From an uncultured Acidobacteriota bacterium (GTDB lineage: Bacteria; Acidobacteriota; Thermoanaerobaculia; Multivoradales; UBA5704): 64,000 bases of DNA. Location: contig CAVYRF010000001.1 in NCBI GenBank assembly GCA_963770895.1, positions 1,536,001-1,600,000 of the forward strand, written 5' to 3'. The position numbers and the translations under genes were made by a program. The notes under the pieces are model-generated. The model saw only the letters and a list, made by a program, of their open reading frames with translations, did no database searches and was not told the origin of the DNA. Numbering within the stretch: position 1 is the first letter of the stretch; each line of letters opens with the position of its first letter. This document shows, piece by piece, positions 1 to 64,000 of this stretch.

Positions 1-3000
1 TCAGCGACGGCTGGTCGACGGGGGTGCTCATCCAGGAGCTGGCGACGCTCTACCCGGTAATGGCCCGCGGGGAGGCGTCGCCCTTACCGGAGCTGTCGGT
101 CCAGTATGCCGATTTCGCCGTGTGGCAGCGACGTTGGCTCACCGGAGAGGTCATGGCGGCGGAGCTGGCGTACTGGCGGGAGCGCCTGGCCGGAGCTCCG
201 CAGGCGCTGGAGCTGCCCATGGATCGTCCGCGTCCGGCGGTGCAGACTTTCCGCGGCAGGACCCTGTTTCTCTCTCTTCCCACCCCGCTGGAGAGTCTGC
301 ACGAGCTGGCCCGCCGTCGGCGGGCGACCCTGTTCATGGTTCTCCTGGCCAGCGTCCAGACTCTGCTGGCCCGCCTCGCCGGCCAGTCCGACGTCTCCGT
401 GGGGACGCCCATCTCCGGCCGCAACCACGCCCAGACCGAGGGGCTGATCGGTTTCTTCGTCAACACGCTCGTGATGCGCTCGGACCTGGCGGACGAGCCG
501 GCCTTCGGAGCGTTGCTGGAGCGCGTGCGGGAGACCGCCCTGGAGGCCTATGCCCACCAGGACCTGCCGTTCGAGAAGCTGGTGGAGGAGGTGGCGCCGG
601 AGCGCAACCTGGGCCGGACGCCGCTGTTCCAGGTGATGCTCGTCCTCCAGAACGCCGCGTTAGCAGGCCTGGAGCTGCCGGATCTACGCCTGGAGCCTCT
701 GCCCGTGGACAGCGGCACGGCAAAGTTCGATCTCACCCTGAGCCTGGGCGAGCATCGCGGCGCCCTCGCGGGGTTCGCCGAGCACAATCGGGACCTCTTC
801 GATGCGACCACGGTCCGCCGCCTGCTGAGCCAACTGGACAACCTCCTTCAGTCGGCCCTGGCCGCGCCGGAAAGAAACGTCTTCGATCTGGAGCTGATGG
901 GAGCGGCCGAGCGCCTGCAGGTAGTGCAGGAGTGGAGCGGGGAGGATCTGGCCTACCCGCGGGAGCGCTGCGTCCACGAGCTGTTCGCGGAGCGGGCGGC
1001 GCTCCATCCGGAGGCCCTGGTGGTGTCGTTCCGGGACGAGGCCTGGAGCTATGGGGAGCTGGACCGCCGCTCGGCTCTCGTCGCGGAGCACTTGCGGAGC
1101 CTCGGGATCGGGCCGGAGGTGCCGGTGGGGCTGCTCACCGAGCGCTCGCTCGAGATGGTGGCCGGCGTGCTGGGAATCCTCAAGGCTGGCGGGGCATACG
1201 TGCCGCTGGACTCGTCCTTCCCGGCCGAACGGCTGGAGTGGATGCTGCGGGACACCGGCGCCCCGGTGGTGCTGGTCCAGGAGCGGCGGCTGGGGGATCT
1301 GCCGGCCGGCCCCTGGCGGGCCGTGAGCTTGGAGGGCCTCTGCCAAGGCTCCGAGATGGCTGCCACACCGGGACGGAGCCCTGGCGCGTCCCCGGACAAT
1401 CCGGCCTATGTCCTCTACACCTCGGGCTCGACGGGGGCGCCGAAGGGGGTGGTCGTGCCGCACCGGGCGGTGGTCCGCCTGGTGCGCGGCCGGGGCGACC
1501 TGTGCATCGGCGCCGACGAGGTCTGGCTCCAGCTCGCACCTCTGGCCTTCGACGCCTCGACGTTGGAGATCTGGGGGGCCCTGGCCAACGGCGGACGCCT
1601 GGAAGTCCTTGGACCCGACAAACCGACGATCGAGGAGCTCGGGCGGACGGTCGAGTCCACAGGCGTGACCTCCGTCTGGCTGACGGCGGGTCTCTTCCAC
1701 CAGGTCGCGGAGTCGGACCTGCGGCCCTGGCGGGGTCTGCGCAGGCTCCTGGCCGGGGGGGACGTGCTCTCTCCGGCCCACGTCCGGAGGGCCCTGGAAG
1801 AGCTGCCGGACTGCCGCGTGATCAACGGCTACGGCCCCACGGAGAACACCACCTTCACCTGCTGCCATGACCTGACGGCACCCTCCCAGTTGGAGGGTCC
1901 GGTGCCGATCGGCCGTCCGATCGCCAACACGCGGGTCCATCTGGTGGACCGCCGCGGCCATCCGGTGCCGCCCGGAGCCCCGGGCGAGCTGCTGACGGGA
2001 GGCGACGGCCTGGCCCGCGGCTATCACGGCCGGCCGGACCTCACGGCGGAGCTCTTCGTCCCCGATCCGTTCGCCGGGCAACCGGGAGAGCGGCTCTACC
2101 GCACGGGCGACCTGGCGCGCTGGCGGCCCGGCGGGGAGATCGAATTCCTCGGCCGGATCGACCAGCAGGTCAAGATCCGCGGCTTCCGCGTCGAGCCGGG
2201 GGAGATCGAGGCGGCGCTGGCAACCCTGCCCGGAGCTCGGGAGGTCGTCGTGGTGGCGCGTGAGGATAGGTCCGGTAACCAGCGGCTGGTCGCCTATGTG
2301 GTCGGGGACGTCGAGGCCGACTCGCTGCGCCGGTCCCTGCGAGAACGGCTGCCGGACTACATGGTGCCTGCCGTCTTCGTGACCCTCGATGCGCTGCCCC
2401 TCACCGCCAATGGCAAGGTCGACCGGAGAGCCCTGCCTGCGCCCGACGGGCCACCTGCCGGCGTCGGCGATCTGGCACCGCGGACACCCGTCGAAGAGAT
2501 CCTCGCAGGAATCTGGGCTGATGTCCTCGGCGTCGGACGGGTCGGAGTGAACGATCACTTTTTCGACCTGGGAGGACACTCGCTGCTGGCAACGCGTGTG
2601 ATGTCGCGTATGCGCGGCGCCTTCGGGGTCGAGATCCCGCTGCGCAGCCTCTTCGAGGCTCCGACGCTGGCGCATTTCGCAGCCCGGATCGAGGCGGCGC
2701 TCCAGGCCCGCGCGGCCGAGCTCGCACCGCCGCTGATTCCCATCCCGCGGACCGGGCCCCTGTCCCTGTCGTTCGGCCAGCAGCGCCTCTGGTTCATTGA
2801 CCAGCTCGCGCCGGGCAGCCCGCTCTACAACATTCCGGCGGTGTTGCGCGCCGAAGGGAGTCTGGACCCTCGGGTCCTGGCGCTCACCCTCGGTGAGATC
2901 GTGCGCCGTCATGAGGCCTTGCGCACGGTCTTCGCTGCGCCGGAAGGCTCACCGGTGCAGGTCATTCAACCCGAGACCCCCTTTCTACTGCACGTGGTGG

Positions 3001-6000
3001 ACCTCTCGGGGCTCCCGGAGAGCGCGCGCAAGCCGCTGGCCCACACCCTGGCCTGGGAAGAGGCCGTCCATCCCTTCGATCTCGCTCGCGGCCCCTTGCT
3101 GCGCGTGCTGCTGCTGCGGGTGGCGGAGGGAGACCATGTCGTTGTATTGACCATGCATCACATCGTCAGCGACGGCTGGTCGATGGGCATCCTGGTGGGA
3201 GAGCTGAGAGATCTCTACGAGGCGTTCGCCCAGGGCAGGCCGTCCACCTTGCCGGAGCTGCCGATCCAGTACGCCGATTTTGCGGTCTGGCAGCGGAGCT
3301 GGCTCCAGGGGGAGGCCCTGGAGGCGCAGCTCGATTATTGGAAACACCAGCTCCAGGGGGCGCCCACCGCTCTGGACCTCCCTCTCGACCACCCGCGCCC
3401 GGCGTTGCAGGGCCACCGCGGTGCGAAGCGCCTCGTCGCCCTCCCCGGCCTGCTTTCGGAGGCAATCGGACGCCTGTGCAGCCAGCGGGAGGTGACCCCC
3501 TTCATGACCCTGCTCGCCGCCTGGGCGGTCCTGCTGGGACGCCATGCGAGGCAGGACGACGTGCTCGTGGGCGCGCCGATCGCCGGCCGCAACCGGCGCG
3601 AGATCGAGGGACTGATCGGCTTTTTCGTCAACACGCTGGTGTTGCGTTCGGATCTGTCAGGAACCCCGAGCTTCCATGAGCTCCTGGACCGGGTTCGCCG
3701 CACGGCCCTCGACGCCTTCACCCATCAGGATCTTCCCTTCGAGCGGATCGTCGAGGAGGTCGTCGCCGAGCGGAACCAGGCGATCTCTCCGCTCTTCCAG
3801 GCGGTCTTCGCCCTGCAGAACGCCCCCCTGGAAGACCTGGAGATACCAGGGCTGGTGCTCTCGCCATTCGACGTGGATATGGGCATTGTGAAATTCGATC
3901 TCACCCTGACTCTGCGGGAGAGCCCGGCGGGTTTTGTGGGAGTGCTGGAGTACAACGCGGATCTGTTCGAGGTCAGCACGGTGGATCGCCTGCTGGCTCG
4001 CTTCGAGGCCCTCCTCGCAGCCGCGGTCCAGGAGCCATCCCTGCCCGTGGCGGATCTGCCGATCCTCCTGCTCGGAGAACGGCAGCAAATGCTCGTGGAG
4101 TGGAACGACACGCGCATCCCCCTCTTCCCAGCTGGTCTCCACGAGCTCGTCGAGGCCCAGGTCGACCGCTCTGCGGACACCGTGGCCGTCGTCGCCGGAG
4201 ACGAGTCCCTCACCTACCGCGAGCTGGATCTTCGCGCCGACCGTGTGGGCCATCACCTGCGCACGTTGGGGGTCGGCCCGGACGTCCTCGTCGGCCTCTG
4301 TGCCGAGCGCTCACCGGAGATGGTGATCGGCATGTTGGGCATCCTCAAGGCGGGAGGCGCCTACGTGCCCATCGATCCGGACAATCCCCCGGAGCGTTTC
4401 GCCTTTCTCCTCGCGGATTCAGGGGTCCGGGTGGTGCTGACGCAACGGCATCTGGCGGACCGGATTCCGGCCGCAGAGGTGTGTCTCGTCCTCTTGGACG
4501 GCGAGGTTAGGACCGCGGGCGCACGAGGCGAGAGGCCTCGCGGCGGGGCGCTGCCGGAGAGCCTCGCCTACGTCATCTACACCTCGGGCTCGACCGGCCG
4601 TCCCAAAGGGGTCCTGGTCCCGCACGCCGGTGTGGTGAACCGCCTCCTGTGGGCTCAAGACGCCTACCCGGTGACCGCCGCGGACCGGGTCCTGCACAAG
4701 GCCTCCTTCAGCTTCGATTTCTCGGTGTGGGAGTGCTTCGGACCGCTGATCGCGGGAGCCCGGCTGGTCCTCGCCCGCCCCGGAGAGCAGCGCGATCCCG
4801 CCCAACTGGTCCGCACCATCCGGGAACAGGAGATCACGCTCGTCCACTTCATCCCGTCCATGCTCCAGGTCTTCGTGGCCGAGGAAGGGGTCGAGGCGTG
4901 CACGAGCCTGCGCTATGTCTTCTCCGGCGGCGAGGCGCTTCCCGCGGAGCTTGCGGAGCGCTGCCTCGAGCGGCTGCCGGCGGTGCTGCGCAACCAGTAC
5001 GGCCCCACGGAGATCTCCATCGACACAACCGATTGGATCTGCCGGCCGGAGGACTCTCGCCGGGGCTTCGTCCCCCTGGGGCTTCCCCTCGCCAACACAG
5101 CCCTGTATGTCCTCGATCAGACCCTCTCTCCCATGCCGCCTGGGGTGGCTGGCGAGCTATGCGTGGGAGGCGCGGGAGTGACGCGAGGCTACTGGCAGCG
5201 GCCGGACCTCACCGCCGAAAAATTCGTCCCCGACCCCTTCTCCGGGCAGCGGAGCGCCCGGCTGTACCGGACCGGCGATCGAGCCCTCCGCCTGCTCGAC
5301 GGCAACGTCAAGTTCCTTGGCCGCATGGATCACCAGGTCAAGATCCGCGGCTTCCGGATCGAGCTCGGAGAGATCGAGGCGACGCTCGCAAGCCATCCCG
5401 CGGTGCGGGAGTGTGTGCTCCTCGTGCGCGAGGATACGCCAGCCTCGCGCCTCCTCGTCGCCTATGTCGTCCTGGAGCCGCAAGCGGAAATCCAGGAGCC
5501 GGGCTCAGACCTCCGCAGCTTCGTGGGCGAGCGGCTGCCCGGATACATGGTGCCGTCCGCCATCGTGGCTCTGGACGCCTTCCCCCTGTCGCCCAATGGC
5601 AAGTTGGACCGGCGGGCTCTGCCGGCTCCGCAGAGCACCCGGACGTCCCGGTCAAAGCGCCGGCGAGCGGCACGTCCGGTTGAAGAGAGCTATACGGCGC
5701 CGTCCAACCCGGTGGAGGAGCTGCTGGCGGGGATCTGGGGCGAGGTCCTGGGGATCCAGCGCGTCGGGATTCATGAGAGCTTCTTTGCTCTTGGCGGGCA
5801 CTCCCTGCTGGCGACGCAGGTGGTGTCGCGCGTCCGGAGCGTGCTCGGCGCGGAGCTGCCGCTGCGCCAGCTCTTTGAATCTCCGACCATCGCGAGCCTC
5901 GCCCGCATCCTGCAGAGCTCGGGGAGCACCGTCCAGGCGCCGCCCATCCTGCCAGTGCAGCGCGACCACGATCTGCCCCTCTCCTTTGCCCAGCAGCGGC

Positions 6001-9000
6001 TCTGGCTCGTGGATCAGATCGAGCCGGGCAACCTCGCGTACAACATGCCCCTGGCGCTGCGCCTGACCGGCGGGATCGCGCCCGGGCTGCTGCAGGGGAT
6101 CTTCTCCGAGATCGTCCGCCGGCATGAGGCGCTGCGGACCACGTTCGCGTCGCGCGACGGCTGGCCCGTGCAGGTGATCGCCCCGACGGGGCCGGTCGAG
6201 CTGCCGGTTCTCGACCTTTCCCATTTGCCGGAGAGCGAACGCGAGGCGCAGGCGCGGGATCTGGCGCTTTTCGAGGCCCAACGTCCCTTCGACCTCCGGG
6301 GCGGACCGTTGCTGCGCCTGCTCCTGGTGCGCCTGGCCGGGACGGACCACCTCCTGCTCCTGACCCTCCACCACATCGTCTCGGACGGCTGGTCCACGGG
6401 GGTGATGCTGCGCGAGATCGCGGCTCTTCACGAGGCCTTCTCGCAGGGGCGGCCTTCCCCTCTCGCCGACCTGCCGGTGCAGTACGCCGATTTCGCGGTC
6501 TGGCAGCGGAGCTGGCTGCAGGGCGAGGTCCTCGACGCGCAGCTCGCAGGCTGGAAGCGCCAACTCGCCGGGGCGCCGGCGGTGCTGGAGCTGCCTCTTG
6601 ACCGCCCGCGCCCGGCGATCCAGAGCTACCGCGGCGCGAGACGCCCGGTGGTCCTCTCCTCTCCTCTCTCGGAGGCGGTCGGGCGCCTGTGCCGCCAGCA
6701 AGGGGTGACCCCCTTCATGGCCCTGCTCGCCGCCTGGGCGGTCCTGCTGGGGCGCCACGCGGGAGAGGACGACGTGCTCGTCGGCGCGCCGATCGCCGGG
6801 CGGAACCGGCGGGAGATCGAAGACCTGATCGGGTTCTTCATCAACACTCTGGTGTTGCGCCTGGACCTTTCCGGAGCCCCGAGCCTCGCCGAGTTTCTGG
6901 GCCGGGCGCGCCGGACCGCCCTCGACGCTTTCGCCGGCCAGGACCTCCCTTTCGAGCGCCTGGTCGAAGACCTCGCCCCGGAGCGGTCCCTCGCCTACGC
7001 GCCGCTTTTCCAGGTGATGTTCGTCTTGCAGAACATGCCGGTCGGGGAGCTCGCCGTTCCGGGTCTTGCGATCTCCCCGCTCAACGTGGACGCAGGTCTC
7101 GCGAAATTCGATCTCTCTCTGAACCTGTTCGAGGGCCCGGAAGGGGTTATGGGGACGTTGACGTACGCCGTGGACCTCTTCGACGAGAGCACCGTGGAAC
7201 GGTTGATCGCTGGTTTCCAGACCCTCCTTGCCGCGATGGCCGCGGCCGATCCCGCCGCGCCGCTACACGACCTGGAGGTCCTGCCGGAAGCCGAGCGGCG
7301 GCAGCTCCTGGAGGGGTGGAGCGCCGAGGAGACGGGGGCCTCGGACCTCTCCCTCTACGAGCTGTTCGAACGCCAGGCCGAGCGGACGCCTGACGCCGTG
7401 GCGGTGATCTATGAAGAGGAGTCCTGGACCTACCGGGACCTGCTGCGCCGGAGCCGCGAGATCGCCGGCTTCCTCCGCGAGCAGGGGGTCGGTCCGGAAG
7501 ATCGCGTGGCGATCCTTGACCGGCGTTCGCCGGAGCGGCTCGCCCGGGTCCTGGGCGTGCTCGCTTCCGGAGCGGCGTTCGTGGCAATCGACCGCGAGCA
7601 GCCCCGGGCGCGCCGGGCGGAGGTCCTGGCCGACGTGGCGCCGGTGTGGGTCTTCCCCCCGCAGCCGCCACTCCCGGAAGAGGGAGAAGGGGAGGTGGAG
7701 GCGGGAGTGACCGTCCTCCCGGAGGTCGGCATCGGAGGCTCCCACGTGCCGTGCTCCTGCCAGGGACCCGCCTATGTGGTCTATACGTCCGGCTCCACCG
7801 GACGCCCCAAGGGCATCTTCGCCCATCACCGGGGCGCCGCCACCTACCTGGAGTGGATCGTCCGCAACTACGGCCTCTCGGAATCCGACGTGGCGTTGCA
7901 GCTCGCGCCTCTCACCTTCGACGCCTCCCTGCGCGACACGCTCGCGCCGCTGGCGGCAGGGGGGCGGATCGTGATCGTCCCGGATGACGTGGCGCGCGAT
8001 CCGGCGGCTCTCCTGGAACGAATGGCGGCGCACGGGGTCACCTGCCTGCCGAGCATCGTCCCTTCGCTGCTCCGCCTCCTGGTCGAGGAGGCGCTGGCCG
8101 CGGGCCGGAAGATCCCTTCGCTGCGCCTGCTGCTGGCGAGCGGCGAGAAGCTTCACGGCGCGGACGCCGCGGCGGTCCGGAGGGCCTTCGGCCCTCGGGT
8201 CTCGCTGGTCAACCAGTACGGAGCGAGCGAGACGACCATGACTTCGACCTGGTACGCGGCCACTGCGGACGACGAGGCCCGGCCGGCGCTGCCGGTGGGC
8301 CGGCCGGCCGCGTCCTCGCGGGTCTACCTGCTGGACCGGAGGCTCCGCCCCGTGCCGCTGGGCGCAGCCGGGGAGATCTGCTGCGGAGGTCCCGGCCTGA
8401 CGTATGGGTACCTTGGGCAACCGGACCGCACGGCCGAGGCCTTCATCCCCGATCCCTGGAGCGCCGTGGGCGAGCGGCTCTACCGGTCGGGAGACCGCGG
8501 CCGGTACCGTCCCGATGGCGTCCTGGAGCTGCTCGGACGCATCGATTTCCAGGTGAAGATCCGCGGTCAGCGCGTCGAGCCCGGGGAGGTCGAGGCCGTG
8601 CTGCGCAGCCATCCGGCCGTGCGGCAGGCGGTTGTGGAGGCCCGCGGAGAAGAGCAGCCACGCCTGGCGGCCTGGCTGGTGGCGCAGGGCGTGAGCGCCA
8701 ATGACCTCCGCGCTTTCCTGGCGGAGCGTCTCCCCGCTTCCATGATTCCTGCCGACTGGGTCTTCCTCGACGCCCTGCCGCTCACGCCACACAACAAGGT
8801 CGACCGCTCGCGCCTGCCGGAGCCCAGCCGCGAGCGCGCGGTGGCCGTCCAGGAGCCCCGCGACCGGACCGAGCTGCGGCTCGTCCGCCTGTGGGAAGAG
8901 GTCCTGGGCATCCAGCCGGTCGGGATCTCCGACAACTTCTTCACCCTCGGAGGTCACTCCCTGTCCGCCGTCCGCCTGATGGCCGGCATCCGTCGCCTCT

Positions 9001-9788
9001 TCGGCCGGGACCTCCCCCTCTCCGTGCTCTTCCGGAAGCCCACGGTCGAGGAGCTCGCCGACACCCTGCGGCAGGGCGGCCAGGATCTCCCTTGGTCCCC
9101 CCTGGTGGCGCTGACGCCGGGGCCCGCGGGCGAGATGCCTTGGCTCTTCATCCACGGCGGAGACGGGCACGCCCTCACCTTTGCCGATCTGGCCCGTACC
9201 TTGAGCGCGGCTGGTGAAGACCGGCCGGTCGTCGCCTTGGAGGCCCGCGGTCTCGCCGACGGGCAGACGCCGCTGGAGAGCATCGAAGACTTGGCGGAGG
9301 TCTACCTCAGCGCAATCCGGAAGGCCTGGCCAAGGGGCCCCTACCGGCTGCTGGGGTACTCCATGGGGGGCAAGGTCGCCTTCGAAATGGCCCGCCGGCT
9401 GGAGCAGGAGGGCGAAACCGTGGAGCCGCTGATCCTCCTGGACATTCCCGCCCTCCCGCGCCCCGAGTCGGTTCCGGATCTCGAGGTCCCCGAGGAGGTC
9501 CGCGCTCTGCCGGGCTTCGATCCCGAGCTGGCGGACCGCTACCTCGCCGTCTGGAGGGCGCACCTGAAAGCCTCCCATTCCTGGACGCCGGCGCCCTTCG
9601 GGGGCAAGGTCCGCCTCCTCGTGGCGGAGGGGGGAACCTATGCCGGGAACCCGGATCCGGCCCTCGGCTGGGGAGCCGTGGCCGGGGGAGGGGTCGAGGT
9701 CGCCTCAACCCCGGGAGATCACTTCAGCCTGCTCCGGCCGCCGCACGTCCAGATCCTCGTGGAGCGCTACTTGAAGAGGTGTCTATGA
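1..9788 (+). CDS. Non-ribosomal peptide synthetase, 5'-truncated: (C)-A-T-C-A-T-C-A-T-TE
   Basis: The frame is open from position 3 (SDGWSTG, end of an HHxxxDG motif). It has two further HHIVSDGWS motifs, three YTSGSTGxPKG A3 motifs, three GGHSL carrier motifs and a terminal GYSMGG thioesterase with a late GDH. By-eye pocket codes: A1 DALWLGGTFK (Val-type), A2 DFWHFGQIDK (Glu/Gln-like), A3 DARSLSQMTK (atypical). Confidence 0.97.
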   Translation, partial: SDGWSTGVLIQELATLYPVMARGEASPLPELSVQYADFAVWQRRWLTGEVMAAELAYWRERLAGAPQALELPMDRPRPAVQTFRGRTLFLSLPTPLESLHELARRRRATLFMVLLASVQTLLARLAGQSDVSVGTPISGRNHAQTEGLIGFFVNTLVMRSDLADEPAFGALLERVRETALEAYAHQDLPFEKLVEEVAPERNLGRTPLFQVMLVLQNAALAGLELPDLRLEPLPVDSGTAKFDLTLSLGEHRGALAGFAEHNRDLFDATTVRRLLSQLDNLLQSALAAPERNVFDLELMGAAERLQVVQEWSGEDLAYPRERCVHELFAERAALHPEALVVSFRDEAWSYGELDRRSALVAEHLRSLGIGPEVPVGLLTERSLEMVAGVLGILKAGGAYVPLDSSFPAERLEWMLRDTGAPVVLVQERRLGDLPAGPWRAVSLEGLCQGSEMAATPGRSPGASPDNPAYVLYTSGSTGAPKGVVVPHRAVVRLVRGRGDLCIGADEVWLQLAPLAFDASTLEIWGALANGGRLEVLGPDKPTIEELGRTVESTGVTSVWLTAGLFHQVAESDLRPWRGLRRLLAGGDVLSPAHVRRALEELPDCRVINGYGPTENTTFTCCHDLTAPSQLEGPVPIGRPIANTRVHLVDRRGHPVPPGAPGELLTGGDGLARGYHGRPDLTAELFVPDPFAGQPGERLYRTGDLARWRPGGEIEFLGRIDQQVKIRGFRVEPGEIEAALATLPGAREVVVVAREDRSGNQRLVAYVVGDVEADSLRRSLRERLPDYMVPAVFVTLDALPLTANGKVDRRALPAPDGPPAGVGDLAPRTPVEEILAGIWADVLGVGRVGVNDHFFDLGGHSLLATRVMSRMRGAFGVEIPLRSLFEAPTLAHFAARIEAALQARAAELAPPLIPIPRTGPLSLSFGQQRLWFIDQLAPGSPLYNIPAVLRAEGSLDPRVLALTLGEIVRRHEALRTVFAAPEGSPVQVIQPETPFLLHVVDLSGLPESARKPLAHTLAWEEAVHPFDLARGPLLRVLLLRVAEGDHVVVLTMHHIVSDGWSMGILVGELRDLYEAFAQGRPSTLPELPIQYADFAVWQRSWLQGEALEAQLDYWKHQLQGAPTALDLPLDHPRPALQGHRGAKRLVALPGLLSEAIGRLCSQREVTPFMTLLAAWAVLLGRHARQDDVLVGAPIAGRNRREIEGLIGFFVNTLVLRSDLSGTPSFHELLDRVRRTALDAFTHQDLPFERIVEEVVAERNQAISPLFQAVFALQNAPLEDLEIPGLVLSPFDVDMGIVKFDLTLTLRESPAGFVGVLEYNADLFEVSTVDRLLARFEALLAAAVQEPSLPVADLPILLLGERQQMLVEWNDTRIPLFPAGLHELVEAQVDRSADTVAVVAGDESLTYRELDLRADRVGHHLRTLGVGPDVLVGLCAERSPEMVIGMLGILKAGGAYVPIDPDNPPERFAFLLADSGVRVVLTQRHLADRIPAAEVCLVLLDGEVRTAGARGERPRGGALPESLAYVIYTSGSTGRPKGVLVPHAGVVNRLLWAQDAYPVTAADRVLHKASFSFDFSVWECFGPLIAGARLVLARPGEQRDPAQLVRTIREQEITLVHFIPSMLQVFVAEEGVEACTSLRYVFSGGEALPAELAERCLERLPAVLRNQYGPTEISIDTTDWICRPEDSRRGFVPLGLPLANTALYVLDQTLSPMPPGVAGELCVGGAGVTRGYWQRPDLTAEKFVPDPFSGQRSARLYRTGDRALRLLDGNVKFLGRMDHQVKIRGFRIELGEIEATLASHPAVRECVLLVREDTPASRLLVAYVVLEPQAEIQEPGSDLRSFVGERLPGYMVPSAIVALDAFPLSPNGKLDRRALPAPQSTRTSRSKRRRAARPVEESYTAPSNPVEELLAGIWGEVLGIQRVGIHESFFALGGHSLLATQVVSRVRSVLGAELPLRQLFESPTIASLARILQSSGSTVQAPPILPVQRDHDLPLSFAQQRLWLVDQIEPGNLAYNMPLALRLTGGIAPGLLQGIFSEIVRRHEALRTTFASRDGWPVQVIAPTGPVELPVLDLSHLPESEREAQARDLALFEAQRPFDLRGGPLLRLLLVRLAGTDHLLLLTLHHIVSDGWSTGVMLREIAALHEAFSQGRPSPLADLPVQYADFAVWQRSWLQGEVLDAQLAGWKRQLAGAPAVLELPLDRPRPAIQSYRGARRPVVLSSPLSEAVGRLCRQQGVTPFMALLAAWAVLLGRHAGEDDVLVGAPIAGRNRREIEDLIGFFINTLVLRLDLSGAPSLAEFLGRARRTALDAFAGQDLPFERLVEDLAPERSLAYAPLFQVMFVLQNMPVGELAVPGLAISPLNVDAGLAKFDLSLNLFEGPEGVMGTLTYAVDLFDESTVERLIAGFQTLLAAMAAADPAAPLHDLEVLPEAERRQLLEGWSAEETGASDLSLYELFERQAERTPDAVAVIYEEESWTYRDLLRRSREIAGFLREQGVGPEDRVAILDRRSPERLARVLGVLASGAAFVAIDREQPRARRAEVLADVAPVWVFPPQPPLPEEGEGEVEAGVTVLPEVGIGGSHVPCSCQGPAYVVYTSGSTGRPKGIFAHHRGAATYLEWIVRNYGLSESDVALQLAPLTFDASLRDTLAPLAAGGRIVIVPDDVARDPAALLERMAAHGVTCLPSIVPSLLRLLVEEALAAGRKIPSLRLLLASGEKLHGADAAAVRRAFGPRVSLVNQYGASETTMTSTWYAATADDEARPALPVGRPAASSRVYLLDRRLRPVPLGAAGEICCGGPGLTYGYLGQPDRTAEAFIPDPWSAVGERLYRSGDRGRYRPDGVLELLGRIDFQVKIRGQRVEPGEVEAVLRSHPAVRQAVVEARGEEQPRLAAWLVAQGVSANDLRAFLAERLPASMIPADWVFLDALPLTPHNKVDRSRLPEPSRERAVAVQEPRDRTELRLVRLWEEVLGIQPVGISDNFFTLGGHSLSAVRLMAGIRRLFGRDLPLSVLFRKPTVEELADTLRQGGQDLPWSPLVALTPGPAGEMPWLFIHGGDGHALTFADLARTLSAAGEDRPVVALEARGLADGQTPLESIEDLAEVYLSAIRKAWPRGPYRLLGYSMGGKVAFEMARRLEQEGETVEPLILLDIPALPRPESVPDLEVPEEVRALPGFDPELADRYLAVWRAHLKASHSWTPAPFGGKVRLLVAEGGTYAGNPDPALGWGAVAGGGVEVASTPGDHFSLLRPPHVQILVERYLKRCL
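3470..3760 (+). repeat. Intragenic near-duplicate of a C-domain segment (second copy at about 6684-6970)
   Basis: The DNA encoding 'TPFMxLLAAWAVLLGRHAxxDDVLVGAPIAGRNRREIExLIGFF' is nearly identical in C2 and C3, consistent with module duplication or gene conversion. Confidence 0.75.
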
Positions 9789-11431
9789 GCCGCAGCCGAA
9801 TGGATTGCCTGAGCATCGGGTACTACGAGCCCGCCTTCGAGGAGCACGAGAGGATCCTCCGCCAGCTTGGAGAGGACTCGGAGGCCTACCGCGACCTGCA
9901 GTTCAGCTTCGTCGACCTGGGCGACCGGAAGCTGACCTACATGGGGCTCCTGAGCTATGCCTACCGCCTGGCCCATGGCCTGGATCCCGCAGGGGAAGAC
10001 GACTTCAAGTCGGGGGACATCCCGAACCTGGCCGCGGTCTACCTGACGCACTTCCTGCGCCTCAAGGGGTTGCGGGCCGAGTACGTCAACCTGTTCTCCT
10101 ACGAGCAGGACCGGCTGCGGAGCTGCCTGGACGAGGACCCGCTCTGCGTGTCCATCACGACCACGTTCTACAGCCTCAACTTCCCGGTCATCGAGATCGT
10201 CAAGGGAATCCGCCGGTACAGCACGCGGACGCGGATCGTGGTCGGCGGCCCCCTGGTGGCGAACCACCACCGTCGCTACCCGCCCGACGAGCTGCTCATC
10301 GCTCTCGACGATATGGGCGCGGACATCTACGTCATCGAGTCACAGGGTGAGCAGACTCTGTGGCGCGTGGTCGAGTGCCTGAAAAATGGCGGCGACCTGT
10401 CCCGGGTGCCGAACATCGTCTACCGCGACGAGGCGACCGGGGAGTTGCGCCTGAACGAGGCCGAGCGGGAGAACAACTCCCTCAACGAGTACGCCATTGA
10501 CTGGCGGCTCTTCCGGGGCGACGCCTTGGGGCCGACGCTGCAGACGCGGACCGCCCGAAGCTGTGCGTTCAGCTGCGCCTTCTGCGGCTACCCGACGAGG
10601 GCGGGAAAGCTCACCCTGGCCAGCCTCGACACCATCGAGCGCGAGCTCGATTCGATGCGGGACATTGGCGGCGTCCAGAACGTGGTCTTCATCGACGACA
10701 CCTTCAACGTGCCCCTGCCGCGGTTCAAGGACATCTGCAGGCTGATGATCCGCAAGGGCTACGGCTTCAACTGGTTCTCCTACTTTCGCTGCAGCAACTC
10801 CGACGAGGAGGCGTTCGAGCTGATGGCCCGCAGCGGGTGCAAGGGAGTGTTCCTCGGTATCGAGTCGGGCTCGCCCCGGATCCTGGAGAACATGGACAAG
10901 CACGCGGCTGCCGACAAGTACCGCGAGGGAATTCGCAGGCTCAAGCAGCACGGGATTCTGACCTTCGGCTCCTTTATCGTCGGCTTTCCCGGTGAGACCG
11001 AGGAGACGATCCGGGAGACCGTGGACTTCATCCGGGAGACCCGGCCGGACTTCTATCGGGCCCAGATCTGGTACTGCGAGCCGGGGACCCCCATTTACTA
11101 CCGAAAGGAGAAGTACGGGATCGAGGGCGAGGGCTACAGGTGGCGGCACTCCACCATGGAGAGCCAGGAAGTGATGGACTACATCGACGACATGTTCCTC
11201 GACATCCGGGAGTCGGAGTGGCTTCCACAATGGTCCTTCGACTTCTGGGTCATCCCGTACCTGCTTGGCAAAGGAATGTCCCTGGAGCAGTTCCGAGGCT
11301 TCGTCCACGAGGCCAACCGGGCGCTGTCGCTGGAGATCGAGTACGTGCCGGACGCGGAGAAACGGCGGCTCCAGCGCGACTGTGTCCAGAAGATGGTTGA
11401 CAACCTTCGCGGGTGGCGCCCGGCCGCCTAG
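9785..11431 (+). CDS. Cobalamin-dependent radical SAM methyltransferase, PhpK (P-methyltransferase)-like
   Basis: CxxxCxxC (CAFSCAFC), B12-binding 'VVGGP' region, 'FIDDTFN', 'GIESGS' and 'FIVGFPGET'. The N-terminal 'DCLSIGYYEP...AYRDL' resembles the PhpK family. The ATG overlaps the NRPS stop (ATGA at 9785-9788). Confidence 0.85.
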   Translation: MSRSRMDCLSIGYYEPAFEEHERILRQLGEDSEAYRDLQFSFVDLGDRKLTYMGLLSYAYRLAHGLDPAGEDDFKSGDIPNLAAVYLTHFLRLKGLRAEYVNLFSYEQDRLRSCLDEDPLCVSITTTFYSLNFPVIEIVKGIRRYSTRTRIVVGGPLVANHHRRYPPDELLIALDDMGADIYVIESQGEQTLWRVVECLKNGGDLSRVPNIVYRDEATGELRLNEAERENNSLNEYAIDWRLFRGDALGPTLQTRTARSCAFSCAFCGYPTRAGKLTLASLDTIERELDSMRDIGGVQNVVFIDDTFNVPLPRFKDICRLMIRKGYGFNWFSYFRCSNSDEEAFELMARSGCKGVFLGIESGSPRILENMDKHAAADKYREGIRRLKQHGILTFGSFIVGFPGETEETIRETVDFIRETRPDFYRAQIWYCEPGTPIYYRKEKYGIEGEGYRWRHSTMESQEVMDYIDDMFLDIRESEWLPQWSFDFWVIPYLLGKGMSLEQFRGFVHEANRALSLEIEYVPDAEKRRLQRDCVQKMVDNLRGWRPAA

Positions 11432-11432
11432 T

Positions 11433-11511
11433 CTAGTGGCCTGTATCAGAGGAATCGGTAGTGGCTGGCGCCGCCATTCGGCGGCGCGGCCCTGGTACAG
11501 GCCGCCACTAG
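11433..11511. terminator. Nested inverted repeat between convergent genes, probably a bidirectional terminator
   Basis: Inner stem GCGCCGCC-attc-GGCGGCGC (11468-11487). Outer arms CTAGTGGC-CTGTA and TACAG-gcc-GCCACTAG. No clear U-tract. Confidence 0.5.
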
Positions 11512-11534
11512 TACCGACCGACTCGAGCGGAGCG

Positions 11535-13982
11535 CTACTTGGAGCGGAACAGGGTGGAAGGATCCGCCTTGGTCGCCCAGTAGGCCGGCCTCAGGATCGC
11601 CGGCAGGGAGAACAGCGCGATGATGCAGGGCACGATGAGGAAGACGACGGGATCGTAAGGATCGACGTCGAACAGGATACTCCCCATCGTCTTCGCCAGG
11701 CCGAGAGCGAACGCGAGCCCCGCGACCAGGCCGATGGCGAGCAGCACCGCCCCTTTCCCGGCGAACTGCCGCAGGATGTCGGACGGGTCGGCCCCGATTG
11801 CCATGCGGATGCCGATCTCGAAGCTCTGCTGGCGTACGGTATAGACCAGGATCGAGTAGATCCCGATCACCGCGAGCAGGAGGGCCGACGACGCGAAGAA
11901 GATCAGCAGGAAGGCGTTGAGCCGCATGCCGGCCTCCTCGTTGTGCCTCCGTTCCTGCAAGGTCTGGATGTCGTAGACTGGGATGTCGGGGGCGATCGTC
12001 TGCATCAGGTTGCTCAGCTGGAAGCGGGTCTGGTTACCCTCCCCGCGCGTATGCAGCAGGATCGACGCGGTCCTCGCCCGCATCTGGAGCAGGGGAAAAT
12101 AGACGTCGCGGTGGAAATCGTGATCGAACAGGAGGCGCCCGCGCTGGTCGACATCCTCGACGACGCCGACCACCTCCGCCCAGACGTTCTGCGAGGCCCC
12201 CGAAAAGAACCGCTTGCCGACCGGGTTCTGGGAGGGCCAGAGCGCCTCCGCCGTGGAGCGGCTGAGGATGGCGACCACGGGGTGGCTGGCGTCGTCCTGC
12301 TCGTTGAAATCGCGCCCCTGGATGAGCTTGATGCCCGTCTTCCGCAGTAAGTTGGGCGAGCTCCGGTTGTCATAGACCTTGACCTTGTCCTCCGGCGCTT
12401 CGAGCGACTTCCCTGCCGGGACGATGAACCGGTAGGTATAGCCTTCGCCCAGAATGCCGGGACCCCACAGGCCCGCCTCCTCCACGTCCGGCAGAGTCCG
12501 TGCCTTCTCGAGCACCTGCTTGTACAGCAGGTATACGGGCCCGTCCTCCTTGTACTGCGTTGGAGGCAGCTCGAACCGGGCGCTCAGGACGTGCGCCACC
12601 TGGAACCCGGGGTCGCTCTGGATCAAGGCCCTCAGGCTCTTGATCAGGAGACCCGCTCCGACCAGCAGGATGACGGAGAAGAAAACCGCCGAGACGACCA
12701 GGAAGCTCCGGGTGAAAGCCGTGGCCGCCGACTGGCTGTGCCCCTTGCCCTCGGACTGCAGCTCCTCCTGGAGGTCCACGTTCAGGCTTTTCCGGGCCGG
12801 GATCACGCCGATCAGGACGCTGACCAGGACAGACACGATCACCGCCGCCGCCAGGGCTCGCAGGTCCACCGAGAACTGCATGAAGGCCGGGAGGTTGTAG
12901 GCTTGCCCGCCGAACGTGGAGAGGAGCTTCACCGCGAAGAAGGCCGCGCCGACGCCGAGCAGGGCGCCCGCCAGGCAGAGGAGGGCCCCTTCGAGGACGA
13001 AATGGCGGATCAGGCGCAAGCGGCTGCTTCCCAGGGCTAGCCGCAGGGCCACTTCCTTGCGCCGGTCGACCGCCCGCACCAGGAGCAGGTTGGTGACGTT
13101 GGCGCAACCGACGAACAGAACGAAGACCGCTCCGATGAGCAGGGTCAGGACGGACAGGCGCATGCGCTCGAAGTCGAACTGGAATGTACGCAAGGGATCG
13201 ACGGTGGTCACGAAGCCCTGGTTGGAGCTCGGGAAGGTGTGGGCGAGCTGTTGCGAGATCGCGCGCATGTCCTGCCGGGCCCGCTCCAGGCTGACCCCCG
13301 GCCGCCGGCGCGCGAACACGTCCAGCCAGCGCGCGATCCGGTCCTCGACGTAACCCGGCCGTTGCGTCAGCCTGGAGATGGTCACGGGCACGTAGAGATC
13401 GATGTCGCGATAAATGTCGCGGAAGCCCTCGGGCAGGACACCGATGACCTGAAACGCGAGGCCCTGGAGCTGGATGCTCCGGCCGACGATCGAAGGGTCC
13501 CCGCCGAAGCGGCGTTTCCACAGGCCGTGGCTGATCACGGTCACCGCCTGCGGGCTGGTCCGGTTCTCCTCCTCCGGCTGGATGTTCCGCCCGAGAGCCG
13601 GCCGGACTCCCAGAAGATCCAGATAGGAAGCAGAAACGTAGCCGGCGTTGACCCGCTCGGCACGGTCGCCCCCGGTCAGGTTGAGCTGCTGGCCGTTCGA
13701 GCTCGCGGAGATCAGCTCCAGAGTCTGGCTCTGCTCACGCCAGGAATCGACGTCCATGTAGGAGGCCGGCAGGATCGACCCATCCCCTGCGGCCCGCATC
13801 CTCAGGACGGTCAGGCGGTCTCCCTCCTTGTAGGGGATCTCGCTCAGCAGCACGGAGCTCGCGATGCTGCAGATCGTCGTCGTCGAGCCGATGCCCAGGG
13901 CCAGGATCATGAGGATGGAAAACGAGAGGCCGGGCCTTTTCACCAGGGCTTTGAAAGCTTGTCGAAGATCCGATGCCATCAT
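11535..13982 (-). CDS. ADOP-type duplicated ABC transporter permease (MacB_PCD/FtsX x2)
   Basis: 'LALGIGSTTTI', 'GCANVTNLLLVRA..RRKEVALRLALG' and 'EIGIRMAIGA' in a duplicated 815-aa layout. No ATPase gene adjacent. Confidence 0.9.
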   Translation of the reverse strand: MMASDLRQAFKALVKRPGLSFSILMILALGIGSTTTICSIASSVLLSEIPYKEGDRLTVLRMRAAGDGSILPASYMDVDSWREQSQTLELISASSNGQQLNLTGGDRAERVNAGYVSASYLDLLGVRPALGRNIQPEEENRTSPQAVTVISHGLWKRRFGGDPSIVGRSIQLQGLAFQVIGVLPEGFRDIYRDIDLYVPVTISRLTQRPGYVEDRIARWLDVFARRRPGVSLERARQDMRAISQQLAHTFPSSNQGFVTTVDPLRTFQFDFERMRLSVLTLLIGAVFVLFVGCANVTNLLLVRAVDRRKEVALRLALGSSRLRLIRHFVLEGALLCLAGALLGVGAAFFAVKLLSTFGGQAYNLPAFMQFSVDLRALAAAVIVSVLVSVLIGVIPARKSLNVDLQEELQSEGKGHSQSAATAFTRSFLVVSAVFFSVILLVGAGLLIKSLRALIQSDPGFQVAHVLSARFELPPTQYKEDGPVYLLYKQVLEKARTLPDVEEAGLWGPGILGEGYTYRFIVPAGKSLEAPEDKVKVYDNRSSPNLLRKTGIKLIQGRDFNEQDDASHPVVAILSRSTAEALWPSQNPVGKRFFSGASQNVWAEVVGVVEDVDQRGRLLFDHDFHRDVYFPLLQMRARTASILLHTRGEGNQTRFQLSNLMQTIAPDIPVYDIQTLQERRHNEEAGMRLNAFLLIFFASSALLLAVIGIYSILVYTVRQQSFEIGIRMAIGADPSDILRQFAGKGAVLLAIGLVAGLAFALGLAKTMGSILFDVDPYDPVVFLIVPCIIALFSLPAILRPAYWATKADPSTLFRSK

Positions 13983-14089
13983 GATGGTCCCCTGGCTCCA
14001 TACGGCGCAGGGCTGAGAGTATAGAGTATAAGCACCTTCTCAGGGAATGGGCGATGGTGACACAATTCCCCTCCGGAGGAAGAAAACGC

Positions 14090-16087
14090 ATGACCATTGG
14101 GCGCGCTCTGGCCCTGATCCCACTCGTCTCGCTGCTGATTCTGCCGCTGCCCGCGCAGACGCCGTCCCCCTCGCTCCTGGTGGACCGCATCGGCGCCCGC
14201 GGCTATCTGCAGGTCGAGGCCCCAAGCTATTCCAGGCTGCCGCTGCGCGAGAAGCTCGTCGCCTGCCACCTGTACCGGGCGGCGGTGCAACTCGATCCCA
14301 TCTTCTACGACCAGATGTCGGCTTACGGGCTGACGGCCAAGCGGCTGCTGGGCGCGATGGTCGAGCGTCCGGAGCGGCTGCCGGAGGGGGCCCGCGCGGC
14401 GATCATCGAGTATACGAAGCTCGTCTTCGGCAACCACGGGAACCACAACGAGGTCACGGGGGGAAAATTCATCCCCACGATCTCGTTCGAGGAATTCTCC
14501 CAGGCCGCCCAGCAGGCGCGCGCGAAAGGGGCCGAGCTCGGCACCCAGGTCCAACTCGCGCAGACGCTCGAGTCGCTCCAGGCCCCGCTCTTCGATCCCA
14601 AAGTCCAGCCGCGGCTCACCACCAAGAACCCGCCGCCGGGCGAGGACATCCTCACCGCGTCGGGCAACAACTACTACCAGGGGGTCAAGCTCGACGACCT
14701 CAAGGGATTCACCGAGAGATATCCCCTGGATTCCCGCCTGGTCAAGAAGGACGGCAAGCTGGTCGAGGAGGTCTACCGGGCCGGCACGCCGGACGGCAAG
14801 GTCCCGCCCGGCCTCTACGCCAAGGAGCTGCGGGCGGTCAACCGCGAGCTCGAGGAGGCGGCCCAGTCCGCTGATCCCGGCCTGGCCAAGGTGCTGCGCG
14901 CCCTGGTCCGCTTCTATCAGACCGGCGATCTCAAGGACTGGCACGATTTCAACGTCCACTGGATCCAAAACGACGAGGAGGTGGATTTCGCCTCCGGCTT
15001 CATCGAGGTCTACCGCGACGCCCGGGGGATCAAGGGGTCGTCGCAGATGGTGGTGGCCGTGGTCGACCAGGAGCTCGCGCCGCTGATGCACAAGCTGGCC
15101 GACAACGCCGTCTATTTCGAGCGCAAGGCGCCGTGGGAGGAGCGGTTCAAGAAGCTCGACGTCAAGCCGCCGGTCGGCAAGGCGATCGAGACGCTGATCG
15201 CCAGTGGCGATTTCAGCGTCGCCACGACCGGGGACAACCTGCCGAACGAGCAGGACATCCGCGAGAAATACGGCACCAAGAGCATCATGCTGACCTCCAC
15301 GATCAACGCCGTCAACGCCACGCGCGGCGCCAAGGCGGCGATCGAGTTCTCGGACGACCCGGAGGCGGGAGACCTCTTCTACCGCTACGGCATCACGGCG
15401 GACAAACTCCACACGGCGCTGCACGAGATCATCGGCCACGGCTCGGGCAAGGTGGCGGTGCCCAAGGAACCGTCGACCTACCTCCGCGAGTACTTCTCGA
15501 CGCTGGAGGAGGCGCGGGCCGACCTGGTGGCCTACTGGAACATCTACGATCCCAAGCTGGCCGAGCTCGGCGTGAAGGACGTCCCCGAGGTGGGCCGCGC
15601 GCTCTACCGGCAGATGGCGCGGGCTGGCCTCACGCCGCTCAAGAGCTACCCCACGGGGGACACGATCCAGTCGGACCCCGACCGCGCGCGCATGCTGGTG
15701 GCCAACTATCTGATCGAGGCCGGGGCCCTGGAGCGGGTGAAGAGGAACGGCCACTGGTACGTCGACGTGAAGGATTACGACAAGGCGCACGAGGCGGTCG
15801 GCAAACTGCTCGCCGAGCTCATGCGGATCAAGGCCACCGGGGATTACGACGGGATCAAGAAGCTGATCGACACCTACGGCCTCCACTTCGATCCGGCGGT
15901 GCGCGACGACGTGATCGCCCGCTACAAGAAGATCGACACTCCGATCTACCTCTCGGGCGTCTTCGCGGACCTGGCCCCCATCAAGGACCAATCGGGGAAG
16001 GTGACCGACGTCGCCATCTCCTACCCCCGTGACTTCCTCGCCCAACAGCTCGCCTGGGCGCGGGAGAACGGGACGTTGGGGCTTTAG
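14090..16087 (+). CDS. Peptidase M49 (dipeptidyl-peptidase III family), exported
   Basis: HExxGH hexapeptide (HEIIGHGSG) and EEARAD second zinc motif. Hydrophobic signal peptide; GGAGG upstream of the ATG at 14090. Confidence 0.9.
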   Translation: MTIGRALALIPLVSLLILPLPAQTPSPSLLVDRIGARGYLQVEAPSYSRLPLREKLVACHLYRAAVQLDPIFYDQMSAYGLTAKRLLGAMVERPERLPEGARAAIIEYTKLVFGNHGNHNEVTGGKFIPTISFEEFSQAAQQARAKGAELGTQVQLAQTLESLQAPLFDPKVQPRLTTKNPPPGEDILTASGNNYYQGVKLDDLKGFTERYPLDSRLVKKDGKLVEEVYRAGTPDGKVPPGLYAKELRAVNRELEEAAQSADPGLAKVLRALVRFYQTGDLKDWHDFNVHWIQNDEEVDFASGFIEVYRDARGIKGSSQMVVAVVDQELAPLMHKLADNAVYFERKAPWEERFKKLDVKPPVGKAIETLIASGDFSVATTGDNLPNEQDIREKYGTKSIMLTSTINAVNATRGAKAAIEFSDDPEAGDLFYRYGITADKLHTALHEIIGHGSGKVAVPKEPSTYLREYFSTLEEARADLVAYWNIYDPKLAELGVKDVPEVGRALYRQMARAGLTPLKSYPTGDTIQSDPDRARMLVANYLIEAGALERVKRNGHWYVDVKDYDKAHEAVGKLLAELMRIKATGDYDGIKKLIDTYGLHFDPAVRDDVIARYKKIDTPIYLSGVFADLAPIKDQSGKVTDVAISYPRDFLAQQLAWARENGTLGL

Positions 16088-16228
16088 CCCCCTCGGACCG
16101 CTGGCATTACGCTTTCCCAGGCCTGGGAAATCATAGGCGAAAGCCAGCTCGAGCGCGAGCATGGGAACCGAACCGCCGAAGCTGCCGCGCTTCATCTCAA
16201 AGCGGCGATCGCGATGCGCGCCGGCAGT

Positions 16229-16506
16229 TGACGTGCCCCCCTGAAACTGGCCAGGCGATAGAGTGAGTCCTCCGGCAAAGGCAGTGCCTGGAGGAAGCGA
16301 TGAGGAAAAGTCGGTTCACGGAAGAGCAGATCATCCGGGTGTTGAAGGCGGCTGAAGCTGGAGAAAAAGCCACGGACCTGTGCCGGAAGCACGGCATTAG
16401 CGAGCAGACTTTCTACCGTTGGAAGGCCAAATTTGGCGGTATGGACGTCAGTGAAGCGCGGCGGACGGCTCTCACGCTCGCGGCCTCCTGGCGACCGGCG
16501 GTGTAG
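16229..16506 (+). mobile_element. IS3-family remnant: left inverted repeat plus truncated OrfA (16300-16506)
   Basis: Begins TGACGTGCCCCCCTGAAACTGGCCA. The ORF 'MRKSRFTEEQIIRVLK...CRKHGISEQTFYRWKAKFGGMDVSEARR' is a typical IS3 OrfA HTH, but similarity stops before the leucine zipper and no OrfB follows. Confidence 0.85.
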
Positions 16507-16791
16507 GCGTTGCTCGCGCCGGCCGACAGTCCAGGGTGGCAGGTGGCTGACCCGCCTGCGGCGCTGGCTGTGGCCGCGGTAGCGGTGCTTTCTCGGCGGC
16601 GTGAGCGCCCGGCCGCTTCCGGGGCCTCTAACGGCTCTCCGCTTTGTCAAACAACCAATCTTTGATGAAGTCGATATCTTCGCGGAGCTCTGACCCAGCG
16701 CACAAATCCGTCCTGGGCCTGTCGGTCCATGGCTGACCTGTTCCATAGTAAATGAATGGTAGCAAGGCTTGATCAATCAAAATTGGAGCCA

Positions 16792-17601
16792 TTAGCTCGC
16801 GAACGGCGCGCGCTGTTTCGGCGAGCAAGCTGTGCGCGAAATCACCAACCGCCTCCGCCTGACGGCGAGTTCAGCCGGTTTACCCCCAACCATGAGCATC
16901 TCAACCGTACCGTCAATGTTGGTTGAACAGTCGCTCGCCTGAGTCATTGCTGTCACGCTCAGTTGAGCCATTATCCGGAACCGCTTGGAGGGGTTCTTAA
17001 CAAGCACATATTGCTCCGTAGTCTGCTTCCCGCTTACTGCAGTGGTGGTTCTAGTGGTGCTCAGCAACTTCAATGCTTCCCGCCTGCCTTGCTGCGCTGC
17101 ATAATCAGACGGGGTGTTGCCCTTCTGGTCTTCAGCATGGGTGTCAGCACCGTTGGCCAGCAGCACTTTCACTACGTCGGCCTTGCCGAGCAGTGCGGCT
17201 ACATGTAGGGCGGTCATGCCATTAAGGGATTTAGCGTTGATGTCTGCCTTATGTGCGAGCAGCAGGGCCACAAGAGGTCCCTGTCCATCGATTTCGACCT
17301 TGCCTCCCATTGCGGCTAATATCAGGGGTGTCGCGCCATTGTTTTCTCTCGCGTTGACATCCGCTCCCTTGGAAAGCAGGAACTCCGCAACGTCCGTGTG
17401 GGACGTGAAGACAGCTTCGTGCAAGGGTGTATTGCCAGATGCGTCCTTACTGGAGATAGCTACCGGATCGCGCGCGAGCAGAGACTTCACCTTCGCAAGA
17501 TCGCCTTGCTTTGCTGCGTCATGTATCTCGCCACAAAAAGCGACAGTGGGCAGGATACCATCCGTGGCGCTCCGGCCGCGCCGCTGTAAGCGGTGCAGCA
17601 A
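16792..17601 (-). CDS. Ankyrin-repeat protein; start and C-terminus uncertain, possibly frameshifted
   Basis: GNTPLHEA, GATPLILAA, GMTALHVAA and GNTPSDYA repeats. Visibly lower GC than the flanking DNA. Confidence 0.8.
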   Translation of the reverse strand: MLHRLQRRGRSATDGILPTVAFCGEIHDAAKQGDLAKVKSLLARDPVAISSKDASGNTPLHEAVFTSHTDVAEFLLSKGADVNARENNGATPLILAAMGGKVEIDGQGPLVALLLAHKADINAKSLNGMTALHVAALLGKADVVKVLLANGADTHAEDQKGNTPSDYAAQQGRREALKLLSTTRTTTAVSGKQTTEQYVLVKNPSKRFRIMAQLSVTAMTQASDCSTNIDGTVEMLMVGGKPAELAVRRRRLVISRTACSPKQRAPFAS

Positions 17602-17807
17602 CGGTTCGCCTCGAGGTGAACGTCAAGAGAGCCTGCGTCCGGGCGGCGCGTTCCTCGCCAGGTCTGCGAGGTGACGCAGGCGGGCAGCTGAAGCCTTGCT
17701 ACGGCTCCAGGTGGGTGACATGGAGCACGGTCCGAGCGAAACCAACGGCGCCGCGAGGCCGCCTGCAACGGTGGGTGGTCCTTGGCTAACATAGGGCTCC
17801 TCCGCCC

Positions 17808-18469
17808 ATGTGGATGCTCCCGCCCAACGCCAACCGCCTGCCGCGCAGCGGCGAAAGCGCGACAGAACTTTGGCTGCGAGCGCGACCGCTGGCGGGGACG
17901 GCGGCGGAGGCGTATCTCGAACGGCGGCGGGTGGCGCTGGCGGTGGCAGCGGCGGCTGAGGTGCGCTACACGGACGACTTGAACGGACGCCCGGCGGTGC
18001 TGGGCCGGCTGGTGGGGCCGCAGGGCGAGTTGCGGGCGGTGCACGGACGGCACCTCGAGGTGCGGCGAGGCGAGGGGAAGATGTTCACGGTGGGCGAGGC
18101 GGGCGGGGTGTTCGTGACGCTCGATGGCCTTGCCGCGGCGCCGCTGGTGTTGGTCGAAGGGATGTTCGATGCGCTTTCGGTCGGCGGCGGTGGCCTGGCG
18201 TGCGTGGCGACGATCGGGCGCTGGGTGGATTGGCTGCCGGCGGCGGCGCGCGGGCGGGAGGTGTGGCTGGCTTTCGACGCCAACCGGCCGGGGGAGCGGT
18301 CGGCGCGGGAGTTCGCGGCGGCACTGGCGGCGGCGGGAGCGGACTGCCGGCGGCTGCGGCCGCCGAGCGGTCACGGTGACTGGAACGCCGAGGCGCGGCG
18401 CCACGGCGCGGCGAGCCTGGCGCGGTGGCTGGAGCGACATGCTGCCGGCTCACTCGAGGAGGTGCGGTG

Positions 18470-18470
<1 letters not shown>
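17808..18470 (+). CDS. Toprim-domain (plasmid/phage primase-like) protein, N-terminal zinc-binding part apparently lost
   Basis: '[15 protein letters not shown]', '[12 protein letters not shown]', 'LAFDAN..G' and 'GDWN' match the toprim_3-type pattern. Confidence 0.7.
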
Positions 18471-19036
<566 letters not shown>

Positions 19037-19151
19037 CGTCGGGTCCCGCCACGCCGCTGAGGACCACGCAGAGGCTTTGAAGCGGGCGGCCGACCGGGCC
19101 CGCCGCCCGCTGGCGAATTGGATGCCCGACCGCCGCTCCGCCGGCCGCGGT

Positions 19152-22100
19152 CTAGAAAGCACCGGTATCGGCCACGCTGGCCAGGTTACCGGCTGGGTTG
19201 GTGTATGTGCGCACGGCGCCGGTCTGGGTGTCGATGACGGTGATGGTGTAGGCGACGTTGGAAAGCGCGCCGTAGAACACCCAGAACTTGCCGTTGACCG
19301 CCACGCCGTCGAGCACCTTCAGCATGACCTCCACGTTGTCGGCGGCGAAAAACCACAAGTAGCCGGTGTCGCCGCTGATCGGCACTACCGAGGCGGTGCC
19401 CTGGTTGCCTGCCGAGTCCTGCCAGGCGGCGGTCACGGCGAAACGGCCACCCTGCAGGCAGAGGCGGTTGGACGCGGGCGCACAGCCGCCGGCCGCCGCG
19501 AGCGATGCGGCGGCGGGCGGGGCAAGTTGGACGATCCGCGCCGTGCCGGGGCGGCCGGTGGGACCCTGGGTGACGGTGCCGGCCGCGTTGGCGTCAAGGG
19601 GGTCGAAGGCGGTGGTATCAGCAACGCTGGCCAGGAGGCCGTATGGGTTGACGTAGCGGCGCGCTGCGCCGGTCTGGGTGTCGGTTTCGGTGATCTCGTA
19701 TTGAACGTTCGACAGCGCGCCGTAGAAGGTCCAGAAGTGACCGTTGACGCCGCGGCCGTCCAGGGTCTTCAGCACCACCTCGACGTTGCTGGGATCGAAA
19801 AACCAGAAGTAGCCGGTGTCATCGGTCAGCGCCACGGCCTGCGCATCGCCGGCGTTGCCCGTCGCATCCTGCCAGCTTGCCGTGACCGAGAAGCGGCTGC
19901 CGGCCAGGCAGAGGGCTCGCGCTGTCGGCTGGCAGCCGGCGCCCGCCGCGAACGGGTAGACCCACAGCTCGTCGCCGTGCAGGCCGTCGTCGGCGCCGAA
20001 GTAGAGCTGGTTGCCGGCGACCGCCAGCGCGTTGGGGCTGGACGACGCGGGGCCGGGCTGGATGTCCTGCACCAGGTGGGTGCCTGCCGCCGTGCCGTCG
20101 CTCTGCCAGAGCTCGGTGCCGTGCACCAGGTCGTTGGCCGCAAAGTAGACCAGGCCGCCCGCCGCGGCGAGCGACATCGGGTTGGACGACGCCGTGCCGG
20201 GCGCAATGTCGGCCACCAGGACGGTGCCGGCGGCGGTGCCGTCGGTCTTCCACAGCTCGGTGCCGTGCGACGCGTCGGCGGCGGCGAAGAGCAGCGCCCC
20301 GCCCAATGGCGCGAAGTCGGCGGGGACGGGCTCCGGCTGCGGCTGCTGGGACGTCGTCTCGGCGAAGGGCGGAGCGACCGGCTGCAGCAGCACGGTGCCG
20401 GCGGCGGTGCCGTCGGTGCGGAACAGGCCGCGCTGGGCGCCGTTGCCGGTGTAGGCGAAAAACAGCAGACCACCGGCGAACCCCGTCAGGTCGGTGGCCT
20501 CCGCTCCCAGGTTCAAGGCCTGGTCGGCCTGCGGCAGAAGCGGCGCCGTGCCGGCGACGGTGCCGTCGGAGCGCCACACCGCGCCCTGGTGCGTGAAGTA
20601 GAGGGCGCTGCCGATCGCCACCAGCTGGGCGAAGCGCACGATGTCGGCGTCCCGCGGGATCTGCGTCAGCTGCCGGGTGCCGGCGGTAGTGCCGTCGGAC
20701 ACCCACATCTGGTCGAAAGGATTGGTGCCGCAACCGCCGTAGAAGTAGAGCAGCGGTCCGGCCGGCGTCAGCTGCTTTGCCGAGCACGACACCGGCAGCC
20801 ATGGCAGTGGCACCGTGCCCGCCGCGGTGCCGTCGCTGCTCCAGATCGGCGCTCCCGTGGCGGGCGGATCGGTCGAGTTCATGTACAGCCGGCCGGAAAA
20901 CGGCACCAGGCTGGTGATGAACCCGGAGAAGTTGGTCACCTGCCGGGTGCCGGCAGGGGTGCCGTCGGTGCGCCAGAGGTTGGTGGACAGGAAGTACAGA
21001 TCACCGTTCAGGGTCAGATAGCTGGGCGGCGTGAAGCTATCCACCGTCACCGGCAGCTGTTGGGGAACCGTGGAGCGCGCGCCGTGCACCCCGAGCGACC
21101 AGAACGTCTGGTTGGCGACGAAGACGATGCCGCCGCCATAGGAGACGATGTCGGACGGCGACGACGAGGCGTTTTCGGAGCTCTGCACCGTCAGCTGCTC
21201 GAGGCCGCCGGACGGCGTGTCATAGACCCAGAGCTGGTCCGCCGGGCCGCCGGCCCTGATGATCGGTACGGCTTCCACGAACAGGCGCCCGCCCGCCGTC
21301 GCACCCAGATCCGGGAACTGGACCGACGCCAATTGCAGCAGCAGGTGCGTGCCTGCCGGCGTGCCGTCGGTGATCCAAAGGGCGGAGGAGCCCACCACCG
21401 GCCAGGTGAAAAGGGCTTGGCCGGCAAACCGCGTCAGGCCGACCACGCCGGATCCCACGTTCCCGGTCAATAGGATCCTCGTCCCAGCGGCGGTGCCGTC
21501 GCTCGTCCACAGCGAGGAGGTGGACGGGGTTGACGAGCTGAACACCGCCCGGCTTCCCGCCGGGACCAGGACGCTGCTCGGCGGCACGGCCGGGCAACCG
21601 CCGGGGCAGCCGCTGAGCGGCGCCGCCTCGCCGGTCGTCCCGACCGTCCACAGGCCCTCGGGGTGTGTGCCGTCGCTGGCCAGGAAGAGCACGCGCGTTC
21701 CGACCTGCACCAGGACGCGGGCCTGGCCCTGGGCGCCGGGGCTGCCGAAGGCGGCCGGGACCACAAAGGAGGTCACCGGGCCGGTGCCGGCGGCGGTGCC
21801 GTCGCTGCGGAACAGCTGGTCGCCATGGGTGCCGTCGTTGGCGATGAAGAAGTAGCGGCCGCCGGCAACCAGGTAGCTGTCGGCGAAGTCGAAGCTGACA
21901 TCGGAACCGAAGCTGGTTATGGGGAGGGTGCCGGCGGCGGTGCCGTCGCTGGTCCACAGCTGTTCGCCGTGGGCCGCGTCGGTGGCGACGAAGAAGGCGC
22001 GCGCCGGTGCAGCGAGAAGGGCGAAGGGTTGCCCGACCTGACCCTGCGCGGCGCCGGGGAATCCGTGCACGGCGACTGTACCCGCCGCGGTTCCGTCCGA

Positions 22101-22718
22101 GGTCCACACCACGCCGTCGACGACGAAGAACGCCCGGCCGCCGGCGGCCGCCAGGGAGGGCTGTCGGAAGCTGTCCCCAATGGGCAGCGCGGTCAGCGCC
22201 ATGGTGCCGGCCGGAGTGCCGTCGGTGCGGATCAGCGAGCAGGTCTGGCCGACGTCCGGTGGCACGCAGCCGAACAGGAGCGCCGCCCCTCCGATCGAAA
22301 CCGGCGCCGGCAGCTGGAGGTCATCTTCGAGGAACGGTGCAACGTAGCCCAGCGGGACCGTGCCGGTCACGGTGCCGTCGCTGGACCAGAGCTGGCCATC
22401 GACCTCGAGCAGCGCCGCCTTCCCGGCGGCACCCAGAAACTGATCGATCGGGCAGGTGTCGCAGAACTGATAGATCGGAACCGTCCCCTCGATGGTGCCG
22501 TCGCTGGTCCACAGCGTGTTGTAGACGGCAAACAACATGTTGCTGCCCAGCGCCTGCAGCGCGGAAACCGATTCGGATGGGGAAAAGAGTTCGACCTGAT
22601 CCAGATCCGCCACCATGGATGCGGTCGCCGCCGCGGCCGGCCTGCCCCCGTACGCGATCCCGACCACTGCCCACGGCCAGACGACCCATGCCGCGACCCT
22701 CCGGAGCCTGGAAGCCAC
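19152..22718 (-). CDS. Secreted ELWxxDGT-repeat protein with two tandem C-terminal domains
   Basis: Signal peptide and many LWxSDGTxAGT repeats. The C-terminus has two copies of 'CLxGxRFxVTAxW..GYxWFF..NVEVxLKxLDG..NGxFWxFYGALSNVxY'. Confidence 0.92.
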   Translation of the reverse strand: MASRLRRVAAWVVWPWAVVGIAYGGRPAAAATASMVADLDQVELFSPSESVSALQALGSNMLFAVYNTLWTSDGTIEGTVPIYQFCDTCPIDQFLGAAGKAALLEVDGQLWSSDGTVTGTVPLGYVAPFLEDDLQLPAPVSIGGAALLFGCVPPDVGQTCSLIRTDGTPAGTMALTALPIGDSFRQPSLAAAGGRAFFVVDGVVWTSDGTAAGTVAVHGFPGAAQGQVGQPFALLAAPARAFFVATDAAHGEQLWTSDGTAAGTLPITSFGSDVSFDFADSYLVAGGRYFFIANDGTHGDQLFRSDGTAAGTGPVTSFVVPAAFGSPGAQGQARVLVQVGTRVLFLASDGTHPEGLWTVGTTGEAAPLSGCPGGCPAVPPSSVLVPAGSRAVFSSSTPSTSSLWTSDGTAAGTRILLTGNVGSGVVGLTRFAGQALFTWPVVGSSALWITDGTPAGTHLLLQLASVQFPDLGATAGGRLFVEAVPIIRAGGPADQLWVYDTPSGGLEQLTVQSSENASSSPSDIVSYGGGIVFVANQTFWSLGVHGARSTVPQQLPVTVDSFTPPSYLTLNGDLYFLSTNLWRTDGTPAGTRQVTNFSGFITSLVPFSGRLYMNSTDPPATGAPIWSSDGTAAGTVPLPWLPVSCSAKQLTPAGPLLYFYGGCGTNPFDQMWVSDGTTAGTRQLTQIPRDADIVRFAQLVAIGSALYFTHQGAVWRSDGTVAGTAPLLPQADQALNLGAEATDLTGFAGGLLFFAYTGNGAQRGLFRTDGTAAGTVLLQPVAPPFAETTSQQPQPEPVPADFAPLGGALLFAAADASHGTELWKTDGTAAGTVLVADIAPGTASSNPMSLAAAGGLVYFAANDLVHGTELWQSDGTAAGTHLVQDIQPGPASSSPNALAVAGNQLYFGADDGLHGDELWVYPFAAGAGCQPTARALCLAGSRFSVTASWQDATGNAGDAQAVALTDDTGYFWFFDPSNVEVVLKTLDGRGVNGHFWTFYGALSNVQYEITETDTQTGAARRYVNPYGLLASVADTTAFDPLDANAAGTVTQGPTGRPGTARIVQLAPPAAASLAAAGGCAPASNRLCLQGGRFAVTAAWQDSAGNQGTASVVPISGDTGYLWFFAADNVEVMLKVLDGVAVNGKFWVFYGALSNVAYTITVIDTQTGAVRTYTNPAGNLASVADTGAF

Positions 22719-22992
22719 TCGCGCCCTCCTGTAGCTGCTGTACCTGAAGGATGCATTTTAGCATGTGTTGGGTGCAACCCAGAAGCTCCGACGGTGCGGC
22801 CCCCCGCCGCCCGCAGGCGCTCGCAACGCGGCCTGCGATGAGGCGGGGCGCCCCGCAGGGTGGCGATTGCAGCCCAAGGCAAGAGGGGTGACGAGTGGCG
22901 ACCTGGCCGGTGCGTCGCCTCGGCATGGGGGTTGACGCCGGGTGTGCGGTTGCGCAACGCTTGCCGCCCCGAACAGAACACCCGGAGGTCCC

Positions 22993-23229
22993 ATGGCTGA
23001 TTTCAAGGTGACGGTGCTTAGGAATGGCCCGCTGCGCGTCGAGGGCGAGAACCTGCAGATCCACGATCCAGAGGGCAACGCCTACGGGCTCGGCGGCCGC
23101 AGCGTCGTGTCACTCTGCCGCTGCGGCGCGTCGAACAACAAGCCGTTTTGCGATGGCAGCCACAACCATCACGGCTTTCAGGACGATCCGCACGCACGCG
23201 ACCTGCCGCCGCGCAAGCCGAGCGCCTGA
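22993..23229 (+). CDS. CDGSH iron-sulfur domain protein
   Basis: 'NGPL' and 'LCRCGASNNKPFCDGSH'; GGAGG RBS before the ATG at 22993. Confidence 0.93.
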   Translation: MADFKVTVLRNGPLRVEGENLQIHDPEGNAYGLGGRSVVSLCRCGASNNKPFCDGSHNHHGFQDDPHARDLPPRKPSA

Positions 23230-23384
23230 GCCGCCGCCAGGGACCGCGGCCGCCGACCAGCACCTGCAAACCCGGCGCTGGGTTCCTGGCTGAGCAGGCG
23301 GCTGACGGCGGTGCTGCCCACCCGCTCTCCAGGACGGGGAGAGTAGGGTGGGCAGGAGGGGGCATGTCAGGCGGCAGCGCGGGA

Positions 23385-23603
23385 TCAGCAGGAACGCCAA
23401 TGATCCGGGTTGCCTTTGTCCGTATGACGGACTCGAGCGCAGAGCGGATGATGGCCCTGCGCCTTGGCATAGCGCACCGCTTCTTCCTGCGTGCTGAAGG
23501 GGCCACCTAGAGTCTTGCCGCCTGCCAATTCGAGTACGTAGTCCTCGATCTTGGTTCCTTCTGGACGTCCCTTGGGTCGCGGTTCGACGTAGACATTTGG
23601 CAT
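23385..23603 (-). CDS. Small conserved hypothetical protein (DUF2188-like)
   Basis: 72 aa, 'MPNVYVEPRPKG...FSTQEEAVRYAK...GNPDHWR'; GAGG upstream. Confidence 0.65.
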   Translation of the reverse strand: MPNVYVEPRPKGRPEGTKIEDYVLELAGGKTLGGPFSTQEEAVRYAKAQGHHPLCARVRHTDKGNPDHWRSC

Positions 23604-23679
23604 GGCCGGGTCCTCGAAGTTGTCGGTTGGTAAAAGCGTAGTTCGTTGCGTGTTGCGTTTTCCGCCCAGGCATTGGGAA

Positions 23680-23994
23680 TCAGCGACGGCGACCGGCACG
23701 TCCGCTGGAAGGGGGTGGAATGGGGCCGGCCTTCGCGGCTCCAGGTCCACTGAAACCTCCGGAATTGCCAGCCTTTTGCCCCTCGAAGCCGTGATTTCCT
23801 GTATTCCCACCATAGCGTGGATCCCCGTTGCCACCGACGCGCTCCGAAGGGATCGGTGTCTGCGTGGTCAAGTTCTCCGATGTGCTCGCCGCCTCCGGAG
23901 TTGACGAATAGCCGCTGCCCGGCGGATCACAAGCTGTCAACACGGCGACGAGAACGAAAAGGACCAGGGATGCGAGAAGAGGCAGCTTTCTCAT
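23680..23994 (-). CDS. Putative small Gly/Pro-rich lipoprotein
   Basis: Basic N-terminus, hydrophobic stretch and lipobox LTAC. Starts 30 nt after the CHASE2 stop, with AAGGA upstream. Confidence 0.55.
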   Translation of the reverse strand: MRKLPLLASLVLFVLVAVLTACDPPGSGYSSTPEAASTSENLTTQTPIPSERVGGNGDPRYGGNTGNHGFEGQKAGNSGGFSGPGAAKAGPIPPPSSGRAGRRR

Positions 23995-24023
23995 GGATTT
24001 ACCATCCTTTCATAATAATTGAG

Positions 24024-25229
24024 CTACTGTTCATGGCGAGGGCCAAAAGCACGTTCGAAAAGGCTGTGCGTTGTGACAGCAAGCACGGGCAGCACCGGAT
24101 CGAAGAAGATCGCCAGGTGCCGTAGGAGTAAGTAACTCAGCACGACGGCTGAGCCAAGGAAACCCACGAAATACGCCACCTTCTTAACCTGCCCTGCGCG
24201 GGACGCGAAGAGCACCGCTACCGCCAGCGATAACAGCACTTCGGCGCCTTCGCTGAAATACGCCGGGCTCACCGGGTAGAGCTTGTCGCGCACCAACGCC
24301 TCGACATAGTTGGCGTGCGCCACAACTCCCGGCACCTCACCCACGGGAGTGAGCCAGGTATCGAGGAACGGTCCTCGCCGGAAGGCTTCGGCGTGAGCAA
24401 AACTACCGACAATCACTACCTGATGCTTGACGATCTCGCGCCAAGCGCCGGCCGGTTGCGCCAGCACCAATCCGGCCGCTACCGTGTCGAAGGCGTTTTT
24501 CGGAATGAAGCTGCCAAACAGCTCGGCCTCCGAGATCCGCGTCGCGGTTCCGCGGCGGTCGAGCAGCGCCGCAATCTCCTGAGCGAACGACCGCACGCGG
24601 GCCCCGCTCCCCTGCGCACGGATGGTGAGTGGGATCTGCCGGATATCGAAGCGCAGGTTGAGATAGCCCCAGTAGACATGGGGATTGGTAAACCGGTGGT
24701 TGCTGAAGATACTCGAATCCAGCGCAAAGGTTCCGTGGCGGGAGTCGTAGGAGTGCTGATCGAAGGTCAGCGGCAGCACGACCCAGGCGTTCCGTGTTGC
24801 TTCGACGGCTTCGATCAGCTTTGCGGTCTCCCCGGCGTAGGCGGGGGTCTCGACCAGCCTGCCGTCGAGCACCGGAGAGCGAAAGTTGTAGTCGAGCGCC
24901 AGCACTGCCGGGTTGGCGGCGTCGAGGACCGACACCAGGCGCGCGATGTAGTCGCGCTTGATCGGGATGCGTTGATCCAGCTCGCCGGTCCAGAACTCAT
25001 CGTCGCCGATCGCGACGAATACGACCCGCTGGGCGTACTTCATCTCGTGCCGGTCGGTATGCTCCAGCAACTGGTAGGCGCTGTAGCGCAGGCCGAGGAA
25101 CAGATACCGGTGCTCGATCTCGTAGCTCAGCAACATGCCGCCTGCGATCGCCGCCACCGCGAAGGCCCAATAGCGCCACCCCCGCGCACGGATATCGGAC
25201 GCGATCTTGTCGAGCCGGCCTTTCGTCAC
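24024..25229 (-). CDS. CHASE2-domain membrane protein with no output domain
   Basis: N-terminal TM helix, 'VVFVAIGDDEF', 'PAVLALD', 'VVIVGS', 'TPVGEVPGVVAHANYVEAL' and three C-terminal TM helices. Confidence 0.8.
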   Translation of the reverse strand: MTKGRLDKIASDIRARGWRYWAFAVAAIAGGMLLSYEIEHRYLFLGLRYSAYQLLEHTDRHEMKYAQRVVFVAIGDDEFWTGELDQRIPIKRDYIARLVSVLDAANPAVLALDYNFRSPVLDGRLVETPAYAGETAKLIEAVEATRNAWVVLPLTFDQHSYDSRHGTFALDSSIFSNHRFTNPHVYWGYLNLRFDIRQIPLTIRAQGSGARVRSFAQEIAALLDRRGTATRISEAELFGSFIPKNAFDTVAAGLVLAQPAGAWREIVKHQVVIVGSFAHAEAFRRGPFLDTWLTPVGEVPGVVAHANYVEALVRDKLYPVSPAYFSEGAEVLLSLAVAVLFASRAGQVKKVAYFVGFLGSAVVLSYLLLRHLAIFFDPVLPVLAVTTHSLFERAFGPRHEQ

Positions 25230-25509
25230 GATCCCCCCGCGGCGCCCCCCAGCATGCGCCCATCTTCTACGCGATGAAAGGAGTACGAAAGGACCAGGCT
25301 GGGCAGGTGATCAGCAGGCCTCGAGGGTGATTTGGAGGACCCTATCGCCTGTATGTCTGCTCATGGCGCAGCCGGCCTCGGCCCACCCGCGCTTCAGGAG
25401 CGGGGAGAGGGTGTGTCCTGCCGGGCCGGGCGCGGCAGACACCGGCAGATCCGTATACCATTGACGATTCGTTGAGGATCGGCATTGCGCGAAGCCACGG
25501 AGGCAGCGG

Positions 25510-28500
25510 TTGAGTCACGATGATTCAGAGACCGCGTCGCTCTGTTCCGATGGCCCTTCGCCGGCCGCCGGTGCGGCTGCGCCGATCTTCCTGCCGGGCG
25601 AGATGGCCGCCAACCGCTTCCGCGTGGTGGGTCTGCTCGGCCAGGGAGGCATGGCGCAGGTGTTCCAGGCCGAAGACCTCGAGCTGGGCCAGGGCGTGGC
25701 CATCAAGGTCATCCGGCCCGAGCTGGCCGCCAGCCGCCGGGCCGGCGAGCTGCTGCGGCGCGAGGTGCTCCTGGCGCGCCGGATCACCCATCCCAACGTC
25801 TGCCGGATCTTCAACGTCTTCCATCACCAACCGGCTCCGGCGGCGGACCCTGGGCTGACGGGCGAGGACGGCCGGGAGGCCGCGCCGCCGAGCGTGCTGC
25901 TGCTGGTCATGGAGCTGCTGCGCGGCGAGACCCTGGCGCAACGGCTCGCTGCCGGCGGTCCGTTGACCGCGGCCGAAGCGCTGCCGATCGTGCGCCAGCT
26001 GGCGGAGGCGCTGGACGCGGCGCATCGCGCCCAGGTGGTGCACGGCGACTTCAAGAGCAGCAACGTGATCGTCGAGCGGACCTGGCGCGGGCCCAGGGCG
26101 GTGGTGACCGACTTCGGGCTGTCGCAGCACGCGTCGACGGCCGCGGACTGTGCCGGCGGCACCACCGCCTACATGGCCCCCGAGCAGCGGATGCGGCGCC
26201 AGGTCACGCCGGCAAGCGACATCTATGCTCTGGGGATCGTGATTTTCGAAATGGTCTGTGGCAGCCGTCCGCTCGCCGCCGAGATGGGCGCCGCCGTCGC
26301 CATGCCGCTCGACCCGAGGCTCGCCGCTGCCGCGCCGCCACGCTGGCCGCGGCTGCCGGCGGGTTGGGAGGCGATCCTGGTGCGCTGCCTGGCGCCCGCG
26401 GCCGGCGACCGCCCGGCCAGCGCTGGCGAGGTTGCGGCGGCACTCGCCCAAAGCGTCGCCAGGCAGCCGGCGCCGGGTGCCGGGCCGGCGCAGCGCGGGC
26501 GCGCGATCGGTTGGGCGCGCACCCTGGTGCGCTACGCCCTGGCCTTGGGCTGTCTCTGCCTGGTGGCGCCCGGCCGCGCCGGCATGGAGAGGGCGGCCGG
26601 CGCACCGGCGGCAGCGGAGAGCGCGGTGCGGGCGGCGGCCGGGGCATCCGACCCGGGCGCCGCCGCCGGCGCGGAGGGCGCCGCGGCAGACCTGGGTGCC
26701 ACGGCGCGGCAGGTGGTGGCCGTCGCCGATCTGGTGGATGGCTCGGCACCGCCCGCCGAGCCATGGTTGAGGGCGGCCCTGGGCCATGCGATCGCCACCG
26801 AGATCGCCGCTGGCGGCAGCGGCAGGGTCGAGGTCCTGCGGGCGGCGGCGCCCGGTCCGGGCGCGGATCGCCGGCCGCCCGCCGGCACGGAGCTGCTGGT
26901 GAGCGGTTCCTTTGCGGTGGCCGGCGAGGTGGCCGGGCAGCGCCTGCGGATCGACCTCACGCTCGTCCGGGCACCGACAGGGGCGCGTCTCGCCACCCTT
27001 CACGAAGCGGGAAGCCGGGCCGATGCCGCCGGCCTGATTTCGCGGCTCGGCTTCCGCCTGCGCCGGGCGATCGGCATCGCCGACCCCCAGCGGGAGGAGC
27101 GCGCGGCGATGCTGGCGTCGCGGCCCGCGACCCTCGAGGCCGAGGGCCTGCTGGCCGACGGTCTGGCCCAGCTCGAGCGCGGCCAGGCGGTCGAGGCGCG
27201 CGCCGTGCTCGGCCGCGCGCTCGCGGCCGACCGGTCCTTTCCGCTCACCCATGCGGCGCTGGCGCGGGCGAGCGTCGAGCTGGGCGACGGCCGGCGGGCG
27301 CGGCAAGAGGCTGCGTACGCGGCGCAACAGCCACGACGTCTGCCGGAGCAGCCGCGGCTCGAGATCGCCGCCGTCGCCAAGCGGGCCGACGACGACCTGG
27401 CCGGCGCCGAGGGTATGTTGCGGGCGCTGTGGCGGTTCGCGCCCCACCACCTCGACTACGGCGTGCAGCTCGCCGAGGCGCAGCTGGCGGGCGGTGAGGC
27501 GGCGGCGGCGCTCGCGACGGTCGAGCGCCTTGCCGGCAGCGGCCTGGGGGACGAGATGGCGGCGCGGGCCGATCTGGTGGCGGCGCACGCTCGCTCGATC
27601 CAGGCGGATTTCCGGGCATCGCTGGCGGCGGCGCTGGCGGCTGCCAGCCGGGCCAGGCGGACCGGAGCCGCCTCGCTGCTGGCTGCCGCCCGGCTCGCCG
27701 AGGCCGACGCGCGCGCCGAGGGTGGCGACGCCGTGCAGGTCGGTGCCGCGCTGGCGGAAGCGCGCGACATCTACCGGCGGCTCGGCTTCCGCGCCGGCGA
27801 GGCAGACGTCCTCTACCGGCGGGCGGCGCTGGTGCTGCGCGCCGGTCAGCCGCGCCAGGCCGTGGCGCTCGACGAGGAGGCACTGGCGATCTTCGACGCC
27901 GCCGGGTGCGCCCGTGGATCGGCGGTGGCCGACCTGGCGATCGGCCGCTACTGGCACACCCAGCACGCGTTGCCGCGTGCCGGGGCGCTGCTCGAGCGGG
28001 CGCTGGCGGCGTTCCGCAGCCTCGGCGACCGTGCCGACGAAGCCCAGGCGCTCAACGCCCTGTCGTTCGTGGCCTTCGACAGCGGCGATTTCCTCAAGGC
28101 CCAGAAGCTGCTCGAGGACGAGGTGGGCGTCGATTCGGGAATCGGCGACCGCAAGGGCCTCAGCCGGGCGCTGATCAATCTCGGCGACTTCGAGTGCCTG
28201 CACGGCGACGTCCATGCCAGCCGCCAGCACCTCGAAGAGGCGTTGCGGCTGGCGCAGGCGCTCGGCGACAAGACCCTCGAAGCCTTCGCGCATGTGAATC
28301 TCGCCGTGGTGCTGTTTGCCGAGCGCGACCTGCACGGTGCCGGCGTCGAGGCATGGCGGTCCGCCAGCGTCGCGCGCCAGGCCAACTTCCCCTACCTGCA
28401 ACGCCGGGCGCTGCAGGTGCTCTCGGCGGTGCTCCTCCTGGAGCGCAGGTTCCAGCCGGCGGAAAACGTTCTCGGCCAGGCCCTGGCCCTGGGGGGCGAG

Positions 28501-29079
28501 CACGGCGATCCGACCTACGAGTCGGTGCTGCTCCTCTTGGCGCGCATCGAGCTTTGGCAAGGGAAGATCGCCGAGGGCGAGCGCGCGGTCCGCCAGGCGC
28601 AGGCGATGATGCCGGCGATGGAGCCGCCCGTCGAGCCGCTCGCGGTGCTGGCCTGGGCGCTGGCCGCGCGCGGCGACCTGGTGGCGGCGCGGGCGGCGGC
28701 CGAGCGCGCGGCGCGGCTGGTGTCCAAGGCGACCGACCACGATGACCGCCTGCTGGTGGCCATCGGCAGCGCGCGGGTGGCGCTGGCGGGCAACGACGCT
28801 GCGGCAGCGGCACAGGGGCTCGAAGCGGCGCTGCGGCAGACCGCGCTTTCGCCCCGGCCCGATCTGCGCTACGAAGCGCGCCTGCTGCGCGACGCCGCGC
28901 TGCTCGCCGGCGGCGGCCGTGCGGGGAGCGGCGTTGCCAGCGTCGTGGCAGCCGACGACCTGCGGGCGCTGGCACAGGAGGCCCGCCGGCTGCGCTTCGA
29001 GCTGATCGCGCGCGAGGCCGAGCGGCAGCTCGCGGCGGCCGCACCTGCAAGCGGCAGGTCGGCCGGAAACCATGGGTGA
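25510..29079 (+). CDS. Hanks-type Ser/Thr protein kinase with C-terminal TPR-like helical repeats
   Basis: LGQGGMAQV, VAIK, HPNV, HGDFKSSN, DFG, GTTAYMAPE and SDIYALG, followed by a long alanine-rich TPR-like region. Confidence 0.92.
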   Translation: MSHDDSETASLCSDGPSPAAGAAAPIFLPGEMAANRFRVVGLLGQGGMAQVFQAEDLELGQGVAIKVIRPELAASRRAGELLRREVLLARRITHPNVCRIFNVFHHQPAPAADPGLTGEDGREAAPPSVLLLVMELLRGETLAQRLAAGGPLTAAEALPIVRQLAEALDAAHRAQVVHGDFKSSNVIVERTWRGPRAVVTDFGLSQHASTAADCAGGTTAYMAPEQRMRRQVTPASDIYALGIVIFEMVCGSRPLAAEMGAAVAMPLDPRLAAAAPPRWPRLPAGWEAILVRCLAPAAGDRPASAGEVAAALAQSVARQPAPGAGPAQRGRAIGWARTLVRYALALGCLCLVAPGRAGMERAAGAPAAAESAVRAAAGASDPGAAAGAEGAAADLGATARQVVAVADLVDGSAPPAEPWLRAALGHAIATEIAAGGSGRVEVLRAAAPGPGADRRPPAGTELLVSGSFAVAGEVAGQRLRIDLTLVRAPTGARLATLHEAGSRADAAGLISRLGFRLRRAIGIADPQREERAAMLASRPATLEAEGLLADGLAQLERGQAVEARAVLGRALAADRSFPLTHAALARASVELGDGRRARQEAAYAAQQPRRLPEQPRLEIAAVAKRADDDLAGAEGMLRALWRFAPHHLDYGVQLAEAQLAGGEAAAALATVERLAGSGLGDEMAARADLVAAHARSIQADFRASLAAALAAASRARRTGAASLLAAARLAEADARAEGGDAVQVGAALAEARDIYRRLGFRAGEADVLYRRAALVLRAGQPRQAVALDEEALAIFDAAGCARGSAVADLAIGRYWHTQHALPRAGALLERALAAFRSLGDRADEAQALNALSFVAFDSGDFLKAQKLLEDEVGVDSGIGDRKGLSRALINLGDFECLHGDVHASRQHLEEALRLAQALGDKTLEAFAHVNLAVVLFAERDLHGAGVEAWRSASVARQANFPYLQRRALQVLSAVLLLERRFQPAENVLGQALALGGEHGDPTYESVLLLLARIELWQGKIAEGERAVRQAQAMMPAMEPPVEPLAVLAWALAARGDLVAARAAAERAARLVSKATDHDDRLLVAIGSARVALAGNDAAAAAQGLEAALRQTALSPRPDLRYEARLLRDAALLAGGGRAGSGVASVVAADDLRALAQEARRLRFELIAREAERQLAAAAPASGRSAGNHG

Positions 29080-31048
29080 AGATGAGATGGACGACCGGCC
29101 GGCGGCGCCCGCACGGCGCGGTCCGCGATACTGCCTGCGCGGGCTGGTGCGGGGAAGGGAGCGCCGCTTCTTCCTGCTGCCGGGGATCAACCAGGTCGGC
29201 AGCCTGGCGAGCGGCGAAATCGTGCTGGCGGAGAAAGGCATCTCCCGCCGCCATGCCGCGATCGCCGTCGAGGGCGACAGCGTCACCCTGCGCGACCTGG
29301 GGAGCAAGAACGGGACGCTGCACAACGGGTTCGCCGCGGTCGAGGCGCACCTGGTCGCCGGCGACCAGGTGCAGCTCGGCGGGCGCGGCGGTGTGCAGCT
29401 CGAGCTCGAACGGCTGAGCGGCGCCGACGGCGAGCTGGCCATTCACTTCGGCAGGTCGGCGGCGATCCAGGGCGGGGAGGCGGCGGAGACCTCGCTGCTC
29501 GCCGGGAGGGCCGGCGAGCTGCTGGCCGCGGTCGACAGGCTGATCGACCAGCTGCAAGCGGCGGGGGAGGACGAATCGACCGCGACCGCCGCCGCCTTGC
29601 GCACGCTGGTCGCGGCGTGCGGCGCGACCGGGGCGATCGCCGGCAGCTGGGACGGAGTGGGCGAGCCCGTGGCGCTGGCGGCCTGCGGCGACGCCGCCGC
29701 GGCGAGCGCGGCGCCGGAACAGATGATGGCGGCCCTGGCGGCGATCCGCGAGTGCGCCGCCCACGATGTCCCTGGCGGGTCTGCCGGCGGTGCGATCTGG
29801 CGGGGTCTTGGCCCGCCGGCTGGTGGGGGTTCGGCGTGCGGCCGGCTGTCGTCGTCCGGCGGCGGCCTGCTCTACCTGGCGATCTTCGGCGCGATCGAAC
29901 ATGACAGCGGCGTGGCGCAAGGGCTGGCGCGGATCTTCCTGCAGCTGCTCGACCGTCGCCAGGTCGCGACCGGTGCGGTGGTGCAGGGGCCGGCCGCGTC
30001 GCCGGCTCGGCCGGGGCAGGCGGCAGGAGGACCAGAGCTGGTGCTGCCCGAGGGCTACGTGCGCAGCCAGTCGCCGGCCATGGAGCAGGTCTACACGGCG
30101 GTGGCCGAGCTTGCCGGGTCGGACCTGGGCCTGCTGATCGAAGGCGAGACCGGGGTCGGCAAGGAGTGCCTGGTCCGCATGCTGCACGCCTCGTCGCCGC
30201 GCGCCGGCGAGCCGTTCGTCGCCATCAACTGCGCGGCGATCCCGGCCGAGCTGCTGGAAGCGGAGCTGTTCGGCATCCGCAAGGGGGTGGCAACCGGCGT
30301 CGAAGAGCGGCGGGGCCGCTTCCAGCAGGCGGCTGGCGGCACGCTGTTCCTCGACGAGGTGGCCGACCTGCCGCCGGGCCTGCAGGGCAAGCTGTTGCGG
30401 GTGCTGCAGGAACGGATGGTCGAGCCGGTGGGCGGCACGCCGCGGCCGTTGCACGCGCGGATCGTCGCCGCGACCAACCGCCGCCTCGACGAGGAGGTGG
30501 CGCAGGGGCGTTTCCGCGCCGACCTGTACTACCGCATCGCCGGTTACGTGCTGCAGGTGCCGCCCTTGCGCGGCCGGCGCCAGGACATCCCGCTGCTGCT
30601 CGAAAGCCTGGCCTGGCGCGAGGCGAAGGCGGCCGGCAAGCGGCTCCATGGCGTCACGCTGAGCGCGCTCGGGGCGCTGGTCGCCTACTCCTGGCCGGGC
30701 AACGTCCGCGAGCTGGAGAACGAGGTGCGGAGCATGGTGCGCCGCTGCCCGGCGGGCGGCGCCATCGACTCGTCCATGCTCTCCGCCGCGGTGCTGCGCG
30801 GCGGTTCGCCGCGCGCCGCCGCCGCGCCGGGAGACCCGCAAGGAGAGCTGGACAGCGATCTGGATCTGGGGCTCCAGGGGGCGGTCGAGCGCCTGGAGCG
30901 GCGCTTGATCCTGCGCGCCATCGAGCGCACGGCGGGCAACCGTTCGCAGGCCGCGAGGCTTCTCGGCATCTCGCGCAACGGCCTGGCGGAGAAGATGGGG
31001 CGCCTGCGCATCACCTTGCGGTTGCAGGCCGGCGGTCAGGACGGCTGA
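29072..31048 (+). CDS. FHA-domain sigma54-dependent transcriptional activator (AAA+, Fis-type HTH)
   Basis: FHA 'ISRRHA..DLGSKNGT', Walker A GETGVGKE, 'EAELFG..KGVATGV', FLDEV, 'FRADLYYR', 'WPGNVRELEN' and HTH 'GNRSQAARLLGISR'. Overlaps the kinase stop. Confidence 0.95.
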   Translation: MGEDEMDDRPAAPARRGPRYCLRGLVRGRERRFFLLPGINQVGSLASGEIVLAEKGISRRHAAIAVEGDSVTLRDLGSKNGTLHNGFAAVEAHLVAGDQVQLGGRGGVQLELERLSGADGELAIHFGRSAAIQGGEAAETSLLAGRAGELLAAVDRLIDQLQAAGEDESTATAAALRTLVAACGATGAIAGSWDGVGEPVALAACGDAAAASAAPEQMMAALAAIRECAAHDVPGGSAGGAIWRGLGPPAGGGSACGRLSSSGGGLLYLAIFGAIEHDSGVAQGLARIFLQLLDRRQVATGAVVQGPAASPARPGQAAGGPELVLPEGYVRSQSPAMEQVYTAVAELAGSDLGLLIEGETGVGKECLVRMLHASSPRAGEPFVAINCAAIPAELLEAELFGIRKGVATGVEERRGRFQQAAGGTLFLDEVADLPPGLQGKLLRVLQERMVEPVGGTPRPLHARIVAATNRRLDEEVAQGRFRADLYYRIAGYVLQVPPLRGRRQDIPLLLESLAWREAKAAGKRLHGVTLSALGALVAYSWPGNVRELENEVRSMVRRCPAGGAIDSSMLSAAVLRGGSPRAAAAPGDPQGELDSDLDLGLQGAVERLERRLILRAIERTAGNRSQAARLLGISRNGLAEKMGRLRITLRLQAGGQDG

Positions 31049-32262
31049 GCCGCTGGTCGCTGCCAGCTGCCGGGGGGCGGTTCGATCAGGTCGATGCCGG
31101 GCGGGCCGCTGTCGATGCCGGACGTCAGGTTGACTGCCAGGCATGCCAGCGCGGCCTCGCCGCCGTACAGGCCGGCCAGCGGCCAATCCGCCCGATCGCA
31201 GAGCAGGGTCGATAGCGCCAAGTCCTGAGCCGCCTTGCGCCATGGCCCGCCGGCGTCCTGGCGGGCGAGCGGCAGCAGGGCGAAGGCGCAGCCGGCGGCG
31301 CCGCAGCACAGGTCTGCGTAGGCGGGAGGGTGGCGGATCACCAGCGCGCCGGCGGAGCGGGCCGCGGCAAGCAGCGACGAGTCCCCCAGGAGCTCGGCGG
31401 CGCGAGCGGCGAGGAAGGCAAAGCCGCTGAGCCCGCCACACAGCCGGGAGCACGAGGGCGCGTCGCCGGTCGAGCGCTGGTGGGCATCGAGCGCGGCGGC
31501 CACCAGGGAGGTCAGGGAAGGCGCGAACCACCTCGGGATGTCGCATCGGGCGGCGGCCGACCACAGGAGGATGGCGAGGAAGGCTCCGGCCGGACCGTGC
31601 GCCAGCCCTGGGCCACGCCCTTCCCAGGTCGTGGTTTCGCCGCCGCCCGCCGCGGGTCGTACGGCGCGTCGCATCAGGGCGGCGCAGAGCTCGGCGCCCA
31701 GGTCGAGCAACGCGGCGTCGCGCAGGTGGTCGAAGAGGATCGCGGTGGCTGCCAGGCACCCCGCGGTCCCCATGTACAGGTCTGCGGTGCCCTCGGCCGT
31801 GGTGCGGCACAGCTCGGCGAAGCGCGTCAAGGCACGCCGTCTGGTGCGGCGGTCGTCGCGGGAGTGAGCGACCAGGGCGCGAACCAGGTAGAGACCGGTA
31901 TGGCCGAAGAGGTAGGCGCCGCTGGATATGGCATCCGCCGACAGGGCGCGTTTGTCGACGAAAGCGAAGCGGTGGCGCTGGCCGGCAAGGGTGGCGCGGA
32001 TCCAACGCTCGGCCTCGCCAAGCAGCCAGTCGTCCTGCCGCAGGTAGCCGGCGTACCAGTGGGCATAGGCGATGCCCGCGGTGCCATAGGCAAGGTTGGC
32101 GTAGAAACCTTGCTGACGGCGGACGATATCGGACCACGACAGGTCCGCCATCGAATCCAGGTAGTCGTCGAGATAGGCGTGAAAGATCTCGGCTGTTGAC
32201 GTTGCGGCTGGACCGCCGCCGGAAGCGGTCGGCGCGTACGGAGCATCCGACGGCGGTCTCAC
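31036..32262 (-). CDS. lanC: Stand-alone LanC-like lanthionine cyclase
   Basis: Repeated GxxG loops (YGTAG, FGHTG, MGTAG, GLAHGPAG, LYGG). Zinc-site motifs LCGG and LCCG are retained. Confidence 0.85.
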   Translation of the reverse strand: MRPPSDAPYAPTASGGGPAATSTAEIFHAYLDDYLDSMADLSWSDIVRRQQGFYANLAYGTAGIAYAHWYAGYLRQDDWLLGEAERWIRATLAGQRHRFAFVDKRALSADAISSGAYLFGHTGLYLVRALVAHSRDDRRTRRRALTRFAELCRTTAEGTADLYMGTAGCLAATAILFDHLRDAALLDLGAELCAALMRRAVRPAAGGGETTTWEGRGPGLAHGPAGAFLAILLWSAAARCDIPRWFAPSLTSLVAAALDAHQRSTGDAPSCSRLCGGLSGFAFLAARAAELLGDSSLLAAARSAGALVIRHPPAYADLCCGAAGCAFALLPLARQDAGGPWRKAAQDLALSTLLCDRADWPLAGLYGGEAALACLAVNLTSGIDSGPPGIDLIEPPPGSWQRPAAQPS

Positions 32263-32271
32263 GGCACCGGC

Positions 32272-32463
32272 TCAGTATTGCGTCAGCGAGCAGAAAATCG
32301 TGTTGCACTGATTGAGGGTCGGGGTTTTGTTGCTCGAGCAGCCGGTGATCGACGGACACTGGGCGCCCGCCGCCACCTGCTGTAGCTCGCTCGACACCAA
32401 ACCGCGGACGGTCTCCTTGGAGAGCTGCAGGGTCTTGCCGGAGCGGGAGGAAAGTCGCTTCAT
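32272..32463 (-). CDS. lanA: Lanthipeptide precursor with LxLxKET-type leader
   Basis: Leader 'KTLQLSKETVRGL...LQQVAAG', core AQCPSITGCSSNKTPTLNQCNTIFCSLTQY (4 Cys, many Ser/Thr). AAGGAG RBS; ends 9 nt before lanC. Confidence 0.88.
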   Translation of the reverse strand: MKRLSSRSGKTLQLSKETVRGLVSSELQQVAAGAQCPSITGCSSNKTPTLNQCNTIFCSLTQY

Positions 32464-32557
32464 GGTGATTCTCCTTGTCGTCAGGCCGGCCCTCCATGGA
32501 CCGGCCGCTGTCCCCGAAACGAACGACCTTCGGGAAGCGCACGACAGTCCTCCTCAG

Positions 32558-32573
32558 AGCACATGGAATGCCG
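32558..32573 (-). promoter_or_regulatory. Candidate sigma54 (-24/-12) promoter for the lanA-lanC operon
   Basis: The minus strand reads cGGCAttccatgTGCt, an exact GG-N10-GC spacing about 95 nt upstream of the precursor ATG. A bEBP gene is adjacent. Confidence 0.6.
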
Positions 32574-32743
32574 CCCGGCGAGCCGCCGTGCTCGGCACCG
32601 CAAACCACAGAAAAAGAATGCTTTATGGCTCAGTCACAGGTTTGCGGGAGAGCCGGCGCCTGCGCAGTCCCTGGGCACCTGCCCACCGGGATGGCAGGCC
32701 GACCGCATTGCAGCACGCCGCGACAAATGATCGAATTGACCGG

Positions 32744-33601
32744 ATGACGGGACCATGGATAGCCCTCGTGCGCGTGACGGGCCGGCTCGCCCGCGGGGGC
32801 GGCTGGGGCCAGCGCCTCGCGCGGGCAGCGCGCTCCCTGCTGGTGACCGTGGCGGCGATTGCGGTGACGGGGGCCATGGCGGTCGCGTCGGCCGGGACTT
32901 CGGAGGCCGCGAACCCGTACCAGGAGCACTTTGTGCCGCATGCGCCGGGCAGGGGAGTGCTGTTGCCGCCGCCGCCGTCTCCGACACTGTTCCGCGGCGC
33001 CGACTTTCAGGCGGACGAGCTGGCCTTGCTCGAGAACGGCTACATGCTCCTGGGCGCTTCCAGCTTCGCGGACGGCGGCGGCGATGCGCGCCAGGCGGTC
33101 GAGCAGGGCAAGCGGGTGGGCGCGGCCGCGGTCGTCGTCTATGGCCGCGACTTCAAGGTCTTTCCGGGGCGGCCGCTGCCGTGGTGGCCCAACCTCCCGG
33201 AACCACCGCCGGCGGTGGGGGCCAGCGGTGCCGGCATCGGCGAATCGATGATCGCGGCACCTCCTGCCGCCGCCTTCGCCGCCGGGTATGCCGCCACGTA
33301 CTGGCGCAAGGTCGCCCCGACGATCTTCGGCGCGGTGCTGCGGGCGCTCGACCGCGACGAGATGGCGCGGTTGTCGCGCCGCACGGGCGCGGTGGTCGAA
33401 GCAGTCCGCGTGTGCACCTCCGCCCAGGCGGCCAACATCCTGCGCGGTGACGTCCTGGTGGCGATCGACGGCAAGCCGATCCAGGACGTCGCGGCGATCG
33501 ACCCGTACCTCGATTCGATCGCCGGCCGGAAGATCCACGTCGATCTGCTGCGCAACGGCCGGCCCCGCTCGATCGAGGTCCAGTTGAGCCAGCAGCCTTG
33601 A
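32744..33601 (+). CDS. Exported PDZ-domain protein
   Basis: Hydrophobic N-terminus; C-terminal 'GAVVEAV..SAQAANILRGDVLVAIDGKPI..LLRNG' PDZ pattern. Start uncertain. Confidence 0.75.
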   Translation: MTGPWIALVRVTGRLARGGGWGQRLARAARSLLVTVAAIAVTGAMAVASAGTSEAANPYQEHFVPHAPGRGVLLPPPPSPTLFRGADFQADELALLENGYMLLGASSFADGGGDARQAVEQGKRVGAAAVVVYGRDFKVFPGRPLPWWPNLPEPPPAVGASGAGIGESMIAAPPAAAFAAGYAATYWRKVAPTIFGAVLRALDRDEMARLSRRTGAVVEAVRVCTSAQAANILRGDVLVAIDGKPIQDVAAIDPYLDSIAGRKIHVDLLRNGRPRSIEVQLSQQP

Positions 33602-33611
33602 ACGCCCGCCG

Positions 33612-35507
33612 CTATTTGAAGTAGCCGGAGACGTCGATCAACAGTTGGGTGCTGGCTGTGCCGGTGGCGCTGTAGGAGGCCCACACGGCACCGAGCGGAT
33701 CGCCCGTGAGGTCGATGACGCCGTTGCCGGCCCGCAAGTCGCCGGCCTTGAAGTTGACGTTCGAAGAGACGTCGGCGATGCCGCTCGGCGCGACGCTGAT
33801 GAAGCCGTCGGCGCCCGGCGTCACCACGGTGACGTTGGCCGCCACCGCCTTGGCGTCGGCGGGCACGCCGCATTGGCCGGCGAGCTGGAAGGCGCGGCGG
33901 CCACCGGCGGCGATCGCCGGTCCGCCGAACGGCCCGGCGGCCTGGCGGGTGTCGACCACTCGGCAGGGCGGCAGGGTGAAAAAGTGGAGCGGCGCGGCAG
34001 CCGGGCCGTAGGCCCACAGGTTGGCGTTTTCGTCGCCGACGAAGAGGCGCCCATCGACCAGGATCGGGCTCTCCCAGTGCAGGCCCGAGGGGCTGGAATC
34101 GCTGAACAGCTGAGTGCCGGTGGTCGGGTCGAGCGCCTTGATGCCGCCGCTGCTGTTGTAGAACAGCATGCCGTTGGCCACCAGCGCCGAGCTGCCGCCT
34201 GGCCCCTGGTTCCATTGCGACACCAGGCTTGGGTTGCCCGAGCCGTCGACCGCCACCTTGAGGCCGGAGATGCCGCTGCCGTTGGCCACGAACACCCATA
34301 CGGAGCCGTCGACCGGGCTCACCCAGACGGCCGGCTGCGGCAGCGTTCCGCCGCCCTGCGGCACCGACATCTTCTGCAGTTCGCCGGCGACGTGCGCCGG
34401 TGCGCCGGCGCCGCTCATGTTGCTCAGGTTGATCAGCCGCAGCTGGCCATCCTTGCCGCTCTGCACGGCGAGGGGGTTGAACTTGCTGCCGGCGATCGGC
34501 GGCAGCAGCGCGGGCGAGGTGCTGCCGAGATCCGCATCGTCGTCCTGCAGCGTCTGGAATTCCGTCGGCGTATAGCTGTCGAGCGGCATGCCGCCGCCGC
34601 TGCCGGTGCCGTCGGGGTTGAGCGCGAGCACCGAATCGCCCCACAGGTGACCGCCGGAGTTGGCGTCGTAGGTGCCGTTGCTGGTGGTGAACAGGATGCG
34701 GTCCAGCTCGGTGCTGTAGAGCACCGCCGGGCGTCCCCACACCGCCGACTGCACGCCGCCCGAACAATCCGGCGAGCCGGGGCTCTCCACGAAGTGGACC
34801 GTCTGGTCGCTGCACATGACGTTGAACACGTTCTGCGTGCCGGTCGAAAGGTTGATCGCGGTGATGTGCCCCTGGTAGTCGCCGGCGTCCCCGGGATAGC
34901 CGCCGTGGGCGACGTAGAGGTACGGAGTGCCGCTGTTGGTCACCGCCACCGAGAGCGGCGGCGAGCACTTTTCCACGCTGGGCTTCAGCGTCACCAGCTG
35001 CGGCCAGCCGCCGGTGGTGATCTCCGTGCCGTTGCCCACCTGGTACTTGTGGACCTTGCCTTCCAAGCCGTAGGAGTACACGTACAGGCGGTTGGGATCG
35101 ATCGCCGGCGACGAGGTGGTGTAGTTGGGTCCGGTCGCCGGCTGATGCGACCAGACTGTCACGCCGGTCGCCGCGTCCAGCGCCAGGATGTGGCCGGCTT
35201 TCGTGGTGAAGAACAGCAGGTCCTTGGTGCCGCTTGCGGTCGCCACGCCGGTCAGGAAGACGGGAGGGCCGTCGGCGACCGCGGGCAACGTCACGTGGTA
35301 GAGCACGTGCAGGGTCGAGACGTTCCCCAGGTTGATGATGGTTTCCTGCTGGTTGTTGCCGTTGTGGCGAGAGTCGATGTTGAATTGCGGCCAGTCCGCG
35401 GCGCCGGCCGGTGGGGACAGGGCCAGGGCGGTCAGCACCGCCGCGATGGGAACCAGGTGCCATCGCCGGTACGGCCTTGGGTCGGTCGCTGGCGGAAGGG
35501 GTCTCAT
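33612..35507 (-). CDS. Secreted PQQ-binding-like beta-propeller protein with a C-terminal 'PCRVVDTR' domain
   Basis: Signal peptide then 'ADWPQFNIDSRHNG', 'ALDAATGVTVW', 'DADLGSTSP' and 'ALDPTTG'. C-terminal 'FFTLPPCRVVDTR..CGVPADAKAVAANVTVV..LIDVSGYF'. Confidence 0.85.
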   Translation of the reverse strand: MRPLPPATDPRPYRRWHLVPIAAVLTALALSPPAGAADWPQFNIDSRHNGNNQQETIINLGNVSTLHVLYHVTLPAVADGPPVFLTGVATASGTKDLLFFTTKAGHILALDAATGVTVWSHQPATGPNYTTSSPAIDPNRLYVYSYGLEGKVHKYQVGNGTEITTGGWPQLVTLKPSVEKCSPPLSVAVTNSGTPYLYVAHGGYPGDAGDYQGHITAINLSTGTQNVFNVMCSDQTVHFVESPGSPDCSGGVQSAVWGRPAVLYSTELDRILFTTSNGTYDANSGGHLWGDSVLALNPDGTGSGGGMPLDSYTPTEFQTLQDDDADLGSTSPALLPPIAGSKFNPLAVQSGKDGQLRLINLSNMSGAGAPAHVAGELQKMSVPQGGGTLPQPAVWVSPVDGSVWVFVANGSGISGLKVAVDGSGNPSLVSQWNQGPGGSSALVANGMLFYNSSGGIKALDPTTGTQLFSDSSPSGLHWESPILVDGRLFVGDENANLWAYGPAAAPLHFFTLPPCRVVDTRQAAGPFGGPAIAAGGRRAFQLAGQCGVPADAKAVAANVTVVTPGADGFISVAPSGIADVSSNVNFKAGDLRAGNGVIDLTGDPLGAVWASYSATGTASTQLLIDVSGYFK

Positions 35508-35558
35508 AGTCAGAGAATGATATTCTGAAATCAGGATCTGGGACAGGGGTATCACCCT

Positions 35559-37643
35559 ATGAAAACCGGTGGTCGTCTCGGGGGGCGGCAGCCGCGCGGC
35601 AGCGCGATGCTCGCAGGGCTTCTCTGGCTTTCCGTGCCGTTGAGCGCCGCGGCGGCCGCTGCGGCCACTTCCGCCCCGCCGCCCCCGCCAAACCCCGCGA
35701 GCGCCACGGACACCATCACCGTCACCGCGACGCGCACCGAGCGGCGCCTTGGCGACACCGCGGCCAGCGTCGTCGTCCTCGACCAGCGCGCGATCGCGGC
35801 GAGCGCTTCGCCGGCCATCGACGACATCCTGCGCCAGGTCCCCGGATTCAGCCTCTTCCGCCGCACCAGCAGCCCCTACGCAAACCCCACCACACAGGGA
35901 GTGTCGCTGCGCGGCCTGGCATCGAGCGGCGCTTCGCGGTCGGTGGTGATCGAGGATGGCGTGCGGCTCAACGATCCATTCGGCAGCTGGGTGTATTGGG
36001 GGCGCGTGCCGCTGGCGGCGGTCGAGCGGATGGAGGTGCTGCGCGGCGCGGCATCCGACCTCTACGGCAGCGGCGCGATGTCCGGCGTCATCCAGCTGGT
36101 GACGCGCGGCGCCGCCACCTCGCAGGCGCTGGCGGATGCGTCCTATGGCAGCGAGCGGACGGGCGACGCCTCGGCCTTCGCCGCCGCGCGGCACGGCGAC
36201 TGGCGGGCGACGGCGGCGGTCGAGTCGTTCGGCACCGGCGGCTACGTGGCGATCGCCCCCGACCTGCGGGGTCCGATCGACACCCCGGTGACCTCGACCT
36301 ACGAGAGCGGCCAGGGCACCGTCGAGCGCGTCGCCGAGGATTCCGGGCGGCTCTTCGTGCGCGGCGGCTACTACGGTGAATCGCGCGACAACGGCACGCC
36401 GCAGCAGGTCAACGATACCGAGATCCGGCAGTGGGTCGCGGGCGGCGATTGGCAGCCCTGGAACGGCACGCTCGCCATGCGCCTCGACGGCGCCAGCCAG
36501 GGTTTCTTCCAAACCTTCACGGCGGTCGCGCCGAACCGCGAGAGCGAGACCCTGACGCGCGCCGAATCGGTGCCCTCGCGCTCGCTCGGGTTCTCGGCGC
36601 AGGGCACGGCGGCGATCTCTCAAAACCAGGGGGTGGTCGCCGGCGCCGATCTCTCACAGGTGAATGCCACGACCGACGAGACAGCGTTTCTCGCCGCCGG
36701 CGGAGCGTCCCAGAGCGCGGTCGAGGCGCGCCAGCGCACCGGCGGCCTGTTTCTCGAAGACCTGGTGAGCGTGTCGTCACGGCTCGAGCTCAACGTCGGC
36801 CTGCGCGGCGACCTCTGGCGCAACAGCGCCGAGCAGAGCGGCGCCGCCGCGGCCGCACCGCCGGACCGCGAGCAGACGGCGTGGAGCCCGCGGCTGGGAG
36901 CGGTCGTGCGCGCCAGCGACGGCCTGCGGCTCACCGCCTCGGCGTACCGCGCCTTCCGCGCGCCGACCCTCAACGAGCTCTACCGCGGTTTCCGGGTTGG
37001 CAACGTGGTGACCGAGGCCAATCCAGACCTCAACTCCGAGCGGCTGACCGGCGCCGAGGCGGGAGCCCTGTGGAGCAGCTCGGCCGGCCGGGTGACGGCG
37101 CGCGCGGTCGCCTTCTGGATGGAGATCGACCGGCCGATCGCCAACGTCACGCTGGCAGAGACCCCCAGCCTGATCACCCGCGAGCGCGAGAACCTGGGCC
37201 GCACCCGCTCGCGCGGCATCGAGGCCGAGATCACCGCCCGCCTCGCCCCCGGCCTGACGCTCGCGGCGAGCGGCGCGCTGGACGACGCGACCGTGACGAG
37301 CTTCGCCGCCGAGCCGGCGCTGGTCGGCAAGCAGGTCCCCGAGGTGCCGCGCCAGAGCCTGAGCCTCGGATTGATCTACGAGCGCGACCGGGTGGCCACT
37401 TTCGCCGTCCAGGAGCGCTACGTCGGCCAGCAGTTCGACGACGACCTGAACCAGCTGCCGCTGCGCAGCTGGGCCGGCCTCGACGCCACCGCCACGCGGC
37501 CGCTGCCCCGCGGTTTCGCCGTTTTCGTGGCGGGTGAGAACCTGCTCGCCAACCGTGCCGAGGTGGCGCGCACGCCGCTGCTGACGCTGGGCGCGCCGCG
37601 CCTGTTGCGGGCCGGCGTGCGCTGGGCGCCTGCGAAGCTCTAG
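35559..37643 (+). CDS. TonB-dependent receptor
   Basis: Signal peptide, TonB box 'DTITVTATR', plug 'ERMEVLRGAASDLYGSGAMSGVI', 'AFRAPTLNELY' and 'GENLL'. Confidence 0.93.
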   Translation: MKTGGRLGGRQPRGSAMLAGLLWLSVPLSAAAAAAATSAPPPPPNPASATDTITVTATRTERRLGDTAASVVVLDQRAIAASASPAIDDILRQVPGFSLFRRTSSPYANPTTQGVSLRGLASSGASRSVVIEDGVRLNDPFGSWVYWGRVPLAAVERMEVLRGAASDLYGSGAMSGVIQLVTRGAATSQALADASYGSERTGDASAFAAARHGDWRATAAVESFGTGGYVAIAPDLRGPIDTPVTSTYESGQGTVERVAEDSGRLFVRGGYYGESRDNGTPQQVNDTEIRQWVAGGDWQPWNGTLAMRLDGASQGFFQTFTAVAPNRESETLTRAESVPSRSLGFSAQGTAAISQNQGVVAGADLSQVNATTDETAFLAAGGASQSAVEARQRTGGLFLEDLVSVSSRLELNVGLRGDLWRNSAEQSGAAAAAPPDREQTAWSPRLGAVVRASDGLRLTASAYRAFRAPTLNELYRGFRVGNVVTEANPDLNSERLTGAEAGALWSSSAGRVTARAVAFWMEIDRPIANVTLAETPSLITRERENLGRTRSRGIEAEITARLAPGLTLAASGALDDATVTSFAAEPALVGKQVPEVPRQSLSLGLIYERDRVATFAVQERYVGQQFDDDLNQLPLRSWAGLDATATRPLPRGFAVFVAGENLLANRAEVARTPLLTLGAPRLLRAGVRWAPAKL

Positions 37644-37657
37644 ACGTCAAGCGCCCC

Positions 37658-40150
37658 GTGGAGCTCTCGATGCCAGGTCTCGCTGCGCAGCTCATCCTCG
37701 CCGGCTTCCTGATCCTCGCCGCCGCTCCCGCCGGGCCGTCCGTGGACCCGGCGGCGCCGGACCCGCCGGACCCGCCGGACCCGCCCGCGGCCGCGGCGCC
37801 TGCCACCAAGGAGGCTCCGCAGCCCAGTACCCCGGAGGCTTCGCCGCAGTCGCCGGCTCGCCAGGACGTGCCGCCCGCCTCCCCGCCGCGCTTCAGCGGC
37901 GAGATCAAGGTCATCGCCCAATCGCCGCTCGGGGGCGCCAGCCAGGCGGGAGCGCGCGCGGCCGCCACCGTCGAGTCGGCCACCGCCGCCGACATCGCGG
38001 TGGCGCAGCCGCTCGAGATCTCCGACTTCATGTCCTCGCGCCTGGCGAGCGTGATGGCCACGGACACGCAGGGGAACCCGTTCGAGCGCGACCTGCAGAT
38101 CCGCGGCTTCACCGCCTCCCCGGTGCTCGGCACGCCAGAGGGCATCGCGCTGTACCAGGACGGTGTGCGCCTCAACGAGCCGTTCGGCGACACCGTGGAC
38201 TGGGACCTGATCCCGCTCGCCGCGATTTCACGGCTCGACCTCGCCCAGGGCGCCAGCCCGATGTTCGGCCTCAACGCCGAGGGCGGTGTCATCACCCTGG
38301 TCACCAAATCGGGCCTCACCGATCCCGGCATCCAGGCCAACCTGCACGGCGGCAGCTTCGGCAGCCGCGGCCTGGACGGCGCGGCAGGTCGCCACTGGGG
38401 CGGGGCGAGCGCATTGGTCGCCACCGACCTGTACGATGAAGACGGCTGGCGCGAGCACTCGCCGACCAAGGTTGGACAGTTATTCAGCAACGTCGGATGG
38501 GCCGGCGACCGCGGCAGCATCGACCTGAGCCTGACCGGCTCCGAAGGCCGCCTGGCGGGCAACGGCGCGACGCCGGTGCAGCTGCTGGCGGAGGACCCCC
38601 GCGCCGTCTTCACCTTCCCCGATTCCACCTCCCGGAGCTCGCTGCTCACCGCGGTGCGCTTTGGCTGGAGCCCCGGCTCGACGACGCTGCTTGACGGCAA
38701 CGTCTACGGTCGCGGCATCCTCACCTCGACGGTGAACGGCGACGCCACCTCCTACGATCCGTGCACCCTGGCGGGCGACTCCGGCCTGCTCTGCATCGGG
38801 TCGGGCGCCGGCGAGCAGCCGGTGAACGACCAGTTCGGCCACACCGTGCCGGTCGGAACGCCGCCGCTCAACGGCGCGCTCAACGACACCCGCACTCGCG
38901 AGACGGCCTTCGGCGGATCGTTCCAGGCCGCCTTCTCGCAGGAGGTCGCGGGCCGCCACAACGAGCTGCTCGCCGGCGCCACGACCGACCTCGCGGACGC
39001 TCGCTTCGGCGCGCAGTCGGAGCTGGGCATTCTCACCGACGACCGCGACACGCTGGGCAACGGTCTGGTCACCCTCGACTCCCTGGTGCGCGTCGACAGC
39101 CACCTCGACCACGTCGGCCTTTTCGTCGCCGACACCTTCCTGCCGCGCAGCGACCTCACCGTTCACCTCGCCGGCCGCTTCGACGTGGCGGACGTCCGCC
39201 TCGACGACCAGCTGGGCGGCGACCTCTCGGGGCGGCAGACCTACCGCCACTTCAACCCCTCCGCCGGCCTGACCTACGCCCTAGCGCCGAGCATCGCGGT
39301 CTACGGCCGCTTCTCGGAATCGTCGCGGCCGCCCAACCCGATCGAGCTGACCTGCTCCGACCCCACCTCGGGATGCCGCTTGCCGAGCGCCTTCGTCTCC
39401 GACCCACCGCTCGACCAGGTGGTCACCCGCAGCTTCGAGGTGGGCGCCCGCGGCCAGCTCGCCGCCGGCGGCGGCGGCAGCGGCGGCGGCCGGCCGGAAA
39501 GCCTGCTGGCGCGGGCCGGCCGCGTGCAGTGGAGCCTCGCCCTCTATCGCGCCGACAGCCTCGACGACATCCTGTTCATCAACAGCGGCACGCTCATCGG
39601 GCAGGGCTACTTCGCCAACGTCGGCCGCACCCGCCGCCAGGGGCTCGACCTCGACCTGCGCGGTGCCGCGGGCGAGCCCGTCTCCTGGTTCCTCGCCTTC
39701 AGCCTCACCGACGCCCGCTTCGAGACCCCCTTCCTGGCGGCCAGCCCCGACAACCCGTTCGCCGACAACGGCAGCATCGCGGTGGCGCGCGGCGCACACC
39801 TGCCGCTCATCCCGCTCTACGACGTCAAAGCCGGCTTCGACGTCGGCTCCCAGCGCTGGCGGGCCGGGCTCGAATTTCTCTACCTGTCGCCCGAGTACCT
39901 GCGCGGCGACGAGGCCAACCTCGCACCGCCCCTCCCCGGCCAGGAGCTCTTCACCGCCACCGGCCGCGTCGTGCTGAGCAAGCGCCTTTCGCTGGTCGCC
40001 CGCATCACCAACCTCCTCGACCGCAAGCTCTCGAGCTTCGGCACCTTCGGCGAAGCCAGCGACGTCCTCGGCGCCGCCTTCGACAATCCGCGCTTCCTCG
40101 TGCCGGCAGCTCCCCGCGCCTACACCCTGGGCATCCAGATAGGACGCTGA
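37658..40150 (+). CDS. TonB-dependent receptor with LutH-like plug motif
   Basis: 'RGFTASPVLGTPEGIALYQDGVRLNEPFGDTVDWDLIP', 'ELTCSDP..CRLP', 'GYFANVGRTRRQG' and 'RGDEAN'. Confidence 0.92.
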   Translation: MELSMPGLAAQLILAGFLILAAAPAGPSVDPAAPDPPDPPDPPAAAAPATKEAPQPSTPEASPQSPARQDVPPASPPRFSGEIKVIAQSPLGGASQAGARAAATVESATAADIAVAQPLEISDFMSSRLASVMATDTQGNPFERDLQIRGFTASPVLGTPEGIALYQDGVRLNEPFGDTVDWDLIPLAAISRLDLAQGASPMFGLNAEGGVITLVTKSGLTDPGIQANLHGGSFGSRGLDGAAGRHWGGASALVATDLYDEDGWREHSPTKVGQLFSNVGWAGDRGSIDLSLTGSEGRLAGNGATPVQLLAEDPRAVFTFPDSTSRSSLLTAVRFGWSPGSTTLLDGNVYGRGILTSTVNGDATSYDPCTLAGDSGLLCIGSGAGEQPVNDQFGHTVPVGTPPLNGALNDTRTRETAFGGSFQAAFSQEVAGRHNELLAGATTDLADARFGAQSELGILTDDRDTLGNGLVTLDSLVRVDSHLDHVGLFVADTFLPRSDLTVHLAGRFDVADVRLDDQLGGDLSGRQTYRHFNPSAGLTYALAPSIAVYGRFSESSRPPNPIELTCSDPTSGCRLPSAFVSDPPLDQVVTRSFEVGARGQLAAGGGGSGGGRPESLLARAGRVQWSLALYRADSLDDILFINSGTLIGQGYFANVGRTRRQGLDLDLRGAAGEPVSWFLAFSLTDARFETPFLAASPDNPFADNGSIAVARGAHLPLIPLYDVKAGFDVGSQRWRAGLEFLYLSPEYLRGDEANLAPPLPGQELFTATGRVVLSKRLSLVARITNLLDRKLSSFGTFGEASDVLGAAFDNPRFLVPAAPRAYTLGIQIGR

Positions 40151-40375
40151 GCGCGCGCAGAGGCTTGTAGTCTCGAGGCCTGGCGCGACGACTACAACGC
40201 CCGACATCCCCGCAACCAAGAGCTTCTTCCGCATCCTGGCTGGCGAAGAAATCGGCTCCGGGGTCCGTCTATTGTCGCAAGACCCTGTTACGGCTGCAGC
40301 GTCGGGGCGAGACTAGAACCCCGGTTCCCCAGGCTACGGCCAGCGCTCCCCTGCGAGCCGGAAGGAGGTTCCGAA

Positions 40376-42058
40376 ATGTTGGCGAAATCTGCGCAGGATA
40401 GGTCTGCTGGAGGAAGACAGCTTCGCCAGCTTGGACGAGGAGGTTTGCTCGCGCTGGCCCTCTGCTCCGTGAGCATTGTGATGTCGAGTTGCACTACCGG
40501 GATAGGCAAGCCGCCGAAGACCAACCTCATCGTGGCCGATGAGCAGGGGCGCCCGCTGGAACTGTCTCCGCACTATCCGCCGATGGCCCTGGCAAAATAC
40601 GACCTCTACCTGGACGATATATTCAGTGACCTTGAGCGGTATTGCCAAGGACGTGGGTCTGAACCTTGCCGGGTCCTACTGTTCTTCCATGGCGGATTGA
40701 ACAGCCATGACGATTCGGTGTGCCGCGCTGAGAAGTGGCAGGAGACGATCAGGGCAGCTGGCTTTTATCCCATATTTGTCAGCTGGGATTCCTCGTTTCC
40801 TGCGGCTTGGTGGGATCACGTGGCACATGTGCATCAGGGCGTGTGGACCAGCAACAGATGGGTGTGGGCTTCGCCCTACGTCGCGGCAAAGGACGAGCTG
40901 AAGTCAATCGCCGATACACCACTCGAGTGGATGGCCGAAATCCGACACACTTTGCCCACGATGCCTGGATTGGGAGAGACCGGAGATCTCAACAGGAACG
41001 CACACGCCAGTTACGTTGACCTTGTCGATGGTGCCGCAGAGAACCGGGAATCTCGCATCGACATCAATGATCTCCTGGAAGGTGGAGTGCTGGCAGGGGA
41101 CGACCGCACGCTGGGCGAAAAGGTCGCTCCTGTGGCGCTTCTTCCTTTCACTCTAGCGACGAAGCTTCTTGCGCCGCCGCTGATCATCGAGGGGGCGGGA
41201 TCGGGCGCTTGGGACATCATGCGGCGGCGCACCTATCTCCTCTTCCGTACGGAGGCTGAGGCGCAAGCTCAACCGGCCCGGGAGCGACGAGAGGCTCGAA
41301 ATGGCGAAGCGGTGGGCACGGCGCCGGGAGAGTCAGAAGAGATCGAGAAAGCTCGGGACACGGACACCGTGGCGGCGCTAGCATATTTTATCACTCGCAT
41401 GCAGCAGGTCTTCTTGCCGCGGTTCTGTCCAGAAGAATATGGCATGCAAAGAGTGCAGGCGGTCGGAGAGCCGTCGATGCCAATGAGCGTCGAAGAGAAC
41501 GACCTGTCCTGCGACGGACGATTTAAGATAACCCTCGTGGGGCACAGCATGGGCGCGATCATCGTCGATCAGCTCCTTCGCTATGCGCCCATGCTGCCGG
41601 TCGAGAACATCGTGTTTATGGCGGGAGCAACCACGGTCGAGGATTACAAGGATACGGTCGAGCCCTTTCTCGAAGGTCACCCAGAGACCCAAATGTATCA
41701 TCTGATTCTGCATCCCGGAGCTGAGGTCGCAGAGACAAATTGGTTAGATCTGGCACCTCGCGGCTCTCTGTTGGTGTGGATCGACAACTATTTCACAGAT
41801 CCAGTGACTCGGCAGGAGCGTACGGTGGGACGCTTCCTCAATTTAATGCCCGAGTTGACCAATACTCCGAATTCGATTCGAGCACAAGTGCATGTGAAGG
41901 TCTTTCACTTCGGAGCCGATGGGCAGAAGTGGAATCCTCAAAAGCACGGTGATTTCAGCATCTTTCCCTTCTGGGATAAGGCCTTCTGGAATCCGGAGGT
42001 CGAGAGCGGTGATGGCGCTCCGGAGAGACTTGCTCCCCCGCAGTGCGACGGCCAGTAG
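40376..42058 (+). CDS. Exported/lipoprotein alpha/beta-hydrolase-fold protein
   Basis: 'LLFFHGGLNS' oxyanion-type motif, GHSMG nucleophile elbow and a late His. Possible lipobox MSSC. Lower GC3 than its neighbours. Confidence 0.75.
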   Translation: MLAKSAQDRSAGGRQLRQLGRGGLLALALCSVSIVMSSCTTGIGKPPKTNLIVADEQGRPLELSPHYPPMALAKYDLYLDDIFSDLERYCQGRGSEPCRVLLFFHGGLNSHDDSVCRAEKWQETIRAAGFYPIFVSWDSSFPAAWWDHVAHVHQGVWTSNRWVWASPYVAAKDELKSIADTPLEWMAEIRHTLPTMPGLGETGDLNRNAHASYVDLVDGAAENRESRIDINDLLEGGVLAGDDRTLGEKVAPVALLPFTLATKLLAPPLIIEGAGSGAWDIMRRRTYLLFRTEAEAQAQPARERREARNGEAVGTAPGESEEIEKARDTDTVAALAYFITRMQQVFLPRFCPEEYGMQRVQAVGEPSMPMSVEENDLSCDGRFKITLVGHSMGAIIVDQLLRYAPMLPVENIVFMAGATTVEDYKDTVEPFLEGHPETQMYHLILHPGAEVAETNWLDLAPRGSLLVWIDNYFTDPVTRQERTVGRFLNLMPELTNTPNSIRAQVHVKVFHFGADGQKWNPQKHGDFSIFPFWDKAFWNPEVESGDGAPERLAPPQCDGQ

Positions 42059-42349
42059 CGCGCTTGCCCACCGTTGTGGCTGGGCGCGCTCCCTGAACGT
42101 GATCTCAGGGTCGCGCCCGCTACGCGTTTCCGTGGGACCTTGGGCTGGGGGCACTATGCTCCAGCGAAAGACTGAATCCCTAAACGGTCTACCGTCCTCC
42201 GATCCGGGGCAACACCAGTACCGCCGAGTCAGCTGCCGCAGTCAGCAGACTCTGGAGTGCCAGGAAGTGACCATGCTGGAGGGTGCTTTACCCAGGCGGC
42301 TTGGACCCGCGGCTGTCGACTGGTAGCATCCCTGCTCGACCTCTTGCCG

Positions 42350-42730
42350 ATGCCCGCGACGACAACCCTCTACCGCCCGGTGGGCTTTTTCGAGCTGGAG
42401 CTGATCGCCGCGCGGAGCTTCGCTGCCTTTCCACCGCGGCTGCCGCACCAGCCGTTCTTCTACCCGGTATTGAACGCGGACTACGCAACCCAGATCGCCC
42501 GCGACTGGAACACCCGCGACGCGGCCTCGGGCTTCGCCGGTTACGTGACTCGCTTCGCAGTTGACTCCGCTTTCCTCGCTCGCTACGAGGTTCACACCGT
42601 CGGGGGACGTTTGCACCAGGAGTATTGGATTCCCGCCGAGGAGCTGGACGCATTCAATGCGCACCTGGTCGGCAGCATCGAGGTGATCGCGGAGTTCCGC
42701 TCCGGGTCGCCGGACGACTCTTCGCGCTAA
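42350..42730 (+). CDS. Small conserved protein of the family usually annotated 'ADP-ribosylation/crystallin J1'
   Basis: 'LYRPVG..EL.LI....AFPPRLP.QPFFYPVLN..YA.QIARDWN...GYVTRF...HQEYWIPAEEL..FN' family pattern. Confidence 0.75.
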   Translation: MPATTTLYRPVGFFELELIAARSFAAFPPRLPHQPFFYPVLNADYATQIARDWNTRDAASGFAGYVTRFAVDSAFLARYEVHTVGGRLHQEYWIPAEELDAFNAHLVGSIEVIAEFRSGSPDDSSR

Positions 42731-42796
42731 ATAAAAATCCATCCGCCATGGCGAATTCGTGCGGCGTCGGCTCCAAGCCTCGATGCCGATACAGAG

Positions 42797-43777
42797 GTGA
42801 CGAACATGCCTACGAGATCATCGGTGTCAGGCGACATGGCGCGGCGGCGGCTCGCCGTCGGCGTCCTTGTGGCGGTCGCCGCGGGGGCCGGGCTGGCTGC
42901 GTTCGCCAGCTCGGGCGGCGCGGGTATCGTGCCCACCAAGCGGCAGACAATCCAGCTCACGTATCTGGGGAACGCGGGGTGGCAGATCGAGGATGGTCAC
43001 GGCGTGGTGCTCGTCGATCCGTACATCTCTCAGTTCAAGGTGCCGCGCGCCAGCTTCGCAAGCTCGTTTGACGAGGAGGATGAGATTGTGGAGCCCGACA
43101 CGGCGGGCATCGATGCGCGGATTCATCGGGCGGACTACATTCTCATCACCCACGGCCACCCCGATCACATGCTGGACGCGCCGTATATTGCCAGGAAGAC
43201 GGGCGCGGTGATCGTTGGCAGTGGGACCGCGGCGAATCTCGCTCGGGCTTATGACGTGCCCGACGAGAAGCTGATTACCGTGCGGGGAGGGGAAGACTAC
43301 GAGTTCGGCGGGTTCTCGTTGCGGGTGATCCCCAGCCTGCATTCCCCGCTCCTTCAGAAGCGCTACTACAACAGGCCGTGGGCGGGTGTGGCGCCGCGCG
43401 GGCTCAAGGCGCCGCTGCATGCCTCGGCGTTCGTCGAAGGGGGCAGCTTTGCCTATCTGCTGCGCATGGGCGGCCATACGATGCTCATCATGGGAACGAT
43501 GAATTTCATCGAGCGCGAGATGGACGGACTGCGGCCCGACATCGCCCTGGTCGGCGCCGGTGCCTCGCGGAAGGAAAGCTACGACTATGCCGGTCGGCTG
43601 ATGCGATCCCTCGGCCATCCCGCCGTGGTCCTCCCCACGCACTGGGACTCCTGGGTTACGGCGTCCGACGAGAAGGCACGGCAAGGCGCTCTGGAATTCG
43701 CCGCCGAGATCAAGGCTGCCTCGCCCGGGACGCGCGTTCTCATTCCTGACTACTTCAAGCCGATCGCGCTGCCCTGA
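42797..43777 (+). CDS. Exported metallo-beta-lactamase-fold hydrolase (UlaG-like)
   Basis: THGHPDH (HxHxDH), 'PSLHS' and 'LPTHWD'. Arg-rich signal peptide; the true start may be the downstream Met. Confidence 0.88.
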   Translation: MTNMPTRSSVSGDMARRRLAVGVLVAVAAGAGLAAFASSGGAGIVPTKRQTIQLTYLGNAGWQIEDGHGVVLVDPYISQFKVPRASFASSFDEEDEIVEPDTAGIDARIHRADYILITHGHPDHMLDAPYIARKTGAVIVGSGTAANLARAYDVPDEKLITVRGGEDYEFGGFSLRVIPSLHSPLLQKRYYNRPWAGVAPRGLKAPLHASAFVEGGSFAYLLRMGGHTMLIMGTMNFIEREMDGLRPDIALVGAGASRKESYDYAGRLMRSLGHPAVVLPTHWDSWVTASDEKARQGALEFAAEIKAASPGTRVLIPDYFKPIALP

Positions 43778-44169
43778 TGCCGGCGGCGATGTGCGGGTGG
43801 GGTCGCCTTGGCTCGTGCTCAAGGTCAACCAACCCCTCTCCCGAAGGAAAGGGGCTCGAGGCAGGACGGTGTGGAGAAAAGGGGTGCCGCAGCGAAGCCC
43901 TTCGACTAGGGGGGGTGGACAAAGACGGTATTGGTCATGTGCGAGACCGGTGAAATTGGATACCCCACTGCGAGGCCCTCGATCTCGCGTGATCCCAGGG
44001 GCAGCAGGGTCTCTTTGGCGATCCTCAGCCTCTTCATCTCCGTCTTCTGCTTTTTCATCGTCGGTGCTCCTTTCCCCGGCCGTTCTTGTCGGTCAGGAAT
44101 GAACGTTCACCTAAAGATGAAGGTGCGCGAGGCCACCAAATAGCGCACGACGTTCTCGCGGGATGCGTT

Positions 44170-45435
44170 TCAGGAGAGGGGCTCCAGGCGGAGAGGCGAG
44201 AGCAGCAGGATCCGGTCCCACCGGGGATCGACGCCGGTCGCGGCGCCCAGCAGGACCAGGCCGATGCCGCTGGCGCCTCCCAGGAAGCCCAGGTCCGCAC
44301 CGCCCGGTCGGCCCGCTGGATCCACCGGCGAGAACCCGCCGACGCCCGTCCCGGGCACTCGCATCTCCAGGAGGCGAAGGATCTCCCGGCGGGCAGCGCG
44401 CCGGAACACCGGCCGGCCCGTCTGCTGGTAGAGGCGCGCGAAGATCTGCGCGTAGCCCGCCGGTCCGAAGCCGATGCCGGGATGGCGCTCCGGCACCTCG
44501 TCCATGCGCGCGGCCTCCTGTGTGGCCACCAAAAGGGCTTCCTCCAGGAGGTCCGCATCTCCAAGCGCCCGGGCGGCGTGGGCAAGCGCCGCCGCAATGC
44601 CCGCATCCGCGTAGGCCCACCCCGGGTCGAGGCCTTGAGCTACCGGCGGCCGGCCGGGAGCGACCGCCCAGGGAAAGGCGCGCGGTCCGCCGTCCGGCAG
44701 GCGCTGCCGGCGCAGCCAGTGGACCGTGTCGAGCAGCAGCGGGCGCGCCGTGTCGGTTTCGATCCCCTCCTCCGTAGCGCTGGCCAGGAAGGCGATCACG
44801 CCCGCGACGCCGTGCGCGAGCCCCAGGTTGAAATGGCCCTCGGGGCACCAGCTCCGGTTTCCGCTCTGCGGCGGGCTATGCCAGGCAAGACCCTCGGCGG
44901 CGATCTGCTGGCGTGCCGCCAACCGCTCGACGGCCCTCGTTACCAGCGGGCGGCTTGCGGATTCGAAGCCGTACGCCCCCAGCCCGAGGAGACCATCGAG
45001 CAGATCGTACGGCTCAGCGATGTCCCCGGGGCCCTGCAGATACCCCAGCAACTCTTCGTCGAGGGCCTGCGTGGCGTCCGCGGCGCCCTCGACCCCGAGC
45101 ACCCTCGCCGCGTGATGGAGGATCCAGGCAAGTCCGGCGGCGCCTCGATGGAGGCACATCGGCAGGCGCTCGCCGCCGCCGGCGAGGTCGATGGCGGCGT
45201 CGAGCAGGGTCTGCGCCGCCAGGGCGTCGCCGGTCTCGCCCGTGGCTCGCGCCAGGTAGGTCAGGCACAGAGCTGAGGATGCCAGGTCCCAGACCGATGC
45301 GGAGGCCTGCGCCGGCAGTAGGAGCCGGCGGAGATCGCCGGCGATCGCGCCGACCGCCGCCAGGGCGCGCCGGCGATCCTGCGGGGCGAGACAAGGGCGC
45401 CACGGGAGCGACTCGCGAAACCGCCGCGCAGCCAC
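44170..45435 (-). CDS. LanC-like protein lacking the zinc ligands
   Basis: 'LHRGAAG', 'YDLLDGLLGLG', 'NLGLAHGVAG', 'GFLGGASGIGLVL' and 'PRWDRILLLS' match class I LanC. WCYG is replaced by WAYA and CHG by GFG. Confidence 0.85.
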   Translation of the reverse strand: MAARRFRESLPWRPCLAPQDRRRALAAVGAIAGDLRRLLLPAQASASVWDLASSALCLTYLARATGETGDALAAQTLLDAAIDLAGGGERLPMCLHRGAAGLAWILHHAARVLGVEGAADATQALDEELLGYLQGPGDIAEPYDLLDGLLGLGAYGFESASRPLVTRAVERLAARQQIAAEGLAWHSPPQSGNRSWCPEGHFNLGLAHGVAGVIAFLASATEEGIETDTARPLLLDTVHWLRRQRLPDGGPRAFPWAVAPGRPPVAQGLDPGWAYADAGIAAALAHAARALGDADLLEEALLVATQEAARMDEVPERHPGIGFGPAGYAQIFARLYQQTGRPVFRRAARREILRLLEMRVPGTGVGGFSPVDPAGRPGGADLGFLGGASGIGLVLLGAATGVDPRWDRILLLSPLRLEPLS

Positions 45436-45439
45436 GTCT

Positions 45440-45514
45440 TTATGTGGCCTCCGCGACCGGCCGCCTACCCACCTGGACGTGTTGCCTCTGTCTCCTGATC
45501 TGCAGCGTCTTCAT
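45440..45514 (-). CDS. Putative 24-aa micro-ORF MKTLQIRRQRQHVQVGRRPVAEAT
   Basis: GGAGG 6 nt before the ATG; the TAA ends 4 nt before the LanC-like GTG. Below the size limit of the ORF track. Confidence 0.4.
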   Translation of the reverse strand: MKTLQIRRQRQHVQVGRRPVAEAT

Positions 45515-45550
45515 CTCTGGCCTCCGTCGTGGGCAGTCCTGGCTCGCCGT

Positions 45551-45817
45551 TCAGGTCAGCGCGCAGGTGGCGGTGCGGCAGTCGCGCCCGGCGCAGGTGG
45601 CGGCGCGGCGGGTGGAGCGGCGCGCAGGGACGGCCCCGTAGACCGCCGCCGTTCGCCAGTCCTTATACGTGACGGCGGCATCCGGCGTCACTGCGGCGGC
45701 GCGCGGGGCCTCAGGCGCGGACGGCGCCTGGGCCAAGGTGGCGACGCTCGGAACCTGACCCAGGGAGCCGGCCGAAAAGAGCCTCGGCCATGCCATACGG
45801 ACGTGGTAGCATTCCAT
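45551..45817 (-). CDS. Possible RiPP precursor, or chimeric ORF, with a Thr/Cys-rich C-terminus
   Basis: Ends 'AAVYGA-VPARRSTRRAATCAGRDCRTATCALT*' just upstream of the LanC-like gene. The N-terminal half looks unrelated. Confidence 0.45.
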   Translation of the reverse strand: MECYHVRMAWPRLFSAGSLGQVPSVATLAQAPSAPEAPRAAAVTPDAAVTYKDWRTAAVYGAVPARRSTRRAATCAGRDCRTATCALT

Positions 45818-45904
45818 GTGAAGCTATTGCAACAATAATCCGCACGGACAGCTCCTGCGCCATTTGAACGCCCCCGCCGGCGCGGAAACCACCAAGGAGA
45901 TCTC

Positions 45905-46807
45905 ATGCCGACCTTGATCCTGGCTGCGGCCCTGTGGGCGTTGCTGGCCACGCCCGCGCCGCTGCCGGTTGCCGAGGATTTCGTCGTGCGCTTCGATCGG
46001 CCCCTGGTTGCCGGGGCCGAAATGCGGGTGACGGAAACCCTGACCAACTCCTCGACGGCCTCGGTGAGCGGCATCGACATGCCGGCGCCCACCGAGCAGC
46101 GCGCGGTTCTCCACCTGGACGCCGCCGTCAAGGTCCTGGAAGTCGGCCCCAAGGGGACGCCGCGGCACGCGACGGTGACCGTGCGCCAGCTGACCCGCGA
46201 GGATCGAGGCACAACCACCGAGTTGCTCGCGCCCGGCTTGACCGTCGATGCCCACCTGGAAAATGGCAAGAAGGTCTTTACCCTCGACGGCAAACCGCTC
46301 GATGGCGATGCGAAGGCGGTCCTCGCGGGCGCCGGCATCGTGACCACCGAGGGACCAACCGATGACGAGATCATGGGCTCCGGCCAGCGCCGCCGCATCG
46401 GCGACAGCTGGCCGGTCAAGACCGAGGCAGTGGCGCGGCTTCTGGGCGACACCTTTCCGGTGCGGCCGGAGAGCTTCTCAGGGATGGTCACCCTCGCCGC
46501 CAAAGCCGAGATCCGGCACATCCCTTGCCTCGAATACCACGCCAAGATCGAAGGCAAGGATTTCCGCTTTCCCGCCGACGGCCTCCCCGCCGGCTTCGAA
46601 GCCGGGCAGGCGAACCTGGTGGCCACGCTCTCGGAGCTTGTGCCCCTCGACCTGGCAGCCCCGGTACCGAGCGTCGACTACTCCCTGAACCTGCATGTTG
46701 CCTTTCCGGGCACCCTGGCCGGCAAGAAGGTGACCATGACCCTGGACATGCGCGTCAAAAGCCACGCCGAGACCCTGCCGCTCATCCCCCTCCCGCCGTC
46801 AAGCTGA
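45905..46807 (+). CDS. Secreted hypothetical beta-strand-rich protein
   Basis: AAGGAG RBS, signal peptide and high-GC codon pattern; no recognised motif. Confidence 0.8.
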   Translation: MPTLILAAALWALLATPAPLPVAEDFVVRFDRPLVAGAEMRVTETLTNSSTASVSGIDMPAPTEQRAVLHLDAAVKVLEVGPKGTPRHATVTVRQLTREDRGTTTELLAPGLTVDAHLENGKKVFTLDGKPLDGDAKAVLAGAGIVTTEGPTDDEIMGSGQRRRIGDSWPVKTEAVARLLGDTFPVRPESFSGMVTLAAKAEIRHIPCLEYHAKIEGKDFRFPADGLPAGFEAGQANLVATLSELVPLDLAAPVPSVDYSLNLHVAFPGTLAGKKVTMTLDMRVKSHAETLPLIPLPPSS

Positions 46808-47380
46808 CCGCCGCGGGCAGGGAGACAAGGGTGCGGGCCAGGGCGAGCGCCTGGGTGCAGATCTCGGGCATGGCGATCGATTCCCAGAGGGCCGGGATGC
46901 GGAGCGGCCCGAGCGTGAACAGGCCGGGTACGGGGCGGCCGGCGGAGTCCAGGAACTGACCGTCGGGATCGGTTTCGCAACCGAGGCGCAGCGGGTCGGG
47001 CACGAGCAGGCCGGCAGCGCGCAGCTCGGCGATGAGCGGCAGGCGGCTGGCCGAAACGTCGCGCGCCGGTCCGGTGCAGTTGAAGATGCGCTCGACGGAC
47101 AGGGTGCGTTGCGCTCCCTCCGGATCGCGCCAGGTCAACAGGGCGGCGCCGCCCTGGTCCCGCGCGGCTTCGAGCCGCCCGCGGTGCAAGGTGAGAATCC
47201 CCCGCGCCACCAGGCTGTCGATCTCGGCCGCCACCTCGGGTGCCATGCGGTGGCGGTGCATGTCCCAGAGGTTGCGGGCGTGGCGCAGGAACGTGCCGCG
47301 CTTGGCGAGGCTCCAGCTCTGCCAGATGCCGGCGGTATGCGGACGCAGACTGTCGACGACGGCCCGCCAGTCGGAGCACA
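46782..47380 (-). pseudogene. C-terminal fragment of a FAD/NAD(P)-binding (YdhS-like) oxidoreductase
   Basis: 'DWRAVVDSLRP...WDMHRHRMAP...FNCTGP...LFTLGPL...WESIAMPEI..QA'. The N-terminal Rossmann half is absent. Confidence 0.8.
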
Positions 47381-47469
47381 GATTGGGCGCCGCCAGGGGT
47401 CGTGCAATTGCGATTGGCTTACTATCACTAAGGAAGTAGATGACGCCGCACCTCTGAGGGGGGAATGAT

Positions 47470-49035
47470 ATGAGACTCGACCTGCTTCGTCGCCGCATCC
47501 GTCTGCCCATCCGGCTGCTGCTCGCCAGCGCCGGCCTGGTGCTGTCGCTCGACCTGGGCCGCGCGGCGGCCATGGCGGCGGCCCACCGCGTTGCCGAACC
47601 GGCCCCGCCGACCGCCTTGCCCGCGAGCGCGGCATCCGCCAGCCAGGGGATGTGGTCGCCGCTCATCAACTTCGAACCGGCGGTGGTCGCCATCCACACC
47701 AGCGTCCTTCCCAATGGGAAGCTGCTGTTGTGGGAGCGGTTTCCGGGCCAGCCGGAGCCGCAGTGGTCCAACACCTACGTCTGGGATCCGGCAGGCACAC
47801 CGCTCAACAAGCTCAAGGACATCAAGAACACCTTCGCCAACGTCTTCTGCGCCGGTCACAACTTCCTGCCGGACGGCAGGCTCCTGGTCGCGGGCGGCCA
47901 CGACAGGTTCGACGGCTGGGGCACCAAGACCCTGCTGTTCTTCGATTCCCGGACGGAGCAATGGAGCCGCGGGCCGGACATGAACAAGGGGCGCTGGTAC
48001 CCGACCACCACCGCGCTCGCCAACGGGGACGTGCTGGCGATCAGCGGCGAGGCCCAGGGTGACGTCGAGGCTCCCAGCTTCAACGATCTGCCGCAGGTCT
48101 GGAACGGGACCCTGTGGCGCGACCTGACCGACGCCCGCCGCAGGCAGAGCCTCTACCCCTGGATGCTGCTGGTCCCCAGCGGCAAGGTCTTCTGGGCCGG
48201 GCCGGAGGCGGCGACGGCCTTCCTGGATACGTCCGGGAAAGGGACGTGGTCGGACGGGCCGGCCAGGCCGGGCGACCTGTACCGCGACTACGGCTCCGCG
48301 ATCCAGTATGAGCCGGGCAAGGTGCTGGTCGTCGGCGGCGGCGACCCGCCCACCAACACCGCCATGAAGATCGATCTCAACGCCGATGCGCCGGTCTGGC
48401 AGACCGCCGGCTCGATGCGGTACGCCCGCCGCCAGCTCAACGCCACGCTGTTGCCGGACGGCAAGGTGCTGGTGACCGGCGGCACCAGCTCGCCCGGCTT
48501 CAACAACGGCGCGGTACCGGTGCGCGCCACGGAGCTGTGGGATCCACAGACCGGGCAGTGGTCGGAGCTGGCCCCCTTTTCCCAGGACGTCAAGCGGCTC
48601 TATCACTCCACCGCGGCCCTGCTGCCCGACGGCAGGGTGCTGAGCGCCGGCGGCGGGCTGCCGGCAGCGGACAACGACAACAACCGCAACTACCCCAACG
48701 CCCAGGTCTTCTCGCCGCCCTACCTGTTCGCGGGCGCTCGCCCCTCCATCGCCTCGCTGCCGCCGACCCTGCGCTACGGCACCAGGTTCATCGTCAAGAC
48801 GCCAGACGCGGCGAGCATCCGTCAGGTGACGCTGCTACGGCTGGGCTCGGTCACCCATGCTTTCGATCAGAGCCAGCGCTTCGTGCGGCTGGCGCCGCCC
48901 GCGCAGGTGCCGGGCGGTCTCGAGGTGACCGCGCCGGCGCGGGGCGAGATCGCCCCCCCGGGTCCCTACCTGCTGTTCATCCTCAACGGCGCGGGTGTGC
49001 CGTCGGTGGCCAAGGTCGTCGAGCTCGGGAAATGA
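47470..49035 (+). CDS. Copper-radical oxidase (galactose/glyoxal oxidase-like, AA5; Kelch plus C-terminal Ig-like domain)
   Basis: FCAGH (Cys of the Cys-Tyr cofactor), RWYP (Tyr), RLYHS (Tyr-His) and SVTHAF (His). Export signal present. Confidence 0.92.
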   Translation: MRLDLLRRRIRLPIRLLLASAGLVLSLDLGRAAAMAAAHRVAEPAPPTALPASAASASQGMWSPLINFEPAVVAIHTSVLPNGKLLLWERFPGQPEPQWSNTYVWDPAGTPLNKLKDIKNTFANVFCAGHNFLPDGRLLVAGGHDRFDGWGTKTLLFFDSRTEQWSRGPDMNKGRWYPTTTALANGDVLAISGEAQGDVEAPSFNDLPQVWNGTLWRDLTDARRRQSLYPWMLLVPSGKVFWAGPEAATAFLDTSGKGTWSDGPARPGDLYRDYGSAIQYEPGKVLVVGGGDPPTNTAMKIDLNADAPVWQTAGSMRYARRQLNATLLPDGKVLVTGGTSSPGFNNGAVPVRATELWDPQTGQWSELAPFSQDVKRLYHSTAALLPDGRVLSAGGGLPAADNDNNRNYPNAQVFSPPYLFAGARPSIASLPPTLRYGTRFIVKTPDAASIRQVTLLRLGSVTHAFDQSQRFVRLAPPAQVPGGLEVTAPARGEIAPPGPYLLFILNGAGVPSVAKVVELGK

Positions 49036-49682
49036 CCGCGATCCGTGCCGCCGCCGCTGCCGCCGCGGCATTGCTGGGAGTCGCCGCCCCGGCCCTCGGC
49101 GTCGCCGAGCCGGCGGCGGCGACTCCCGTCGCGGCAGCCCAGGTCTCGCCGTCGCCCCCGCCCGCCGCCGCGAGCGCGCCGGCCATCCCGGACGTCGAGG
49201 TCCGCGACCAGGATGGCCGCAAGTGGAGCTTCGCCAGCGATCTGCTGCGTGGCCGCACGGCGGTGATCAGCTTCATCTACACCAGCTGCACCGCGACCTG
49301 CCCGCTCGTCGGCCGCGTCTTCGCGGAGCTGCAGGAGGCGCTCGTCCAGGCCGGCCGGGACGACGTGGTGTTGCTCTCCTTGTCCCGCGATCCGGAGACC
49401 GACACGCCGGAACGCCTCGCGCAGTGGGGGAGGCGCTTCGGCGCGCGGCCCGATGCACGGCCCGGCTGGCTGCTGCTCTCCGCCGACAAGGTCGCCATGG
49501 ACGACCTGCTGCTGGCCCTGACCGGCGATCCGGCGCGCCGCGGCGCACACTCCGCCGCGGTGCTCATCATCGACCTGGACCGGGGGATCTGGAGGCGCGA
49601 GAGCGGCCTGGCCGCCACCGCCTATTACCTCGGCATCCTGGACGACATCCGCCCACCAGCGCCCGCCGCCAGCCGCCGGTAG
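49032..49682 (+). CDS. SCO/SenC-family copper chaperone
   Basis: 'FIYTSCTATCP' (CxxxC), 'DPETDTPERL' and conserved His. ATGA overlap with the oxidase. Confidence 0.9.
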   Translation: MTAIRAAAAAAAALLGVAAPALGVAEPAAATPVAAAQVSPSPPPAAASAPAIPDVEVRDQDGRKWSFASDLLRGRTAVISFIYTSCTATCPLVGRVFAELQEALVQAGRDDVVLLSLSRDPETDTPERLAQWGRRFGARPDARPGWLLLSADKVAMDDLLLALTGDPARRGAHSAAVLIIDLDRGIWRRESGLAATAYYLGILDDIRPPAPAASRR

Positions 49683-49725
49683 CGCCAGCAAGGGTGCGCC
49701 GGATGGGGACGCTGGCTGGGTTGAT

Positions 49726-50955
49726 TCACGGCAGGCTGCTTTGCCGTTGCACTTGTGCGTAGGCTCGCAGGGTTGCTTGCGTCATCGCCGCGCGGCTGCG
49801 CTGGCGGGCTCGCAGCCGGCCGCCGGCGGCCAGGCGGCGCGCCAGGTCGGGGGCGCGCAGCACGCGCAGCTGGGCCGCGGCCAGGGCGGCCTCGTCGACT
49901 TCGCGACGGCTGCCGGCGCCGGCCTGGCGCACCGGCACGAGCAGCCCCGAGACGCCGTCTTCGACCAGCTCGGGCAGGCCGCCGGCGTGCGTCGCGATCA
50001 CCGGCACGCCGAACTGCATGGCTTCCAGGGCGGCATAGCCGAACGGCTCCCAGATCGACGGCACGAGGGCCAGGCTGGCGCGCGCGTAGAACCGCGGCAG
50101 CTCGCGGCGGTCGATGCGGCCGCAAAATAGGATCCGGCCGGCGACGTCGGGCGCGGCGCGGCGGATGGCGTCCAGGGTTTCCTGGTAGCTGGGATCGGCC
50201 CAGCCGGCGATGCCATAGAACGCTTCCGGGATGGCGCGCAGCACCGGCACGGCGGAACGCAGCAGCGCCTCGATCCCTTTCATTGCCGCGAGCCGTCCGG
50301 CGAAGCCGATCATCGGTCCTGCCGGCGGCAGGGCAGCCTGCCAGGCGGCGGGCGCCCCGGCCGAGGCCGGCGGTGGAATCGGATCGCAACCGTTCCAGAT
50401 GCGGATCACCCGCGCCGGCTCCCGCGGGTGGCGGTCCAGGATGAGGCCGCGCATGGCGTCGCTCACCGTGATGACGGTGTCGGTGTCGCGGCACATGCGG
50501 GCCTCCATGTCGCGGATGGTGTCCGAGACCGGGTCGCCCCAGTAGTCCGCCAGCGGATGGTTGAGGAAGTGGACGGTCGCCACCAGGGGCGCCGCCAGCC
50601 GGCCGCGCAGGCGGGTCCCCGCCTGGATTCCCATCCAATCGTGAACGTGGATGACGTCGGGCCTTGCTCGTCGCCGCTCGTAGTGGAGCAGGGCGGCGTC
50701 GGCAAGCTGGTCGTTGAACGCGGCGAGCGCCTGGGCGGGAGTCTGCGCGCCGCCGGCCGGGCGCGGGGTGAGGAAGCGGGCGGTGACGCCGTCGCGTTCG
50801 ATCAGGTCGTCGACGCCGCGGCGGAACACGAAGACGGCGACCTCGGCGCCCGCCCGCGCCAGCCCGGCCGCCAGCTCGCCGGTATGGGTGCCCAGGCCTC
50901 CCACCAGGTGAGGTGGGAACTCGGCGCAGACGATCAGCACCCGCAGCGGCGTCAT
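49726..50955 (-). CDS. Glycosyltransferase family 4
   Basis: 'EFPP..VGGLG', 'DVIHVHDW', 'FAGRL..MKG' and 'PSIWEPFGYAALEAM'. ATGA overlap with the upstream gene. Confidence 0.93.
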   Translation of the reverse strand: MTPLRVLIVCAEFPPHLVGGLGTHTGELAAGLARAGAEVAVFVFRRGVDDLIERDGVTARFLTPRPAGGAQTPAQALAAFNDQLADAALLHYERRRARPDVIHVHDWMGIQAGTRLRGRLAAPLVATVHFLNHPLADYWGDPVSDTIRDMEARMCRDTDTVITVSDAMRGLILDRHPREPARVIRIWNGCDPIPPPASAGAPAAWQAALPPAGPMIGFAGRLAAMKGIEALLRSAVPVLRAIPEAFYGIAGWADPSYQETLDAIRRAAPDVAGRILFCGRIDRRELPRFYARASLALVPSIWEPFGYAALEAMQFGVPVIATHAGGLPELVEDGVSGLLVPVRQAGAGSRREVDEAALAAAQLRVLRAPDLARRLAAGGRLRARQRSRAAMTQATLRAYAQVQRQSSLP

Positions 50956-51938
50956 CGTCCGGCGCCTCCGCCGCAGCGCGCCAGGATCCGCCGCCACGAA
51001 TCGATCAGGTGCCGTTCCTGACGTTCGCAGCTGAACTCGGCCGCCGCTCGCCGCCCTTCCTGGACGTTCGCCTGCCAGCGCTCCAGGCGGTCGGGGTACG
51101 ATTCCATGATCGACTCGACGTGCTGTGCCATGGCGACGATATTGCTGTGCTCGAAGCGATACGCGGGCGGCAGGATCTCCGCCAGCGGCCCATTGGGATG
51201 GGCGACCACCAGGGTGCCGCAGGCCATGGCCTCCAGCGGCATCCGCGCCAGGCCCTCGGCGACGCTCAGGAAGACGAACAGCAGCGACTCGCGCAGGATG
51301 CGCGCGGCTTCGGCCTCCGAGCGGTCTTCCAGGAAGATCCATTCGAAGGCGCGGCCCCGGTTGAGGCCCGCGGCGGCGCGCGCCTGCAGCGTGTGAAACA
51401 GCGCCAGCAGCGATTCCGGCGCCTTGCGCATGCAGGAGATGACGGGGCGCTTGGCGGCCAGCGGCACGTACGAGTAGAGGTCGGGCCGGATGTCCGGGTA
51501 CTCGCGTTCGACGACCAGGTTGGGAAAGGCGTACTGGAGATGCGCGCGGTTGTGCTCCGACACGGCGAAGGCGGCGACGACGCCGGGCGACTGATAGGGA
51601 TAGGCGGCGGGGACCGCTTCGCCGAAGCAGCGAAAGCCGTAGAAAAGGTTTTTGTTGAAGATCACCTGGCGGCCCGGAAAGTCGCTCATGAAGGTGCCGA
51701 GGTCCTCCGGCAGCACCACGAAGTCGCGCTCGGCGTCCACCTGCCGGCGGTATTCCGAGACATCGACCACCCGCGTGTCGTTGTCGAACCAGGTGAGCCG
51801 GAAGCCATCCACCGGGTGAAAGACCGCGGCATCGAAGCCGTGCCGGTTGAGGATGTCGACGTGACGGTAGGTGTGACGCTGGCCGCCGCGCGGCAGGTTG
51901 TGGTCGTAGCAGAAGTAGTAGATCCGTTCAGCCGCCAT
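50952..51938 (-). CDS. GT-B glycosyltransferase (GT4-like)
   Basis: 'PRGGQRHTYRHVDILNRHG', 'VVLPED' and 'EGLARMPLEAMACGT'. Confidence 0.85.
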   Translation of the reverse strand: MAAERIYYFCYDHNLPRGGQRHTYRHVDILNRHGFDAAVFHPVDGFRLTWFDNDTRVVDVSEYRRQVDAERDFVVLPEDLGTFMSDFPGRQVIFNKNLFYGFRCFGEAVPAAYPYQSPGVVAAFAVSEHNRAHLQYAFPNLVVEREYPDIRPDLYSYVPLAAKRPVISCMRKAPESLLALFHTLQARAAAGLNRGRAFEWIFLEDRSEAEAARILRESLLFVFLSVAEGLARMPLEAMACGTLVVAHPNGPLAEILPPAYRFEHSNIVAMAQHVESIMESYPDRLERWQANVQEGRRAAAEFSCERQERHLIDSWRRILARCGGGAGR

Positions 51939-52473
51939 GTCCGTCGCCTCCGCCGGCCGCAAGCAGCGCGTCGACGCGCCGCAGCAGCTCCCGGTTCACC
52001 GCCTCGCCGCAGCCGTCGAAGGATTCGCGCTCCCGGCTGCCCGCGTAGCCAAGGTCGCGCAGCCCTTCGCGGCTGGTGTAGAACGCGCACAGGGCGAGCA
52101 GGCGCAGCCCCGCCAGCATGCGGATTCCGGGTCCCAGCCCGGCCGCCGGCGCGTCGGGCCCGGCGTCAGGCCACGCCAGGGCGTCGAGCATGGCGCGCTG
52201 CCGGTCGCGGCAGGCGTCCACGAAGCTGGTGCCCGCGCGCCGCCGCATCGCGGCGTCGAGCCAGGCCAGGCCGCCGCGGATCGTGGTGTCGAAGCCGCCG
52301 CCGATCTGCGCCAGCAGCCAGCGCGGGATGAACGCTTCGTGGCGCGCCAGGTAGTCGACGAACTCGGCGACGCCGGCGGCGATGCCGCCGCCGGAGCGCT
52401 CGTCGGCTGGCAGGAGCCATTCGGACAGCGCCTCGACCGTCCGCCGCTCGTGCTCGGAGAGCGGTCCCGCCAT
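51928..52473 (-). CDS. Gluconate 2-dehydrogenase subunit 3 family protein
   Basis: 'LSEWLLPADERSGG..AGVAEFVD...GGLAWLD...FYTSREG..DLGYAG'. TGATG overlap with the GMC gene; no Tat leader. Confidence 0.85.
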   Translation of the reverse strand: MAGPLSEHERRTVEALSEWLLPADERSGGGIAAGVAEFVDYLARHEAFIPRWLLAQIGGGFDTTIRGGLAWLDAAMRRRAGTSFVDACRDRQRAMLDALAWPDAGPDAPAAGLGPGIRMLAGLRLLALCAFYTSREGLRDLGYAGSRERESFDGCGEAVNRELLRRVDALLAAGGGDGHGG

Positions 52474-54218
52474 CAGCGCGCGCCCCCGGCGCGCAGCGCC
52501 GCGAGCAGGTGGTCCGCCGTTCTCCAGGCCAGGGCCAGGATGGTGAGGGTCGGATTCTTCTCGGGATTGCTGGGGAAGACGGCGCCGTCGGCGATCCAGA
52601 GGTTGGCGACGTCGTGGGCGCGGCCGCTCGCGTCCACCACCGAGTCGCCCGGATCGGCGCCCATGCGGGCCGTGCCCAGCTCGTGGACGTTGCCCCCCGG
52701 CGGCATCAGCTCGCCATTGGCGGGATCGCCCACCGCGGTGGTGCCGCCGAGCGCCGACACCACGTCGTGGAGGGTCTTTCTCATGTGGGCTTCCATGGCC
52801 CGTTCCTCGGCGCCCCAGCGCCAGTGGAAGCGGAGCACCGGGATGCCCCAGGCGTCCACCTGGTCCGGGTCGAGGTCGCAGTAGGTTCCGGCGTTGGCGA
52901 CCATCTCGCCGCGCGTCGACAGGAAGATGCGCGAGCCCCAGGTCTCCCGAAAGCGCCGCTTGAGATCGCTGCCGTAGCCCGCGAGCCCGCGCGCCCGCGC
53001 GGCGATCAGCTCGCAGTTGGGCAGGCTGGGGCCGCCGCCCAGCTCGATGTGGTAGCCGCGCGGGAACGGCAGCCGGCGCTGCGCCTGGTGCAGCCACCAG
53101 GGGCAGAACATGTGCAGCGCGCCCGTCCCCTCGTGGTCGTGCGGCGCCAGCCCGGCCAGCGCCGGGATCTGGGCGCGCAGCGACAGGCCCGCGGTGTCGG
53201 TGAGGTTGCGGCCCACCTGCCCGCTCGAGTTGGCGAGGCCGTCGGGAAAGCTCCGCGACTTCGAATTGAGCAGCAGCCGCGCCGTCTCGCAAGCGCTTGC
53301 CGCCAAGACCGCCGTGCCGCAACGGATGCGCCGCTCCTCGCGGCTGGCGCGATCGACGTAGAGGATGGCCCGCACCCGGCCGTCCTCGCCGGTTTCCACC
53401 TCGCGCGCCATGGCGTTGGGAACCAGCGTCAGACTGCCGGTTGCGAGCGCCGGCTCGATCAGCACGCGGGTGGCGGTGAAGGTCGATCCGCGCACGGCGT
53501 CGCATTCCATGCGCCCGCAGTAGTGGGAGGCCGGACGGCCGTTGAGCGGCCGCGTCAGGGTGGCGAGCCGGGCGGGGATGCACGGGATGCCGAGCCGCCG
53601 GCAGGCGCGCTGAATCATCAGGTCGACGCAGCGCGGCGCCGGCGGCGGCAGGAAGATGCCGTCCGGCGCGCTCTCCAGCCCCTCGCGGGTGCCGAAGACG
53701 CCGATCAGGCGTTCCACCCGGTCGTAGTAGGCGGCAAGCTCCCGGTAGGCGATCGGCCAGTCGGCGCCGTGGCCGTCGCGGCTCCTGCCGTCCAGGTCGT
53801 AGGCGGAGAAGCGCGGCGAAATGCGGCCGTAGAAGTTGGTGCGGCCGCCCACCCCCCGCGCCCGGCACCAGACGAACCCCGGCGATCCGGGAGCGGTCGC
53901 GTACGGCTCGGCGTCGCTCCATTTGAAGAGCGGCTGGTCCGCGTCGCCGTGGCGCGCGGCGGCGATCCCCAACCCGCGGTCCTCCGACTCGTGGGGCCAG
54001 TCGTGACGACTGGTTGCCGGCAGCACGCCGGCGGGGCCGGCCTCGAGCAGCGCGGTGCGGACGCCGGCGTCGGCCAGAACCTTGGCCGCCATGCCGCCGC
54101 CGGCGCCGGCCCCGACGATGACGACGTCGTAGAACGGGACGCCGGACGGCGCCTCCCCTGCGCTGCCTGGGGAGGGGGAGGGGCCCGTTCTAGGTGTTGC
54201 GGTGAAAATAGAAGTCAT
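52473..54218 (-). CDS. GMC-family FAD oxidoreductase (glycoside 3-dehydrogenase-like)
   Basis: GAGAGG Rossmann motif, 'RGVGGRTNFYGR', 'DWPIAY', 'HELGTARMG' and 'NPTLTILALAWR'. Confidence 0.93.
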   Translation of the reverse strand: MTSIFTATPRTGPSPSPGSAGEAPSGVPFYDVVIVGAGAGGGMAAKVLADAGVRTALLEAGPAGVLPATSRHDWPHESEDRGLGIAAARHGDADQPLFKWSDAEPYATAPGSPGFVWCRARGVGGRTNFYGRISPRFSAYDLDGRSRDGHGADWPIAYRELAAYYDRVERLIGVFGTREGLESAPDGIFLPPPAPRCVDLMIQRACRRLGIPCIPARLATLTRPLNGRPASHYCGRMECDAVRGSTFTATRVLIEPALATGSLTLVPNAMAREVETGEDGRVRAILYVDRASREERRIRCGTAVLAASACETARLLLNSKSRSFPDGLANSSGQVGRNLTDTAGLSLRAQIPALAGLAPHDHEGTGALHMFCPWWLHQAQRRLPFPRGYHIELGGGPSLPNCELIAARARGLAGYGSDLKRRFRETWGSRIFLSTRGEMVANAGTYCDLDPDQVDAWGIPVLRFHWRWGAEERAMEAHMRKTLHDVVSALGGTTAVGDPANGELMPPGGNVHELGTARMGADPGDSVVDASGRAHDVANLWIADGAVFPSNPEKNPTLTILALAWRTADHLLAALRAGGAR

Positions 54219-54528
54219 AGCGGCCGCTGATCTCGTAGGTGACGCCGCCCGGGAATGCGGTGCCCTTGTAGGAGCCCTCGCCGAGGATGCCTTGCGCCTC
54301 GCCGGTGCCGCCGCTGAAGCGCCAGGTCCCCTGCGAGGAGTGGAGCGTGCCCTCGACCTCGTATTCGACGCCCTCGAAGCTGATGCGCATCGTGCCGCGC
54401 CGGGAGGATGGCTCTGCGGCGGCGGCGGCGGCCGCGACGCTCGCATCGGTTTCCGCGCCGGCGGGCGGCAGCGGGGAGAAGCCGTTGATCGTGACGGTGA
54501 GCTGGTTTGCGATCTGGTGATCTTTCAT
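54190..54528 (-). CDS. 112-aa hypothetical protein, small beta-barrel with a dirigent/allene-oxide-cyclase-like motif
   Basis: ATG 20 nt after the NRPS stop, with a GAGG RBS. Contains 'GTWRFSGGTGEAQGILGEGSYKG'; overlaps the probable GMC start. Confidence 0.7.
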   Translation of the reverse strand: MKDHQIANQLTVTINGFSPLPPAGAETDASVAAAAAAAEPSSRRGTMRISFEGVEYEVEGTLHSSQGTWRFSGGTGEAQGILGEGSYKGTAFPGGVTYEISGRYDFYFHRNT

Positions 54529-54548
54529 CGGTCGCCTCGAAGTTGCGG

Positions 54549-64000
<9,452 letters not shown>

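Follow-up and report, generated by a model that had tools for sequence, protein, structure and literature searches.

The 64-kb stretch of DNA analysed here (the window) opens inside a nonribosomal peptide synthetase (NRPS) gene, truncated at the window edge with its 5' end open, which runs directly into a gene for a cobalamin-binding radical SAM protein (rSAM), with a permease gene and a peptidase gene beyond it (Table 1). Pfam finds three Condensation (C), three AMP-binding (A), three PP-binding (PCP) and one Thioesterase (TE) domain in the NRPS, which is collinear, at about 97% nucleotide identity, with the corresponding gene of a Thermoanaerobaculia MAG (locus L001); synteny between the two stops near position 16090. 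We mapped the pocket positions of the A domains by GrsA numbering and assigned residues from known codes, and on this footing the first visible module presumably loads a Val-like residue. The code of module 2 has a near-identical counterpart, DFWHLGQID, in a related locus (L002) whose rSAM is 72% identical to that of the window. Module 3 has an unusual A domain, with NQYGASE in place of NxYGPTE at motif A5, and its code occurs, among 131 A domains, in the window and L001 only.

Table 1. Features of the NRPS-rSAM locus in window coordinates
Feature	Position	Strand	Basis
NRPS gene, (C)-A-PCP / C-A-PCP / C-A-PCP-TE	3..9788	+	ORF listing, Pfam, core motifs
NRPS module 1 (first visible), pocket code DALWLGGTF, presumed Val-like	3..2702	+	Code extraction, GrsA numbering
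NRPS module 2 (C with HHIVSDG, A, PCP), pocket code DFWHFGQID	2763..5897	+	Pfam, motifs, code
NRPS module 3 (C with HHIVSDG, A, PCP), pocket code DARSLSQMT	5970..9092	+	Motifs, code
Thioesterase (release) domain, GYSMG active-site motif	9150..9776	+	Pfam PF00975, aa 3050-3258, E 7.1e-28
Shine-Dalgarno-like GAAGAGG, inside NRPS 3' end, 5 nt before rSAM ATG	9773..9779	+	Read from sequence
ATGA, rSAM start codon over NRPS stop codon	9785..9788	+	ORF listing, sequence reading
Cobalamin-binding radical SAM enzyme, 548 aa, family TIGR04479	9785..11431	+	NCBIfam, Pfam, trees, AF2
B12-binding (Rossmann-like) domain, aa 77-164	10013..10276	+	Pfam PF02310 below cut-off; fold match
Radical SAM core, aa 257-416, CxxxCxxC at C260/C264/C267 (nt 10562-10585)	10553..11032	+	Pfam PF04055, E 6.3e-26
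ADOP-family duplicated MacB/FtsX permease, convergent with rSAM	11535..13982	-	TIGR03434, 742.8 bits (cut-off 622.3); Pfam MacB_PCD, FtsX
M49-family peptidase, last gene syntenic with L001	14054..16087	+	Pfam PF03571, E 6.3e-44

At the junction (GAAGAGGTGTCTATGAGC), the NRPS stop codon TGA at 9786-9788 overlaps the ATG at 9785, a co-transcription layout, and Pfam identifies the TE domain upstream, confirming the original prediction that an ATGA joins a TE-bearing NRPS to a B12/radical-SAM gene. A GTG at 9779 offers an alternative start, but with ATG 9785 as the start homologues align from the first residue onward (100% coverage), and we prefer it for this reason. Four-nucleotide ATGA overlaps are an ordinary operon feature, common between unrelated operon neighbors, and this one is not conserved: the gap upstream of the rSAM gene is -3 in only a few related loci (L001, L007, L080) and usually 10-150 nt. 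Permeases of the ADOP type recur beside the rSAM gene in 8 loci among the best 80 of 190 relatives, and we infer a role for the window's permease as a candidate exporter of the peptide; the tie of the M49 peptidase to the cluster is uncertain.

The rSAM protein and the PhpK family

A CxxxCxxC motif within a radical SAM core, together with an N-terminal cobalamin-binding domain, identifies the window protein as a class B radical SAM enzyme; the three cysteines of the motif are invariant across 23 homologues and throughout alignments A1 and A2. The N-terminal B12-binding match falls just under the Pfam cut-off (29.1 bits; cut-off 32.1), and the AF2 model (pLDDT 86.9) has a cobalamin-binding Rossmann-type domain there, aligning to cobalamin-bound TsrM, OxsB and TokK with E values of 1e-13 to 1e-20. 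The best PDB matches of the model are TsrM (E 2.6e-20), MgmA, OxsB, AprD4, CysS and TokK, all B12-rSAM enzymes; two of these, OxsB and AprD4, do not methylate. NCBIfam also gives weak matches to two non-methylases, HpnJ and BchE. Comparison with the L001 orthologue gives a dN/dS of 0.15 from 41 nucleotide differences, and by this estimate the gene is under purifying selection.

The original prediction described the protein as PhpK-like, N-terminus included, and named scoring against the PhpK-family HMM as a check. At the level of the family this description stands: the protein scores 641.9 bits (cut-off 600) on NCBIfam TIGR04479 (bcpD_PhpK_rSAM, 'PhpK family radical SAM P-methyltransferase'), and BLASTP gives a 504-aa alignment to Kitasatospora phosalacinea PhpK (P0279) at 44% identity, opening at residue 8 versus 4, which means that the N-termini do resemble each other. 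The phosphinothricin-tripeptide (PTT) P-methyltransferases PhpK and BcpD share the NCBIfam family, length and architecture of the window rSAM and, like it, belong to pathways with NRPSs. The only biochemically characterised TIGR04479 member that we identified is the P-methylase PhpK.

At the level of orthology the description fails, as the window protein does not group with characterised PhpK. FastTree (110 rows) separates the query clade (19 rows) from the PhpK clade (12 rows) with support of 100 for each, and IQ-TREE under LG+C20 (40 rows) recovers the query clade (11 rows) with support of 100 and places the PhpK clade within a group of 19 rows (support 99) from which the query is absent and to which P0167, an rSAM-C-PCP-TE fusion, belongs. 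The window rSAM belongs to a clade of 56-97% identity found mainly in Acidobacteriota, which is wired to NRPS modules of the half-C or C-like kind described below. Nor can TIGR04479 separate P- from C-methylases: it is passed by an rSAM fused to an NRPS module (P0391, 620.7 bits), and a paralogue from Streptomyces avermitilis that is not in the PhpK clade scores 733.7 bits, compared with 695 for true PhpK; 18 of 39 diverse representatives pass it. Proteins named 'P-methyltransferase' number in the thousands in the databases (3176 hits among 8000 scored candidates, and 574 representatives at 50% identity with E<=1e-30), and the label is probably wrong for the query clade and would mislead phosphonate genome mining.

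As originally predicted, the window holds no pepM or other phosphonate gene: Pfam identified none among 34 candidate ORFs, and EDKxxxxxNS, which we take to be the PepM motif, is absent from all 64 kb in six frames, as it is from 1.35 Mb likewise read in six frames. PEP_mutase has no Pfam match among the 34 window ORFs and about 160 neighbor ORFs and cluster representatives, and no PEP mutase was found within +/-10 kb of the best 80 of 190 relatives. Neither in the 64-kb window nor at these 80 loci is the rSAM encoded with a C-P bond pathway.

NRPS context and fusions among relatives

Among 190 relatives in GTDB species genomes we examined the best 80, of which 75 are from Acidobacteriota; these loci were picked by peptide patterns of the query's own clade and are therefore uninformative on how the genes of other clades are placed. 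Within 10 kb of the rSAM gene, 75 of these best 80 of 190 have C, A, PCP or TE domains, and 73 have megasynthase ORFs; at the other 5, no NRPS domain was found within the sequence examined. The next gene is an NRPS opening with a non-canonical condensation-like domain at 43 of the 80: the next same-strand gene opens with the C-terminal lobe of a C domain alone (half-C) at 24, and with a full C-like domain without HHxxxDG at 19 (14 with P[SA]LC[AG]D, 5 with other motifs). A canonical C domain opens the next gene at 1 of the same best 80, and 28 have some other next gene. The A domains of the half-C modules read DLTK[IV]GEV[GA] in 15 of the 17 that were readable, a code that we take to be Asn-like; partner modules in some loci load Gly-like residues, where methylation would yield an ordinary amino acid.

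Several family members carry NRPS domains within the rSAM polypeptide itself. P0122, from the query's own clade, and the rSAM of locus L070 each have a PP-binding domain, and 29 longer representatives (about 700-815 aa) have a C-terminal extension of roughly 250 aa, shown by hhalign to be a homologue of the half-C domain (probability 98.4%, E 6.9e-15, 221 columns). Whole modules are fused in P0391, which reads rSAM-(C-like)-A-PCP-C, and in P0392, rSAM-C-A-PCP-TE. Condensation-like domains that recruit without catalyzing are known from the glycopeptide NRPS X domain and the interface domain that recruits beta-hydroxylases, to which we liken the half-C and HHxxxDG-less C-like domains that open rSAM-adjacent modules in relatives. 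Such module starts beside the rSAM, together with the fusion of half-C to rSAM in sister clades, suggest from sequence that this domain docks a trans-acting tailoring enzyme, and the recurrence of gene order and fusions across the clade suggests that it is dedicated to docking. The X and interface domains recruit a P450 or an Fe/2OG hydroxylase, whereas the recruit here would be a predicted B12-rSAM, and the window has no such domain.

The window shares with its relatives an adjacent NRPS, here overlapping the rSAM gene, but in a minority layout in which the rSAM follows the TE and a convergent permease lies downstream. Only 2 of the best 80 of 190 loci (L001 and L037) have the order TE then rSAM, and no half-C or HHxxxDG-less C-like module follows the rSAM in the window, compared with 43 of those 80. 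A partner module might be encoded farther upstream, beyond the window edge; with none in view, and with TE-then-rSAM at so few loci, a mechanism based on the relatives may not transfer to the window.

Predicted chemistry and competing readings

We favor, with some confidence, the reading that the rSAM is a cobalamin-dependent (class B) C-methyltransferase that serves the adjoining NRPS outside any phosphonate pathway. Of the options in the original prediction, it is this use of a PhpK-family enzyme for C-methylation that the context favors, as far as predicted chemistry goes. We infer that methyl transfer is to carbon and takes place on a carrier-protein-tethered aminoacyl or peptidyl intermediate, the tethering being suggested by the gene order of the relatives (rSAM, then half-C-A-PCP) and the fusions to half-C, a carrier domain and a whole module. 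By analogy with the enzyme class, a [4Fe-4S] cluster on C260/C264/C267 would cleave SAM reductively, the resulting 5'-deoxyadenosyl radical would take hydrogen off an amino-acid residue at an unactivated carbon, methylcobalamin would give the methyl group, and a second SAM would re-methylate the cobalamin. Since the rSAM gene follows the TE gene with no partner module in view, the enzyme may act in trans on an upstream module beyond the window, for which the Asn-type module of the relatives is our first candidate. Another possibility is that it works on the peptide after release, for example converting Val to tert-Leu, given the Val-like module present.

Such late tailoring has a precedent in DscE, a B12-rSAM of the discodermin NRPS cluster of 'Entotheonella', which is described as C-methylating released discodermin at positions that hold Ala and Val in unmethylated congeners (PMC12858407). 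On description and length, the features compared, DscE resembles the window rSAM in coming from an NRPS cluster and differs in size (693 versus 548 aa); the position of the window gene after a TE-bearing NRPS fits tailoring of the DscE type, whereas the relatives point to on-line, carrier-linked action. CysS of the cystobactamid pathway, an iterative B12-rSAM C-methylase, is an NRPS-pathway enzyme that works on pantetheinyl substrates, according to PMC8950095 and the titles of PDB entries 9n1b and 9n1c. It matches the window model structurally (E 2e-15), but is of another sequence family, with 15-17% identity across the structural alignment, and the group that it methylates is an aryl methoxy rather than the side chain of an amino acid.

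The least probable reading, to our minds, is the one that the family name implies, in which the NRPS takes a demethylphosphinothricin-like H-phosphinate amino acid and the rSAM methylates phosphorus in the manner of PhpK. In its favor are the TIGR04479 score, the full-length 44% identity to characterised PhpK, the NRPS origin of phosphinothricin tripeptide itself, the loose likeness of the module 2 code to Glu/Gln codes, and the unassignable A domain of module 3. Both trees nevertheless place the protein apart from the PhpK clade, the HMM equally passes NRPS-fused rSAMs and non-PhpK Streptomyces paralogues, and PEP mutase was found neither in the window nor in the +/-10 kb flanks of the best 80 of 190 loci. 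P-methylation would also mean that many Acidobacteriota species make phosphinate peptides with no C-P genes nearby. The methylphosphinate peptide offered as the other option in the original prediction therefore finds no support. Almost as improbable is a role unrelated to the NRPS product: the 4-nt overlap and the 5 of the best 80 of 190 loci without an NRPS domain in the sequence examined would accord with incidental adjacency, but the 75 loci with such domains, the fusions to PCP, C-like domains and whole modules, and the collinear NRPS-rSAM pair in the 97% relative L001 all argue against it.

Among readings that keep the enzyme within the assembly line, non-methylating radical chemistry on an NRPS intermediate (rearrangement, ring formation, dehydration, epimerisation, or C-S or C-C coupling) is unlikely, though it deserves more weight than the others. 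The fold matches to OxsB (ring contraction) and AprD4 (dehydratase), the weak matches to HpnJ and BchE, and the Gly-like partner modules of some loci are consistent with it; against it, PhpK, the nearest characterised relative, and TsrM, MgmA, CysS and TokK, among the best fold matches, are methyltransferases, and C-methylases make up most of the characterised class B enzymes according to a review (PMC12931638). A polar, non-radical transfer from methylcobalamin to a nucleophilic center of the peptide (sp2 carbon, N, O or S) seems to us distinctly improbable. This is the mode of TsrM, the best structural match, and has been discussed for PhpK, but the window protein has a canonical CxxxCxxC along with a complete radical SAM core, no kind of residue presents itself as the target, and heteroatom methylation in NRPS clusters is usually left to ordinary SAM methyltransferases. 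According to the same review, the reactions of PhpK and TsrM may run by either a radical or a nucleophilic route (PMC12931638).

Beyond C-methylation at the window itself, we tentatively propose a broader reading which, with all its parts taken jointly, we would put at somewhat less than an even chance: that the clade and much of the 'PhpK family' are B12-radical SAM tailoring enzymes of an undescribed class that docks onto assembly lines. A dedicated adaptor, either half a condensation domain or a His-less condensation-like one, would recruit the rSAM, the target would be the aminoacyl-S-carrier in one particular module, usually of Asn type, and C-methylated residues, possibly alpha- or beta-methyl-Asn, would occur in many peptides of uncultured Acidobacteriota. 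The P-methylation by PhpK would then be a specialised offshoot, which may itself occur on a carrier-bound substrate; the clade bears on the question of the physiological substrate of PhpK, described as still under debate (PMC9204698). The window protein belongs to a large and so far uncharacterised branch that is wired into assembly lines for peptides, and it most likely methylates carbon; the idea, if confirmed, would add a means of placing methyl groups on unactivated carbons while a nonribosomal peptide is being built. The occurrence of a B12-radical SAM enzyme beside NRPSs was termed "an unusual enzyme combination" in a 2025 report (PMC12858407); across this clade of uncultured soil Acidobacteriota it is the rule.

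An NRPS gene and a radical SAM gene in one operon

The original prediction of an ATGA-joined pair, in which a thioesterase (TE)-bearing nonribosomal peptide synthetase (NRPS) gene runs into a PhpK-like B12/radical SAM gene, is confirmed as an observation because the stop/start overlap, the radical SAM and B12-binding domains (hereafter rSAM) and a passing score against the PhpK-family model were all found in the predicted open reading frames. The terminal NRPS gene and the rSAM gene share an operon; a Shine-Dalgarno-like GAAGAGG lies 5 nt 5' of the rSAM's ATG, and the core cysteines of the rSAM are C260/C264/C267. Such an overlap is commonplace in operons, and relatives do not conserve it. Between 9500 and 11800 we found neither a sigma-70-like promoter nor an intrinsic terminator, an Rfam search of the window gave zero matches and hence no cobalamin riboswitch, and tblastn of PLSDB plasmids with the rSAM returned nothing at E<=1e-30.

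The window has a GC content of ~70% and encodes an ADOP permease, sigma-54 activators and TonB receptors, and its first 16 kb are collinear with L001, a Thermoanaerobaculia contig from an Acidobacteriota MAG, at 96-97% nucleotide identity. L001 spans 20477-42120 of the 52-kb contig JASLEW010000394.1. The rSAM is under purifying selection (dN/dS 0.15 against L001, with only 41 nucleotide differences behind the estimate). We rejected a foreign origin for the gene, as its GC3 of 0.91 is in line with that of neighbouring genes and its lower overall GC therefore reflects protein composition.

The three visible NRPS modules have canonical condensation (C) domains throughout, and the pockets of their adenylation (A) domains read DALWLGGTF, a Val-like code, DFWHFGQID and DARSLSQMT; the A domain with the third code has an odd A5 motif, NQYGASE.

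Features of the window discussed in the text
Feature	Position	Strand	Remarks
NRPS ORF, 5'-open	3..9788	+	3261 aa; 3 C, 3 A, 3 PCP, terminal thioesterase
NRPS stop TGA	9786-9788	+	overlaps rSAM ATG at 9785
rSAM ORF	ATG 9785, end 11431	+	548 aa; radical SAM core and N-terminal B12-binding domain
Ankyrin-repeat gene	16792-17601		low GC 0.57, GC3 0.63
Toprim/DUF7146 primase-like gene	17808-18470
Ser/Thr kinase with TPR repeats	25510-29079		near LanC-like proteins
FHA/sigma-54 activator	29072-31048		near LanC-like proteins
LanC-like protein	31036-32262	-
LanC-like protein	44170-45435	-
Second NRPS, 5'-open	54549-63998	-	2 C, 3 A, 3 PCP; no terminal thioesterase

Relationship of the rSAM to PhpK

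Enzyme class and cofactor motifs are those of a B12-radical SAM protein. From 23 sequences, AlphaFold2 gave a model (mean pLDDT 86.9) whose best PDB matches are TsrM (E 2.6e-20), MgmA, OxsB, AprD4, CysS and TokK, all B12-radical SAM structures, among which the MgmA match is the MCR glutamine C-methylase and the CysS match is bound to pantetheinylated substrates; sequence-only matches to the PDB were weak (best E 1.4e-15).

Whether the protein is PhpK-like depends on what is meant by likeness. The characterised PhpK of Kitasatospora phosalacinea (P0279), which we identified from its source name among the homologues retrieved with the family representative P0135, is 44% identical to the rSAM over 504 residues in an alignment that begins at the N-terminus, and the rSAM scores 641.9 bits against TIGR04479 ("PhpK family radical SAM P-methyltransferase", NCBIfam; cut-off 600), so that the predicted resemblance stands; orthology does not. 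A FastTree phylogeny of 110 family members separates the rSAM clade (19 sequences) from the PhpK clade (12), each with support of 100, and an IQ-TREE LG+C20 phylogeny of 40 sequences places the PhpK clade inside a 19-member group (support 99), together with the rSAM-C-PCP-TE fusion P0167, and leaves the rSAM clade outside. By these phylogenies, the rSAM is not an orthologue of PhpK. The PhpK clade also contains P0292, P0299 and P0305, from Isosphaeraceae, Pyrinomonadaceae and Nitrospira genomes or MAGs.

Among 39 diverse representatives (33-57% identity to the rSAM), 18 reached the TIGR04479 cut-off, and ~800-aa forms scored highest. The characterised PhpK reaches 695 bits, a paralogue from Streptomyces avermitilis that lies outside the PhpK clade 733.7 bits and P0391, in which an rSAM is joined to an NRPS module, 620.7 bits; the model is thus broad enough to admit a fusion and a non-PhpK paralogue, and a pass is therefore uninformative on phosphorus versus carbon as the methylated atom. 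The predicted absence of pepM from the window is borne out: a six-frame scan of the window and 80 related loci (1.35 Mb in total) found no EDKxxxxxNS, the PepM signature, and no PEP mutase occurs among the Pfam-annotated neighbours of those loci.

Wiring of the rSAM clade into NRPS assembly lines

The family is very large: of 8000 candidates scored, at least 3176 matched at E<=0.001, the best 120 all being 62-97% identical to the rSAM, and a separate search found 574 representatives at 50% identity with E<=1e-30. A single scan of GTDB species genomes yielded 190 relatives, of which we examined the best 80 (56-97% identity); because the search patterns were derived from the rSAM's own clade, these loci describe that clade only. 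They comprise 75 Acidobacteriota (mostly Pyrinomonadaceae/Blastocatellia), three Myxococcota, one Dyella and one other. The association with NRPS genes is clade-wide, as tblastn with the C, A, PCP and TE domains of the window found matches in the flanks of 75 of the 80 loci, the flanks of L030, L074, L076 (a 2.4-kb contig), L078 and L079 giving no NRPS-domain match. Among the 80, only L001 and L037 share the window's arrangement, in which a TE immediately precedes the rSAM.

We classed the next same-strand gene 3' of the rSAM in all 80 loci by alignment to one of the window's C domains, which also replaced an uninformative regular expression for distinguishing epimerization from C domains at upstream NRPS ends. 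This gene starts with only the C-terminal lobe of a C domain (half-C; ~199-459 of 460 aa) followed by A-PCP in 24 loci, with a full-length C-like domain in which P[SA]LC[AG]D replaces HHxxxDG in 14, with a C-like domain bearing another non-His motif in five, with a canonical C domain in one and with something else in 28, and was uninformative in eight. Where detected, the upstream NRPS of half-C loci terminates in a complete canonical C domain. Pocket codes were extracted with GrsA numbering; many match well-known codes, which validates the extraction, and our A-domain assignments rest on such codes. The Asn-like code DLTK[IV]GEVG occurs in 34 of 131 A domains, and this type accounts for 15 of the 17 codes that could be read in half-C modules. 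The closest relative with a differing layout, L002 (rSAM 72% identical), shares Val-like and DFWH[FL]GQID modules with the window and follows its rSAM with a half-C and an Asn-like module; no such half-C or C-like partner is visible next to the window's rSAM.

Elsewhere in the family the same parts are fused. A carrier-protein domain is carried by P0122 of the rSAM clade (802 aa) and by the L070 rSAM (839 aa), and 36 of the best 150 family representatives reach at least 640 aa, with partial Condensation matches in nine and PP-binding in two. Pairwise BLAST gave a weak signal, aligning 5 of 29 C-terminal extensions to half-C domains at E<=1e-3; a profile-profile comparison of 29 extensions with 20 half-C domains gave a probability of 98.4% (E 6.9e-15, 221 columns). 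A further search brought up two still longer forms, P0391 (rSAM-C-like-A-PCP-C, 1897 aa) and P0392 (rSAM-C-A-PCP-TE, 1960 aa). The homology of the extensions to half-C and these module fusions thus indicate that rSAM and half-C-A-PCP form one polypeptide elsewhere in the family, and, at the level of sequence, both gene order and fusions connect the rSAM with C-like and carrier-protein domains. At L025:19127-21614 and L047:18905-21665, a second rSAM of the ~800-aa type with a partial condensation-like fusion shares the NRPS cluster of the 548-aa type.

Recurrent Pfam neighbours across the 80 loci include C-TauD fusions, carbamoyltransferases, OTCase-like proteins, ADOP permeases, type II thioesterases, SbnA/SbnB-like pairs and glutamate mutase with asparagine synthase and racemase. 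In eight loci (L008, L022, L025, L026, L035, L045, L071, L009), genes for a glutamate mutase (Met_asp_mut_E with a fused B12-binding domain), an asparagine synthase and an Asp/Glu racemase recur as a block beside the rSAM and an A domain with an Asn-like code, which suggests a 3-methyl-Asp/Asn-type building block in those clusters. Directly upstream of the L045 rSAM and near SbnA/SbnB-like genes lies a cofactor-independent phosphoglycerate-mutase-like gene (PhosphMutase/Metalloenzyme; L045:7761-9026); this is one isolated occurrence, and the gene is no PEP mutase. A ~725-aa family with no Pfam match flanks the rSAM in one to three copies, alongside a NodU-type carbamoyltransferase (18 copies in nine loci: L007, L010, L011, L017, L020, L023, L054, L062, L030). 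Three loci from cultured myxobacteria, Archangium minus (L061), Vitiosangium sp. (L064) and Myxococcus xanthus AM003 (L073), show the same arrangement, with the rSAM between one NRPS and another that begins with APALCAD, a motif without His, and offer tractable strains for work on the family. Next in line, L061 and L064 encode an M28 peptidase and a further B12-rSAM (723 aa, opposite strand); the L073 contig stops short of this region.

Predicted chemistry and other features of the window

We infer that the rSAM would carry out methylcobalamin-based radical C-methylation of an amino-acid residue in the NRPS product, most likely on a carrier-tethered intermediate. Against this reading, the only characterised family member identified is a P-methylase: PhpK methylates a phosphinate in vitro (Werner et al., 2011, as cited in PMC9204698 and PMC8950095), and the reviews consulted give it only that role. 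Some B12-rSAM enzymes, moreover, do not methylate, the window's layout is a minority one and a C-like partner is absent next door in 28 of the 80 loci. In the window, the rSAM might act in trans on an upstream module beyond its edge, or on the released peptide by analogy with DscE of the discodermin pathway, which, according to PMC12858407, methylates released peptide at positions occupied by Ala and Val in unmethylated congeners.

The same paper, from 2025, terms NRPS plus rSAM C-methyltransferase an unusual combination. Tailoring of NRPS products by class B radical SAM enzymes is known, and we rate the window's gene pair as a variant of it; the more novel lead lies at the family level, in the dedicated C-like adaptor and Asn-type partner modules, which are not represented in the window itself. 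Full-text searches of a limited literature collection, some directed at myxobacteria or Acidobacteria, turned up no account of a PhpK-family clade linked to NRPSs.

We also considered CysQ, the cystobactamid beta-methoxy-Asn O-methylase associated with an Asn module and a TauD hydroxylase, as a related rSAM and rejected it. We take its relative Alb06 to be an ordinary SAM O-methyltransferase. A review names Alb06 as the albicidin homologue of CysQ, the sources consulted never call CysQ a radical SAM enzyme, and the term "radical SAM" is absent from the supplements searched.

Synteny with L001, a 97% relative, stops at ~16090, beyond which that contig has a lantibiotic-dehydratase-like gene in place of the window's ankyrin and primase genes; the interval ~16100-19100 looks like an insertion that varies between strains and is probably mobile. 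The second NRPS ends in a PD40/beta-propeller and S9 prolyl-oligopeptidase domain (aa ~2570-3149), possibly a non-canonical release or processing domain.
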